NCBI RefSeq assembly: GCF_963921235.1
Contig: NC_086097.1
Location: 130,450,001 to 130,514,000, forward strand
Source: Mobula hypostoma
Taxonomy: Eukaryota
Direction: 5' to 3'
Length of the DNA stretch: 64,000 bases
This document shows, one piece after another, positions 1 through 64,000 of this stretch. Both the position numbers and the translations under genes were made by a program. The notes below the pieces were generated by a model. That model saw only the letters and a list, made by a program, of their open reading frames with translations. It did not search any database and had not been told where the DNA came from. How positions within the stretch are numbered: the stretch's first letter is position 1; every line of letters starts with the position of its first letter.

Positions 1-810
1 TGATTATTGACTGCAGAAGTTAAAAGCTGGAGGTCCATGAGCTAGTCCTCATTAGAGGACTGAAGGTGGAGAGGGGCAGCAGCTTTAAATTCCTTCATGT
101 CATAGGAGGATCTGTCCTGGGACCAGCATGTAAATACTATCACAAAGAAGACACTACAGCACCTCTACTTTCTTAGAACTTTGCATAGATTCAGCAAATA
201 TGTTAACAAACTACTATAGATGCACAGCGGAAAGTATCTTGACAAGTTGCATCATGGTCTGGTATGGAAACACCAATGCCCAGGAAAAGAAAAGTCTACA
301 GAAAGTCGTGGATACAGCCTAGTCCATCATAGGCCAAACTCTCCCCACCATTGAGCACATCAATAAGGAGAGCTGCAACAAGAAATCTGCATCCATCATA
401 AAGGACCTCCACCATTCATCCCATGCTCTCTTACCATTACTACCATTGGGTAGGAGGTACATAAGCCTAAGGTAACGTACCAGCAAGTTCAGTAACAATT
501 ATTACCCTCCCTCCATCAGACTCTTGAAACAGCATGATAACTACATTTATCACCATTCTGAACTGATTCTATAAACTACAGACCAACGTTCAAGGACTCT
601 TTACAACTCATGTTCTCAGTATTTTTTTACTATTTGTACAACTTGTTTTGTTTTGCACATTGGTTATTTATCAGTCATTAGTTATGTACCGTTTTCTGTA
701 AATGCTATTGTATTTATTTATTTTCCTTTAAATACCTGCAAGAAAACAAAGCTCTAGGTAGTATAGGGTGACAAATACCTACTTTGATAATAAGTTTTAC
801 TTTGACTTCA
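1..810 (+). mobile_element. Rex1/Babar-like LINE, degenerate 3' part
   Basis: Frameshifted C-terminal motifs (FKFL-V...DLSWDQHV, LYFLR, SILT-CIMVWYGN, GRRY). 3' UTR ends gataataagttttactttgact. Similar to other copies in the window. Confidence 0.75.
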
Positions 811-2428
811 AGATACAGCATGGTAACAGTCTCTTCACGTCCAAGGATCTCATGCTGCCCAATTACACCTGTAGAACTAATTAACCTACTAACCATTATG
901 TTCTTGGAATGAGACAGGAGGAAATCCACATGATCACATGGCACATTTGTGACAATATTTTCCCTCAACAAGCTGGGTGGAATTTGAGTGTGACTAATTC
1001 TTTATAAATATTCCTTAGATACAAATAGTTTGTTGCACACCAGAATGGAATTTGAGGTGTGGTCATATGGGATTGTTTGAGTGTAGCTCTGGGACTACAG
1101 ATAACAGTGGAAAAATCATGGCTAACTGACGCACAGAATTAAGTCTAACTGCATTAGTGAATGGAGTTCAGCAAAATCAAGGACAAAGGATGGCAGTGGA
1201 TATGGAAATCAAGGCTTGTACATGTCTATGGATGGTTTAGCAGTGGAAGCAGGAAGGAAGAGGATGGAAACAATCTGGTATCTATGAAGGCTTCAGTGAC
1301 AAAAGTCCAACCCTGGCTGACACGCATAACCTATTTCCTTTATATTAGAAGTCACACCTGCAAATAATAAAAGGTAATTATCAATTGAATAGTGTAATCT
1401 TGATTTTTATTCCACTCATGCAAAGTTCTGAAAAAGTTGGAGCATTTATGATGATTCTTTTTAACAACAATCCAGCCAATGGATTGACTGGGATTGTTTT
1501 CTTTAGAACAGAGAATGGTGAGGAAATATTTAATTGATGTGTTAAAGTTCTGAGATACCAATATATAGGAAATTAGAGAGGTCATATTTTCCAATAGGAT
1601 TAAAAATCAGGGGGTGAGGGGAGGCGTAGATTTCCGATAATTGATAAAAGGAGAATGACTATGAAAAGGACAAGAGGGTGGGTGAGGACAACCTGGTTCC
1701 CCCAAAGGTCACATGGAACTGGAACAGGGTGGGGAGGGGTTGATAGAGGCCTCGGCTGTCAGGATATACAAAAAATATTTGGATGCGTACTTGAATAGCA
1801 TGATATGTTGGGCAGTAGACCAAGAGATGGAAAGTGGGAGTACGTTAGGTAATTCTTTGTGAACAACCTGGTCACAGTGGGCTGATGGGCCTCGTATGCA
1901 TCCTAAATTTTCATGACAGAGTAATTAAGAATGATGGAAATTCATGAAAACTGTTGAAATATTTTTTAAATGTTGAGAAGATATGTGCCCTGCTAAGAAA
2001 ATATGCAAAAGGGGAGACGTTTGAGGCTCCAAGGAGTTTAACGAGTGTGACCAGAAGCTCAGGGTGAAGAGAACAGCTTTTTGTCAACATGATTACATAT
2101 TGTTTACAAATATCACCACGAAGCTGAATTTGTTGAGCATCATTGAATAACACAAAGTCTGAAACATGAACTCTGCTCCCCTCTCTGCAGATGCTGCTCA
2201 ATTGTCTGAGTATTTCTTGCATTTTCTGCTTTGTTTTCAATGCAGTTTTGAATTTCACTCTTCAAGTCATCAATTACTCGACAAGGTTTACTAGTTCAGT
2301 GTGAGACATTTAAAAATATATTTTAGATTCATAAAATCTGTAATAAATTTTGTTACTGTACTCCAAGGGAGTTCAAGCATCACATCATGGACAAGACTGA
2401 CAACACTACTATAACATATAATGCTGAG

Positions 2429-2544
2429 CAACATACACAAAATGCTGGAGGAACCCAGCATGATGCTGTCTGACCTGCTGAGTTCCTGCAGCCTTTTGTG
2501 TGTGTTGCTTTGAATTTTTGGCATCTACAGATTTTCTCGTGTGC
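2429..2544. mobile_element. Penelope-like (PLE) terminal mini-insertion with inverted arms
   Basis: Short arm caacatacacaaaatgctggaggaacccagca is inverted relative to the long arm ...cctgctgagttcctgcagccttttgtgtgtgttgc plus tail. Direct repeat ataatgctgag at 2418-2428 and 2545-2555. Confidence 0.75.
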
Positions 2545-2772
2545 ATAATGCTGAGATTTAAATCATGGATTAATGCGATCATATAATCACATTTCTTTTT
2601 CCTTGCACAATATGTAATGGAAACTAGTATAGAGTATTCATTCTTGAAACAATGATAGGTTAGATAGACATGGATTGTTAAAGGTAATAATTTGCTTTTA
2701 TAAATCCATCTAAAATAACTTTTTATGAAAAAATTCAGTAGTTCAAGCAAGTAGGTCAACCGAAGGTTAGAA

Positions 2773-3168
2773 GAATGCGAGGGCATCTCATTGAAACTTA
2801 CCGAATGTTGAAAGAACTTGATAGGGTGGATGTGGAGAGGATGTTTCCTATGGTGGGTGTATCCAAAACTAGAGGGCACAGCCTCAAAACTGAGGGGCCA
2901 CCCTTTAGAACAAAGGTAAGGAGTAATTTTTTCAGCCAGAGAGTAGTAAATCTGTGGAATGCTCTTCCACAGACTGCAGTGGAAGCCAAGTCTGTAGGTA
3001 TATTTAAGGCAGAAGTTGATTGTTTCCTGATCGGTCAGAGCGTCAAAGGGTATGCTGAGAAGGCAGGTGTGTGGGGTTGAGTGGGATCCGGGATCAGCCA
3101 TGATGGAACGGTGGAGCAGACTTGTTGGGATGAATGGCATAATTCTGCTCTTATGTCTTATGGTCTTA
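2773..3168 (+). mobile_element. CR1-clade LINE 3' end
   Basis: ORF 2775..3080 reads RGHLIETYRMLKELDRVD...TRGHSLK...NFFSQRVVNLWNALP, the CR1 ORF2 C-terminus. Tail aattctgctcttatgtcttatggtctta. Confidence 0.9.
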
Positions 3169-6100
3169 TTTTGATTTGTGTTTTTAATGAATAAATATCA
3201 AGTTTACAACCATTAAAAAAAATTGTCTAGAAATTCATCCCAAATTTATCTGCAGTCAGTATCACTGAATGCACTGCTTTGTAGCTGCACGACATTTTAT
3301 ATTGTTTCTTTAAAGTTTTTCTCAGGCTCAGAGTGTTTAGCCTCTGGGTGGAAATGTCAAATACTGGAGGGGATAGCTTTAAGGCAAGAGGAGCAAAGTT
3401 TTAAAGTGGATGAGCAGGATATGTTTTTTTACACAGATCATGGTAGACGTCTGGAACACACTACTGGAGAGTAGACATGATAGTGGAACTTAGAGGTATT
3501 TATACAGGCATACGGACATACAAGGGATAAAGGTGTTTAAACTGTGTGCAGACAGATGGTTTTGATTAATTGGCATTGTGCCTGACACAGATACTATGGG
3601 CCACAAGGTATATTCCTGTGGCATACAGATAGATGTATGTTCATATTGACCTTGATCAATGAAAAACAGGATTTCTTGGAGAGAGCACAGCAGGCAACTG
3701 ATACCATATCACTCATTTAGCACCATGGGAGGGAGATTTCTATAGCTGTGTTAACAAATGATTCATTCCTCATAATACCATTGAAAATAAAGTACTCACC
3801 TGCTCCTCTGCAGAAGTAATACAACGTGCTTAGGCGAACATACAACTCCCCAAGCTTTGACAGTGGTCTGCTATGTTAAAGGAATTGACTGTAACCTACT
3901 GGACAGCAGGATTTTACAATAGAACAACCCAAAGACAATGCCAATTTTTACCACACCTATCAGTGACATGAATGACTATTACTTAGGATATCCATCCAAA
4001 GGCAACCTCACAAACCACGAAGATCAGGTGCATTCTTGCATTGATAATATAGCAACTTTTGCTCAATATTCATGCACTGATATTTACTGAGAATTCTGCA
4101 TAGGAACAGTTCCTCTAGCCCAATTGGCCCATAATGGTATTCATATATTCCAGGTAAGACTATTCTGATTTATATCCATGTAGCCCTATCACTGTATCCT
4201 TCCATTATTGTTCTTGCATATTCCCAATTTGAAAAAGAACATATCAACTATTCCTTTTCATAATGAGTCCCACGTTCTTACTGTTCTCTGGGCAAGGATA
4301 CTTCTCCTGAGTTTCCTATTGGATTTATTCCCGAGAGTCTTACATTTATGGTCTTTGGTTTTAGTCTCTTCTAACAGTTAGAAGCATCTTCTCTACATCT
4401 ATGCTACTGAACATCCCAAGAGTCTGATAAGCCATTGAGGTCTCTGTTTTGGGAAAAAAAACATTGGACATTCAAAGAGAATTGTTTTAACTTGTCGATC
4501 TCATACTATTATGCATTAAATATAGCTTGGTCTACACTGACTCCAGAAATAATTTAATGTAAAATTAATGCTTGATGTATCTACATACATTTTATAGCTA
4601 ACTTTTTTTAAAAACCAAGCGAATTTCAGTTGCTCACCAAATTAATAACTATCCACGATGGCAAGTAAAATCAATTCTTCACATACAACGTGCATCAGGT
4701 TACTGGATGTCATTATGCGCTACACAAGTAAAGAAATATTGTGAACCGGGGTAAGGCTGTAAGGCTCTGCATAAATAGGCAGAGCATAAATCGCAGTGTG
4801 TGCCAAAGGACTGTGCACCTGAATAAATAGCTTAAATTACCAAACATGAACTGATATGCCTGCAACAATCAGAGAGATTGAAGAAAGTCTGAGTAGGCAG
4901 TTTGGCAATAGAAATTATTTATAGGAAATCAATTGGGAATAATACTTAGCTCAGGAAACTACAGGAGCTGGTGGGAAGGGAGATAGGCAAGGATCAAGAA
5001 AACATTTCTGAAGAAGCTCTGAGGGGGTAAAATCAAGCCAGGAAGTACACTATGGTGAAAGAAAAGGTAGAGATAAATAATCCTGCCAAAATATAATTTG
5101 ACACTTGAAGAAAAAGTCTGATTGAAGAATCTGTGGGAGGCAGATGTCTGATTTTTCTACTGCAGCAGCAAATGAAAGTTGTCAAAGAGAGAAGCCTTAG
5201 AACCTGCAGTGCTGATTTCTGCAAATGTTTCTATAGACCAGAATCGTCTGATGGTATTTACCAAACCTGCAGGCATGTGTGAAGACCTAAAGCTTCTGCA
5301 CAAACCCTACACAACCCTGACTTGTAAATATATCACCTGAACCTCATCGTTGTAGGCTGCAAACCCTGAAACTGTGTACCCAAGAGGACTGTGGGAAGAG
5401 TTCACCAGCACAATCTTCTCAAGCGCAATTAGGGATAAGCAATAAACACTGTCCTTGTCAGCAGCACCCATGAATGAATTGCTTTGGAGATGTAGTGGTC
5501 CAGATTTGCCAGTGCTTTCACACCTGCTCTGAGGTGCTTGCCAGGTGTTGAAGGAAGTCAGAAACAATATCTGCTATCACTATGGTAATCTTTCATCCAA
5601 ATAAAATATTTAGGCAGATGTATTTAAATTAAATAATAATGATGGGAATATATGACTGTAGATGCATTTTGCACTGATATGATCATAATTATAATGTTTC
5701 ATGTTGGTGGAATTCCAGTTAGGAAGATGCAAATGGAATACTGAGCCTTGACTGATGGAATCCCACCCGTCCCCGAACTTCCTTCTCCTTACAGACCTTC
5801 CTCAAAACCACTTCTAAAGTATCCTTTTATGTCTAGGCATCCCATTTTATTTGTTTATGCTTCAATGTAGCATGTCACAGAAGTTTGCTACTTTAAAGGT
5901 ATGATAAATGCAAGCTATTGCTGGAAGAAAGGCACTTTAAATAAATTTTAGAAACTCAATGTTATTTCAGAAGGAATTTTGGAGTTGCAGCTGTGGGACT
6001 CTTAGCCATTCCTCTCTTCCTCCCCTACTGGAGGAGGGAAATGAAATTGGGAAATTAGGAAATGTAATTAGGGGATAACCTAGGAGTTTGTTCCAGACAG

Positions 6101-8269
6101 GGAAAAGATAAAATGGCAGAGAGGACTGCTTCCTATTAGAATGGACACCTAAACTGGGACTTCTTTTGGGCCAGTAGAGGAGGCTATTTTGGGAAGTTTG
6201 GGGAGGTTTAAAATTAACCTGTTTATTGATATACTTGATTAAGTTTAAGAAAACTGTGCCAAACTACTGAACTATGATCTCACCATTGCACATAAGCTTG
6301 TTGCATTCCTCTAGCAGGGTCAGGCTATGCCAAGAAGTCTTCCCAATCAGTTCAAAAGGCCGGTAAGGTTACAAGAATTAAAGTACACACAGAATTCATT
6401 GCTGGCAAAGATATAAGCATGTACAGCTAGAAACTTAATGCACAATAGTGCTTTATTTTCAGCATCGTGTGGCTTATTTCTGGAGCAAAACTTGATGATA
6501 TCTATTTCCAGAATGTTTTGTACCAGTTCCAGTGTCATGAGCTACACTTGTGAGTCTCGATGCAATGTATGTGTCAAGGGTCCAGAACTCAACTTCATTG
6601 TCCAAGTAATGTTTGTTTTGGAGCATTGTGGAGAAAATCAGACCATGTTGGCAGTCCTAGGACAACATGATCTTCACACCTCAGCAGCAAGGTTATTGTA
6701 TAGACTTCGGGCCCTACACTTCTGGTCTATGACAGCATTGCAAGCAACACCTTGTCGATACCTCACCATCTAATCTCTGAATTGTCCTTAACCTCTATAG
6801 TCAACTCTACAATTCTTCTCCAATCAGCATTATCTATTCAATTCTTTATGCCTGTACCCTCAAGCTCCCAAAGTTTTGTCAGTGTGTCCGCCACCATCAC
6901 CCCAATTCCCAGCACTGAATGCCAATCACCTGCTTGCACACCAAGCCCCTGTTCCCAGCTGATAGGCTCAGAGGCACCTCTTCCCATCCCAACTCTTGGA
7001 GCATGCATTAGCTGACTAGGCAGTGACTTGCTGAGCTCTTATCATGGTGGTCTGAACCGATTGCCAGCCTTGCACGGACAGTGGTAAGACTGATTCTTTT
7101 AGCGCACAGTCCAGCATCTGGCAATGAAAACCTTTCAGAAATCATCATCTCAGGAGATTTATCTCAGCAAAATAGGGCTTTAGAATCACACACGGAACAT
7201 GTATGGCCTTTATGAGTTTGCACGCTGTGCAGATCAGTGAGTGAACAGTCCAAAAGGTAGAATTAGCAGAGACATATAAAACTGAAGCTTCAGTGATATT
7301 GCAATAGTAGAACTATTCATAGACTTGGAGCAGCTTTGGTGCAGAAATAAGTGACAGCATGTATTCCACCCAGAGTCAGATTCTTCACCGTGATTACAAA
7401 TTCATCATGCCAAGGTACAATTTTATGCACTTGCATATAGAAGGCAGTAAAAATATTTTTCATATTAAACAATTTACTAGAAATTGAGGCTCAATAAGTA
7501 ATATTCGAGTGCATGATGTCATATGGTCCCCGATGACTGACAGTAAAGAAGCACAAAGACCGATATACAGGAATGGTTGTAGGGCAGTTCCAGAGAACTT
7601 AGATCTGTGTTCTGCATGTTAATTCCACATGTCTCCTATTGGCAATGCTGACTAATAGGGTGAGATAGCATTAGAGCTACAGGTAGAGATGCAATTCATT
7701 ATCTGGCACAGTTGGTTTCAATGAGCCATTAATATAAAACCTGTATGAGCAAGAGGCAAAACAAGTTCTGCACGATTTTTTGATTTAAGTTTATTAAGGA
7801 ATAAAATAGAATTATATTTTCCTAGAAGATATTTTCCTACTCCTCAGGGGGGAGTCTCTGAACTAATAGGCATGGACTGTAATCTGCAAACTTGAAGTAA
7901 AACTTGCTGCATGCACATGGAAAGAATGGGAAAATTGACGATTGAAAATTGGCTTGTCACCCTAGACTGAGCAGCAGTTTTGCTATGGAAATACTTGCCC
8001 TTCAAGTTCTAGTTGAACTGAGCAACAAGGTGCGTGGGCAAACATCACACAGGCAAGTACGACTCCAGAGGGAATCACTGCTTATAAAGCAGAGCCATGA
8101 GAAAAAGGGATCACTTTGACACTGGTGGATGAAAGTGAACCTGCCAAAATCCATAGCTGAAGATGCCAGATTCCAGTAGAAGAATGGAAATAACATAAAT
8201 TACAGAAAAAATGAAGTCAGAGAAAGTGCAAAGGAAGACAAACTAAAACCTGTTTGGCTAAAAGCAGAA

Positions 8270-8880
8270 AAAATGTGGAAAAAAAAACTGAGGATACTGA
8301 AAATACTCTTCAGATCAAACAGCATCACTGGAGAAAGAAACAAAGTAGAGAGTTGGAATTAGCGATGTTTCACTAGAACCGGGCAAAAGATTGTAGAGTG
8401 GACTCAGCAATAGAGAGAATAGAGGTAATGTCTTTGATACGTGCAGATCAAAGTTGTCAAAATAACAATTACCTTAGAACCAGTCAGCTGGAGACAGAGA
8501 AAAGAAATGAAACAAATTGAAATAGAGAGGTACAGTCACACCTGTGTAGACAGAGGATATAACAGAGTGGATACCTGTCGTGTTAAATTCAGTATTAAGC
8601 TTCATGAGCTGTAACATACCAGAAGAAGCTGAGATGCAGCTCCTTGACCTTACCTTGTGCACTGTTGGAGCAATGTCAGAAGGCCAAAGACATAGATGTT
8701 AGAGTGATTGCTGGGTAGAAAATTAATGTGACAGGCAACTGGAAGCTCATCATTGCCCTTTGCAAAGGTGTTCTGAAAATTGTTCACCCTTTCTGCATTT
8801 GTTTTCTCAGTTTCACAGGAGGCTACATTGTGAGAATTGAGCACAATATACTAAATCAGGTGCAATGCTGTTTCATCTGT
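8270..8880 (-). mobile_element. Old Penelope-like element: degenerate GIY-YIG endonuclease followed by a terminal repeat
   Basis: Minus strand translates LVYCAQFSQCSLL*N*ENKCRKGEQFSEHL, then ELPVACHIN...HSNIYVFGLL and LQLMKLNTEFN. This matches the PLE pattern LVYCIRC..CGLLYIGETKRRLGDRFAEHL...LPVA.HFN...GLN. Downstream 8270-8380 resembles the gatgctg...ctg..gagtattt.cag terminal repeat. Confidence 0.75.
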
Positions 8881-9259
8881 GTGAAATGTAGAGCAAACCT
8901 GCAGGGATGTCCAGAAAATCAAACAACCAAGGGAAGAACATTTCTTTTGAGGGAAAGTCAACAATCATACCTTACAAAATAGGTTTTCTTCAAGTTTAGG
9001 AGTCAATGGATTGAATACGTAATCTCAGATTAAACAGGAATGAGTAAATAACAACAGTTAACAAAGAAAGTAGTTGAAAAAAAAATCAACAGGAAACCCC
9101 TCTGTCAAAAGTTGTGTTTACACAATGACTTTAAGTGGCAAAACATTTTAATTTTTTTTCATGGTGGACAAGTCAGATGTTAAAGAGCAGTAGAGAGATT
9201 TATTTCAAAGAAGATAGCTCAAGGGGCAAAGCTGCCTTACACAAACATCCCAGTGTTAG

Positions 9260-11275
9260 CCCTGGAGAGTGAACCCATGGAAAGCGTCCAGTCCAGATGG
9301 GGTTCCTGGCTGAGTACTAAAGGCCTGTGCTAATCACCTGGCTGGAGTGTTCACTGATGTCTTTAACCTCTCTCTCTGGCAGTCCAAGGTACCCACCTGC
9401 TTCAAGCCAGTATCAATTATACTGGTTCTTAAGAAGAACATGGAAACCTGCCTCAATGATTATCATGCAGTATCATTTACATCCATTGTAATGAAATGCT
9501 TTGAGAGGTTGGTGATGAAACATCAACTTCTGCCTGAGAAGCGAATTGGATCCACTCCTATTTGCCTACCATCACAAAAGGTCCACAGCAGATGCCATTT
9601 CATTGGCATTTCACTCAACCCTGAAACATCTGGACAGCAAAGATGCATTTATCAAGATGCTTTTTATCAATTACAGCTCAGCATTCAATACCATTATCCC
9701 CTCAATACTAATCAATAAGTTTCAAGACCCTGGCCTCAAAGCCTCCTTGTGCAGCTGGATCCTAGATTTCCTCACCTGCAGACCTAAGTCAGTTTTCATT
9801 GGCAAAAACATCTCCTCCACAATCTCCATCAGCACAGGTGTACCACAAGGCTGTGCATTTAGCTCCCTGCTCTACACTTACGACTGTGAGGCCAAGCACA
9901 GCTGCAATGCCATATTTAAGTTTGCTGTCAACACCATTGTCACTGGCCGAATCAAAAGTGGTGATGAACCAGCAGATAGGAGGGAGATAGAAAATTTGGC
10001 TGATTGGTGCCACAACAACAACATCTCACTCAACGCCAGCAAGATCAAGGAGCTAACAATTGATTTCAGGAGAAGGAAACTGGAGGTCCTTGAGCCAGTT
10101 CTCATCGGGAGATCAGGCGTGCAGAGGGTCATCAAATTTAAATTTCTTAATGTTATCATTTCAGAGGATTTGCCCTGGGTCTAACACATACCAGCCATTA
10201 CAAAGAAAGCATGGCAGCACTCCTACTTCCTTATAAGATTGCAAGGATTCAGCATGACCTCTAAAACTGTGACAAGTTTCTATATATGTGTGGTGGAGAG
10301 TATGTTGACTGGTTGCATCATGGTCTGGTATGGAAACACCAAAGTCCTTGAAAGGAAAATCCTACAAAAAGTAGTGGATAAAGCCCTTCCCACCATTGAG
10401 CACATCTACATGGAGTACTGTTGCAGGGAAGGAGCATTCATCATCAAGGACCTCCCCACCAGACCATGCTCTCTTCTCACTGCTGCCATCAGGAAGAAGG
10501 TACAGGAACTTCAGTACTCACACTGCCAAGTTCAAGAACAATTATTAACCCTTAGCCATAAGGCTCTCGAATCAGTGGCGATAACTTCTCAGCTTCACTT
10601 GTTCCATCATTGAACTGTTCATGGACTCACTTTCAAGGACTCTTCATCTCATGTTCTTGATATTTATTGCTTTTTATAAAAAATCTTTTGTATTTGCACA
10701 GTGTGTTGTCTTTTGCACATTGGTTGTTTGTCCACCCTGTTGTGAAATCTTTCATTGATCCTAATATTTCAGAATCAGAATCAGATTTATTGTCACTGGC
10801 ATGTGACGCGAAATTTGTTAATTTAGCAGCAGCAGTTCAATGCAATACATAGTCTAGAAGAGAGTGAAAAAATAATAAATAAAATAAAACATAATAATAA
10901 ATAAATAAGTAAATCAATTACGTATATTGAATAGATTTTAAAAAATGTGCAAAACCAGAAATATTGTGTATTTTAAAAAAAGTGAGGTAGTGTCCAAAGC
11001 TTCAATGTCCATTTAGGAATCGGATGGCAGAGGGGAAGAAGCTGTTCCTGAATCGCTGAGTGTGTGCCTTCAGGCTTCTGTATCTCCTACCTGATAGTAA
11101 CAGTGAGAAAAGGGCATACCCTGGGTGCCGGAGGTCCTTAACGATGGACGCTGCCTTTCTGAGACACCGCTCCCTAAATTTCTTCAACTTATTGTGTATG
11201 CCCACAAGAAAATGAATCTCAGGGCTGTATATGGTGACCTATATGTACTTTGATAATATATTTACTTTGTCCTTT
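9260..11275 (+). mobile_element. Rex1/Babar-like LINE, 5'-truncated, degenerate RT
   Basis: ORFs 9347, 9546 and 10239 give VPTCFK...CLNDY...[45 protein letters not shown] and SMLTGCIMVWYGN across frameshifts. The 3' UTR is interrupted at about 10770-11176. Confidence 0.9.
10770..11176 (-). mobile_element. Younger Rex1-type 3' fragment nested antisense in the previous element
   Basis: ORF 11002..11205 reads CLRKAASIVKDLRHPGYALFSLLLSGRRYRSLKAHTQRFRNSFFPSAIR. Has a (TTCTGA)n tail and is closely similar to 23398-23786 and 32240-32652. Confidence 0.85.
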
Positions 11276-12195
11276 GTACTTTCTCCTTTAATTACAATTT
11301 GTACTCTATCCTATGAAACAACAAAAAACCGCTCCCCTTTGAGTCGAATAGATGGGAATATCAGACAAAGGATTTTACAAAAATGGTGTTGCTTACATAT
11401 CAAATATAAACTGATACTCCATGTATTTTCCTGTCAAGTTGAAAGGCTGTTGCTTCCAAAGATCAATAACTAACACTTTAGTAACTGGCAATGAACCTAT
11501 ACTGGGTTGCCCCAGGATCATTAACCAAAACAGAGAAACTAAGACTGTAAGAAAAACAAAGAACTTTAAAAACTTCAACAATTTTGTTACAGCTCCATAA
11601 AAATTTTCCATCCCTATGGTTCCCACAAGCTTCATAAGACCTCAGTTACACTTCTGGACACTGAGGAGACACTGGCACTTCTGGGATGGAATGTGTGCAA
11701 ATCTGTCCTCAAAAGTGAGGCAAGCACCCAGACTCACCATCCTATCATCCACAAAAACAATCAACACTCATGGGAAATACGACTAGTGTTTTGTCCCAGG
11801 CTAGCAAGCTTTTTGGATCTGATATTCCCAGGATACCTCCCATCCATTTTTTTTAGATCCCTATTGAAGTTAATATAACACTTTGTATGATTTAGGGCTC
11901 AACACTAATCTGGGAATGTTGCAAAGTAAGAAAAAAGTAAGTATGAAATCAAATGGTTTCAAGAAACAGTTATTCAGGCATTTAAATGGATTATATTTAA
12001 AGCATCGACATTACTGCAACCTCATGTATTATCAATACTGCCGACATTATGCACAATGTCAACATTAAAGGCTTGTTCTGCAAAAATAAATGATTATGAC
12101 AAAATAACTCAGATGTGAAAGCAAATGACAATCACTCTTAGGAAATCCATTTACACCTTTAATAAGTGCAAACAGATTAAGGAAATTCCCAAATA

Positions 12196-13056
12196 CTGTG
12201 GATTCCTGTTCATTGGGCCATTGGCTAATCAGGGTAGCAGCTTATTTGGGACAACTCTTAAAAATAAAAATGAATTGAGAAAATTGCTGGGATCCCCGTC
12301 ATTTATTTGAGACAAATATGCTGCTTAATTGGTTCAGGAGGCTGTTGCCATACAGTTTCTAACTAGAGTCAGTCGTGTGCACTTATGTGGCCATTAAATA
12401 CTAAATCGTGCTTAGAGCGAAGAGTTTGTAAATAGCATCAGTTGTGTGTGTTTGTGTTCAAAAAGCAGTGACTTTCATTACTGAAAGTTCATGAGAAATA
12501 AGCAGTAAGATCATTCAGAACCATTTTGCTCACTGTAGTTTCAAGCATTTAGGCTTGGAGATGCCAGAAATGGCCGGCCACTTGTGTGGCCATAAGACAC
12601 TACACCATGCTTAGACTTTTAAAATATAGTGTCAGTTGTGTGTGCTTATGTCATGTTACCCATTTCAGCTGAGGACGCAATTCAAAAAGCAATGATTTTA
12701 GATAATTTTGTTTTTTATTTTGAAGGCGGTCCATTATCTGCACTAGGGGTCTCTGCTGCTTTTGTTTATTTACAGTCAGTTGGCAGCACACACCACAATA
12801 CACACTGGATGAATTCCTTCATCCATAACTAATTGGAACTAATGCGCAGTTTTATCACACTGTAGTAGTATTGATAATGTTCTAACTTGTTCTCTATTTC
12901 ATTTTAAATGTGTAATCTGTTACTCAGTTAGATGCTAGTTTAGCATTTTTTTTTACTTTATTATTTCCATAAAACTTCAGCTAACTGGGGCAGCTGCCTA
13001 ACTGAGCCGAAATATACTGGTGTATATAATGTGCCCCAATTAACCAGAATCCACTG
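12196..13056 (+). mobile_element. Non-autonomous pogo/Tigger-like DNA transposon
   Basis: Imperfect TIRs ctgtggattcctgttcattggg / cccaattaaccagaatccactg, flanked by TA at 12194-12195 and 13057-13058. Internal remnant EISSKIIQNHFAHCSFK resembles the Tigger C-terminal motif TIQNCF..CGF. About 75 bp internal duplication at 12377 and 12577. Confidence 0.8.
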
Positions 13057-13109
13057 TATTCTAAGAACATTCTTTTTGGAAAAAGCAATTGCAATAATGA
13101 TTCACCTAC

Positions 13110-13799
13110 CATCATCCAGGTACAACTGGTCCAGTTCTTGAGGCTCTTGCTTCACTGTAACTTGCAAAGGAGTCAACTCCTGGCTGTTCTCCCCTGGGAT
13201 TGGTGGCATCATTGATGGACTAGATTGAGCTCCATTCCTTGGAGACTTTTGAGCTTGCTGTTGTTGTCCTCTTGCTGCAGAATTAGTTGGACTGAAGGGC
13301 TGCACGTAAGTCGCCTCTGGTGAAGCAGAAGGGCCTTGAGGAGAAAGATTGTTGGGATACAGGGCATGCTGGAAGCCATGGGAACAGCTGCTGCTGAGGT
13401 GCTGGCTCATCGGGGGCTGCATCAGGACATGTGCAGAGTGGGTGGGCGAAGTTGGATGGACAACAACCGACCTGTGCACTTCTGGAAGAGCGGGCACTGT
13501 TCGAGATTGCTGGTGACCAAGCTGAGTACTGGCTGTACCGCTGGTGCATTTTGCATAGGGGGCAGATGTAATGTCATGCTGTTTATGAACTGATGTAGGG
13601 GAGGATGACAACCCAGCGTTCCTCTGTTGACAAGAGGAAAAACTACTTACAAGGCAGGAACTAGGATCCTGTGTTATCTCGGGAGCCATGACTGGTTGAG
13701 GGTAGTAGGGTTGGGACAAGGGACTCATCCCTTGATTGAGCGATCCATAGATTAAGGGCGGTTCATAGTCATCGGCAGGTTCTGTTTTTATAACGGGAA
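13110..13799 (-). CDS. NFATC1: NFATC1 large C-terminal exon, 690 nt: (V)PVIKTEPADDYEP...VTVKQEPQELDQLYLDD
   Basis: Lies within ORF 13102..13827. ctctcctcAG|TT CCC GTT ATA AAA ACA GAA...CTG GAT GAT G|GTaggt. Matches recalled human NFATC1 VPIIKTEPTDDYEP, DPSSCLV and VTVKREPEELDQLYLDD. The G left by the previous exon plus TT gives Val in frame. Confidence 0.96.
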
Positions 13800-15852
13800 C
13801 TGAGGAGAGAGAGAGAAAACAGAGCAAGGTGAGAGATATTCATGTGTGGGTCTGCAACTAAGGTACTTTGCAAAATAAACATGATTCTCAGTTAATGACC
13901 TGAGTCTCCCACTCAGTAGAAATTGGATGAGTCAGGAGCACAAGAAATTCACAGCTCTTTTTCATATTGAAAGCACTATTTCTTTTGGAATCATCCTTAC
14001 CACAAAGCATAGTACATAAACACATTTTTACAGGCCTACATTGTAACAGAGGCCTGAAGTCCAAAGCCTCCACCAAATCACTTATATTATTCAGATTGAG
14101 TATTTTAAAATATGCATTCTTGGTAAAAGCGAGATGTGAAAAAAAACCATTGAAGACAATTGGTCAATGTCATTCATTCATCTGAAATTATTACAATGTT
14201 TCTATTATTGCTGTCAAGGCAGTGGAAGCAATTGAGATGACACGAAGGAACAGGAATTCACTTAAGTTAATGGAACTGTCTATTAGGAGGATTAATACAT
14301 CATAGCATACATTTAATATTTTTGAAAAGACCAATTAATTGACAACAAAATCCAGAATCTAATCATTCCATTTTAATTTTTGTCTGCAATTGTCCGTGTT
14401 TATTTTCCCTCTTCGACACTTTACAATCCGTTCTGTTCTATTATTGTTAGACATCAGCTGGTTTCCCTGACCAAGCACAACAGAGAATGGTTACAAGTTG
14501 CTTGAGTTTGGTTTTATAAATTAATTTTGGCTCCATTTCACCAGCTGTGGGATCAGGAGGAGTGCAGACCCTGAAGGAATGTAAATAGGCATTGTAAATA
14601 CTACTTACACAAAAATCTCAATGGTAACAATAAACTTGAAAAGGTGTGTGGAATTTTAATATTTAGTTTATACGAGCCTACTTTGCTTCTCAATCTTGTT
14701 TATTCCTGAGAGTAACCCCGATGTATTAGAAGCTCTCAGAATGTTTAGATATCTCTAAGCCTTCCTGAATTTCATAGTGAAAATAAACTAATAAATTGTG
14801 ACCTCATCTTCTTACTGCTTCCTGTCTTAAAGTGGGGTCAAGAATTTCCAGAGCTTATTAAACAATGCCATGCACTTATTAGTGAGTTTTCCCTTATGCC
14901 CACTACGTTAATATATTGTTTTCATATTATCATTTAAATAATTTAAAAACCTTCCTCCCTGTTCTGACTGACATATTCATCAGCTTCTAATCTGAAACCG
15001 AATTTGGACATCATTTAAGCTTGAGTTAACAAGAAAGCTTCCTTCATATTCTGTTTAATTTTCTCCCCCTGTATATCATGGGAACATCCCTTTCCACTAT
15101 TGGTAGTATGTACAGGAGGTGTTGCTCAATGAAGGCAAAATCGATCAGCAAAGATCTCTCCATGTGGGACGTGCCATCTTCTCACAGCTACTGTACTATC
15201 GGGCAAGAGGTACAGAAGCCTGAAATCCTATGCTACTAGGTTCAAAAACAACGGCTCCCCTTCAGCCATTTAATTCTTGAAACAACCAGAGCAACTCTAA
15301 TCACGAAAGCTCAGCGGCACTGTGATAATTACACTAATACGGACTTCTGTGGTTCATCATTCTGACTGCTCTTTCGCCTGAAATTTGTTTCATTTATATT
15401 TATGCTTTCTTGTGAGCAAACACAGTATGCCCACAAGAAAACGGATCTCGGGGCTATGCATGAGACATATATGTACTTTGATAGTAAATTTACTTTGTAC
15501 CTTTCCATGTGAATACTGCCTATATGATGCTCTGTGCCTGTGATACTGCTGCAAATAAGTTTTTATTATTACTGGCACATATGATAATAAATGTGTCCTT
15601 GAATAATCTACTCCTATAATAAAAAGGCTAAAATCCTTTCTTCCTGAACCAAAGGCTGAGTGCCCAGCCATCTTTGGCCTGGAGGTTACTGCACATCCCT
15701 TTCACAACACTATGCAGATAGTGGTAGTGGTGTCCCCAGACCAATCAGATACAAAACCCTATGGCTTTTACTACTCTCTTTCCCACAACTTCAAATAACC
15801 TAGAGTTAATTCTCCTAGTGAGAAATATTAATTATATAAATATATTGAAATG

Positions 15853-16142
15853 TTTATTTATTTATTGAGATACTGTGAAGAATAGGCACTTCTGGCCCTT
15901 CAAGCCACGCCGCCCAGCAATCCCCCAGTTTAACCCTAGCCTAATTATGGGACAATTTACAATGACTAATTAACCTATCAATTAATTTTTCTTTGGACTG
16001 AGGAAGGAAACTGGAGTACAGTACCTGGAGGAACCCCAGACAGTCACGGGGAGAACATACAAACTCCTTATAGGCATCAGCAGGAAAAGAACCTGGGTTT
16101 TCGGTACTGTAAAGCATTGTGCCAGCCACTAAGCTACCATGT
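15853..16142 (-). mobile_element. tRNA-derived V-SINE (HE1-like)
   Basis: Minus strand has a tRNA-like head (ggtagcttagtggc), the V-domain ggagtttgtatgttctccccgtgactg...cagtccaaag and the tail gaagggccagaagtgcctattc. Confidence 0.75.
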
Positions 16143-16499
16143 ATTACATTGCACAGAATAAAGGTATTATTATACTCCAACATGCTTAATGGCAAGAAAT
16201 TACTGCAACACAATAAATATTGTTAAAAATAGAACCTAGTAGAGCCCAGTAATTATACCAATAAATACAACTAACATCCAGGAACAATAGCAATGATATT
16301 GATTAATGACTCAGCCATAATTACTTTCTTAGTTCCTGCCTTGTCCATCTGCAGGATCTTATATTCTCAGCCATCCCAACCAACCCAAGTCTTGTCTCCC
16401 AGCATCTCCACACAGGTGTAACAAGATGCTCATTTCCCCACAATTGCCTGAATAATTTCTACAGCAGTTAGAGATGGGGAGTCTTAACTGAAGCAAATG

Positions 16500-16860
16500 A
16501 CAGGGAGTGAAAGAGAGAGAGAGGGGAGAAAGAGTGTGTGTGTGTGCATTTGTGAGAGACAGAATGGGGGAGAGAGAGAAAATGGGGAGAAAGTGTGAGA
16601 GAGAGAGAGAAAGAGAATGGGGAGAAACAAAGAGATAGTGTCAGAATGGAGAGAAGTGAAAGGGGCTAATAGAAAGTGTGCAAAGAAGGAGAGAGAGATT
16701 TGCAGTGAAAAGTATAGAGAGTAGTGAGAAAGAGTTAGTGAGAGTTAGGGAAAGAGGGATGAATTAGCGAGTTTGAATGGGAGAGGAAGAAGAGAGAGGG
16801 AAAACAGACTGTGAGAGAGGAGGGTAAGAGAAAAGGAGGGAGAGGTGAGAAGCGGGAGAA
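16500..16860. repeat. Purine-rich (AG/GA) low-complexity tract
   Basis: About 360 bp of degenerate (GA)n, mostly A/G on the plus strand. Confidence 0.85.
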
Positions 16861-18379
16861 ATGTACAAGGTACCAGACAAATCAAAATAAAACAATGAAT
16901 CATAATGAAGAAAGAGCAACTTGCATTTGGGAGAGCAAGCAGTTGGGTCTCACTCGGTTTGGTGTCTCAAGGTAGCACTCCCTTGTACTACATTGGAGAG
17001 AGCCAGCCAGCTCAGTGTCTGCGGGTCTCTGGAGTGAGATGTGAACTGAAAATCTTCCGAAGAAGAGGCAAAAGTGCTGCAAATTGAATCATGGTCGTCA
17101 GTATCTACAGCAGAATTTAGTTTGTTATTGCATCCTTATGTTAGGGTAAACGCTATCCTATCAAGGCCCGTGTTTACTGCCCATCCTAATTGTTCTTGAA
17201 CTGAACTGTTTACTTGGCCATTCAAGAGCCAATTCAGTACTGGATTGAGTGACATGTCAAGCAGGTAAGAATGGCAAGTTTCCTTTTCCTGAAGGACACT
17301 AGGTTGGTCCTTCCTTACTAAATGATAGCTTCAATTACAACTATCCATGGCTTATTTCTTTTCATCTCAGAACTACCCAAGGCAAGATTTGAAATGGATC
17401 GTTAGTCCAGTCTCTAGATTGTTATTCCAACCCTCTAGATTACTAGTCTGGTGTTTTAATCATTACACCCCCATCATACTCTACTGGGGGCTATTATTAG
17501 GATATAAATGACATGTAATGCATTCAAAGGCTGAAGCAGATGCACATTGAGACAAGGAATTAGGGCTACAGCTGGACAGAAAAGGAAATCGACAGTGTGG
17601 AGACTGGTACAGGGAAACAGACGACAAGAGAAAGCTAATATGTTCTATTATTTTATCAGTGGAGAAAACTGTGTATTTTACATTAATGCACATTTTTCAT
17701 GGTTTAATACAACAATTATATTCTGCTGTACATTCATATGTTTGTTAAAAATATCAAGAGAGATGTGTTGGTAATTTGGTACATTCATTGTTGACAGATC
17801 AGATGCATTTCCAAAAACGGGACTAATATAAAAAATATCCAAAGATACTTCAAAGAATGGAAAACTTGGTACTATATAGAATCAATGGTTTTGTACATTG
17901 TGACAATTTGTTTTACCCTTCTGTCTTTTAGATGGCTTATATGCTTGATTTGATTTTTTTTCACGATATCGTAATAGACTGTGTAAGTGAAATTATATAG
18001 TATGAAATATAACTTGGCTTTATACCAATTAGTTTAAAATGTTCACTGACATTAACAAGACAGGCATTGATGGTTAAACAGAACTATGCATCAGACAAAA
18101 TAAACACTGGTGGTCTAGGAGCAACACTATAACTTCACGTAATTATGAGCAAAATTACTTTCAAAACTTCAAGTTTAGTTACAGTGACAGAGTCTAAATA
18201 CAGATCAAACTTTACTGTGTGCTTAGAAATATGACGCTGCTCAAGCTGTTTATTTTTGCCATAGATGAAATGCCTAGCAGCCAGTCGTAACATCTGGACC
18301 AGAGAAAGCTTTCGGAAGGTCAAAACCAGACAGTATCATTTCTCGATATTCCTCACTATGCATCACATAGAAAACCTTG

Positions 18380-18780
18380 CATTGACTTGCAGCCTTTCTC
18401 AACCTCAGGGAGCCTTCCAGTCAATAGCACCGCACGGAAATGTTACCTCTGTGGTATTGTACGAAGCCCAGCAGCTGAACTGTGCACAGCAGAACATGAG
18501 AAACAATAATGAAATACATGACCAGATCATCCATTTTAAGTTTTGCTAGAAAGGCAGATTCTGGGATGGAGAGCAGAGGTCACCAACTTCTCTTTGGCAT
18601 AGGGCTTTGTTTTTACATCCACCTGAGAGAGCAAGTGAGGAACAACTCAACATTTTATCTGAAAATTGGTACCTCTGACACTGCTACAGCCCTTCAGAAC
18701 TTCAGAGGTGTCAAACATTGACAAAGCACTTAAGTCTCTAAAGTAGGGCATAGCCTTCTGACTCAGTGGCAAGAGTGCAT
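18380..18780 (-). mobile_element. Ancient Deu-domain SINE (SacSINE1/AmnSINE-like)
   Basis: Minus strand has gcactcttgccactgagtcagaagg...ctctctcaggtggatgtaaaaac...gatctggtcat...tgctgtgcaca, matching the recalled DeuSINE core. Confidence 0.7.
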
Positions 18781-18853
18781 CTTTCTATACATTGATCGCA
18801 GAAAACAGAGCTTTTGAAGAAAAAAACACAATGAAGAGGCATTTTTTTCTTCA

Positions 18854-19244
18854 GTGAATGTCTACAGATGTACTATGGAGGACATTCTAACTGGCTGCAT
18901 CACCGTCTGGTATGGGGGAGGGGTGGTGGTGGGGGCAACTGCACAGGATCAAAATAAGCTGCAGAGAGTCGTAAACTTAGTCAGCTCCTTCATGGGCATT
19001 AGCCGCCATAGTATCCAGGACATCTTCAAGAAGCAATGCCTCAAAAAGGCTGCATCCATCATTAAGGCCCCCATCACCTAGGTTCTTGTTCTCATTGCGA
19101 CCATCAGGAAGGAGGAACAGGAGCCAGAAGGAACAGCCTCTTCCCCTCCGCCATCCAATTTCTGAATGAACATTGAACCCATGAACACTACTTTTTTATT
19201 TTTATTTTTACACTATTTATTTAATTTAACTAATATATATGTGT

Positions 19245-19287
<43 letters not shown>

Positions 19288-19400
19288 CACACTTACTATG
19301 ATTCACATCTTTTATTATGCATGCAACATATTGCTGCCACAAAGATAACAAAATTTCACAACATATGCCGCTGATATTAAAACTGATTCTAATTCTAATT
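18854..19400 (+). mobile_element. Rex1-type LINE 3' fragment
   Basis: ORF 18854 reads YRCTMEDILTGCITVWYG...LQRVV...CLKKAASIIK. Tail ctgattctaattctaattct. Confidence 0.8.
19240..19284. repeat. (TG)n microsatellite
   Basis: About 22 TG units with one interruption. Confidence 0.95.
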
Positions 19401-19599
19401 CTTAGATCACCAGGTAGAAACTAAATCTATGCTGTACTATGTCAACAATGGCATCCCATTAGATATCCTAAATTATTGTTTCTATTTCTTTTCCAGGTAA
19501 ATCTGTAGCACAAAATGAGGTTTAATCTGACCTGGTCCGTTGCTTTATCCTATGAGGCAATGCAACTCACACAAGCAGGTTAAGGACAGCATGATTTTG

Positions 19600-19885
19600 G
19601 TATCACAGTGGTGAAGCTGGTAGAGCCAATGCTTCTCAGCTTCAATGACCCAGGTTCAACCCTGATCTCCGGCATCTTCCATGTGGAGTTTGCATGTTCT
19701 CCCAGTTTCCTCAGGAGGCTTTCCCACTTCACAAAAGCATGCAGGTCAGTTGGTTAATTGACCATTGTGAAGTGCCCCTCTTCTCACTGTACAAGTGAGT
19801 GTTAGATTTAAGGGGGGAGTTGCTGGTGTAGGATTGTGGCAAATGGATAGGTGGGTGATGGGCTGAAGGGCCTGTTTCCATTCTT
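19600..19885 (+). mobile_element. Diverged V-SINE
   Basis: gacccaggttcaaccctg...gtggagtttgcatgttctccc...gatgggctgaagggcctgtttcc. Confidence 0.65.
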
Positions 19886-21199
19886 CAGTCTACATCCATC
19901 ACCTGGCATCAGTTGGAAAGAAGATGACTGTAAATGTCATCTGTGGATCAAAAGGTCCCACAAATAAATGGGTGTCTTTCTTTGTTTAAATCATTTATGG
20001 GAGGTGGTTATCACTAGCTGCACCGGCATTTATTTACCATCCTCTATTACCTTTGAGGCATTGACAGCAAGTTATTACCAGGAACCCTTGTAGACTATGT
20101 CATGAAGACACTTGACGTGAGGTGTTCATTCCAGCAGGCACTCGCTCTCTGCCTCCAGAGACTCAGAGATTCTGCAGATGCTGGAAATCCAGAGTAACAC
20201 ACACACACACCACAGGGTTCCAGTGTCAAATTCTGTCATTAAACATCAAATACTTTACACTAAAAAGACACACACAATCCTTTCTCAGAATATAGGACTT
20301 TAAAAATGCTTTTCATCAGCTGCAGATAGGACTGAAGATGCAGAAGGCATGGTGCTCCTTGTTAAAATACCATAGAAGACCTTCTCAGCAATTTGCTTGT
20401 CAGAATTCAGTAATGTTACTTCATTTTGGCACATTTTAATTTTAAATCTGCTTTTTATTTATTGAACTGCTACCTAGGAAGTGACACGTGATAATAAGCA
20501 CAATTAATTTTGTTTGTGAAGAGGCAGTTGCCTAAATCTGATGTCTGTAATAATATGCACCAATCATTTATCCTCACTACTGAATGGTCAGAAACTCTGT
20601 ACAGAGACTCGGAGTGAATAATCAAGTCTCAACGTATTTTTTGAGTAATGCAAGTCATATATTTCTTAATGCAATCCAGAAGTACATTAAAATGCCATCA
20701 GCCCTGATTGTTATTAATCTCACTACTGCTTCTCTTCAGTCTGCAGCTGAGACGGATCAGGTTTTCAAGTGTACAGACAATTTATGAGCCGTTAAATAGA
20801 TTCTGACACCATGAATTTCAGCCTTAGTCACTGCTGATTATTTTAAAGCAGCTTTACCTCATATTATACCCATAAAGTAACCATATCATTGAAGGAAATT
20901 TGTTGTTACTTTTGTCATCAGTTTTGTGACTTGCATCTTGTTAATATTTGAAGACCTGCTTAAGTGCCCATCTGAGACATTGGGATCAACTATTTTCTTG
21001 TTTATAATAATATTACCCAAGTTTGTTCTGCTTCCATCTATCCAAGCAGGATCAAAGGCTCCCTCTGGTGTCAAAGCCTCTTTGTACTGTCATATTACTA
21101 GTCACTGAAGACCAATTCCAGGGATGGGTGTGGTAAAAGAGAACATATCGCCATGACACTAGAATGGGCAATGCAAGCAACTTGGTAATGCTGAGGGAG

Positions 21200-21570
21200 A
21201 CCATGACTGTATCAGTGGGTAGCACTCTTGTCTCTTCAGCTTGAAGGGGTAGAGGACTCACTTTCAGAGGTGAGAGTGCAAAATCCCTAGCATATTCCAT
21301 TGGAGTATGGAGGGGCAGCATAGGCTTTCAGATGAGAGGTTAAACTAATGCCCCTTCAGGTGGAAGTAAAAGATCCTGTGGTATGAAACCAAGTCAGAGC
21401 TAAGATATGGTATCTACCAAAAATTCCTCGGTGAAGCAGGCCATGCATCATAATTACATTGCTGAGTGTGGAATTTAATGTGTGCACATTGTCTGCCAGG
21501 ATGGCTGCAATGATAAAGAGAAATAATTTGCATTGTCCTATGTTCATGAAGAGACGTGTATAAGTGCATA
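21200..21570 (+). mobile_element. Ancient Deu-domain SINE (SacSINE1-like)
   Basis: cagtgggtagcactcttgtctc...ctttcagatgagaggttaaac...tcaggtggaagtaaaagatcctgtgg...cattgctgagtgtggaatttaatgtgtgcaca. Confidence 0.7.
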
Positions 21571-21584
21571 CCTTACTTCAGAAA

Positions 21585-21752
21585 ATAAAATGGAAAATTT
21601 GGAAGTATCCAGCAAATCCAACAGAACCCATGAAAACTGAAATCTGGGTACATGCTTCAGGTTGATGACCTTTCATCAGAATTCATTTCAACTGCCTGAT
21701 CTGCTGAGAACTTTCAGCATTTTCTGTTTTACTGTAGGCTTCTAGCATCTGC
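21585..21752. mobile_element. Old inverted-arm PLE terminal remnant with a degenerate hammerhead
   Basis: Minus arm ttCTGATGAaaggtcatcaacctGAAG. Plus arm ctgcctgatctgctgagaactttcagcattttctg...ctagcatctgc. Confidence 0.6.
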
Positions 21753-22159
21753 TTTTGGACTTATCTTTCATTATAAGCCCAGATTTATACAGTATTGGAA
21801 AAATCTCTCACAATGCCCCATTCCAGTGTACTAAAGATTGCTCACACTTATTTTGCCAGCAGCCAGATCAGATACACATTCCCTTCACAACACCAATTCT
21901 TGTTGGTTTCATATTCTCCATCGGAGTTTTGTTACTTGTCCTATTGACCCTGAGGAGACAGATACTCAACGTATGATTTTGTGCAACTTATTTTTGCTAA
22001 GCATCTACGCTCCTTGTACCCTCTTATAGATCTTGGCAAGTGTGCCACAACATCTGTTTATTTTCTTCAGTGTTCTTTGCTTTTATTTATTTAATTTAAT
22101 TTCCCTTACATTTAGTATCTGATTACGTCAGTAGGAAATTTACCTCCCCACACAGAAAT

Positions 22160-22860
22160 TGAATAGTACAGCACAGGAACAGGCTCTTTGGCCCACAGTG
22201 TTTGTGTTGAACACAATACCAAATTGAACTGCATTCTTTTGCCTGCAAATGATCCATGTGCTTCCATTCACTACAGATTTATATGCTTACTCAAAAGCCT
22301 CTTGAACACCACTATCATATCTGTTTCCACTAGCACACCTGGCAGTATGTTCCAGGCACATATCACTCTCTTCTATAAAAAAAATTACTCTGCATGTCCC
22401 CTTTAAATTTTCCCCTTCTAGGCAGTTTCTAGAGTAGGTTACATGCTCAGTACAACATTGTGGGCTGAAGGGCCTGTATGTAATGTGCTGTAGATTTCTA
22501 TGATTCGCACTTCAAAGCTATGCCCACTTATATTTGACTTTTATACCCTAAGAAAATGTTTCTAGATAGCAACATGAATGATGCCTCTCATAACATTATA
22601 TACTCCTATTCAGCCTTACCTCAGCCTCCAACACTCTGGAGAAAAATAATCAAAGTTTACCCAACCTCTCCTAATAGCTAATACCTTCTAGTCAAGGCAA
22701 CAGTATAGTAGAACTCCTCTGAACCCTTTCCAAAGCCTTGACATCCTGTCTGTTATGGGGTGATCAGACCTGCATGCAATAATCCAAGGATGGCCTAACC
22801 AAAGTTTTATACAAATGCTCATGACTTCTTGACTCTTCCACTCTACATCTAATACTCTAT
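22160..22860 (-). mobile_element. Degenerate CR1-clade LINE 3' portion
   Basis: Minus-strand remnants resembling KSQEVM..LYKTLVRP and ERVQRSFT, with the tail gggccaaagagcctgttcctgtgctgtact. Confidence 0.7.
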
Positions 22861-23037
22861 GATTATTCATGTTGGTATTTGGGACAGAATAAGAAATATG
22901 GGAGTAGATAGAGAAGACATTAACTGAAAATTATCATAACAAGTTGATTAATCCCAGCCACCAGAAATATGGAAAGTACTTTTTAGCTCTTTCGGTAAAA
23001 ATAGCTTCAATCACCATGCACCCACATATATCTTTGC

Positions 23038-23311
23038 CAGACTCGGGCTGTAATTGCTGCCAAAGGTGCTTTTACTAAATATCGACTTGAAGGGGGTGAA
23101 TACTTATGCAACCAATTATTTTATTTTTTATATTTGTAATTAATTCAGATCACTTTGTAGACAGCGTTTTTCACTCTGACACAACAGAGGCTTTTTCTGT
23201 TCGTCAGTGTTAAAAAAGCCCAATTTAATCCATTGTGATTCAATGTTTTAAAATAATAAAACATGAAAACTTCTGGGGGGAGGGTGGCGCGAATACTTTT
23301 TACAGGCACTG
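23038..23311 (+). mobile_element. Tc1-like transposon right end
   Basis: gctgtaattgctgccaaaggtgcttttactaaatat gives AVIAAKGAFTKY, the Tc1 transposase C-terminus. Inner repeat gggggtgaatacttatgca, outer end gaatactttttacaggcactg followed by TA. Confidence 0.85.
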
Positions 23312-23397
23312 TATATGGAATGGAATGTATTAACAGCTCTCAGTGCCTTATACATTAAGATCATAAAATTAATTAATTTTATGTATTTTATGTCACT

Positions 23398-23786
23398 AGA
23401 AAGGCAGCGTCCATTATTAAGGATCTCCAGCACCAGGCATGCCCTTTTCTCACTGTTGCCATCAGGTAGGAGGTACAGAAGCCTGAAGACACACACTTGG
23501 CGATTCAGGAACAGCTTCTTCCCCTCTACCATCCGATCCCTAAATGCACATTGAACTCCTGAACACTACTCACTTTTTTAATATACATTTTTTCTGTTTT
23601 TTGCATGATTTTTAATCTATTCAAGATACATATACTGTAATTGATGTATTTATTTATTTATTATTATTTTATTTTGTTTTTTTCTTCTATATCATGCATT
23701 GCATTGAACTGCTGCTGCTACATTAACAAATTTCAATTTCACGGCTTATGCCGGTGATTATAAACTTGATTCTGGTTCTGATTCTG
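23398..23786 (+). mobile_element. Rex1-type LINE 3' fragment (young subfamily)
   Basis: HALFSLLPSGRRYRSLKTHTWRFRNSFFPSTIR and a (TTCTGA)n tail. Confidence 0.85.
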
Positions 23787-26700
23787 AATAATAAAATTAA
23801 CTTCTATTCATGCTGTAAAGCTGCAGAATAAGAATAAGCATTCAGACCAGAAAACACAGAAAACCTCCTAATCATTTTTGATTTATCCTTGAATATTCTA
23901 ATTTACAATGTTTAGTTTTTAGCATTAAAAGGGTTTTACTTTATTTAGTCCTTTTAATTACATGTTTTTTTTATATTTTAGCAATATGGTTTTTCAATTA
24001 TTTAAATCTATTTGAATAGCTTTATTTCCAATCTTCTTTTCAAATGTTAAAGTATCAAATGCATTTTAATTATTTTATATTTTAATACTTTTAATCTATT
24101 TGAAGAGTTGTTATTTTTAACTTTAAAAATTTTAATTAAAACAACAGAATATTTTAATTAATTATTTGAACATATTTCATCAGAGACAATTTTAAATATT
24201 TAAATGACTTTGACAGCTGGCAGGCTGTCTACGTCGGCTGGGGCAAAACCTCTGATATATTTTCTGAGGGCTATTTTCTGCAGGAAGCCTCGTGGATGGT
24301 GAGAGAATGGGTGCAGGAGAGGGTGGGGAGGGGGAGGAGCATCGTAGGTCAGCTCGTTCATCCCTCCACATCTGGAAAAAGTGCAGTCTTCAGCAGGAGG
24401 GAATCCAGGCAACAGGCTGGGTCCATGGAGATCTGGCTCATTATTCCAGCAGATGTTTAACTTTTTCCAGCTGCCACTAATGTGACTGATGGCTCAAACA
24501 TTCATGAAATGATATTTTGGGAACTAATCTCACTTCAGACGCTGCAATGAACAGATGCTGAAATTGGTATGTGCTCTAAAATATGCAATATATATTAGGG
24601 TTAAAATATGAAATCAATGCCAGTCCCTATCTCAGAGGTGTGATAGGGTATTCGTGGAAGGCTCTGATGACCCAGAACTACCACTGGATATAAGCTGTGT
24701 GTGGGTGACTTCAAACCTAACCCAAGGTTTAAAAGTACCTCAACATCGTGAGGAAATCCTGGCTTCCTGTAATTCATGTCATAGATTCATGACCTTTGGC
24801 CTATCAAGTCCATGCCAATCTTTTTGCTCAATGATACTCATTCCATTTTTCAACATTGAAACTGTATTCTTCCAAGCCATGACGAATTAAGTGTCTGCCC
24901 AGACATCTTTCAAAAATAGTAATTGTATCCGATTCCATCACCTCCTCTGGTAACATGCTGCAGAGATCAACCACTCTCTGTGTAAAAAGAAATCTTTAAA
25001 ACTTATTCTACCTAAAACCTATGTCCTCTTGTATCTGATAGCATTACATGGGAAGGAGGTTTTGACCATCTACCTCTCATAACCTTAGTCCTTTGAAGCC
25101 CCTTGAACTTCTCAGATACTTTTCAATATAGTCACTTAATTTTGTATTTAAATAAAACTGGCAATTCTGATCTGTGGTTCTGAAGTGGTTAAGTTTTCAC
25201 TATTGAGAGGGGTGGTTTGTGCACATTTACATGCAGAGAATTTCCCTGACCATTCATGTCAATGTTTGTAAACAGGGCAGAGTCTGTCTGAAATCCATAC
25301 TGCAATGGTTTGAGACTAAATCTAGCAGTGGTTGACCAAAAGCTTCAGAACTTCAGAAAAATCTTTGCATAAACATGCTTTTTTTCATCTCCACCCACTA
25401 TAATCACAAACTGTTGTTAAAGTCATTAAGTTTTGATTTCCTCTTAGTATAACTATTGCAAGCATCTATATAACTCAGGCAATCTATCTCTAAGAAAGCG
25501 AAAACTATTCAGAGGATCTTCACTAATCAGAGCGTCCTCAGCATTACCACAATCCTCATTTCAAATCTAATTATTTTAGGAATTTGAATTTTCAACACTG
25601 CCCACCAAAAGCTACAAATTCTTTACAATCATGAGGAAACCCTGGCTTCCTGTGATTCATGCTGTTAATTTACTATTTTTAAAATTTGGAATCAATTACA
25701 AAGGGCTGTTTGTTCCAATGCAACTCAGTATTCAAAACAGCTTTTTTTATTATAATATCTTATTCTGTGGGAATAGGCATTTCTAGATATTTGTTACAAA
25801 AAAGTGATGATCAATGGTGAATTTGCCATAAAATATGGAAAACACCCGTGTTGGTTCAAACATTCTCTTAAGGGTGTATTAAAACTAGAATGTTGCAGGA
25901 ATGATGTTCACTGTACGTTCAGCAACTGGTTTTCAACAAGGTACAAAGAGGATGTATTAATGTTGTGCTGTGCAATAAATTTTCTACTCCACTGCTGACT
26001 AGGCAAAATACCACAAGACTTCCTGTTTAGGAGCTCTCCAAGATATTGCTGTCAACCTTCAGTCTGTAAAATGACCTTAACGATTCTCTGTTAGAAACCT
26101 AGGCTGTGTTCTAACACGAACAAAATGAGCACTGCCTATCAGACTGGACTCTGATCCAGAACAAGAAGCAGTTCATGGCTGAATGATGCACCTTCTGAAG
26201 TCTTGGGCCTTGTGCTGAGAGACACACTGGAGCTCAAAGGAGCCATCGTGAAGGTTGTATGGGGTAGGGCCACAGTTTGTGTCCTTACTTTAGGTCCATA
26301 GACTTCTACTGTAGGTTCATAGAACCACAGAAATACATAACACTTAAAGAGGACACTAGGCCCATCTTGTTCATTCTAGCCAAAGAATAAATTTAATTAG
26401 ACTAACCCAATTCCCCTGTTCTCAACCTGGAGGTTTGTGGGTTATGACTCATCATATGCCCACACTTAGATTGTGCTTAGGATTTCCACCACCACAAGAA
26501 TTTCAGATGCTGAGAACCAAATTCCCATCAATCAAAGGATGGAAAATATCTGCTCTAATCTTTCTATAATTGTTTTAAAATATGCCTTTCACTTATTGAC
26601 CAATAACATGCAAGTACTCCAAGTGAAGTACTCTTCAGCTTCCTCCTTAATATCTAAACATTATTCTGGGAATAATAGATGATATAAAAAATACCTTGAG

Positions 26701-27104
26701 ATAATAGCTACTGATCCATTGCCAAACCTGACTCCCACTAATCGCAGTACAGTCAGATAAAGAAGGCAAGAGCCCTAAAGAAAATTTAAACTAAACTCTT
26801 GAAGGGAATTATGCTCAGGCAGTGCCTTTCCTGAATACCTTTATTTTATTTTTTTGAAGGAGAAATGATTGGATTTTCAAAACAATTGGCCTCTAATTAC
26901 TTCACCTCATTGTCACTTATTTTGGTGATAGTTAAAATAAATGTACACTCTACTTGCTTAAAGGCATGAAACAGAGGAAAAAAGCAGGTACCTGGTGGTC
27001 ACAGATTATTTTCTGCCTGGAATTTGCTTAGAGAAGAGGCATGGACTAATTTCTAACACTACTGCTCTATATTGGAACAAAGTGTGGTATTGGTTTCTAA
27101 TAGC

Positions 27105-27925
27105 AGGGTTTGCAAGACGTTACTTCCTACGAAGGGAAACCCAATGGCATGAATTGCAGCAATGCTTCATTGCCAGATGAGCTCGACGCCTTTTATGGCC
27201 ACTTCGAAAGGGAGAATATAACTACAGCTGTGAAGATTCCTGCAGCACCTGGTGACCCTGGCATCTCTGTCTTCAAGGCCAATGTTAGGCTGTCTTTAAG
27301 GAGGGTGAATCCTCACAAGGTGGCAGGCCCTGATGGAGTACCTGGTAAAGCTCTGAAAATATGTACCAACCAGCCGGCAGGAGTATTCAGGGACATTTTC
27401 AACCTCTCATTGCTATGGTCGGAATTTCCCACCTGCTTCAAAAAGGCAACAATTATACCAGTGCCTAGGAGGAGTAGTGTGAGCTGCCTTAATGACTATT
27501 TCCCAGTAGCACTCACATCTATGGTAATGAAATACTTTGAGAGGTTGGTCATGGCTAGACTGAACTCCTGCCTCATCAAGGACCTGGACCCACTGCAATT
27601 TACCTATCGCCACAGTAGGTCGACAGCAGATGTAATCTCAATGGCTCTTCACATGGCCTTCAATCATTTGGACAATACAAACACCCATGTCAGGATGTTA
27701 TTCATCGACTATAGCTCAGCATTTAACACCATCATTCCCACAATCCTGATTGAGAAGTTACAGAACCTGGGCCTCTGAACTTCCCTCATAATTGGATCCT
27801 TGCCTTCCTAACTGGAAGACCACAATCTATGTGGATTGGTGATAACATCTCCTCGCTGATGATCAACACTGCTAAGTTAACAAATTTCAAAACACATGCC
27901 AGAAATAACAAACCTGGTTCTGAAT
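27105..27925 (+). mobile_element. Rex1/Babar-like LINE RT fragment with an internal deletion joining it to the 3' tail
   Basis: ORF 27110..27778 reads SLPDELDAFYGHFE...KVAGPDGVPG...FPTCFKKATIIPVP...LDPLQFTYR...[13 protein letters not shown]. Jumps at about 27870 to aagttaacaaatttc...aaacctggttctga. Confidence 0.9.
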
Positions 27926-28861
27926 TTGATAATGTTACTGTGCTACATCTGATCAGATTCATACAAACCATTTGGCTTACCAAGCCCACACAGATCACCA
28001 AGCACTCATTCACATGGGTCCTATACAAATCTTGCTTTTGCTTTATTCTCCCCATATCCCCATCAAATCCCATGCCTTGCCCCCCAGATTCTACCACTCA
28101 CCTACATGCTAGGGACAATTTACTGTTGTCAATTAATCTCTATGTCTCTAAGATGTGGTTGGGGGCTGAGGGAGAGAAGGGGAAAGTGGAGTAAGCTGAA
28201 GAAGCCCATTGGTCACAAGGAATATATGCAAACCCACACAAATAGATGCAGTATCAAGTCAGTTAATACAGCATTTCATTAAGATTATACCAGAATAAGG
28301 GAATCATAATATTCTAATACAAAGGCAAACCCGCGACCCTTTGAATCATGGTGTTGAATAAAATTAATATAAGTGAAGAAAATAATTTATTATTTAATTG
28401 CTATTCCATGGCAATGTGGTTTTGTTGGTACTGGAGCAGTAGTTAGTCAACAGAAAGCAGGCAATGCTGCCTGATTTGGTTCAACCAGTTTCCATGAATG
28501 CCTGGGAGCAAAATGGAGCTTAGTGACCATGGTACCTCCATTACCAAGATTGCAGTTGAAAAGTTGCTGTAAGTTATGTTGGCAGGAGGAAACAAACCTG
28601 GATTTTTGTGAATAGACTGCCTGTTTTCTGCCCAACTTTGAGCTTTCCACCAAAAAAAAACAGGTGTCTAGCACTGTTCCTTCTCAAGTAGATCAGGAGA
28701 CAAGGAGTTAGTTCACAGCTAAACCAACAGCCAGGAAGCATGCAAGTTACTGAAAGAAGCAAGATAACAGAGTATGAGGTCACAGTTTCTCAAACTTCCT
28801 TAATCTGCCAACTGAGCAATGGCAGTTTTATCATTGAGAGTCATGATACACAAAATAGTTC

Positions 28862-28960
28862 CACACACAAAATGCTGGAGGAACTCAGCAGGTCAAGCAG
28901 CATCTATGGAGAGGAATAAACAGTCGACGATTTGGGCCAAGACCTTTCATCGAGACATCA
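28862..28960 (-). mobile_element. PLE terminal repeat with a degenerate hammerhead
   Basis: Minus strand gtc-tcGATGA-aaggtcttggccc-aAAt-cGTC-gact...gatgctgcttgacctgctgagttcctccagcattttgtgtgtg. The core is mutated. Confidence 0.75.
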
Positions 28961-29616
28961 GTTTATGATGAGCATACTTTGTTTAATCATAATTCATAAG
29001 ATCATGTACTTCTGTACCATTTTGTCAAAGCCAAACCAACATTTAAAAATTTTGACTCTGTTATTTGAAGAACTGGTTGATCAGATGAAGCAGATTTTTC
29101 CTGTATGGGTATTCATAAGACACTGCATAAGCCATCTGGAGAAAAATTTCTAGGCATATGGTACAAGCATAAGGGAACATAGATATCCAAAGAAGAAACA
29201 GTATTTAGGCACAGAGCAAAGGAAGGAAGAAGTGAGGTTAGCACTTGAGTCTTTAACTTTGGTACCAGCAGTGTACTTTGAAATCTGCAGGGAATAGAGA
29301 ATTGTAGAGTATAGGTAGAAAACAAAGAGCATGGATAGGGACATGGCATACAGTATGTGGATCCGTGAAGGACTATATTTTGAGCAAAAATGAAGGAAAA
29401 GCAAGAGCAATGTATGAAGGAAGGCATGGGTTCAGATATATAATTCTCTTCAAAGGCTTGATGCAAAGATTCTAGTTTCTGTCAAATTGGTCAGGACTGC
29501 AAGGCAGAGAGTTAAACATTGGTTAGACCATAATTTGATTGTTTTTTGCAGTTCAGAATGTTCTACTGATATAGAAGAGTAAAACTGTCCTCATCTTAAT
29601 GGTTATCCTTTCATCA

Positions 29617-29824
29617 GTAACATATAAAATGCTGGAGACAGCTGGTCAGACAGCATCTATGGGGAGAAATGGACAGGCAATGTTTTAGGTCAAGATCCTT
29701 CATCTGGACTGAGCTGAAATGTTTACCATCCATTTTGCTCCACAGATGTTGTCTGATCCACTGTATTCATACAGTATTTTGTAAGTTGCTCCAGATCTCA
29801 ACATCTGTAGTCTCTTGTGTCTCC
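29617..29824. mobile_element. Inverted-arm PLE remnant with a degenerate hammerhead
   Basis: Minus arm agtc-CaGATGA-aggatcttgacct-aAAA-catt. Plus arm ctgaaatgttt...cacagatgttgtctgatc with tail ccagatctcaacatctgtagtctcttgtgtctcc. Confidence 0.65.
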
Positions 29825-31019
29825 ATCTTTAGGTTAGTTCCTGGTTCATAGAACCTGAGCTGTGATGAGATGTTGAGACCTCAAAATCAAATGTTAATAA
29901 GGAAGTCAGTCAAATCAGGGTATCTCTGCAGGATTTTTGAAAGAATTGCCAGTTAACCTCCTCTTCCCTCACCCTAAACCTTATCTCTCAAATACTTCCT
30001 TTCTAGTTCCAGATTTATTCAGCTTCTGTTACTCTTTCTGGCCGTGTATTTCCAATTGCAGCATTAAATAAACACTCATCCTAAGTCACCCATTTAAGAT
30101 AAATCTTGGGTTGTTCTTAACTCTGAGTCATCTCTGGAATTCATGAAGTCCAGCCTTAACTGTAAAGGGTATGGAGTAAAAAGTAGGGAACTCTGATGTA
30201 ACTTTACAGGATGCTGGTGAGACTGAACCTGGGGGACAACACACAGTTTTGGCTTTCACTTTAAGGAAGGATACACATTCAAAGAGGCAGTGCAGAAAAA
30301 AAAAACTCTTAGGTTGATTCATGTAACAAAGAGGGTTGATGTATGAAGAGTGATTGGATAAGTTGAGCTTAAACCCATTGATATTTAGAAGAATGAATTG
30401 TAGTCTCACTGAAACATAGACTCTGAGGGGAACAGGCAGGCCGGATGCTGAGAGTGTGTTTCCTCAAACAAAGGTATTGGTAACTTGGGTCAGAGTTTCA
30501 GAATAGTGGCTTTCTGATTTATGATAAGCAATTCTCCTCTCAGAGGGTCAGTACTCATTGGAATTTGTAGTGAGCTGTAGGGACAAAAGCATTGAATATA
30601 TGCAAGGTAAAGTCACACAGATATTTGAACTATACTATAGTCAATGAGTATAGAGAGAATGGGGAACTGCAATTGAACCCTAGATCCGAAGCAGCCACGA
30701 TCTTATTGAATGGAAGAGCAGGCTCATTCCTATTCTGTTTTCTGAGACTTTAATAATCTTAAATCCACATCCTCTGGTACCAACCCATCTATCATTTCAA
30801 ATAGTTGCTTCTATTTTATTCTATCTGAATTCATAATATTCTATCATGAGGCAGAGATAAGATGTTGCCAGAGGGCAGTTTCCTCTCGCTCATTGGCTAA
30901 AAAAACTTAATTTCTCCACTTAATGTTTCTTTCTTTTCCTTTTCAAGGTAGATGGAGTTCTGTCAGAGTTGGGGATCTACAGCTGCATTCAGACTGCAGT
31001 TCTTTACAGTGATGGTTCC

Positions 31020-31702
31020 CGCTCCTGGGGCTCTCCCTCTGGCCGCTTTTCAATATCCCAAGGATGCAGCCTGGAAGATTTGCGCTCCTCTGAGGCGAGC
31101 CCATGCGGCCCAGTGAATAGGCCGATTCCATGCTGGTGCCTCCGGCTGAGGCCTCACAGGAGAAACAGAATTATCTCAAACAGCCGATCAGCTGTTGGAG
31201 GCCTCTGCACTCAAGCGATCGTGCTCTCTCTTCCTTTCTCTCAATGGTGGGGGAGAGTTTGCTGCCGATTCTTGAGTCCGAGAACTCAGAGTGAAAATGA
31301 CACGGCAGACTTTAACATCGCAATCAGCAAGCTGTTTTGTTTTGTTGGTCTCGCTGTGGGAAGGGTGACACCTTTCTGTCTTTTTATTAGGGAGAGAGAG
31401 AGCTTGTGGCATGTCAAGTTGTTGGGAGAACAATTAGTTTTTGTTGGATTGCAGATCATGGTCTCTCTTTGGGGGCTTTGCTATTGCTTGCTTGGTGGGT
31501 GGTGGATGCTGATGCTTCCTGCTGAAATGACTGGGGCTTGGGGGCAGGGTTGTTGCTTTGCTGCTGATTGTGTTTGGGAGGGGTGAGAGGAGGCTTTGGG
31601 GTTCTAACATTTTACTGTCATTCATTCTTTGGGGTATTCTGATTTTTGTGGATGTCTGCAAAGAGCAAGAATTCTCTGATATTAAATGGAACCATTGAAC
31701 TC
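31020..31702 (+). mobile_element. Non-autonomous retroelement with a Rex1-like tail
   Basis: CpG-containing non-coding body ending gtggatgtctgcaaagagcaagaattctctgatattaaatggaaccattgaac, which resembles the Rex1-type tails elsewhere in the window. No protein motif. Confidence 0.45.
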
Positions 31703-32239
31703 AGAACTTAGAATACCTCTGTTAAATTCCTCCTAAACGCCTCAGCTCCGAGAAGTACAGCACCAGTCAGTTCAGTCTTTTGAAATAGCCAAACTCTATT
31801 CATCTTTGGTATCATCCTGGCTGCTATTCTGCAAACTCTTCAGGACAGAGCTGCCCTTCCTGAAGCGTGGCATCCAGAATTAGACCCAACATGCTCGCTC
31901 TGATTTGTGGCATAGCAATTACTGGTTAACAGCAAAACTCCGATAACTCACAACCAAGCGTTCAGAAAACCAGATGGTTCAACATCTGACTCACCAGCTG
32001 AGATTTGCTGTGTCTCTCTTCCCACCCACTGGGGCCATGGTTCCTGCCCTTCCTTCCCACTTAATGGGGCTCCCGTTCCCCACTCTCCCTTCTGATTCAG
32101 CAGAGCTCCAGATTCCATGCTGGGGCCCTGGTTCACAAAATATAAAATACTCTATAGGAACAGGCCCTTCAGCCCCAACTATTCCTACTAAACACAATGC
32201 CAAATTAAACTAATCCCTCTGCCTGCATATGTTCCTCAT

Positions 32240-32652
32240 CAGAACTAGAATCAGGTTTATTATCACCGGCATATGGCGTGAGATTTGTTAACTTAGCAGA
32301 AGCAGTTCAATGCAATACATAAGCTAGCAGAGAGAGAGAAAAAAATAATACTAATAAATAAAATAAAGCATAATAATAAATAAACAAGCAAATCAATTAC
32401 GTATATTGAATAGATTATTAAAAAATGTGCAAGAACAGAAATACTGTATATTAAAAAAGTGAGGTAGTGTCCAAAGCTTCAATGTCCAGAGGAGAAGAAG
32501 CTGATCCTGAATCACAGACAGTGTGCCTTCAGCCTTCTGTACCTCCTACCTGATGGTAACAGTGAGAAAAGTGCATGCCCTGGGTGCTGCAGTCTTAATA
32601 ATGGATGCTGCCTTTCTGAGAGACACCACTTCCTAAAGATGTCCTGGGTACC
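32240..32652 (-). mobile_element. Rex1-type 3' fragment nested in a minus-strand CR1 remnant (about 32150-33000)
   Basis: HPGHALFSLLPSGRRYRRLKAH; very similar to 10770-11176. The host CR1 sequence is continuous on both sides. Confidence 0.85.
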
Positions 32653-33939
32653 TTGTTCTATTCCCTGCATATTTACACGCATTTCTAAAAACCTCTTAAA
32701 ATCCACTGTCTTACCTGCTCCCACTAGCATCTCTGGCAGCACATTTCAGTCACCCATCACTCTCTATGTTAAAATTTTTGCCCACAAATCTTCCCCCATC
32801 TCACCTTAAAGCAATGCGCCCTCTAGTATTAGACATTTTAACCATGGGAGAAAGAACCTGGGTATCTAACCTAACTTTACCTCTCATAATGATAAATACT
32901 TTTATCAGGTATCCCATAAGCCTCTGACGCTCGAGAGAGAAAACAATCTAAGTTTGTCCAGCCTTTCCTTATAGCTCATACCCTCTAATTCAGGCAGCAA
33001 CTTAGCTCCTGCTCCTGGAGCTTTAGTTATGCTTCCTTCCAATTAGCAGGGTCTCAGCTTCTGCATTTTCTTCTAAATTTGCTGGGACCTTGAATCCCTT
33101 GCTCTTTTCCAACTTTCTGAGCTCACAGTTCACGCACTTCTTTCCCCCTCCTGTAGTCCTGGTTCCTTCACCCCCCTTGAAAGTGATCAACTGAGAAATT
33201 TATAATATTATGTAATATCTATAATAACGGATTTAAAAATATGTTGGGGGTAGAATAGGAATAAATTTCAAGAATCTGAAAACATCTGAAGTTTGATGCA
33301 GCAGCAATTGAAGGGTTGGGGCACTATCAGGATCAAAGATATGGGACAGATCTCCTGACGTGATGAGATCTGTAACTGGGTGGGAGAAGATTACCTGGTA
33401 TTAGGTGATGGAGACTTGGACCAGTGGTTGGTATGAGGAGGTATTTGAGGACTGTTGGTGTGAAGTGCGGGGTTGGAAGTCTGGAAAATCTGATAGTGCA
33501 GCACCACCAAAGTCCCAAATGTTCGAGACTACAGTATGACGGTCTAACAGTCTAATGGTCTGGACTGTTGTTTTTTTTTTGCACATGTTCAAATTCTACT
33601 TGAGGAAAATTGAAATTCAGGTGAAACAAATGGAATTTAAAATAGAGTTAGTAACCTCACTATTTTTGAAATACCTTCGCTTTCCCCTTGATTCAAGAGC
33701 AATTGGGGTGGATGGTAAACACCACTGATCTTCCTATCATACAGATGAAAGAAAATGGTTGATATCATGCACTGAACAAAATTCCTCTAGCTGCACTTTC
33801 CTTGAAGAAAATTACCCTGCTTTTAGACTGTACACAGTAAGCCATGTGTCCTGACTAAACAACCAATACACTGAATGAAGCCTTGATGCCAAAATGGAAG
33901 GTATGACTGTACGTAAAGAATGGGTTACACTTGACCCCA

Positions 33940-36900
33940 GGAAGGACCAATATCCTTGAGGGTCAGTTTGCTAGAGCTATTTGGGAGGGTTTAAACTAAG
34001 TTGACAGAGGGCTGGGAACTGGAGTGATAGGGCTAGTACACAAGTTGATGCGGTGTGTAGTGAGACTGTAAGGAAGGACAGGCAGATAATATGGCAAAAT
34101 CGCAATCAGTGGGATGAGTTGAAGTGTAGCAGGGGGCCAAGATCAAAAAGGATGAGAAACACACAGATGAAGGTGTTATATTTGAATGCATGCAGTATAC
34201 AGAATATGGTAGATGATCTTGTAGTGCAGTTAGAGTTTGGCAGGTAGGATGTTGTGGGCATTATCGAGTCATGGCTGAAAGAAGATCATAGTTGGGAGAT
34301 ACACCTTCTATCAAAAGGTCAGACAGGCAGGCAGAGGTGTTGAGGCAGCTCTGCTGGTAAAAAAAAAATGAAATCAAATCCTTACAAAAAGGTAACACAG
34401 GATTGGAAGACCTAGAATCCTTATGGGAAGAGTTAAGAAACAGCAAGGATAAAAATAAACCCCATTGGGATTTATATACAGGGCCTCAGACAGTAGCCAG
34501 GATGTAGGGTAACAGAAAAGGCATTTAAGAAGGGCTAGGCTATGATAGTTATGGTGGATTTCAATATGTAAATATATTGGGAAAATCAGACTAGTGCTGG
34601 ATCCCAAGAGGGAGAATTTCTAGAATGGCTGTGAGATGGGTTTTTAGAGCAGCTTGTGGTAGAACCTACTACGGAAAAGGCAATTCTGCATTGCATATAG
34701 TATAATGATTTGATTGGGGAGCTTAAGGTAAAGGAACCCTTAGGAGGCAGTTAGCGTAATATGATAGAATTTACCCCGCAGTTGAGAGGGAGAAGATAAA
34801 ATCAGATGTATCAGTATTACAATGGAGTAAAGGGAGTTACAGAGGCATGAGTGAGGAGCTGGCCAAAGTTGACTGGAAGGAGACACTAGCAAGGATGACA
34901 GCAGAAATGCAATGGCTGGAGTTTCAAGGGGCAGCTCAGAAGGTGCAGAAGAGAAACATCCCAAAAATGAATAAGTACTCTAAAGGGAGGATGAGGCAAC
35001 TGTGGCTGACAAAGGAAGCCAAAGACAACGTAAAAACAAAAGAGAGGGCATATAATACAGCAAAAATTAGTGGGAAGGGAGAGGATTGGGAAACTTTTAA
35101 AAACCAACAGAAGGCAGCTAAAAAGGTCAAAGTGACAGAAAAGATCAAATATGAAGATATGAAGATAAAAAGAACAAATAATATCAAAGCGGATATCAAA
35201 ATATATGTTTTCAGACATTTAAAGTGTAAAAGAGAGTTAAGAGTGGATGTTGGACTGCTGGAAGTAACACTGGAGAGGAAGTAATGGGTGATAAAGAAAT
35301 GATGGACCAACTTAAATAAGTATTTTGTGCCAATCTTCACTGTGGAAGACAGTAGCAGTAGTTCAAAGTTCAAAGTTCAGTATGCCAGAAATACAGAAGT
35401 GTCAGGGGGCAGAAGTGGGTGTAGTTGCTGTTACTAAGAAGAAGGTGCTTGGGAAGCTGAAAGGTCTGAAGGTACACAAGTCACCTGGACTAGATGGCCT
35501 ACATCCCAAGGTTCTGAAAGAGGTAGCTAAAGAGATTGTGGAGGTATTAGTAATGATCTTTTGATAATCACTAGATCCTGCAATAAATCCGGAGGACTGG
35601 AAAATTGCAAACGTCACTGCACTCTTTAAGAAGGGAGGGAGACAGGATAAAATAAATTATAGGACAATTAGCCTGACTTCAGTGGTTGGGAAGACGTTGG
35701 AATTCATTATTAAGGATGGGGTTTTGGGCTACTTGGAGGCACTTCATAAAGTAGCCCAAATTCAACATGGTTTCCTGAAGGGGAAATCTTTCCTGACAAA
35801 TCTGTTGGAATTCTTTGAGGAAGTAACAGGTAGGATAGACAGAGGAGAGTCAGTGGATATTGTTTACTTGGAATTTTCAGAAGGTCTTTGACAAGATGTT
35901 GCACATGAGGCTGCTTAACAAGATAAGAGCCCAGGGTATTACACAAAAGATACTAACATGGATAGACTGGCAGGAGGCAAGGAGACAGAATAAATGGAGC
36001 TTGTTCTAGTAGGCTGCCAGTGACAAGTGGTGTTCTTCAGGGTTCAGTGCGGGGACCACTTCATTTCACGTTATATGTCAATGATTTGGATGACAGAATT
36101 GATTGCTTTGTGACCAAGTCTGCAGATGATACACAGATAGGTGGAGGGGCAGGTAGTTTTGAGTAAGCAGGGAGTGTGGAGATGGACCTAGACAGATTGG
36201 GAGAATGGGCAAAGAAGTGGAAAATAGAATATAGTGTAGAGAAGAAGGAACAAAGATATAGACTACTTTCTAAACACAGAGAAGATTCAAAAATCAGAGG
36301 TGTAAAGGTACTTAGGAGTCCATGCGCAGCATTTCCTAATGGTTAGCTTGCAAGTTGTGTAAGTTTTAAGGAAGGTAAGTGCAATGTTAGTGTTCATTAC
36401 AGAAGGACTACAAAGAATATAACAGCAAGAATGTGATGCTGAGGCTTTATAAAGCACTGGTCAGACTACACTTGGCATATTGTGAGCAGTTTAGGCCTCC
36501 TTATCTAAGATAAGTGTACTGGCAATGGAGAGGGTCCAGAAGAGGTTCACAACAATGATTCCGGGAATGAAAGGGTTAATGTATGAGGAGCATTTGATAG
36601 TTCTAGGCATGTACTCGCTGGGGCTTAGAAGAATGGGGTGGGGGTGGGGATCTCATTGAAACCTCTCGCATATTGAAAGACCTAGAAAGAGTGATATGGA
36701 GTGGATGTTTCCTATAGTGAGTGGGTCTAGGACCAGAGGGCACTGCTTAGAATAGAGCAACTTCCATTTGGAACAGAGATGAGGAAGAACTTCTTCAGCT
36801 AGAGGATAGTGTATCTGTGAAATTCATTGTCACAGATGGCCGTGCAGTCCAAGGCACTTGGTATATTTAAAGCAGAGACCGATTGGTTCTTGATTATCAT

Positions 36901-37026
36901 GGTCTCAAATGTTACAGTGAGAAAGCAGAATAGGGAAGGAAGGGTAATAAGTTAGCCATCATGGAATAGCAGAGCAGATTGGATGGGCAGAATGGCCTAA
37001 TTCTGCTCCTCTATCTAATGGTCTTA
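33940..37026 (+). mobile_element. CR1-clade LINE, near-complete but heavily disabled ORF2 (APE endonuclease and RT)
   Basis: VLYLNACSIQN...ESWL (APE), KSPGLDGLHPKVLKE, EDWKIANVTALFKKG, QHGFLKGKSFLTNLLEFFEEV, a GVLQGS-like motif and the CR1 tail gcctaattctgctcct. Many stops and frameshifts. Confidence 0.93.
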
Positions 37027-38417
37027 AATGCATCAATTAAGGAAGAATATTGAGGCCTAATAGCTATTTATCAGGGACTGGCCTTATTCAATCAGGCTCC
37101 ACTTTAACAATGAAATTAATCAATTTTATGAAGTTTTAAAGTTATTTATAATTCTTACAGATTAGGGAAAGTTCCGCTAGCAAGTACATAACAAATTAAA
37201 ATGATCGCTACATCAGTCGGGGCACCATGAAGAGATTTTTATTTTTATTATCCATAAGGTTGTCAGAGCCCAGAATGTTTTACCACAAGGGCGGTTGTGG
37301 CAGAAACCATTGCATTCTTTATGAAAAAAATGGATAAATATTTGAAGCGTAAGATTCGTGACGGGGATTTTATTTTGGACAGCTCTTGTGAAGTCTGTAT
37401 TGTCACAGGAGAAGCAGTTTCATTCCTTCCTCCCTTCAAAGATGCAATTAATTTCAAGTTTGTATATTCCCATTAAAGTTCAAATAACACTTTCCTTCTG
37501 GCAAAGGGAAACTTAATTAAGAAGTTTACGATTTTTTCCTTGAAAAAAACATGCCTTACTGGCCAAGATGTGAGTAACACTTAAAACATTTTTCCACTAT
37601 TGACCCAATGGAAACTCAAACGTATATTTTGTTCAGTCTGACACTGTGCCCATTCCAAGGTGTCTGGGTGGACATCTCTCACTTTTGAAATCAGAAACAA
37701 CATTTCTAATGGAGTAACAGCTACTTATCCTTGATGCGTCGGTAATTGGTTCTATGTGTCATGAGAGCTTATGTTAGAATCGCTTGAAGCCAACAGATCA
37801 CCGTGATTGTTTTTACCTGGCCCAGGAACGTCAACAGTTAGCTATGGAGCAGCTTAAGTCCTGGTGAGAGTGTTGATCTTTAATCAAGTCTTCCATTCTT
37901 TCTGAATCTGAATTATAGTGGGATCTATAAAAACTGTGTGACTCCCTCCCACCCTACCTTATTAAATAAAGCTAACACTCTGGGTGTTGACATTACACTA
38001 TTCAATTTCCATCAATAAGAACATGTACTGCTGATTTATTTTGCCACACAAAGCCAGACCACTGCTTCATTTTCTGAAAGAATTCTCCTAACCTCCTTGG
38101 CAGAACTGCAATAGAATCCTCTGAAGAAATAAAAACTGTAGGCTGTGTACATGGATATTGGGATCCATGTAGAAAGCAATCCAGGAAAGCAGGTTAAAAT
38201 AAGAACATGTCAGCTCCCTGTGGCTTTAAAATGGCTTTCCATTTTTTTTTGCAGGGAACCCTTTACTGCTAAATACAGCCACATTTATGAGCAACAACTT
38301 AGTTGAAATTCAGTTTCTAGATAAAAATTGCCTGCAATGTCACTTCCCCACAAGCAAACACAATCTGCTGCCAATCCACCAGCCTAACTCCCGTAAATAT
38401 TATGGCTTCTGAATTTA

Positions 38418-38615
38418 GGCACAAGGGATTCTGCAGATACAGGGAATCTTGAGCCACACACACAAACTGCTGGAGGAACTCTGCAGCTCAGGCAGCATCT
38501 GTGGAGGGAAATGAGTGGTCGACATTATGGGCCATGACCTGTAATGTCAACTCTTCACTTATCTCCATAGATGCCTCTTGACCTGCTGAGTTCCTCCAGC
38601 ATTTTGTGTGTGTGG
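38418..38615. mobile_element. Inverted-arm PLE mini-insertion
   Basis: Left arm with tail (acaagggattctgcagatac...cacacacaaactgctggaggaactc) is inverted to the right arm (...gagttcctccagcattttgtgtgtgtgg). Flanks ggcttctgaattta (38404-38417) and ggtttgtgaattta (38616-38629) are 12/14 identical. Confidence 0.75.
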
Positions 38616-39711
38616 GGTTTGTGAATTTATTGGTCTCAGTCATCACCCCACCCCCTGATTATTTCAAAGAACAATTAGGAGTCTGCATGTACTGTTTCTT
38701 AGAAACAAAGCACAAAAGCGATTGGTTTAAAAATTATGGTTATTTCAAGTGCACGTGTTTGTGGTATTACACTAAGACACAAAGGGCCTTGTTGATCACA
38801 GCCGAGCAAATCCTAGCCTGCAAATTTTAGTTTGAATAAAAACTTTCAAGCTGAGAGTTGGGGTTCAGTGGGTTGGGGGCGGTAACTGAACTCCTGATTG
38901 GGGCTTGTGCAGCGGTTGACAGAGAGAGGGGAGGATTGAGACTGGTTTCAGATCAGAGAAGGAGAAGGACTGTGACTGCTACCTTGGATTGGAAAGTGCT
39001 GGGGTGGTAGAATGTTTGATGCAAGAAGGCTTATGATCCAGGAGGAGGGAAAGAGAGCCACAGAGTCAACGTTGGCCCGTGATACGGGAGGATAACTTTG
39101 GACTGTAGCGAATCATTTTGGACAATGTTGAGGTGAGAGTAGGTGGTGAATGGGCGAATGTCAGATCAACCCATTCCAAATCCCCATATAATCCTCCAAA
39201 AGGAAGGCAGAGGCTGACTTCATCACGTGGCCTTCTAATATGCAGAGGTTCCTCACACCCTGGCATGCCAAATTAAATTTTAAGAAAGAGATGAACTGAC
39301 AAGGAAATTGTCACCATTGTATTTCACTCCATTATATACTGCCTTTGAATTGGTAGCAGTAAAAGAGAGAAGTACTGTGCAATTGATTCTCAGGGCTGTA
39401 ATGTCTTTAGGTTGGTGGGCGAGGAACAGTGTTTCTGCTCGTGGGCAAGTGACATTACATGCAACATCAAATTGGTAAATTAGTATATTGTTCTCATATG
39501 TACAGAGATACAGCAGAAAGCTTGTCCTGCATACTATCTATGCAGATTCAATTCATTGCAATGGCACATTGAGGTAGCAAAAGGTAAACCCATAACAAAG
39601 TGCAGAATAAAGTACAGAGATAATGCTGTGCTGGTAGACAGGAAGGTGCAAGTTTATAACAAGATAGATTGAGAGCCAAGAGTCCATCTTATCATCTCCA
39701 TCTCATCCAGT

Positions 39712-40703
39712 GTCCCTGACCACTACAACTGCAAGAAGTGCTTCCAGCTGCAGCTTCTAACAAACCACATTAAGGAGTTGGAGCTGGAACTGAATGAACT
39801 CCGGATTATTTGGAAGGCTGAGGGGTGATATATAGAGATAAGACATACAGAGAGGAAGTTACACCCAAGGTGCAGGACACAGGAAACTGAGTAGCAGTCA
39901 GCAAGGGGAAAGGAGTTAAGGAACCAGTGCAGAGTATCCCTGTGGCCACCCCCTTAACAAAAAGTATATCACTTTGGGTGCTTTGGGTTCTGTTCCGAAA
40001 AGAGGAAAATCACAGTGCTGCAAATGGACTTGGGTGTCCTTGTGCAGGATTCCCTGAAGATTAATTTGCAGGTTGAGTCTGTGGTGAGGAAGGCAAATGC
40101 AATGCTAGCATTAATCTCAAGAGAACTAGAACATAAAAGCATGGATTTAATGTTGAAACTTTATAAAGCTCCAGTGAAGTGCTCTCTTGGAGTACTGTGA
40201 ACAGGTTTGGGCCCCTTACAAAGGATGAGCTGAAATTGGAGAGGGTTCAAAGGAGGTTCACGAAAATGATTCCATATGAATCATGGCTTGTCATATGAAG
40301 AGTGTTTGATGGCTCTGGGCCTGTATTCACTAGAATTCAGAAGAATGAGGGGTGACTTCATTGAATCCTATCGAATGGTGAAAGGCCTTGATGGAATGGA
40401 TGAGGAGAGGATGCTTCCCATGGTAGGAGAATCAAAGACCAGAGGACACAGCCTTAGAATAGAGGGGTGTCCTTTCAGAATGGAGATGAGGAAGAATTTC
40501 TTTAGCCGTAAAGTGTGGAGGCCAAGTCTTTATGTATACTTAGGCAGAGGTTGATAGATTCTTGATTGGTCAGGGCATGAAGGGATACGGGGAGAAGACA
40601 AAGAGATTGGGGCAGAGAGGAAAATTGGATCAGCCTTGATGAAGTGGTGCAGCAGACACAATGGCCCAATAGCCTAATTCTGTTCCTGTATCTTATGGTC
40701 TTA
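39712..40703 (+). mobile_element. CR1-clade LINE with a large internal deletion (ORF1-like piece joined to the ORF2 3' end)
   Basis: YNCKKCFQLQLLTNHIKELELELNELR (ORF1-like), then DLGVLVQDSLK...KANAML and LSYEECLMALGLYSLEFRRMRGDFIE...TRGHSL, plus the CR1 tail. Confidence 0.85.
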
Positions 40704-42540
40704 TATACAATAATCTTATAATTGAGGATAGAAACTGTTCTTGAGCCCTGTAGTACATTCTTTCTGGTTTTTTCTTATCTTCTATCTGATAAAAAGGGGG
40801 AAATTAGAGAATGTCCAGGGTGGGTGGGATCTTTGATTATGTCAGCTACTTTACTGAAGCTGTAAGAAGTGTAGACTGACTCCATGGAGGGGAGACTAGT
40901 TTTTGAGATGTGCTGAGCTGTGTCCACAACTCTCTGCAGTTTCTTGTGGTCATGGGGAGAGCTGCTGCCATACTAAGGATACTCCTTATGGTGACTGATA
41001 CCCAGAATTAGGATTGCACCTAATGTTGGTGCTTTAATACACCTTATTTAGCACTAACTGTTTCCTTAGAAATAAAATACAAAGTTTTCAAAAACAGCCT
41101 GAAATGTTGGGGTGGATTGCATCCAGAAACAAAGTATAAAACAGGACATCTGGAAATCCCATTAGACCCTGCTAAACTGCATGCATCTCCTGACACTTCT
41201 GGAATAACTACTGAAGAAGGGCATCAACGCAGTCCCCATGGCTGCCATGGAAGAGAATGTGGTTGCCTATTCGGGGGAGGAGTCTATTCTGCAACTATAC
41301 AATTGAATTGTGATTCCTGGTCAACAAGGCACTGCAATAGGAAGGGCTGATGCACTGTGCAGGGTTGAGAAACGGCCAGAAGATCTGCCAGTCCCACCAT
41401 GTGAAGAGGCTCCAGTAGTCTGTTCCAGCAGTAAGAAACACCACACGAGGAAGCAATGCAGAAAGAAATTGCATGCCCTCCAGGATGTTTCAGGAAGAAC
41501 CCAAGTCTTTACACCTCTAGGATGGAAATTTTCACAAAAATATGTTTTATGCAGGAGTCTGTGATCCGGGAGTGTTTCCATACTTCAAAAGATGCGGAGA
41601 TATATAGAGATCACAGATCTGTTCATGTGTGTTATAAGCAGTGCAGGTGGAACTGCAAAGCAGGTGTGCAGGATTATTGCTTATCATCCATTTGATCTCC
41701 AGTGTACCATACTGGTGTTGAGGATTATGTTGTGAAGTGGGTCACTGTTTATATTGGGATACATTATTTTACAGGCTTATTAGCAGAAGGTCTCCTCGTT
41801 TCTGGTGCTCTCCGTGATCTGCTTGAAGTCCCTCAAACATCGAGTCTCCTATCTGTCCTTCTGTCTGCAGCTACATCAGGCAGTTTGCTAGACTATGTAG
41901 CAGTCGCCATGGGTGTGAACTTAGTGTGACTTGCGAGGCACCTCCGGATGACTGTAGTCAACAAGATCTCAACTTTAAGAGACCTATGGCATTGTGAAAT
42001 CACATAACACAGGAACAGGCACTTTGCTTCACCGTATCCATGCTGACTGTCAGGTACCTATTGATACAAAATGTCTGCCCAGGGATAGACCATTTAACCC
42101 ACGATGTCATGCCAAATTAATTATACCTAATCCCTTCCTTGAACATAGTCGATGTTCCCCTAATCTCTGCACATTCATGTGCCTAAGAACCTCCTAAGTG
42201 CCTCTATTGTACTTGTCTCCATCAGAACCCCTAGCAGTGCATTCCAGGCACCCACCACTTTGTGTGTAAAAACTTGCACCGCACGTCATCTTGTCACCTA
42301 CAATGCATTCCTTTCTGCGTTAGGTATTTTGACCCTGGGAAAATGATACCGACTGCCCAAATGCCTACTCTATCAGTGCCTATCATAATGTTCTAAAGTT
42401 CTAACAAGTCTCCCCTCAGGCTTCGCCGCTCCAGAGAAAACAACCATAGTTTGCCCCACCTCCAAATTGATGATGTACATGGTTCTTTTAATATCTGTGT
42501 TCAGCTGCTGTGGTTCAAAACTGTACTGCATTAAGGTGAC

Positions 42541-44643
42541 ACACATCAAAGTTGCTGGTGAAAGCAGCAGGCCAGGCAGCATCTCTAGGAAGAGGTACAG
42601 TGCTGCGTTCACCAGCAACTTTGTTTTTTTTTAATTTTATTTTTATTTGGATAAGGAATTCACAATTATCATGTACTTTTTTCACACATATAACCTTTTC
42701 CATTTTTTTATATGTATAAAACTACAATTATTTATACATTCTTAAGTACACATTGAGATGATATAAAAGGAAAATAAACATTTAAATAGATAATTATGTA
42801 CTGTGGTAAATCTAACCTATTAGGCTAAGTAATGAAATTAGTTGTTAAGAAAAATGGTAATAATAGTTTCCATACAACCCTCTGGACCATTTCCACTGGT
42901 CCAAAATGTTGCATACAAGCCTATATACCAACCATTGTAGGTGTTTATATCCCAATTTGTTCGTGCTTGTTCCTGCCCACAGACATAATTATCCAATCCC
43001 TATGTACTTATTTACTTAATTTTTTCATTTTTTTTTATCCCTTTCCCAAATCTTTCCCTTTACTTGTGTTAATTCTCTATTTTCCAAAAAAAAACAAACA
43101 TTTAGACTAGGGGTGCTTACGTTAGCAATATTACTGTGTTGATGAGAAGAGCAATATAAATCATTAGGAGAGTCATCTAAAGTCTGCTCGCATTGGGGTT
43201 ATATATTCAATCCATTTATTCCAGATTTGATAAAATGTTTCTTTTTGAGTTCTCAGGGAGTAAGTCAACTTTTCCATTTTAAATATTTCCAAGATAATTT
43301 CATACCAATCTTCTAATGTAGGTGGTATTGGATTTAGCCATTTTCTAGTGATTGATTTCTTTCTTGCCGCTAAGAGGGCCTGCAGCAACTTTATATCTTC
43401 CTTCTGTTCAAGGAACAATACATGCCCCAAATAGAGCGTCTCAAAGTTCAGAGGTATCTGGGACCTAAGTACCTTAACTAATGTTCTATGAATACCTTCC
43501 CAAAATAGACTTAATTTAGGGCAATCCCAGAAAATATGAAAATGATTTGCCTCCTTGGAGCCGCACCTTCTCCAACACATCACATTTGTATCTTTATATT
43601 TTTCCTGATATGGGGTCTTGAAGTATCTTATAATGTTTTTCCAACAATGCTCTCTCCAAGTCAAAGAATTAGTCGAGGACCATTGAAAGCAGCAGATTTT
43701 CCCCCAAGCCTCCTCTGAAAGTACCAACCCCGCTTCTTTCTCCCACTTCTCTTTAATATACAGTGTATTTACATTTTTAGCATGGGAGAGTGCATTATAT
43801 AGGCGAGAAACTGATTTACTAGGTATTGAACTGCAAGCCAAATTCAGAATCTTGAAAAATTCTAATTCTACTGTTGATAGGTCTGTATATCTACAACTCT
43901 GGTTAACATAGTTTCGTATTTGAAGGTACCCAAAAAAGTCATTATGTTCTAGGCCATGTTTGTCCTGCAGGATTTGGAAACTTTGTAATACTCTTTTATC
44001 TATAAATGAGAGGTAGGTTGTAAGACCTTTCTTTATCCATAGCTCAAATCTTTTATCTCCTCTGTTGGGAAGGAATTCGGTATCATATGCACACCATCTA
44101 AAGAGTTTTAACATGTTATTAATTCCACATGAATTAACCACCTTCTGCCATACTTTTAATGTAAGATTTATCCAAGCATTATTAAATTTTTCCAACTGGG
44201 CCATCAATCCTTTGTCAGCTATTGAGGCCTGAAGAGGAAAACTGTCAACTAATCCAAATTCTATTTCCTTCCATCTAGCCTTATATTCCCTATTACACCA
44301 ATATAACAGAGGGGTTATCTGTGAGGCATAAAAATAATTTCTCAGGCAAGGAAGAACCATACCTCCTCCTTCCTTCCCTAACTGTAAGGTGTTATATCGA
44401 ATTCTAGGTTTCCTTCCTTGCCAAATGAAGCGGGAAATCCATTTGTCCCATTCCCTGAATTGATTATCATCCACCTCCACTGGTAAAGTACGGAAAAGAT
44501 ATAATAACCGAGGAAGAATATTCATTTTTATAGTATTTATCCTTGAATTTAAACTTAAAAAGGGGATAAGATTCCATCTGTGCTCACCAGCAACTTTGAT
44601 GTGTGTTGCTTGAATTTCCAGCATCTGCAGAATTCCTGTTGTT
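42541..44643. mobile_element. Young inverted-arm PLE mini-insertion (about 130 bp) split by an L1
   Basis: Left arm 42541-42600 is inverted to the right arm (42601-42623 plus 44599-44643). Perfect 14 bp direct repeat tgcattaaggtgac at 42527-42540 and 44644-44657. Nearly identical to 58726-58890. Confidence 0.88.
42624..44583 (-). mobile_element. Young 5'-truncated L1-clade LINE (1.96 kb)
   Basis: Open ORF2 C-terminus, about 550 bp 3' UTR, AATAAA twice and A9 on the minus strand. Perfect 15 bp TSD tcaccagcaactttg at 42609-42623 and 44584-44598. Confidence 0.93.
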
Positions 44644-44648
44644 TGCAT
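43173..44648 (-). pseudogene. L1 ORF2 C-terminal region (about 470 open codons) with a fortuitous in-frame ATG and about 21 aa from flanking PLE/TSD sequence
   Basis: LSLNSRINTIKMNILPRLLYLF, FIWQGRKPRI..LQL.KEGGG..LP and the CCHC knuckle CWRRC...HFHIFWDC are typical of fish-type L1 ORF2. The endonuclease and RT core are absent. Confidence 0.88.
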
Positions 44649-45539
44649 TAAGGTGACTCCATTTCATTCCATCAGATGCTTCATAGATTGGTATGGCAAC
44701 TATTCTGCCCAGATTACGAGAGGGAGTTTTGGGCATAGCTCAACACATCACAAGAATTGGCCTCCCCTCCATGGACTCCGACTACATTTCTCACTGCCTT
44801 GATAAAGTAACACAACAAAGCCCACACCAACCCCAGAAATTCTCTCTGCTCCCAATTCCACTGGGCAGAAGGTACAAAAGCACGTACCATCAGGCTCAAG
44901 GACACTGTAGGTCCTGCTGTTATAAAAGAATTGAATAGTCGCCTTGTACAATATGATGGACTTTGACTTCACAAAGTTTTTCATTGAACAGCATTACATA
45001 TGACAATCACCAATTTACAAAATACACTGCCTGGGTGATCAAAGCCGCAATGAGAAAAAAACAGAGAAACATGGCAGATCCATGTGGTCAAGAGAAGGTG
45101 AGGAGGTTGAAGGCCGAGGTGAAACTGAGCATTGACTTCCAGAGACAGAACAGACCAAGCACCATTGTGAGATTGAAGACTTTGCCCTGAACGGCACACA
45201 ACTTTGCAGTGACAGACTGGGGAAGTCTGAGACTCTACAGCACATTGTCCAACAGAGAGGGCCTTGGAGCAACGGACAATCTACTGAAGTAACTCAGTGG
45301 ATCAAGCAGCATCAATTGTTCCTTTCCTCTCATAAATTCTATGGGTGGAATCCTGCATCAAGCTTGGGAGGATGTGGTAACTCCAAGTCCTCTGGGAGAA
45401 GGATTTTCACTGCCCTTGCCTCCTGCTTACAATCCCTGGCACTCCCTGAGTTTTAACGCATTGTTGTAATGATGATTTCAGTCATGTACAGTTGACAGGG
45501 GTGTCAGTTAAAAAGCAAACCTAAATCTACTTGGCGTCT

Positions 45540-45890
45540 GGGGCAGCATGCTGGCATAGAGGTTCGCACAATGCTTTGCAGTGCAGGTGATCTGGGTTCA
45601 ATTCCTGCTGCTGCCTGTAAGGAGCTTGGCCATTCTCCCCATAACCGTGAGGAGCTTGGCCATTCTCTCCATGACTGTGAGGAGCTTGGCCATTCTCCCC
45701 ATGACTGCATGGGTTTCCCCCAGTTGCTCTGGTTCCCTCTCATAGTCCAAAGACCTACAGGTTGCTAGGTTAATTAGTCATTGTAACTTCTCCCATGATT
45801 ACGCTAGGATTAAATCGGGGGATTGTTGGGTGCTGTGGCTCGAAGGGTCAGAGAAGGGCCTATTCCGTGCTGTATTTCAATAGATAGATA
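45540..45890 (+). mobile_element. tRNA-derived V-SINE (HE1-like)
   Basis: B-box-like gggttcaattcc, V-domain ...gcatgggtttcc...agtccaaagac, tail gaagggcctattccgtgctgtatttcaa followed by (TAGA)n. Confidence 0.8.
45617..45706 (+). repeat. 3 x 30 bp tandem repeat inside the V-SINE
   Basis: The unit gtgaggagcttggccattctccccatgact is repeated head to tail with few substitutions and no spacers. Confidence 0.92.
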
Positions 45891-46184
45891 GATAGGTAGA
45901 ATAGAAGATAAGAGAACAGCATACTGTACACCTTTGAAACAGGGCTTTCACTCCATGATGCCTGTGCTGACCATAATCTTAAATTAAAATAATCTCACCT
46001 GCCTGCACATTCCCTTCATTCCCTGTTTGTTCATGTGTTATCTATTTGCCTCTTAAATACTGCTGTTAGATTTGATTTTAGCATCTCCCCTGGCATCATG
46101 TTCAGTATACCTACCATTCTCAATGTAAAAATAAACTTGCCTCACATATCTCTTTTAAATTTTCTTCCTCTCACTTTAAATCTA

Positions 46185-46349
46185 CGAGGGGTGATTGATA
46201 AGTTCGTGGCCTACAGTAGAAGGAGATGAGTTATACAGCTCTCGTTACATACACGTGCAGTTCAACTCCTTGATTGATTATACAGAAAGTTTGAAGTTAA
46301 TAACTCATCTCCTTCTACCTTACGCCACGAACTTATCAATCACCCCTCA
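46185..46349. mobile_element. Mariner-type MITE, 165 bp
   Basis: About 50 bp TIRs cgaggggtgattgataagttcgtggc...gagatgagttat / ataactcatctc...gccacgaacttatcaatcacccctca. TA at 46183-46184 and 46350-46351. Interrupts a minus-strand CR1 remnant (about 45920-46680). Confidence 0.9.
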
Positions 46350-46943
46350 TATGTCCTCTAATTTTGGAAATATCCACACTGGAAAAAGGGAGACTATTTA
46401 CCTGAACAATGCCTCTCACATTTTTATAAACTTAACCTTACTCACCGATGATCTGGACAGAACAATCTCAAGTTTGTACCAACTCTCCTTATACAAAATA
46501 CACTCTAATCCAAGCAACATCCTGGTGAACCTGTTCTGCACCTTCCCCAAAGCCTCCACATCCTTCCTCTGCAGAGTAGAGCTGCACACAATTCTCGAAA
46601 TGTGGCCTAACCATAATTTTATGCAGCTGCAACATGACTTGTCAGCTTTTATACTTAATGCCCTGACCACATTATAAATCATCCTCAGCAGTAGCACAAT
46701 CTGTGGACTTCACAAGCTGCTTGATGTCCAGGTCACATCTCTTCTGCTCAACAGTGCTCTTTTAAATGGTCGATAAAGCAATTGGAATCATGGACTGTGA
46801 AATCACGTTACTGCTGTTTTGCTTGGGGTTTACGCCTTTCTTTCTTCCATGGCAATGAGATGTGATTGCAAAGGGTGGGAAGTTGAAAATATGAATTTTT
46901 GGTTAGCTATTTCCTATCATAAATGACAGATGACATGCAATGC

Positions 46944-47238
46944 AGAGGCCACAGTTTAAGAATAAGGGGTAGACAATTTAGAACGGAGTTGAGGAAAAAC
47001 TTTTTCACACAGAGTGTGTGGTTCTGTGGAATGCTCTGCCTCAGAAGGCAGTGGAGGCCAATTCTCTGGACTCCTTCAAGAAAGAGTTAGATTGAGCTCT
47101 TAAAGATAGCGGAGTGAAGGGACATGGGGAGAAGGCAGGAAAAGGGTACTGATTGTGGATGATCAGCCATGATCACAGTGAGTGGTGGTGCTGGCTCGAA
47201 GGGCTGAATGGCCTACTCCTGCACCTATTGTCTATTAT
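46944..47238 (+). mobile_element. CR1 LINE 3' end
   Basis: RGHSLRIRGR...RKNFFTQ..LWNALPQKAVEA and the tail gaagggctgaatggcctactcctgcacctattgtctat. Confidence 0.85.
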
Positions 47239-48099
47239 CTTTTTTCAATATGTGGTGGGAATATGGTAATAGTATGAAAGTAAACAATGCATCCCTTTAC
47301 ATTTCTCCATCACCTTCTACATAATAATTTGATCCATTAGAAAATAATGTGAACTTTTTATGAAGTATAAAAATTACTTTTTTTCCATTTTATAACTGAA
47401 TGCAGATTATAAAAGAGTTTGATGAGCTAAATATAGACATTCCTACATCCAAGTAAGAACACAACTGTAAGATAACCATTGATCTTCACAGGAAACATCT
47501 TCACCCATTGAGAGGTGAGATTGCCAATGAATTGAAACAAATGTCATCAATACACTGAAGGTCAATTTAGATATGAGCTGGAGGAAGAAGTCTAGAAGGA
47601 GATGATGATAGAAGGAAATGAAGTTGTGTGGGAAGAGTTCCTCATTAAGTGTAAACTCTGAATGGCTTAGTTTAGCTTATTGTTTTGTTTTGGTACAGTA
47701 AATTCCATACAACAAGTTAGGTAAATTCTATATAATACAAAAGTACATATGACTCATCTGAGTTTGACATCAATGTGGTACCAACACTATTTTAGAATGA
47801 GCTTAAGCCTTTTCAACCTGCTGAGCAGTGTTCAAAATGCAGCTAATTTAAATGTTTAGAGTGAGTCCACTCTAAACTCTCCACTCTCTCTAAATATTTA
47901 CATCTCAAATAAGAGTGAGACATTCTACACATTTGCACAGTAACATGCATTGTTTTTTTTTCCTATATATATTGATGATAACAGATCAAATATCTTTTGA
48001 TTTATATCTGATGTTCCTTTGTGATCTTGTACAAAACAGCTGATGCACATTTGATAGGCACTGGGCATCCCATTGCTCAGCAAATTCCTAACAATGTAT

Positions 48100-49240
48100 T
48101 AATATTGCTTTATTATTGTCATACGTACTGTGATACAGTGAAATGCTTTTGCTTTGCACACCATTCAGCCAGATTATGCAACACATAGCTAGAATTAAGG
48201 GAGTACGGTAACGGAATGTAGAATACAGTCAGCAGCCACTTTATTAGGTACAGGTGTACACCTGCTCATTAATGCAACTATCTAATCAGGCAATCATGTG
48301 GCAGCAACTCAATGCATAAAAGCACACAGACATGATCAAGAGGTTCAGTTGTTTTTCAGACCAAACAACAGAATGGGGAAAGAATATGATCTACATGATT
48401 TGACCGAGGTGATGCAGGTGCTAGAAGGGATGGTTTGATTATCTGAGAAACTGCTGATCTCCTGGGATTTTCAGGCATGACGGACTCTAGAGAAAGGTGT
48501 GAAAAAAAAAACAGTAAGCAGCAGTTCTGTGGGTGAAAACACAGGACTTGTTAACGAGAGAGGTCAGAAGGCAATGGTCAGACTGGTTCAAGTTGACAAG
48601 AAGGTGACAGTAACTCAAGTAACCACGTTACAACAGTGGTGTGCAGAAGAGCATTTCTGAACAGACATGTTGAACCTTGAAGTGGATGGGCTCATCAGCA
48701 GAAGACCACACCAAATTCCACTCCTATGGCTACCTTATTAGGTACAGGAGCTATCTAATAAAATGGCCTCTAAGTGTATAATGTTGCCGGTACAGACAAA
48801 GTGTTGTGCAAGTAGAAAAATAAGGTGCAAGAGCCACAGTGAGGTTGATGGGAGTTTACAAGTTCACCTTTCAGAGTCTGATAACAATGAGATAGTAGTT
48901 GTCCTTGAGTCTGGCAGTTCATGCTCTCGGGCTTTTGTACCTTTTGACCAATGAGAGAAGGGAGACGAGAAAATGGCTGGGTGAAAGGGGTCCTTGATTA
49001 CGTCGGCTACTTTCCCAAAGCAGTGGAAGGTATAGACAGAGTCAATGGAGAGAAGGGTGGTCTTTATAATGAGCTGAGCTGCATCCACGACTCTCTGCAA
49101 GTTACTTTTGTCTTGGGCAGAACAGTTGCCATACCAAACTGTGGTGTATTTACACAAATTGGTAAGAGTCATTGGAGACATGCTAAACTTCTTTAGCCTT
49201 CTGAGGAAGTAGAGGTGTTGATGTGCTTTCTTGGCTGGAC
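48100..49240 (-). mobile_element. Rex1-type LINE 3' fragment interrupted by a Tc1 derivative
   Basis: ORF 48864..49289 reads AKKAHQHLYFLRRLKKF...VWYGNCSAQD..LQRVV. Confidence 0.8.
48226..48776 (+). mobile_element. Internally deleted Tc1-like transposon
   Basis: TIRs cagtcagcagccactttattaggtac / tatctaataaaatggcctctaagtg with TA on both sides. N-terminal transposase remnants (ETADLLGFS, ERGQ..M.RLVQ.DKKVTVTQ, SISE.T). Confidence 0.85.
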
Positions 49241-51047
49241 AGACAAAGAAAGAAGCTTCCAAGGATTTTATCTTTGAAATCAGAAGCAATTATGAGAGGC
49301 ATAGATAAAGTGGATGGCAACAGCATGATAAGTCCCTTTTTCACCACACTGTCTACCTGTGGTGCCTCACCTGAACTGCAATGATCGAGATTGATATGAA
49401 TAGATTCTTGGGTACAATGGAAAATAAAGGAATTGAGGATTAGAATCAGAAACAGGTCCTTTAGCCCAATGAGTTCATGCCAAACACAGTGCATACCTAG
49501 CTTGTCTCAATTTCCTGTTTTTGTCCCATATCCTCTTAAGCCTTATGTACCTAGCCAAATGTTTCTTAAATGTAGCCTCAACCATCTACTCTGGCAGCTC
49601 GGTCCTTATGTTCACCAACTTTTGCTTGAAAATGTTGCCCCCTCAGATTCCTTTTAAATCTTTCCCCTTTCACCTTAAACCTATGCCTCCTTGTTTTGAA
49701 ATCTCCTACCCTGGGTAAAAAGACTGTTAGCATCCACTTTATCTATGACTCTCGTAATTTTAAACTTTTCTACTGTATAATGTTGCCTCTCATTTTCCTG
49801 TGTTCCAAGGAACGAACACCTAGACTGGCCACTCTCTCCCTGTAACTTAGGCTCTCCAGATCTGGCAACATCCTCATAAATTGTTTCTGCAACCTATCCA
49901 GTTTAATGACATATTTCCTATAAAAGGGTGATCAAAACTGGACACAGTACTCCAAGTGCAGCCTCACTATTGACCGATACAACTGCAACATAATGTCCCA
50001 ACTCCTATACTCAATTCCCTGACTCATGAAGGCCAGCATATGCGCTTGTACTCCAAAAAACCTCCATCCATTATACTCCCAAGTGTCCTACCATTCATAG
50101 TATAACTACTAAGCTGGTTTGACTTTCCAAAGTGAAGACCTCACATCCATCAGTATTGAAATCCATTTGTCACTCCTCAGCCACTTCCTTAACCAATTGT
50201 TCATTTACAATAACCCCCTTCACTGTCAGCAACACCTCCTAATTTCATGTTATCCACAACTTACTGATCAAGCCTTGGCCATTCATATCCAAATCATTTA
50301 TGTAAATAATGAATAACAAGGCTCTCTACAGAGATCCCTGTGGCACACCACTAGACACTGGCCTCCATTCCAAGAACAACCTTCAACAAACACCCTCTCC
50401 TTTCTACTTCTCAGCCAATTTTGAATTCTCCTAACTAGCTCTCCCTGAATTCCGTGGAACCTTACCTTCCAGACCAGGCTACCATACAGGACCTTGTTGA
50501 AGGCCTTGCTAAAGTCAAATAGACAACATCCACTGACCTACCCATAGCTATCTTTTTGGTTATTTCTTTAAAAAAAATAGACGCTAAAATGGCTGAAGCA
50601 GGCTGACCAGCCTGTAGTTCCCTGGCTTGTCCTTGCTACCCTTCTTAAACAAGGAATGAAATTAGCCACCTTCCAGCCTTTCAGAATTTCATCAGTGGCT
50701 AATGATGAAGCAAGTATCTCCACAGGATTCTCCACTATTTTACCTGCAGCCTCCCACAAAGCCTGAGGATACACACATTCAATCTCTGGGGATTTATCCA
50801 ACTGAATGTGCTGCAAGGCTGCAGATTTACCTCTGCTGTAGTAATATGAATATCCTCCAAAACATCTCAACTTGCTTTCCTTAAGTTCTGAGCTACCATG
50901 ATTTTCTCCTCAGTAAACACCAAGGAGAAATATTCATTAAAAATCTCACCCATGTCCTATAGCTTGAGAAATAAGCAGCCCTGCTGATCTTTAATGGGAC
51001 ATACTCTCTCCCTAACCACCCTTTTGACATAGTAACTAAATAACCTC

Positions 51048-51442
51048 TGTAACACGCTGTAAGGTTTCACTGCTAAGGCTAATGTAATGGCTTCTATGCA
51101 ATGTTTTACTGCTAAGGAAATAGTTTCTCTGTAGCAGCAATGTTTGGGTAATGGCTAAAGATAACGGGGCTTTGGAATGCAGGGGTTAGCCAATGAGGAA
51201 ACGTTGTTCTTCCTTGTGCGTCTGGGAGCCGGGTTTTTTTGCTGTCATTCGTCGGGGAGCAATGGAGAGAGAGAGGACGTGAATGGAGAGAGTCAGAAAA
51301 CCACCGGACGGAGTGGACTGAGGAGCGAGGGTCCGAGGGCCGGCTATGCTTGGCGGTCGACAGGAACAAATGAACGAACAGAGCTCCAATGATGCGTAAT
51401 AGACTTTTTCTTTAAAATGGGCCCTTTTACTTGTTATTTTCT
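51048..51442 (+). mobile_element. Probable LTR fragment (5' part)
   Basis: Starts abruptly with TGTAAC inside the CR1, is CpG-rich and has a CCAAT box (agccaatg). Runs into a Rex1 tail; no CA end or TSD seen. Confidence 0.5.
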
Positions 51443-52261
51443 TCAGGAACAGCAAGAAGCCATCAGATTTCTGAATGATCCCTACACACTATTTGGCTCT
51501 CTATTTGGACTATTTTTTTACAAATTTCATTGCAATTTGTAGCAAATTTTACATATTACAATGTACTGTTATGCCAAGCAACAAATCTCACAACATCTGT
51601 CAATGATAATAAACCTGATTCTGACTGACCAGAGTCTTTCTCATCAGCCAAGAGACTGCCTAAACTTGCCAGGTTTACCTTTCATCCTTACAGGAACATG
51701 CTGATCCAGCACATCTGCTAACACACTTTTAAAAGCCCCTTATCCACTACTTTTTCTGTTTCATTCCAAACAGGATTATCCAATTGACTTCTGTCAGATC
51801 CTGTCAAACTCCCTCAAAATTAGCCCTGCTCCAGTTTAGGACTCTTGTCTGTAAGTATCAGTCTGTGAACCTGTCCTATCCTTTACCATTACTATATTAA
51901 AACTGCTCCCTGATTGCCATTTCAGTTACATGTCCTACCTCGTTCCTTAAGAGGAGGACTAGTATTGCACTGTCCTGAGTAAGGCCCGCCAAAAGTGAAT
52001 TGAGGAAACTTTTCTGGACACACTTCACAAATCCTACACCATCCAGGTCCTTAACCTTCTGGGTAGCCCAATCAATACCAGGGAAATTAAAATCTCCCTC
52101 TAATACAACCCTGTAGCATCTGTAACTGGAATATTGAGCTTCTAGTCCTGCCCTTCTCTCAGCCATGTTTCCATTATGAAACATCCCAAACCTGAGAGCT
52201 AATCTATATTCTGAATTCATCTGCCTATTAAACCTTGAAGCAAATGCAGCTTATCTGAGTA

Positions 52262-52639
52262 AGGTGGGGTGGAGATATGTCTCCACCAAAGCAGGTGTAA
52301 GGTGCTCCTTCCTTCTTCTAGCCTGCAGGTGTAGCACCTGTTCAGTTCCCCGATTAGGGTCACATAAAGCCATGGGAGCATGCATGTGGTGGATGGTCAT
52401 ATGAGCAGCTAGGGCATATCACTAGTCTTAGTTATGTGGCCACTGATGACGGACAGACAATCTCTGAAGGGGATTGATATCGGGATTGAAGGGGACTGGG
52501 GTCACCCCTCAAGGAAAGACACCGCCCAGAAGCAGGCGATGGCAAATCACTTCTGTAGATAAAGTTTCCAAGAATAATCATGGTCATGAGACCATGATCA
52601 CCAATGTCATACGACACAGCACAAAACGATAATGATGAA
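52262..52639 (+). mobile_element. RTE/Bov-B-related SINE-like element
   Basis: The 3' part agaagcaggcgatggcaaatcacttctg...ccaagaa...catgg...acgac resembles the Bov-A/Sauria-SINE RTE-derived segment and ends in (GAT)n-like repeats. ctgagta flanks both sides (52255-52261, 52640-52646). Confidence 0.6.
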
Positions 52640-54036
52640 CTGAGTATTCCTTTCTCTGCCTTTACCGTGTCCCTGGCTATACTGATTCCAAGACAGGCTC
52701 TCTTTGGCTATTGCTTTATCTCACTTCTTGCTCCTGCTCTGAGTCCTGCCCCACTGCCAATTTAGTTTAAACCCTCCTGTGTAGCACTACCAAAAGGATG
52801 GAAACAGGAAGAAGTGTGGGATCTGCTATTATCATATTGAATGCAAGTGCAATCTCATGAGATTTGCTTCTATTTGGTACGTTCTAGTAACCTTACAATC
52901 GTCATTCAATTAGTTCAGAGCCTTCAATGCAGAAGGCCAGCATTCTCAGAAGACATTCTAGCCCAAACATTATATATACTATAGATTCATAGTTGCATGA
53001 TCAGTGAGTGGGGTTTTGTAGCAAGCAGTTCACTAAGCTACAGGCAATGTAGATTTATACGAATGATTCAAGGGCAAATACTCTAAACTTAATTATATAT
53101 GCATCACTTCTGATGCAAAATCTCATTCAGCAAAGTGTCATTTCCTTTATTTCATATATCAAATAAAAGTTGTTTCAAATTTACTTCTGTAAAAACCTCT
53201 GTATTTATAACTTAAGAATTTAAATTGAGAAATACATCAATGTGTGATACTGAAACTATATTTAAGGTTTGTGTTTATTAACACGCTCATCAAAGCGATC
53301 AATCGTGCACTGTGATCACAAACTTGAATATATAGCGTGAGGTTCAAAACAAATCTCTTTGTTCTCTGACTTACAAAATACAGTATTCCTAACACTGACC
53401 CTCCACATCTGTGCTGCAGGAATATGAACGTTATCTAATGTCTGATACCTCAGAGACAGCGACTAACAATCTCCAACTCAGAATATATTGCTGCCTCACC
53501 ATACTTGCTCATCAAAAATTATCTTCTCTGTTAGAAGCATGTTTACCACAAACAGGAAGCCGGAGCTTATATTTAAAAAATGAACTCTGAGCTTTCTTTT
53601 CAACAATTTGAACAGCTAATTATTTCTGTTTTTATTGCTGTGCATTTGACTAAACATTATTAATTAATTGATGTTCAGTCAAATGTCAAAATGGTGCAGT
53701 AGGACCCTGGTATGTGGTCTCTTAAATAGTTTGTCTTTTCTCACTCAGTATCAATGACTGAAATGTATATGGTGTCTTCAATGGCTCTCAAAGCACTTCA
53801 CAGGACTGTTACCCAACAACAGGTAGTAATAAGTACAGTGGGAGATCATTAAAAACAAGGCACACTGAAGAAAACCTTACTCAAGGAGGGAATGGAAGTA
53901 AGTACAGTTTTGGGAATGGGGAGTACAGGGGAATGGTGTGGGGGCCGATTCCTGAAGGCATGACTACAACACGACAACAAGATACCTGAATTGGAACGTT
54001 ACAGATACGTCACACCATTTTAATATAAGCAGTTAC

Positions 54037-54169
54037 CATTAGCTGGTAGATAGGAAAAGCGCTGGCTTTGGCTCCTCTTCCGTTTCCCATTGCAGACATA
54101 GAAATACACTTGGACAGGGCTGGTAATGTGCTGGTTCCGATAGGGTGGAATTTCAACAATAAGTGTACT
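54037..54169 (-). CDS. NFATC1: NFATC1 coding exon, 133 nt: [44 protein letters not shown]+G (end of the RHR, includes the KRKR NLS)
   Basis: Not in the ORF track; read by hand. tttgttacAG|AGT ACA CTT...GCT AAT G|GTaact. Contains the NFAT signature [16 protein letters not shown] and the NFATC1-type YLPAN end. Phase 0 in, phase 1 out. Confidence 0.96.
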
Positions 54170-54195
54170 CTGTAACAAATAAATCAAGAAATACT

Positions 54196-55215
54196 TCAAA
54201 GTTCAAAGTAGATTTATTATCAAAATACATATATGTCATCATATACAATCTTCAGATTCATTTTCTTGCAGGCATACTCAATAAATCCAATAACCATAAT
54301 AGAATCAATTAAAGACAGCACCAACAGGGTAGGCAACTAGAGTGCAAATACAAAAAGAAGGAAAAAAAGAAATAACAATAATAATAATAATGATGCAGTT
54401 TAACTCAATCTAATTACTTACACAGGCACAATCAAATGGCAAATATCATTCACCAAAATCTTACTTTAAAATACAAACTCATAAAAGAAATCATACTGGA
54501 CTATAAATACAAGCCTGGTCCAGTTTTATAGTTTAGAGTCCCACAAATTATATTACATCCGTCCATTATTATAGATAGGACAATCTATAATAACTGTCCT
54601 GATATAGTATTACAGGATAAACAAGCAAGAACAACTTACTTAATAGATATAGCCATTCCAAACACATATAACATACAGAAATCAATAAGTGAAAAGCACC
54701 AGAAATATGCTGAATTAAAAGAGGAAACTGAAAGACGATGGAACATGAACAGGGTATACATTGTCCTAATAGTAACATCTACAACTGAAGTAACTACACA
54801 ATAGCATTGAACAATTAGGACTCGACAGCAATATCTATGTAAATCTCCAGTAAGCCACCACCAAGCACCTCTAGAATAGTCCAAAAGTTGCTAGCAATTG
54901 AGAAATGAGTGTGTTTGGCTATGCCTGTACCTCAGGTTTTACCAGCTTGAGCTGAGAAAAAATATATTATAATAATAATAACAATAAATTAAAAAGCAAT
55001 AAATGTAGAAAACATGAGATGAAGAGTCGTTTAAGGTGATTCCATAGATTGTGGGAACAGTTCAGTGATGGGGCAAGTAAAGATGAATGAAGTTATCCTC
55101 TCTGGTTCAAAGGCCTGATGATTGAGGGGTAATAACTGTTCCTGAACCTGGTGATGTGAGTCTTGAGGCTCCTCTACCTTCTTCCTAATGGCAGCAGTGA
55201 AAAGAGAGCATGACT
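54196..55215 (-). mobile_element. Rex1-type 3' fragment hosting the Dong insertion
   Basis: Minus strand catgctctcttttcactgctgccattaggaagaaggtagaggagcc...ttcaggaacag, with the tail gataataaatctactttgaactttgaa. Confidence 0.75.
54391..54962 (+). mobile_element. R4/Dong-clade non-LTR retrotransposon 3' fragment (restriction-like endonuclease domain)
   Basis: Hand translation gives YLHRHNQMANIIHQNL...KYKPGPVL and DRTIYNNCPDIVLQDKQARTTYLIDIAIPNTYNIQKSISEKHQKYAELKEE..RRW, i.e. the RHN, PD..D and EK..KY RLE motifs. Flanked by (TAA)n on both sides. Confidence 0.85.
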
Positions 55216-55354
55216 TGATAAAATATTCAAATGCCAAGAAGGTCTTCTGCAGATTTTGCAGTGAATTAGTGACATGTAACCATGGAAACAGGCCTTTCTG
55301 CTCACTGAGCACATGCCAACTTTCAAGCACCTATCTATCCGTCTATCTATTTAC

Positions 55355-55612
55355 TTACTGACTGAGGTATAGCACAGAATAGGCCCTTCTGGCCCTTTGA
55401 GCCACACTACCCAGTAATCCCCCAATTTAATCCCAGCCTAATCACAGAACAATTTACAATGACCAATTAACCTACCAACGCGTACATCTTTGGAGGAGAC
55501 CATTGCAGTCACAGGGAGAATGTAGCATCACAAGGCAGCACCAGAGATCAGGATGAATTCCAAATCCCTGGAATTGTGAGACAACAGCATTGTGTGCTGT
55601 ACTGCTGTGACC
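55355..55612 (-). mobile_element. V-SINE copy
   Basis: Same tail as 15853-16142 (aggcccttctggccc...ggacaatttacaatgaccaattaaccta). Confidence 0.7.
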
Positions 55613-55664
55613 CAACTTAAGTTTATAAAGTTGGGACTGTAGTATGAAAACTTTCCATCCTGAG

Positions 55665-56097
55665 CAGTAATCTGTACTCACTGGAATTCTGAAGGATGAG
55701 GGGGGATCTCATTGAAATCTTTTGAAAGTTGAAAGACCTAGACAGAGGAGATGTGCAAAGGATGTTTCCCATTCTGGGAGAGTCTAGGGCAAGAGGGCAC
55801 AGCCTCAGGATAGAGGGGTGCCCTTTCAAAACAGAGATGTGGAGAAATTTCTTTAGCCAAAGGGTGGCGAATTTGTGGAATTTGTTGCCAGATGCAGCTG
55901 TGGAGGCCAGATCATTGAGTGTACTTAAGGCAGAGATTGATAAACTCTTGATTGGACATGGCATCAAAGGTTACAGGGAGAAGTTTGGGAACTGGGGTTG
56001 AGGAGGAGATTTAAAAAAAAGGATCAGCCATGATTGAATGGCGGAGCAGACTCGATGGGCCAGATGGCCTAATTCTGCTCCTATGTCTTATGGCCTA
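55665..56097 (+). mobile_element. CR1 LINE 3' end
   Basis: ORF 55729 reads SRARGHSLRIEG...NFFSQRVANLWNLLP. Tail gcctaattctgctcctatgtcttatgg. Confidence 0.9.
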
Positions 56098-56649
56098 ATC
56101 AGTACTGTACAGTGAGTTAACCTACAGTTGCACAATGATGCAGGCACACTAATGAGAGACCCTTGTTTCTAAATGCCCATAAAAAACTGCGACATTCGCA
56201 ATTCCTCTCCATGAATTCTCATAGGGTACCGGTTGATAAATTGTCATGGATATTAAAAAGGAGTTAAAGAAGCAGCCGCGCCTATTTAATCTCACACAGT
56301 GACCAAGGCATCACATGTGAAAGTATGTGCCCTACCCATACAACTCTGCAATCTCAATGCAGAAAGCAAAGCTTCTGCCAAGTATCAGATTAAAAGAGGG
56401 GTTTCCAGGGAGTGAGTGGAAAAGAGATTATCAGAAGGGAAGATCGCTGTGAAGAGAATGGGAAGAGTGAAACAGTGGAAAAGAATCAGGTGGGCAGGAC
56501 AGACAGGGAGAAGATCCAGGAGAGGTAATGGAGATAATCCAAGACCTGCATTCTATTCTTGTTTTCCTTTTGTACTGTATTGATGTACTTATGTATGGAA
56601 TGATCTGTTTTGGGTAGCATGCAAAACAAAATTTTTTACTGTAATTTTT

Positions 56650-56940
56650 AATTTATTTGGAGATACAGTGCAGAGTAGGCCCTTCTGGCCCTTCGAGACA
56701 CTGCTGTCCAGCAACCCCCAATTTAACCTAACCTCGAACCTAAACACAGGACAACATACAATGACCAAATAACCTACGAATCGATCTTTGGACAGTGGGA
56801 GGAAACTAGACTACCCAGTGAATACTCTCACATTCCACAGGGAGGAAGTACTGACTACTTACAGAAGATGCTGGGATTGAACTCTGAACTCCGACACCCC
56901 GAGCTGTAACAGTGTCGCGCTAATTGCTGTGCTACCATGA
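56650..56940 (-). mobile_element. V-SINE copy
   Basis: Head atggtagcacagcaattagcgcgacactgttacagctcggg...ggagttcagagttcaatccc, plus the shared tail. Confidence 0.75.
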
Positions 56941-57266
56941 TGTATGATGGTAAATGTCACGGTTGGAAAGTAATTACCAAGCTCAGAAGCTACTGGAAGG
57001 ATAGCGGACAGTGATTGGAGATCTGAGGTGCAGCCAGTAACAATGAAAAGTTGTAGAAGTAACCAACATGGGGAATGAGTCATACAGCATGGAAACAGGC
57101 GCTCGGCCCAAATAATCCATCCCAACCAAGATTTCGACCTAAGCTAGTCCCACTTTCCCAAATTTAGTCCATATCCCCCAAAACATTTCTTATCCATGTT
57201 CCTTGTAAATGCTGTTAATGTATCTGTCTCGATCACTTTCTCTGGTTGCTCATTCAATGGACTGAC

Positions 57267-57496
57267 TGTAGTGTATTCAATCTTCCAGTCATATTTGAGT
57301 AATATTGTAAACGTATTGTTTGATTAAACATTTCTAGTTGGTTTACATGATCCATTGCAAGTTATAGGTAAGAAGTACCTGAATGGCATATGTCATTACA
57401 CTACCATGTCATATGTGAGCACCTTACTAAAGAAAAACTAAGTAGACACCATTTTTCCAGCTCCTGTGTTCTTTCTTGGAGTTACAAAACATAACA
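57267..57496. mobile_element. Solo LTR, 230 bp
   Basis: TGTagtgt...acataACA ends; 5 bp flanks ctgac/ccgac differ by one CpG-type change. Interrupts a minus-strand CR1 remnant. Confidence 0.7.
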
Positions 57497-58725
57497 CCGA
57501 CTGACCACCCCTTCTGCATGAAAAATTTGCCTTTAAGGTTCCTATTAAATCTCATTCCTCTCACCTTAAACCTATGCCAAGCTGTTCATAATTCCTCAGC
57601 CACTGGAAAAAGATCGTGTGCATTCACCCTACCTGTGCCCTCAGAATTTTAAAACTGTACCTCTATAAGATCACTCCTCAATTTCCTATATTCCTATAAA
57701 AATATCTCAACATGCTCTATCACTTTTCATAATCCAGCTCATTGAGTCTTGGCAACATTCTTGTAAATCTCCTCTGCATTCTTACCATCTTAAGACCATA
57801 AGATATAAGACCAGAAGATATAGGAGCCTTTAGCCTATGAGTCGGCTATGCCATTTTATCATGGCTGATCCATTTCCCTCTCAGGCCCAATCTTAATGGC
57901 ATTTTTCCTTTAGTAGGTTGACTAAAACTGAACACAATATTCCTAAAGCTGCTTCATCAATGTCTTGGATCAAAAATGAATGCTTCAAGATCTCCTGCCA
58001 TAGCCCAGTATAGTCATGGCTTTTAACTAATGGATCTCAAAAGTGAACAGAATTTCATGCATGACATCTTAACAAGCATAATGAGTGGCATCTGACATAA
58101 TTATTGCGCTCAGTGGCCTCTGTACAAAATAGGTTAGAACTAATTAAGTTAACACCCCCTTTTGCAATTTCAATGGAGAAGATGGAAATCAGCTGGAGTG
58201 TACTGAAGCACTTGCAAACAAATCCATAAATTGCATATTAAACTGTGCAGGACATTGCACAGAGTAATGATGGTGATCATCAGACATTATTAAGACAATT
58301 ACTACGACAAACCACAGCGGGTCTGTCATTTTTTTGGTCTAAATCTTCCTTATCTTTTTTCCTAGGGTAGGAATGTTGCTAGAGAACATGCATTTCTACA
58401 TTTTACACCGAGTGTGGTAAATGCTTAGAAAAGGGTGCAGGGAGAAGTGATGGAAGCAGACAAAACTCTGGCATTTAAGACACATGAATATGCAAGGATT
58501 GGAGGAATATCTACAGGCAGAAGAAAACTAGTTTAGTTCGGCATCATGTTTGGTATGAGAATTGTGGGCTGAATGGAATGTTCCTATCCTGTACTGTTCT
58601 ATGTTCTCATAAAATAATCTACTCCTCATGATTCCCAATAGAACGGCTTATTTTGTTCGTTAGTTATGTATTTAAGTCAAAATCTTGATAAATTTTTTTG
58701 GTCGATCAGTTTATAATTAACAGTG

Positions 58726-58890
58726 CAAACAACAGGAATTCTGCAGATGCTGGAAATTCAAGCCACACACATCAAAGTTGCTGGTGCAGTTAGTCCTGAC
58801 GAAGGGTCTTGGCCTGAAACGTCGACTGTACCTCTTCCTAGAGATGCTGCCTGGCCTGCTGCGTTCACCAGCAACTTTGATGTGTGTTGC
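58726..58890. mobile_element. Young inverted-arm PLE mini-insertion carrying a hammerhead ribozyme
   Basis: Reverse arm 58726-58786 (with tail) plus forward arm 58787-58890. Perfect 14 bp TSD tataattaacagtg at 58712-58725 and 58891-58904. Confidence 0.9.
58792..58827 (+). ncRNA. Minimal type I hammerhead ribozyme motif
   Basis: AGUC-CUGACGA-AGG(GUCUUGG)CCU-GAAA-C-GUC/GACU. Full catalytic core, stem I AGUC/GACU, stem II AGG/CCU and a loopless palindromic stem III ACGU. Predicted cleavage after 58823. Confidence 0.85.
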
Positions 58891-59005
58891 TATAATTAAC
58901 AGTGTCTTGGCAGGCTAGGCTGGTGACATGTACTTGGCTTCACTTTTAAAAATAAGGTATTAATATCGATTTCTTTTAAGTGGACACAAGATATGGACAC
59001 TGCCG

Positions 59006-59098
59006 GCAACACACACAAAATGCTGTAAGAACTCAAGAGGTCAGGCAACATCTATGGAAATATATAGTCGATGTTTTGGGCTAAGACCCTTCATCAAG
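59006..59098 (-). mobile_element. PLE terminal repeat with a degenerate hammerhead
   Basis: Minus strand tTGATGA-agggtcttagccc-aAAA-cATC-gact...gatgttgcctgacc...cagcattttgtgtgtgttgc. Confidence 0.75.
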
Positions 59099-59109
59099 GG
59101 GGGCAGGGG

Positions 59110-59652
59110 TAGACCACTCTTCAAGTATTGTGAATAGTTTTGGGCCCCTGATCTAAGAAAGGATGCGCTGTCTTGGAGAGGGTCCAGAAGAGGTTCACAA
59201 AAATTATCCTGGGAATGAAAGGGTTAACATATGAAGAGCTTTTTATGGCTCTGGTCCTGTACTCACTGGAATTTGGAAGAATGAGGGGGATCTCACTGAA
59301 ACTTATTGAATATTGAAAGGCCTAGGCAGAGTGGATGCAGAGAGGATATTTTCTATACTGGAGGACCAGAAGCCACAGACTCAGAATACAACCATGTCCC
59401 TTTAGACTAGAGATGAGGAGGAATGTGGTGAGTCTGTGGGATTCAATGCCACAGACAGCTGTGGAAGCCAAGCTAATGGGTATATTGAAAGCGGAGAGTG
59501 ATAGGTTCTTGATTAGTATGGGCTTCAAAGGTCACAGGGAGAAAGCAGGAGAATGGGGTTGCGAGGGATAATAAATCAGCCATGGTAAAATGACAGAACA
59601 GACTCAATGAGCCAAATCGCCCAATTCCGCTCCTGTGATTCATGCTCTTATG
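59110..59652 (+). mobile_element. CR1 LINE 3' fragment
   Basis: LERVQKRFTKIILGMKGLTYEE..MALVLYSLEFGRMRGDL, followed by the CR1 tail. Confidence 0.85.
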
Positions 59653-60417
59653 ATCGTATTGATAATGTGGCCTCACAAACATGTTGCATTTCTTTCCCTG
59701 AAGGACGTTAGTGAACCAGACAGGATTTTACAACAGACTAGTAGTTTTATACACAGCATTTCTGAGATCAACATAAAAAAAATTCCAGCTTTAATTAATT
59801 AGTTGAATTTAAACTCCCCAGCTACTGTAATGGGATTTGAATTCACATCTCTGGATCAATGACTCAGCACTTTAAGCACTAGCCAAGTAACTTAATACAC
59901 ACTGCTCCTTTATCCAGAAATTCTATGGTAATAATGCAGCTTCCTTCCCATAGGTTCTGTCTACACTTCTTGCTGCCTCAGTAAAGCAGCCAGCATAATT
60001 GGAAACTCCACCCACTCTGACATTCACTCTTCCCTCCCCTCCCATCAGACAGAAGATACAAATGCTTGAAAGCACATAGCACAAGACTCAAGAACAGCAC
60101 CTATCCGGCTGTTATAATACTATTGTACGGATTTTTTATATGACAAGATGGACGCTTGACCTCACAATCTATCTCAACAGGGCCTCACACCTTATTGTCT
60201 GCCTGCACTGCACTTTCCCTGTAACTGTAACACTATATTTTGTATTCTGTTACTGCTACCTTGATGCACTGATGCAATGAAATTATCTGTATGGAGAGCA
60301 TGCAAAACAAAGCTTTTTACTGACAATCATAAACCAAATGAATTTACCATCGTAATACCTATAATTTACAACAGTTGAGAGGCATTAGAACAAGCCCATC
60401 TTATTAAGAAGACTCAC

Positions 60418-60473
60418 AGGTTTAAAGAACTCCTTGTCCGTCTTTGCTTCAGTCTCCCATAAATGATGTCCAT
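60418..60473 (-). CDS. NFATC1: NFATC1 coding exon, 56 nt (Rel-homology region, IPT/TIG part): (D)GHHLWETEAKTDKEFFKP
   Basis: Minus strand reads tccccAG|AT GGA CAT CAT TTA TGG GAG...AAA CCT|GTgagt. The peptide matches recalled human NFATC1 DGHHVWEMEAKTDRDLCKP. It ends in phase 0, compatible with the next exon. Confidence 0.93.
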
Positions 60474-60939
60474 CTGGGGAAGAAATAAAATAAAAATTAT
60501 TATTTTTATTTGTGATGCTTTCTCCCTTTAGTTTTATACTCCCGGAGATGTTATGAACAGTGAAACTCCAGTTATCTGGCATCTGATTGGAAATCCTAAT
60601 CGTTTAGTCCCCGGCTCGCTCACTGATCTGGCACTAGCAGTGTCAATGCACTTGACCAGAGGTCCACACTGAAGCTTAAGCTGAGGTTCAAACTGTGGCC
60701 AGGTTGGTGTTTGGAATACCAGGGGTCAAGTATGTGGTACCTTTGAGGCTGGGGCCAGGATCTGGAGCGCTTGCATATTTTCTGCTCCATTTCAATTCAC
60801 TGAAAAATTCTTTATACTACCATTTAACATTTAAAGAGTGACACGAATGTATGTTTGAGTACCTTTGAATAGTCTAGAATATCTGCTAATCACTGATTAA
60901 CAAACTCCAAAGAGTGCCACGTTATTGGGGTTTGAATAG

Positions 60940-61285
60940 AATCATATATATAGCATAGTTACAGGCCCTTCGGCCCATCATGCTGACCATGAACCATCCA
61001 TGTACCGTGACTCTACATTTATCCCGTTTTTATTTATTGTCCCCATACTCTCATCAGCTCACCCCAGATTCCGCTCCCCCCCCACCGACCCACTCACTAG
61101 GGGACAGTCTGCACTTAGGCTGCCGGCCTGCACAGCTTTGGGATGTGGGAAGAAACTGAAGCAGCAGGGGAAAATCCACAGAGTCACAGGGAGGGTCTGC
61201 AAACTCCACATAGGCAGAGAGTGTCAGAGAGCAGGACTGAACCAGGTCACTGGAGCCCGACGAACTGTGTCACTGAGCTGCCTTT
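60940..61285 (-). mobile_element. V-SINE-like copy
   Basis: Minus strand aggcagctcagtgacacag...gacctggttcagtcctg...gtggagtttgcagaccctccctgtgactctgtggattttcccc. Confidence 0.65.
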
Positions 61286-63085
61286 TACTATTGGTAAAAT
61301 ATTAAGAGAGAAGATTGTTAGTTTATTTTGTGGAATGTTTGATACAAGTATTATACACTGCTCATGTCAATTGCCAGCATGCACCTTAAATGTCCTGAAT
61401 ATAAATCTTTACTATATCATCTGCCTTCACCATCTCATGAAGACTTGATAGAATCCCATCCACTCACTTTCATAGCACCATTCGGACTTGAAATCTTCTT
61501 TACTTAAATGAGCTTTATTTGCGCAATTTCTGCTGATCATGCTGTACTATCCTTGCCAAACAAGAAAGGGGCATATAGTGACTTTTTTTCCTTTAATGTA
61601 CTTATCAGCACATCATGAGTTATGCACCATTCAGAAATAAAATGGCTGGCTGTGCAGTAGTGGAATTGTTCTTGATTACTCTCCCAGGGCAATCGTTACT
61701 ATTACCGCCAGATTACACACAACATTGTAACATGATATGTACAGTGACTATTGTTTATTTCTTCATTTGTAAAAATAAATAGATTAATTATTTTACTTCT
61801 GTTGAAGAATTGCAGCTTTGAGTTCCAGTTTTACAACTAGATAATTAAGCTCTTCCCGAGTGTAAGTGTTTGCAGATGAAGGCTTTCAAATGAGCCCATT
61901 AAACCAATAATGCAAATCCAGTCTATTCAAGTTGCGTATAATTAATTGTTTACATGAGACTTAAGTCCCTACCTGAGTCTGTAAGAAACCTGTAAATATA
62001 AAATGCATTTGGCACTTCTTCCGATTTCCCTCCTCTGCTGAAGGGGCACATTATCAAGTGTCCTCCTCGTGGGGACAGCACACAGGAAGTGTAGAAATGA
62101 AGTCCTCCACTCACTGTACCATCTGCCCTCTGGGTAGCACAACTGTCATTATTAGTGAGGTCTCTCTTGATACAGCAGCCGAGGTATAGCATCTGCCTAA
62201 CTCCTGTAAAGGACTTGTGATGACTTAATCACAGCCCTACTAAGAACACAGAGACACCAACAAGACCTTGAAGCTTTGGTACTTGGATCATGCACAGCCC
62301 ACATGTTGCTTGACAGTAGATACTCAGCAACCTAAGCAGTGGTGCCTATAAAGGCTGCTAAGCAACCAGATCACTGCAGAGACAGACACACAAAAAAGTC
62401 ATGCAGACTCTCCTGTGCAAGAGCAAGTGTGTCTAGATCATATGCTCAAAAAATCTCTGCATTTAACTACTAAACCTTGAGCAAATAGTACAGTCTCCTA
62501 CTGGCACTTTTGATGCTCCACTCTGGCTCTCTAGCTACTGTGTTACACTGGGCATGCATTAATTGAGTGGTAGGTGGGGAACCTGTTCTATCAGAACAGG
62601 CAGCTGGAGTTCAGTGCAACCAGAGCTCGTTAGAGTTGAACTGGCTAATTGCCAGTGCTAATCTTACTACTTTGAGGCAGCTTGCCAATTGTAAACGCGG
62701 GAAATCCGGCAAGATGGTCATGTCTTAAAAGCAGCCTGAAACTCCTTAAAGGAGAAGGGCAACTTGCAATTCAGGTTTATACAAAATGAATGTGACGTTT
62801 CTTGGGGGCCCATAAATATCCAAAGGAGCTTGTAAGGTATATTCAGAGTGATAGGAAACAGGAAAGAGAGCTTCTTCATCTCTGATCAACAATGGTTTGC
62901 TTTTCAGATCTTGGGAACAAGTGAGAATAATGGATCTCAATATTTGCACAGCTGTGCACCACCCTATTTTAACCTCAGCACTGCTAAACTTTCTCTTCCT
63001 TTATCTCTCCCCACACATAACAAGACACTTCACTATGCCTCCATCTGAATATCACCCTTCCTCACCCAATTCCACCTATCGCTTG

Positions 63086-63975
63086 TGTGACAAGAATACA
63101 CATAGATTAAGATGTTAGCTGTCCTGTGCTGGCACCAGTGGGATCAGCAGTTGGTCTGCCACCTGTCTTCAGGAGAGAGAGAGATAAGGAAAACAATGGA
63201 GCAGCATTTGGAGATGTTAATGAAGGGACGGGAGACAGTAACGGAAGGAGAGCTGTCAAGATCGGCACCCCCTTTGAACCCTGAACTGTTTGAAGTGATG
63301 GACAGGCGATACCCCAGCGGGGGGATAAAAAGGGACAGGTTTGCTAAGGCAAGACACACACGACACCCCGAGGTAACGAGACCCTGGAAGCGGTGCGTCT
63401 CCCACAAGTCGGTGGGAAGTTTTGGACGGCTGGTCACGGGACAAGCCATAGACGCACAGGGTAGAAAGGCACAATCGGCGAGAACCTGGTGTGTGTCCAC
63501 CCTTGCCTGGGTGCCAGGTTCACCGCAGAGAAACCATCGTATCTGGAAACGGAGGGGTCACAGTCGGTGACCTCAGATGACATCACAAAGGACTCGCCCG
63601 AAAGCTGACTGCGAAGGTCTGTGTGGAAGCCGTTTGAATATTCATTCGTTTTGCTCTCTCTCTCCTTCCCCCCACTGTCCTTCTCCCACGGCAGCGATTA
63701 CTGCGAACTGAACTGAACTAAATTGAACTGAACTTTGCATCACTTTGAAACTGGTCATTTACCCCTAGACAACGAAAGAGCTTGATTGATCCTGTTATCT
63801 TAATTCTGTGTACATGTGTGTTTATCATTGCTGAACTGTTGCATTTATTATCCTTTTGATTAGAGTACTGTGTTGCTTGTTTCTTTAATAAAACTTTCTT
63901 AGTTCTAGTAATCCAGACTCCAACTGAGTGATCCATTTCTGCTGGTTTGGCAACCCAGTTACGTGGTACGTAACA
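63086..63975 (+). mobile_element. 5' LTR (890 bp) of an LTR retrotransposon or ERV continuing beyond the window
   Basis: TGTGAC...GTAACA ends, CpG-rich, TATA-like GATAAAAAG near 63324, AATAAA at 63887-63892, followed by a PBS-like sequence. Confidence 0.8.
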
Positions 63976-63979
63976 TAAG

Positions 63980-63998
63980 TGGGGTTCTCGTCTGTGAT
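63980..63998 (+). promoter_or_regulatory. Degenerate tRNA-Pro primer-binding site
   Basis: TGGGGTTCTCGTCTGTGAT versus the tRNA-Pro complement TGGGGGCTCGTCCGGGAT, 4 nt after the LTR end. Confidence 0.7.
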
Positions 63999-64000
63999 TT

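What the first reader, a model, noticed from the sequence alone, without database searches (positions are those of the whole stretch)
58712..58904. Family of tiny inverted-arm Penelope-derived insertions with about 14 bp TSDs and a one-sided tail
Seen: at least four independent insertions (2429-2544, 38418-38615, 42541-44643 and 58726-58890) share one architecture. Each has two copies of the element's 3' end pointing outward; one arm carries an extra ~35-40 nt tail (...gaatttccagcatctgcagaattcctgttgtttg) and the other stops near ...gtgtgttgc. Flanking direct repeats are 11, 14 (2 mismatches), 14 and 14 bp, while the internal junction differs each time. Known: PLEs often have inverted pseudo-LTRs and a short 3' tail. 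Inference: each is the product of two target-primed reverse transcription events, one from each nick of a ~14 nt staggered GIY-YIG cut, starting at two preferred template positions. They look like MITEs but are retro-products, and give an unusually clean mechanistic record.
Basis: partly seen in the sequence, partly recalled or inferred. Interest (0 to 1): 0.7.

Follow-up and report, generated by a model that had tools for sequence, protein, structure and literature searches.

The report
Stump-sized Penelope retroelement inverted insertions
These small hairpin-like insertions are truncated ends of a Penelope-type retrotransposon in a ray-like fish, laid down in the already described "inverted copy, one-sided tail, target duplication" pattern, so they are real but mostly ordinary.

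Summary
58726-58890 has two outward-pointing arms, a 36-nt tail on one arm only, and a perfect 14-bp direct repeat. A related organism lacks the element and keeps one repeat copy, plus 9 unexplained extra bases. The other three named copies check out.

Corrections: 42541-44645 is mostly a later LINE-1 insertion. A fifth copy (29616-29823) has a gapped repeat of about 23-26 nt, so the duplication is not fixed at 14. Seven of 13 window loci are single-armed.

The arms carry a minimal hammerhead motif and are 5'-truncated pieces of a longer, very abundant repeat. That fits Penelope-like pseudo-LTR ends; the autonomous RT/GIY-YIG partner was not found.

Inverted arm, one-sided 30-40-nt tail and short TSD are published. 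So are two RT start sites bounding the tail and cutting plus extension of both strands. In 3 of 5 copies each arm holds sequence the other lacks, which argues against simple fold-back and for two priming events (inferred). One tail in 5 of 5 hints the two start sites are used in a coupled way. The scan noted the same pattern in two shark genomes.

The parts
58712..58725 (+). Copy A: left target-site duplication (14 bp)
   Evidence: single copy retained in organism D contig
58726..58761 (-). Copy A: 36-nt tail on the left arm
58762..58786 (-). Copy A: rest of left arm, 5'-truncated
58787..58890 (+). Copy A: right arm, 104 nt, no tail
58792..58827 (+). Minimal type I hammerhead motif (4-bp helix I, CUGAnGA and GAAA boxes, no helix III)
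   Evidence: features from PMC4209133; no Rfam hit
58891..58904 (+). Copy A: right target-site duplication
42527..42540 (+). Copy B: left 14-bp duplication
42541..42601 (-). Copy B: left arm, no tail
42602..42623 (+). Copy B: 5' part of right arm
42624..44583 (-). Secondary 5'-truncated LINE-1 insertion with poly(A) and 15-bp duplication (42609-42623 / 44584-44598)
   Evidence: human L1 ORF2p, E 5e-21
44584..44645 (+). Copy B: 3' part of right arm with tail
44644..44657 (+). Copy B: right 14-bp duplication (first 2-3 nt shared with the tail end)
2418..2555 (.). Copy C: 11-bp repeats 2418-2428 / 2545-2555; left arm 2429-2460 without tail, 1 extra base, right arm 2462-2544 with tail
38404..38629 (.). 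Copy D: 12/14 repeats; left arm with tail 38418-~38540, right arm ~38538-38615; junction with ~3-nt overlap in hammerhead helix II
29592..29849 (.).
21575..21755 (.). Old, probably two-armed copy of a related subfamily; left arm weak (E 0.34), no repeat found; outer limits by eye
28862..28956 (-). Single arm, no tail, no flanking repeat
59006..59098 (-). Single arm of older subfamily, no flanking repeat
20164..20207 (-). Single very short arm, mostly tail

Best explanation
These are heavily 5'-truncated insertions of the 3' end (pseudo-LTR region) of an endonuclease-bearing Penelope-like retrotransposon. Shown here: insertion with target duplication, outward-facing 3' ends, two end-point clusters about 36 nt apart, variable 5' truncation and junctions. 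Inferred: the RT/GIY-YIG protein nicks both target strands with a stagger of roughly 11-25 nt (mode 14 in this small sample). Each 3'-OH primes reverse transcription, one at the distal start site (arm with tail) and one at the proximal site (arm without tail). Both cDNAs abort after 35-125 nt and are joined by end-joining with 0-3 nt of overlap; fill-in gives the duplication. Single-armed copies would be events where only one priming was productive, or decayed copies.
For: Empty site: an organism-D contig of 296 nt runs 58579-58725 then 58906-59043 without the element, while organisms A and B carry both junctions (table 8). Tailless arm ends fall at reference positions 100-105 and tail ends at about 136-141. 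In A, B and E the tailless arm reaches further 5' than the tailed arm, so neither arm can be a copy of the other. Contigs from other loci continue upstream of 58787/58792 in a shared pyrimidine-rich sequence (agreement 0.63 at 58787) and end in heterogeneous flanks just past the tail (agreement 0.4), so the arms are pieces of a longer, abundant repeat (21,179-97,489 records laid per run). The hammerhead motif matches PLE minimal hammerheads; its cut site lies 25 nt from the ATG-equivalent against 26 in the anole element. That protein cuts and extends both strands and starts at two sites bounding the tail (PMC11167929). Same layout with 8-10-bp TSDs in rotifer Penelope (PMC3846280).
Against: No autonomous RT/GIY-YIG element sharing these ends was found, so the enzyme is assigned by layout and hammerhead only. 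The empty site is 9 nt longer than a clean one (10 letters, not shown by the tool, where 1 is expected) and rests on one sample. C and D have nested arms that fold-back explains equally well, and D's junction lies in a hairpin. A loose hammerhead pattern is met by chance in 58 of 100 shuffles, Rfam gave 0 hits, and the arm folds no better than shuffles (z 0.84). Only 5 resolved two-armed copies; 7 of 13 loci are single-armed.
Confidence: 0.62

Rival explanations
1. One priming event plus fold-back (self-priming): the first cDNA turns back on itself or on an antisense template and copies the second arm; later deletions at the palindrome centre blur the nesting.
For: Proposed for junction palindromes in rotifer Penelope (PMC3846280). 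D is a near-symmetric palindrome centred in hammerhead helix II with ~3-nt overlap; C is nested.
Against: A, B and E have mutually exclusive arm content, and A and B are young (arms 97-100% alike). Fold-back gives no reason for the copy to stop at one site 36 nt short of the tail in 5 of 5 copies and 2 single arms.
Confidence: 0.2
2. A pre-formed palindromic non-autonomous master (retrozyme- or SINE-like) is transcribed and retroposed as a unit.
For: Very abundant family; non-autonomous PLE-derived hammerhead elements exist in vertebrates (bioRxiv 10.64898/2026.07.22.740005).
Against: A and B have near-identical arms but different junctions and arm lengths. Retrozymes in that paper are head-to-tail tandems, not inverted.
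Confidence: 0.08
3. Two independent single-arm insertions into the same spot, or later recombination or gene conversion, build the inverted pairs.
For: Single arms are common (7 of 13 loci); the anole protein cleaves its own pLTR junction in vitro.
Against: One repeat pair encloses both arms with no inner duplication; the arms of one copy share subfamily variants; the 6 single arms tested show no flanking repeat.
Confidence: 0.07
4. MITEs of a cut-and-paste DNA transposon.
For: Short, inverted ends, flanking direct repeats, high copy number.
Against: Ends are asymmetric, lengths and junctions vary, repeats are 11 to about 25 nt, single arms occur, and a longer upstream sequence exists. A MITE-type element in the same window (46185-46349) has symmetric ends and a TA duplication.
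Confidence: 0.03

Closest known systems
Complex insertions of EN+ Penelope-like elements: inverted pLTR plus one-sided tail plus TSD (Adineta Pen2a/Pen3a, PMC3846280; PMC8557442 Fig. 2; D. virilis Penelope, PMC2377424)
   Same: 5'-truncated inverted copy flanking the insert, 30-40-nt tail usually at one end only, short variable TSD, empty site with one repeat copy.
   Different: Here both arms are cut to 35-125 nt, so no ORF or direct pLTR pair remains; repeats are 11 to about 25 nt against 8-10 in the rotifer examples.
Poseidon element of Anolis carolinensis (PAc), PMC11167929
   Same: Hammerhead upstream of two RT start points that bound a tail; both strands cut and extended in vitro.
   Different: Different sequence (the start region is AC-rich in PAc, GT-rich in sense here); ends at about +92 and +128 from the ATG-equivalent against a stem-loop at +111-118. 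The text I read does not treat inverted products, stagger length or coupling of the two sites.
Minimal hammerheads of metazoan PLEs (PMC4209133)
   Same: Core boxes, extra base before helix II, palindromic 15.2-16.2, short helix I; mostly on truncated copies; pairs 100-700 bp apart on opposite strands were noted in Schistosoma.
   Different: Rays are not mentioned in the parts read; G10.1-C11.1 is G-U in copy A.
LINE-1 twin priming (recalled, not read)
   Same: Both target strands prime cDNA, giving an inversion inside one TSD.
   Different: In L1 the inverted part is an upstream, non-overlapping piece; here both arms start at the same 3' region and overlap.
Non-LTR retrozymes (bioRxiv 10.64898/2026.07.22.740005)
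   Same: Short non-coding hammerhead elements derived from PLE pLTRs.
   Different: Head-to-tail tandem arrays, not inverted pairs with a tail.

Membership tests
EN+ Penelope-like element | Single ORF with telomerase-like RT and GIY-YIG endonuclease linked to these ends | tested here: inconclusive
   No GIY-YIG family among 86 window frames of 85 aa or more (2 RVT_1 hits, not adjacent to arms). One protein search gave 1 hit among 9 candidates, an arm piece at the N-terminus of a Mobula gene model. No whole genome held.
EN+ Penelope-like element | Minimal hammerhead in the pLTR region | tested here: met
   58792-58827 has the features listed in PMC4209133 and is echoed in arms E, F and G. The loose pattern alone is not above chance; activity untested.
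EN+ Penelope-like element | Optional 30-40-nt 3' tail | tested here: met
   36 nt in A and B; similar in C, D and E; one arm only in 5 of 5.
EN+ Penelope-like element | 5' truncation and inverted truncated copy | tested here: met
   Arm 5' ends range over reference positions 1-90; shared upstream sequence in other loci.
EN+ Penelope-like element | Variable-length target-site duplication, single at the empty site | tested here: met
   11, 14, 14, 12/14 and gapped 23/26 nt; empty site for A in organism D with one copy and a 9-nt excess. The other four copies were not tested for empty sites.
EN+ Penelope-like element | Partial-tandem pLTR-ORF-pLTR organisation and clade (Poseidon, Neptune) | not testable with these tools
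   No long copy in hand.
MITE (class II) | Symmetric terminal inverted repeats, uniform length, fixed TSD | tested here: not met
   Asymmetric ends; 116-208 bp without the L1; repeats 11 to about 25 nt.
Non-LTR retrozyme | Tandem head-to-tail units each with a hammerhead | tested here: not met
   All paired arms in the window are inverted; none tandem.

The most novel reading that the evidence does not exclude
The two RT start sites of Penelope-like elements are used in a coupled, asymmetric way within one insertion: a protein dimer primes one target strand at the distal site and the other at the proximal site, possibly on one RNA. Tail-plus-no-tail pairs would then be near-obligate and the duplication length would record the dimer's reach. 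Five of 5 resolved copies have exactly one tail (3% or less under independent choice, a post hoc count), and ray genomes would hold a very large natural sample. I did not find this coupling stated in searches (open-access library only).
Probability: 0.35. Interest if true: 0.55.

Novelty: new member of a known kind. Interest (0 to 1): 0.3.

Why it matters
How Penelope-like elements form inverted arms, tails and second strands is called unresolved in PMC8557442 and PMC11167929. Stump-sized copies keep both ends, the junction and the duplication within about 200 bp and are very abundant in these genomes, so they are a cheap dataset for choosing between double priming and fold-back. They also matter for annotation, because they can be mistaken for MITEs. 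The structure itself is not new.

Tried and rejected
Whole-genome census: impossible, no genome held. Exact-motif scans: 0 in viral contigs and 0 in metagenome contigs. A shorter 19-nt motif gave 48 metagenome loci; the best profile score among them was 14.9 bits, essentially the motif itself, so they were treated as chance. Rfam at gathering threshold: 0. Folding of the arm: no excess stability. Protein link to an autonomous element: only an exonised-looking piece; weak evidence of absence. The top joints (58756-58761 to 59005-59012) are read as contigs of other, older tailed copies split between two arms of the stretch, not as deletions; 527 joints and 1781 loose-end rows were not shown. Summed depth was not used as copy number. 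A fixed 14-nt stagger was rejected on C and E. The locus at 26474 (E 0.95) is counted among the 13 but is doubtful and was not tested for repeats. Search of the scan's notes by sequence found nothing. The supplementary PDFs of PMC11167929 held almost no text and its .gbk file could not be read; they may bear on tail and inversion details.

Full report
**Setting.** No whole genome was available, so the work rests on the window, contigs of related sequencing runs, and papers. The host looks like a ray: a Mobula birostris gene model carries 20 of 22 residues of one reading frame of the arm at its N-terminus. I do not claim the species.

**Observation.** Copy A is as described: a 14/14 direct repeat at 58712-58725 and 58891-58904, a 61-nt left arm on the minus strand with a 36-nt tail, a 104-nt right arm without tail, and a blunt junction. 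Edge-anchored repeats of A, B and C were matched by 0 of 1983 random pairs and D's by 6 of 1983. A laxer gapped test is weaker for C and D (95 and 199 of 5000).

**Corrections to the observation.** B is mostly a later LINE-1: the frame at 43176-44663 matches human ORF2p at E 5e-21 and has its own 15-bp duplication inside B's right arm, leaving about 130 bp of this family. A profile of 13 arms gave 20 hits at 13 loci and none in the reversed window. Six loci are two-armed (one weakly) and seven single-armed; the six single arms tested have no flanking repeat. A fifth clear two-armed copy, E (29616-29823), has a gapped 23/26-nt repeat abutting both arms (15 of 5000; not significant ungapped). 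Repeat lengths are therefore 11, 14, 14, 14 and about 23-26.

**Empty site.** I laid 4 of 19 listed runs on 57950-59120. Organisms A and B have contigs across both junctions of copy A. In organism D (two runs, one sample) a 296-nt contig aligns to 58579-58725 and then 58906-59043, with 10 letters between that the tool did not show. The element and the second repeat copy are absent, so the repeat is a target duplication. A clean empty site would leave 1 letter, so 9 nt are unexplained. An independent indel is possible (D shows several nearby), but its position next to the site is suspicious.

**A longer, abundant parent.** The same call laid 21,179 to 97,489 records per run, nearly all on the arms. 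Loose ends show a shared pyrimidine-rich sequence upstream of 58787-58792 and heterogeneous flanks (agreement about 0.4) within about 3 nt of the tail end. Behind 58891 there is a mixture of tail and flank. Only 24 of 1805 loose-end rows were shown. Depth at 58870-58909 is about 650 in D against millions in A and B, which suggests the A/B subfamily expanded after D split (summed depth, not copy number).

**What the arms are.** 58792-58827 has the features of the minimal hammerhead of metazoan Penelope-like elements (PMC4209133, parts 1-2 of 4 read), and helices I and II form in the predicted fold. Taken alone this is weak: a loose pattern occurs in 58 of 100 shuffles, the strict pattern (0 of 100) was tailored to this copy, and Rfam reports nothing. 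It gains weight from its recurrence in arms E, F and G and from its position upstream of two end points. Tailless ends fall at reference positions 100-105 and tail ends at about 136-141; 5' ends scatter from 1 to 90. The autonomous partner was not found, so membership rests on layout and hammerhead, and the clade is open.

**Mechanism.** Shown here: duplication, outward 3' ends, two end clusters, per-copy junctions. In A, B and E the tailless arm reaches further 5' than the tailed arm, so each holds sequence the other lacks. A single cDNA folding back cannot give that without a later one-sided deletion. C and D are nested, and D's junction sits in helix II with about 3 nt of overlap, which fits either fold-back or annealing of two cDNA ends. 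From the literature: the anole Poseidon protein cuts and extends both strands and starts at two sites that bound the tail (PMC11167929, parts 1-2 of 4 read). Inferred: two priming events from staggered nicks, early abortion, end-joining (0.62). Fold-back, proposed in PMC3846280 (passages), remains the main rival (0.2). A MITE reading fails; a MITE-type element with symmetric ends and a TA duplication lies at 46185-46349 for contrast.

**Comparison with what is known.** Inverted truncated arm, tail at one end and short TSD with a verified empty site are described in PMC3846280 (passages), PMC8557442 (passages and one section), PMC8969392 (passages) and PMC2377424 (passages). Very short 5'-truncated PLE insertions (median 128 bp) were seen de novo in Chlamydomonas (PMC9977147, passages). 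Opposite-strand hammerhead pairs 100-700 bp apart were noted in PMC4209133. Retrozymes (bioRxiv 10.64898/2026.07.22.740005; part 1 of 5 and passages) are tandem, not inverted. LINE-1 twin priming is recalled, not read. Two earlier notes of this scan report the same pattern in shark genomes; they are unchecked and I use them only as context.

**What may be new.** Exactly one tail in 5 of 5 resolved copies is expected in 3% or less of cases if each arm chose its start site independently (small, post hoc). Coupled use of the two sites in one event was not found stated in searches of an open-access library that lacks most subscription papers; the one-sided tail itself is descriptive common knowledge.

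**Verdict.** A real feature and a new member of a known kind. Interest 0.3.

Noticed in passing
window 42624-44583: 5'-truncated LINE-1 (about 2 kb, one 496-codon open frame) inserted into the right arm of copy B with poly(A) and a 15-bp duplication; dates B as older than this L1 copy.
   Followed up: partly
window 58905 versus organism D contig: The empty site has 10 letters where 1 is expected after the single repeat copy; polarity and cause unknown.
   Followed up: partly
window 46185-46349: MITE-type element: about 50-nt terminal inverted repeats, 92% complementary, TA on both sides (Tc1/mariner-like by recall).
   Followed up: partly
loose ends at 58725-58727, 58891, 59006: Flank consensus is A-rich before minus-strand arm ends and T-rich behind plus-strand ends, i.e. 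T-skewed downstream of the element's 3' end in three organisms; may reflect a strand-biased target preference. Not evident in the window's own five copies.
   Followed up: no
P0001 residues 3-24: A Mobula birostris coenzyme A synthase gene model begins with a translated piece of this arm: exonisation or an annotation artefact.
   Followed up: partly
window 13105-13839 (minus): A 245-codon Ser/Pro/Gln-rich frame that looks like a host exon (NFAT-like by recall only; no Pfam or PDB match).
   Followed up: no
window 9519-10181 and 27104-27775: Reverse-transcriptase fragments (PF00078) of other LINE-type repeats, not adjacent to the arms.
   Followed up: no
window 21575-21755, 2157-2245, 8265-8345: Older related arms with a different 3' end sequence, suggesting several successive subfamilies.
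   Followed up: partly
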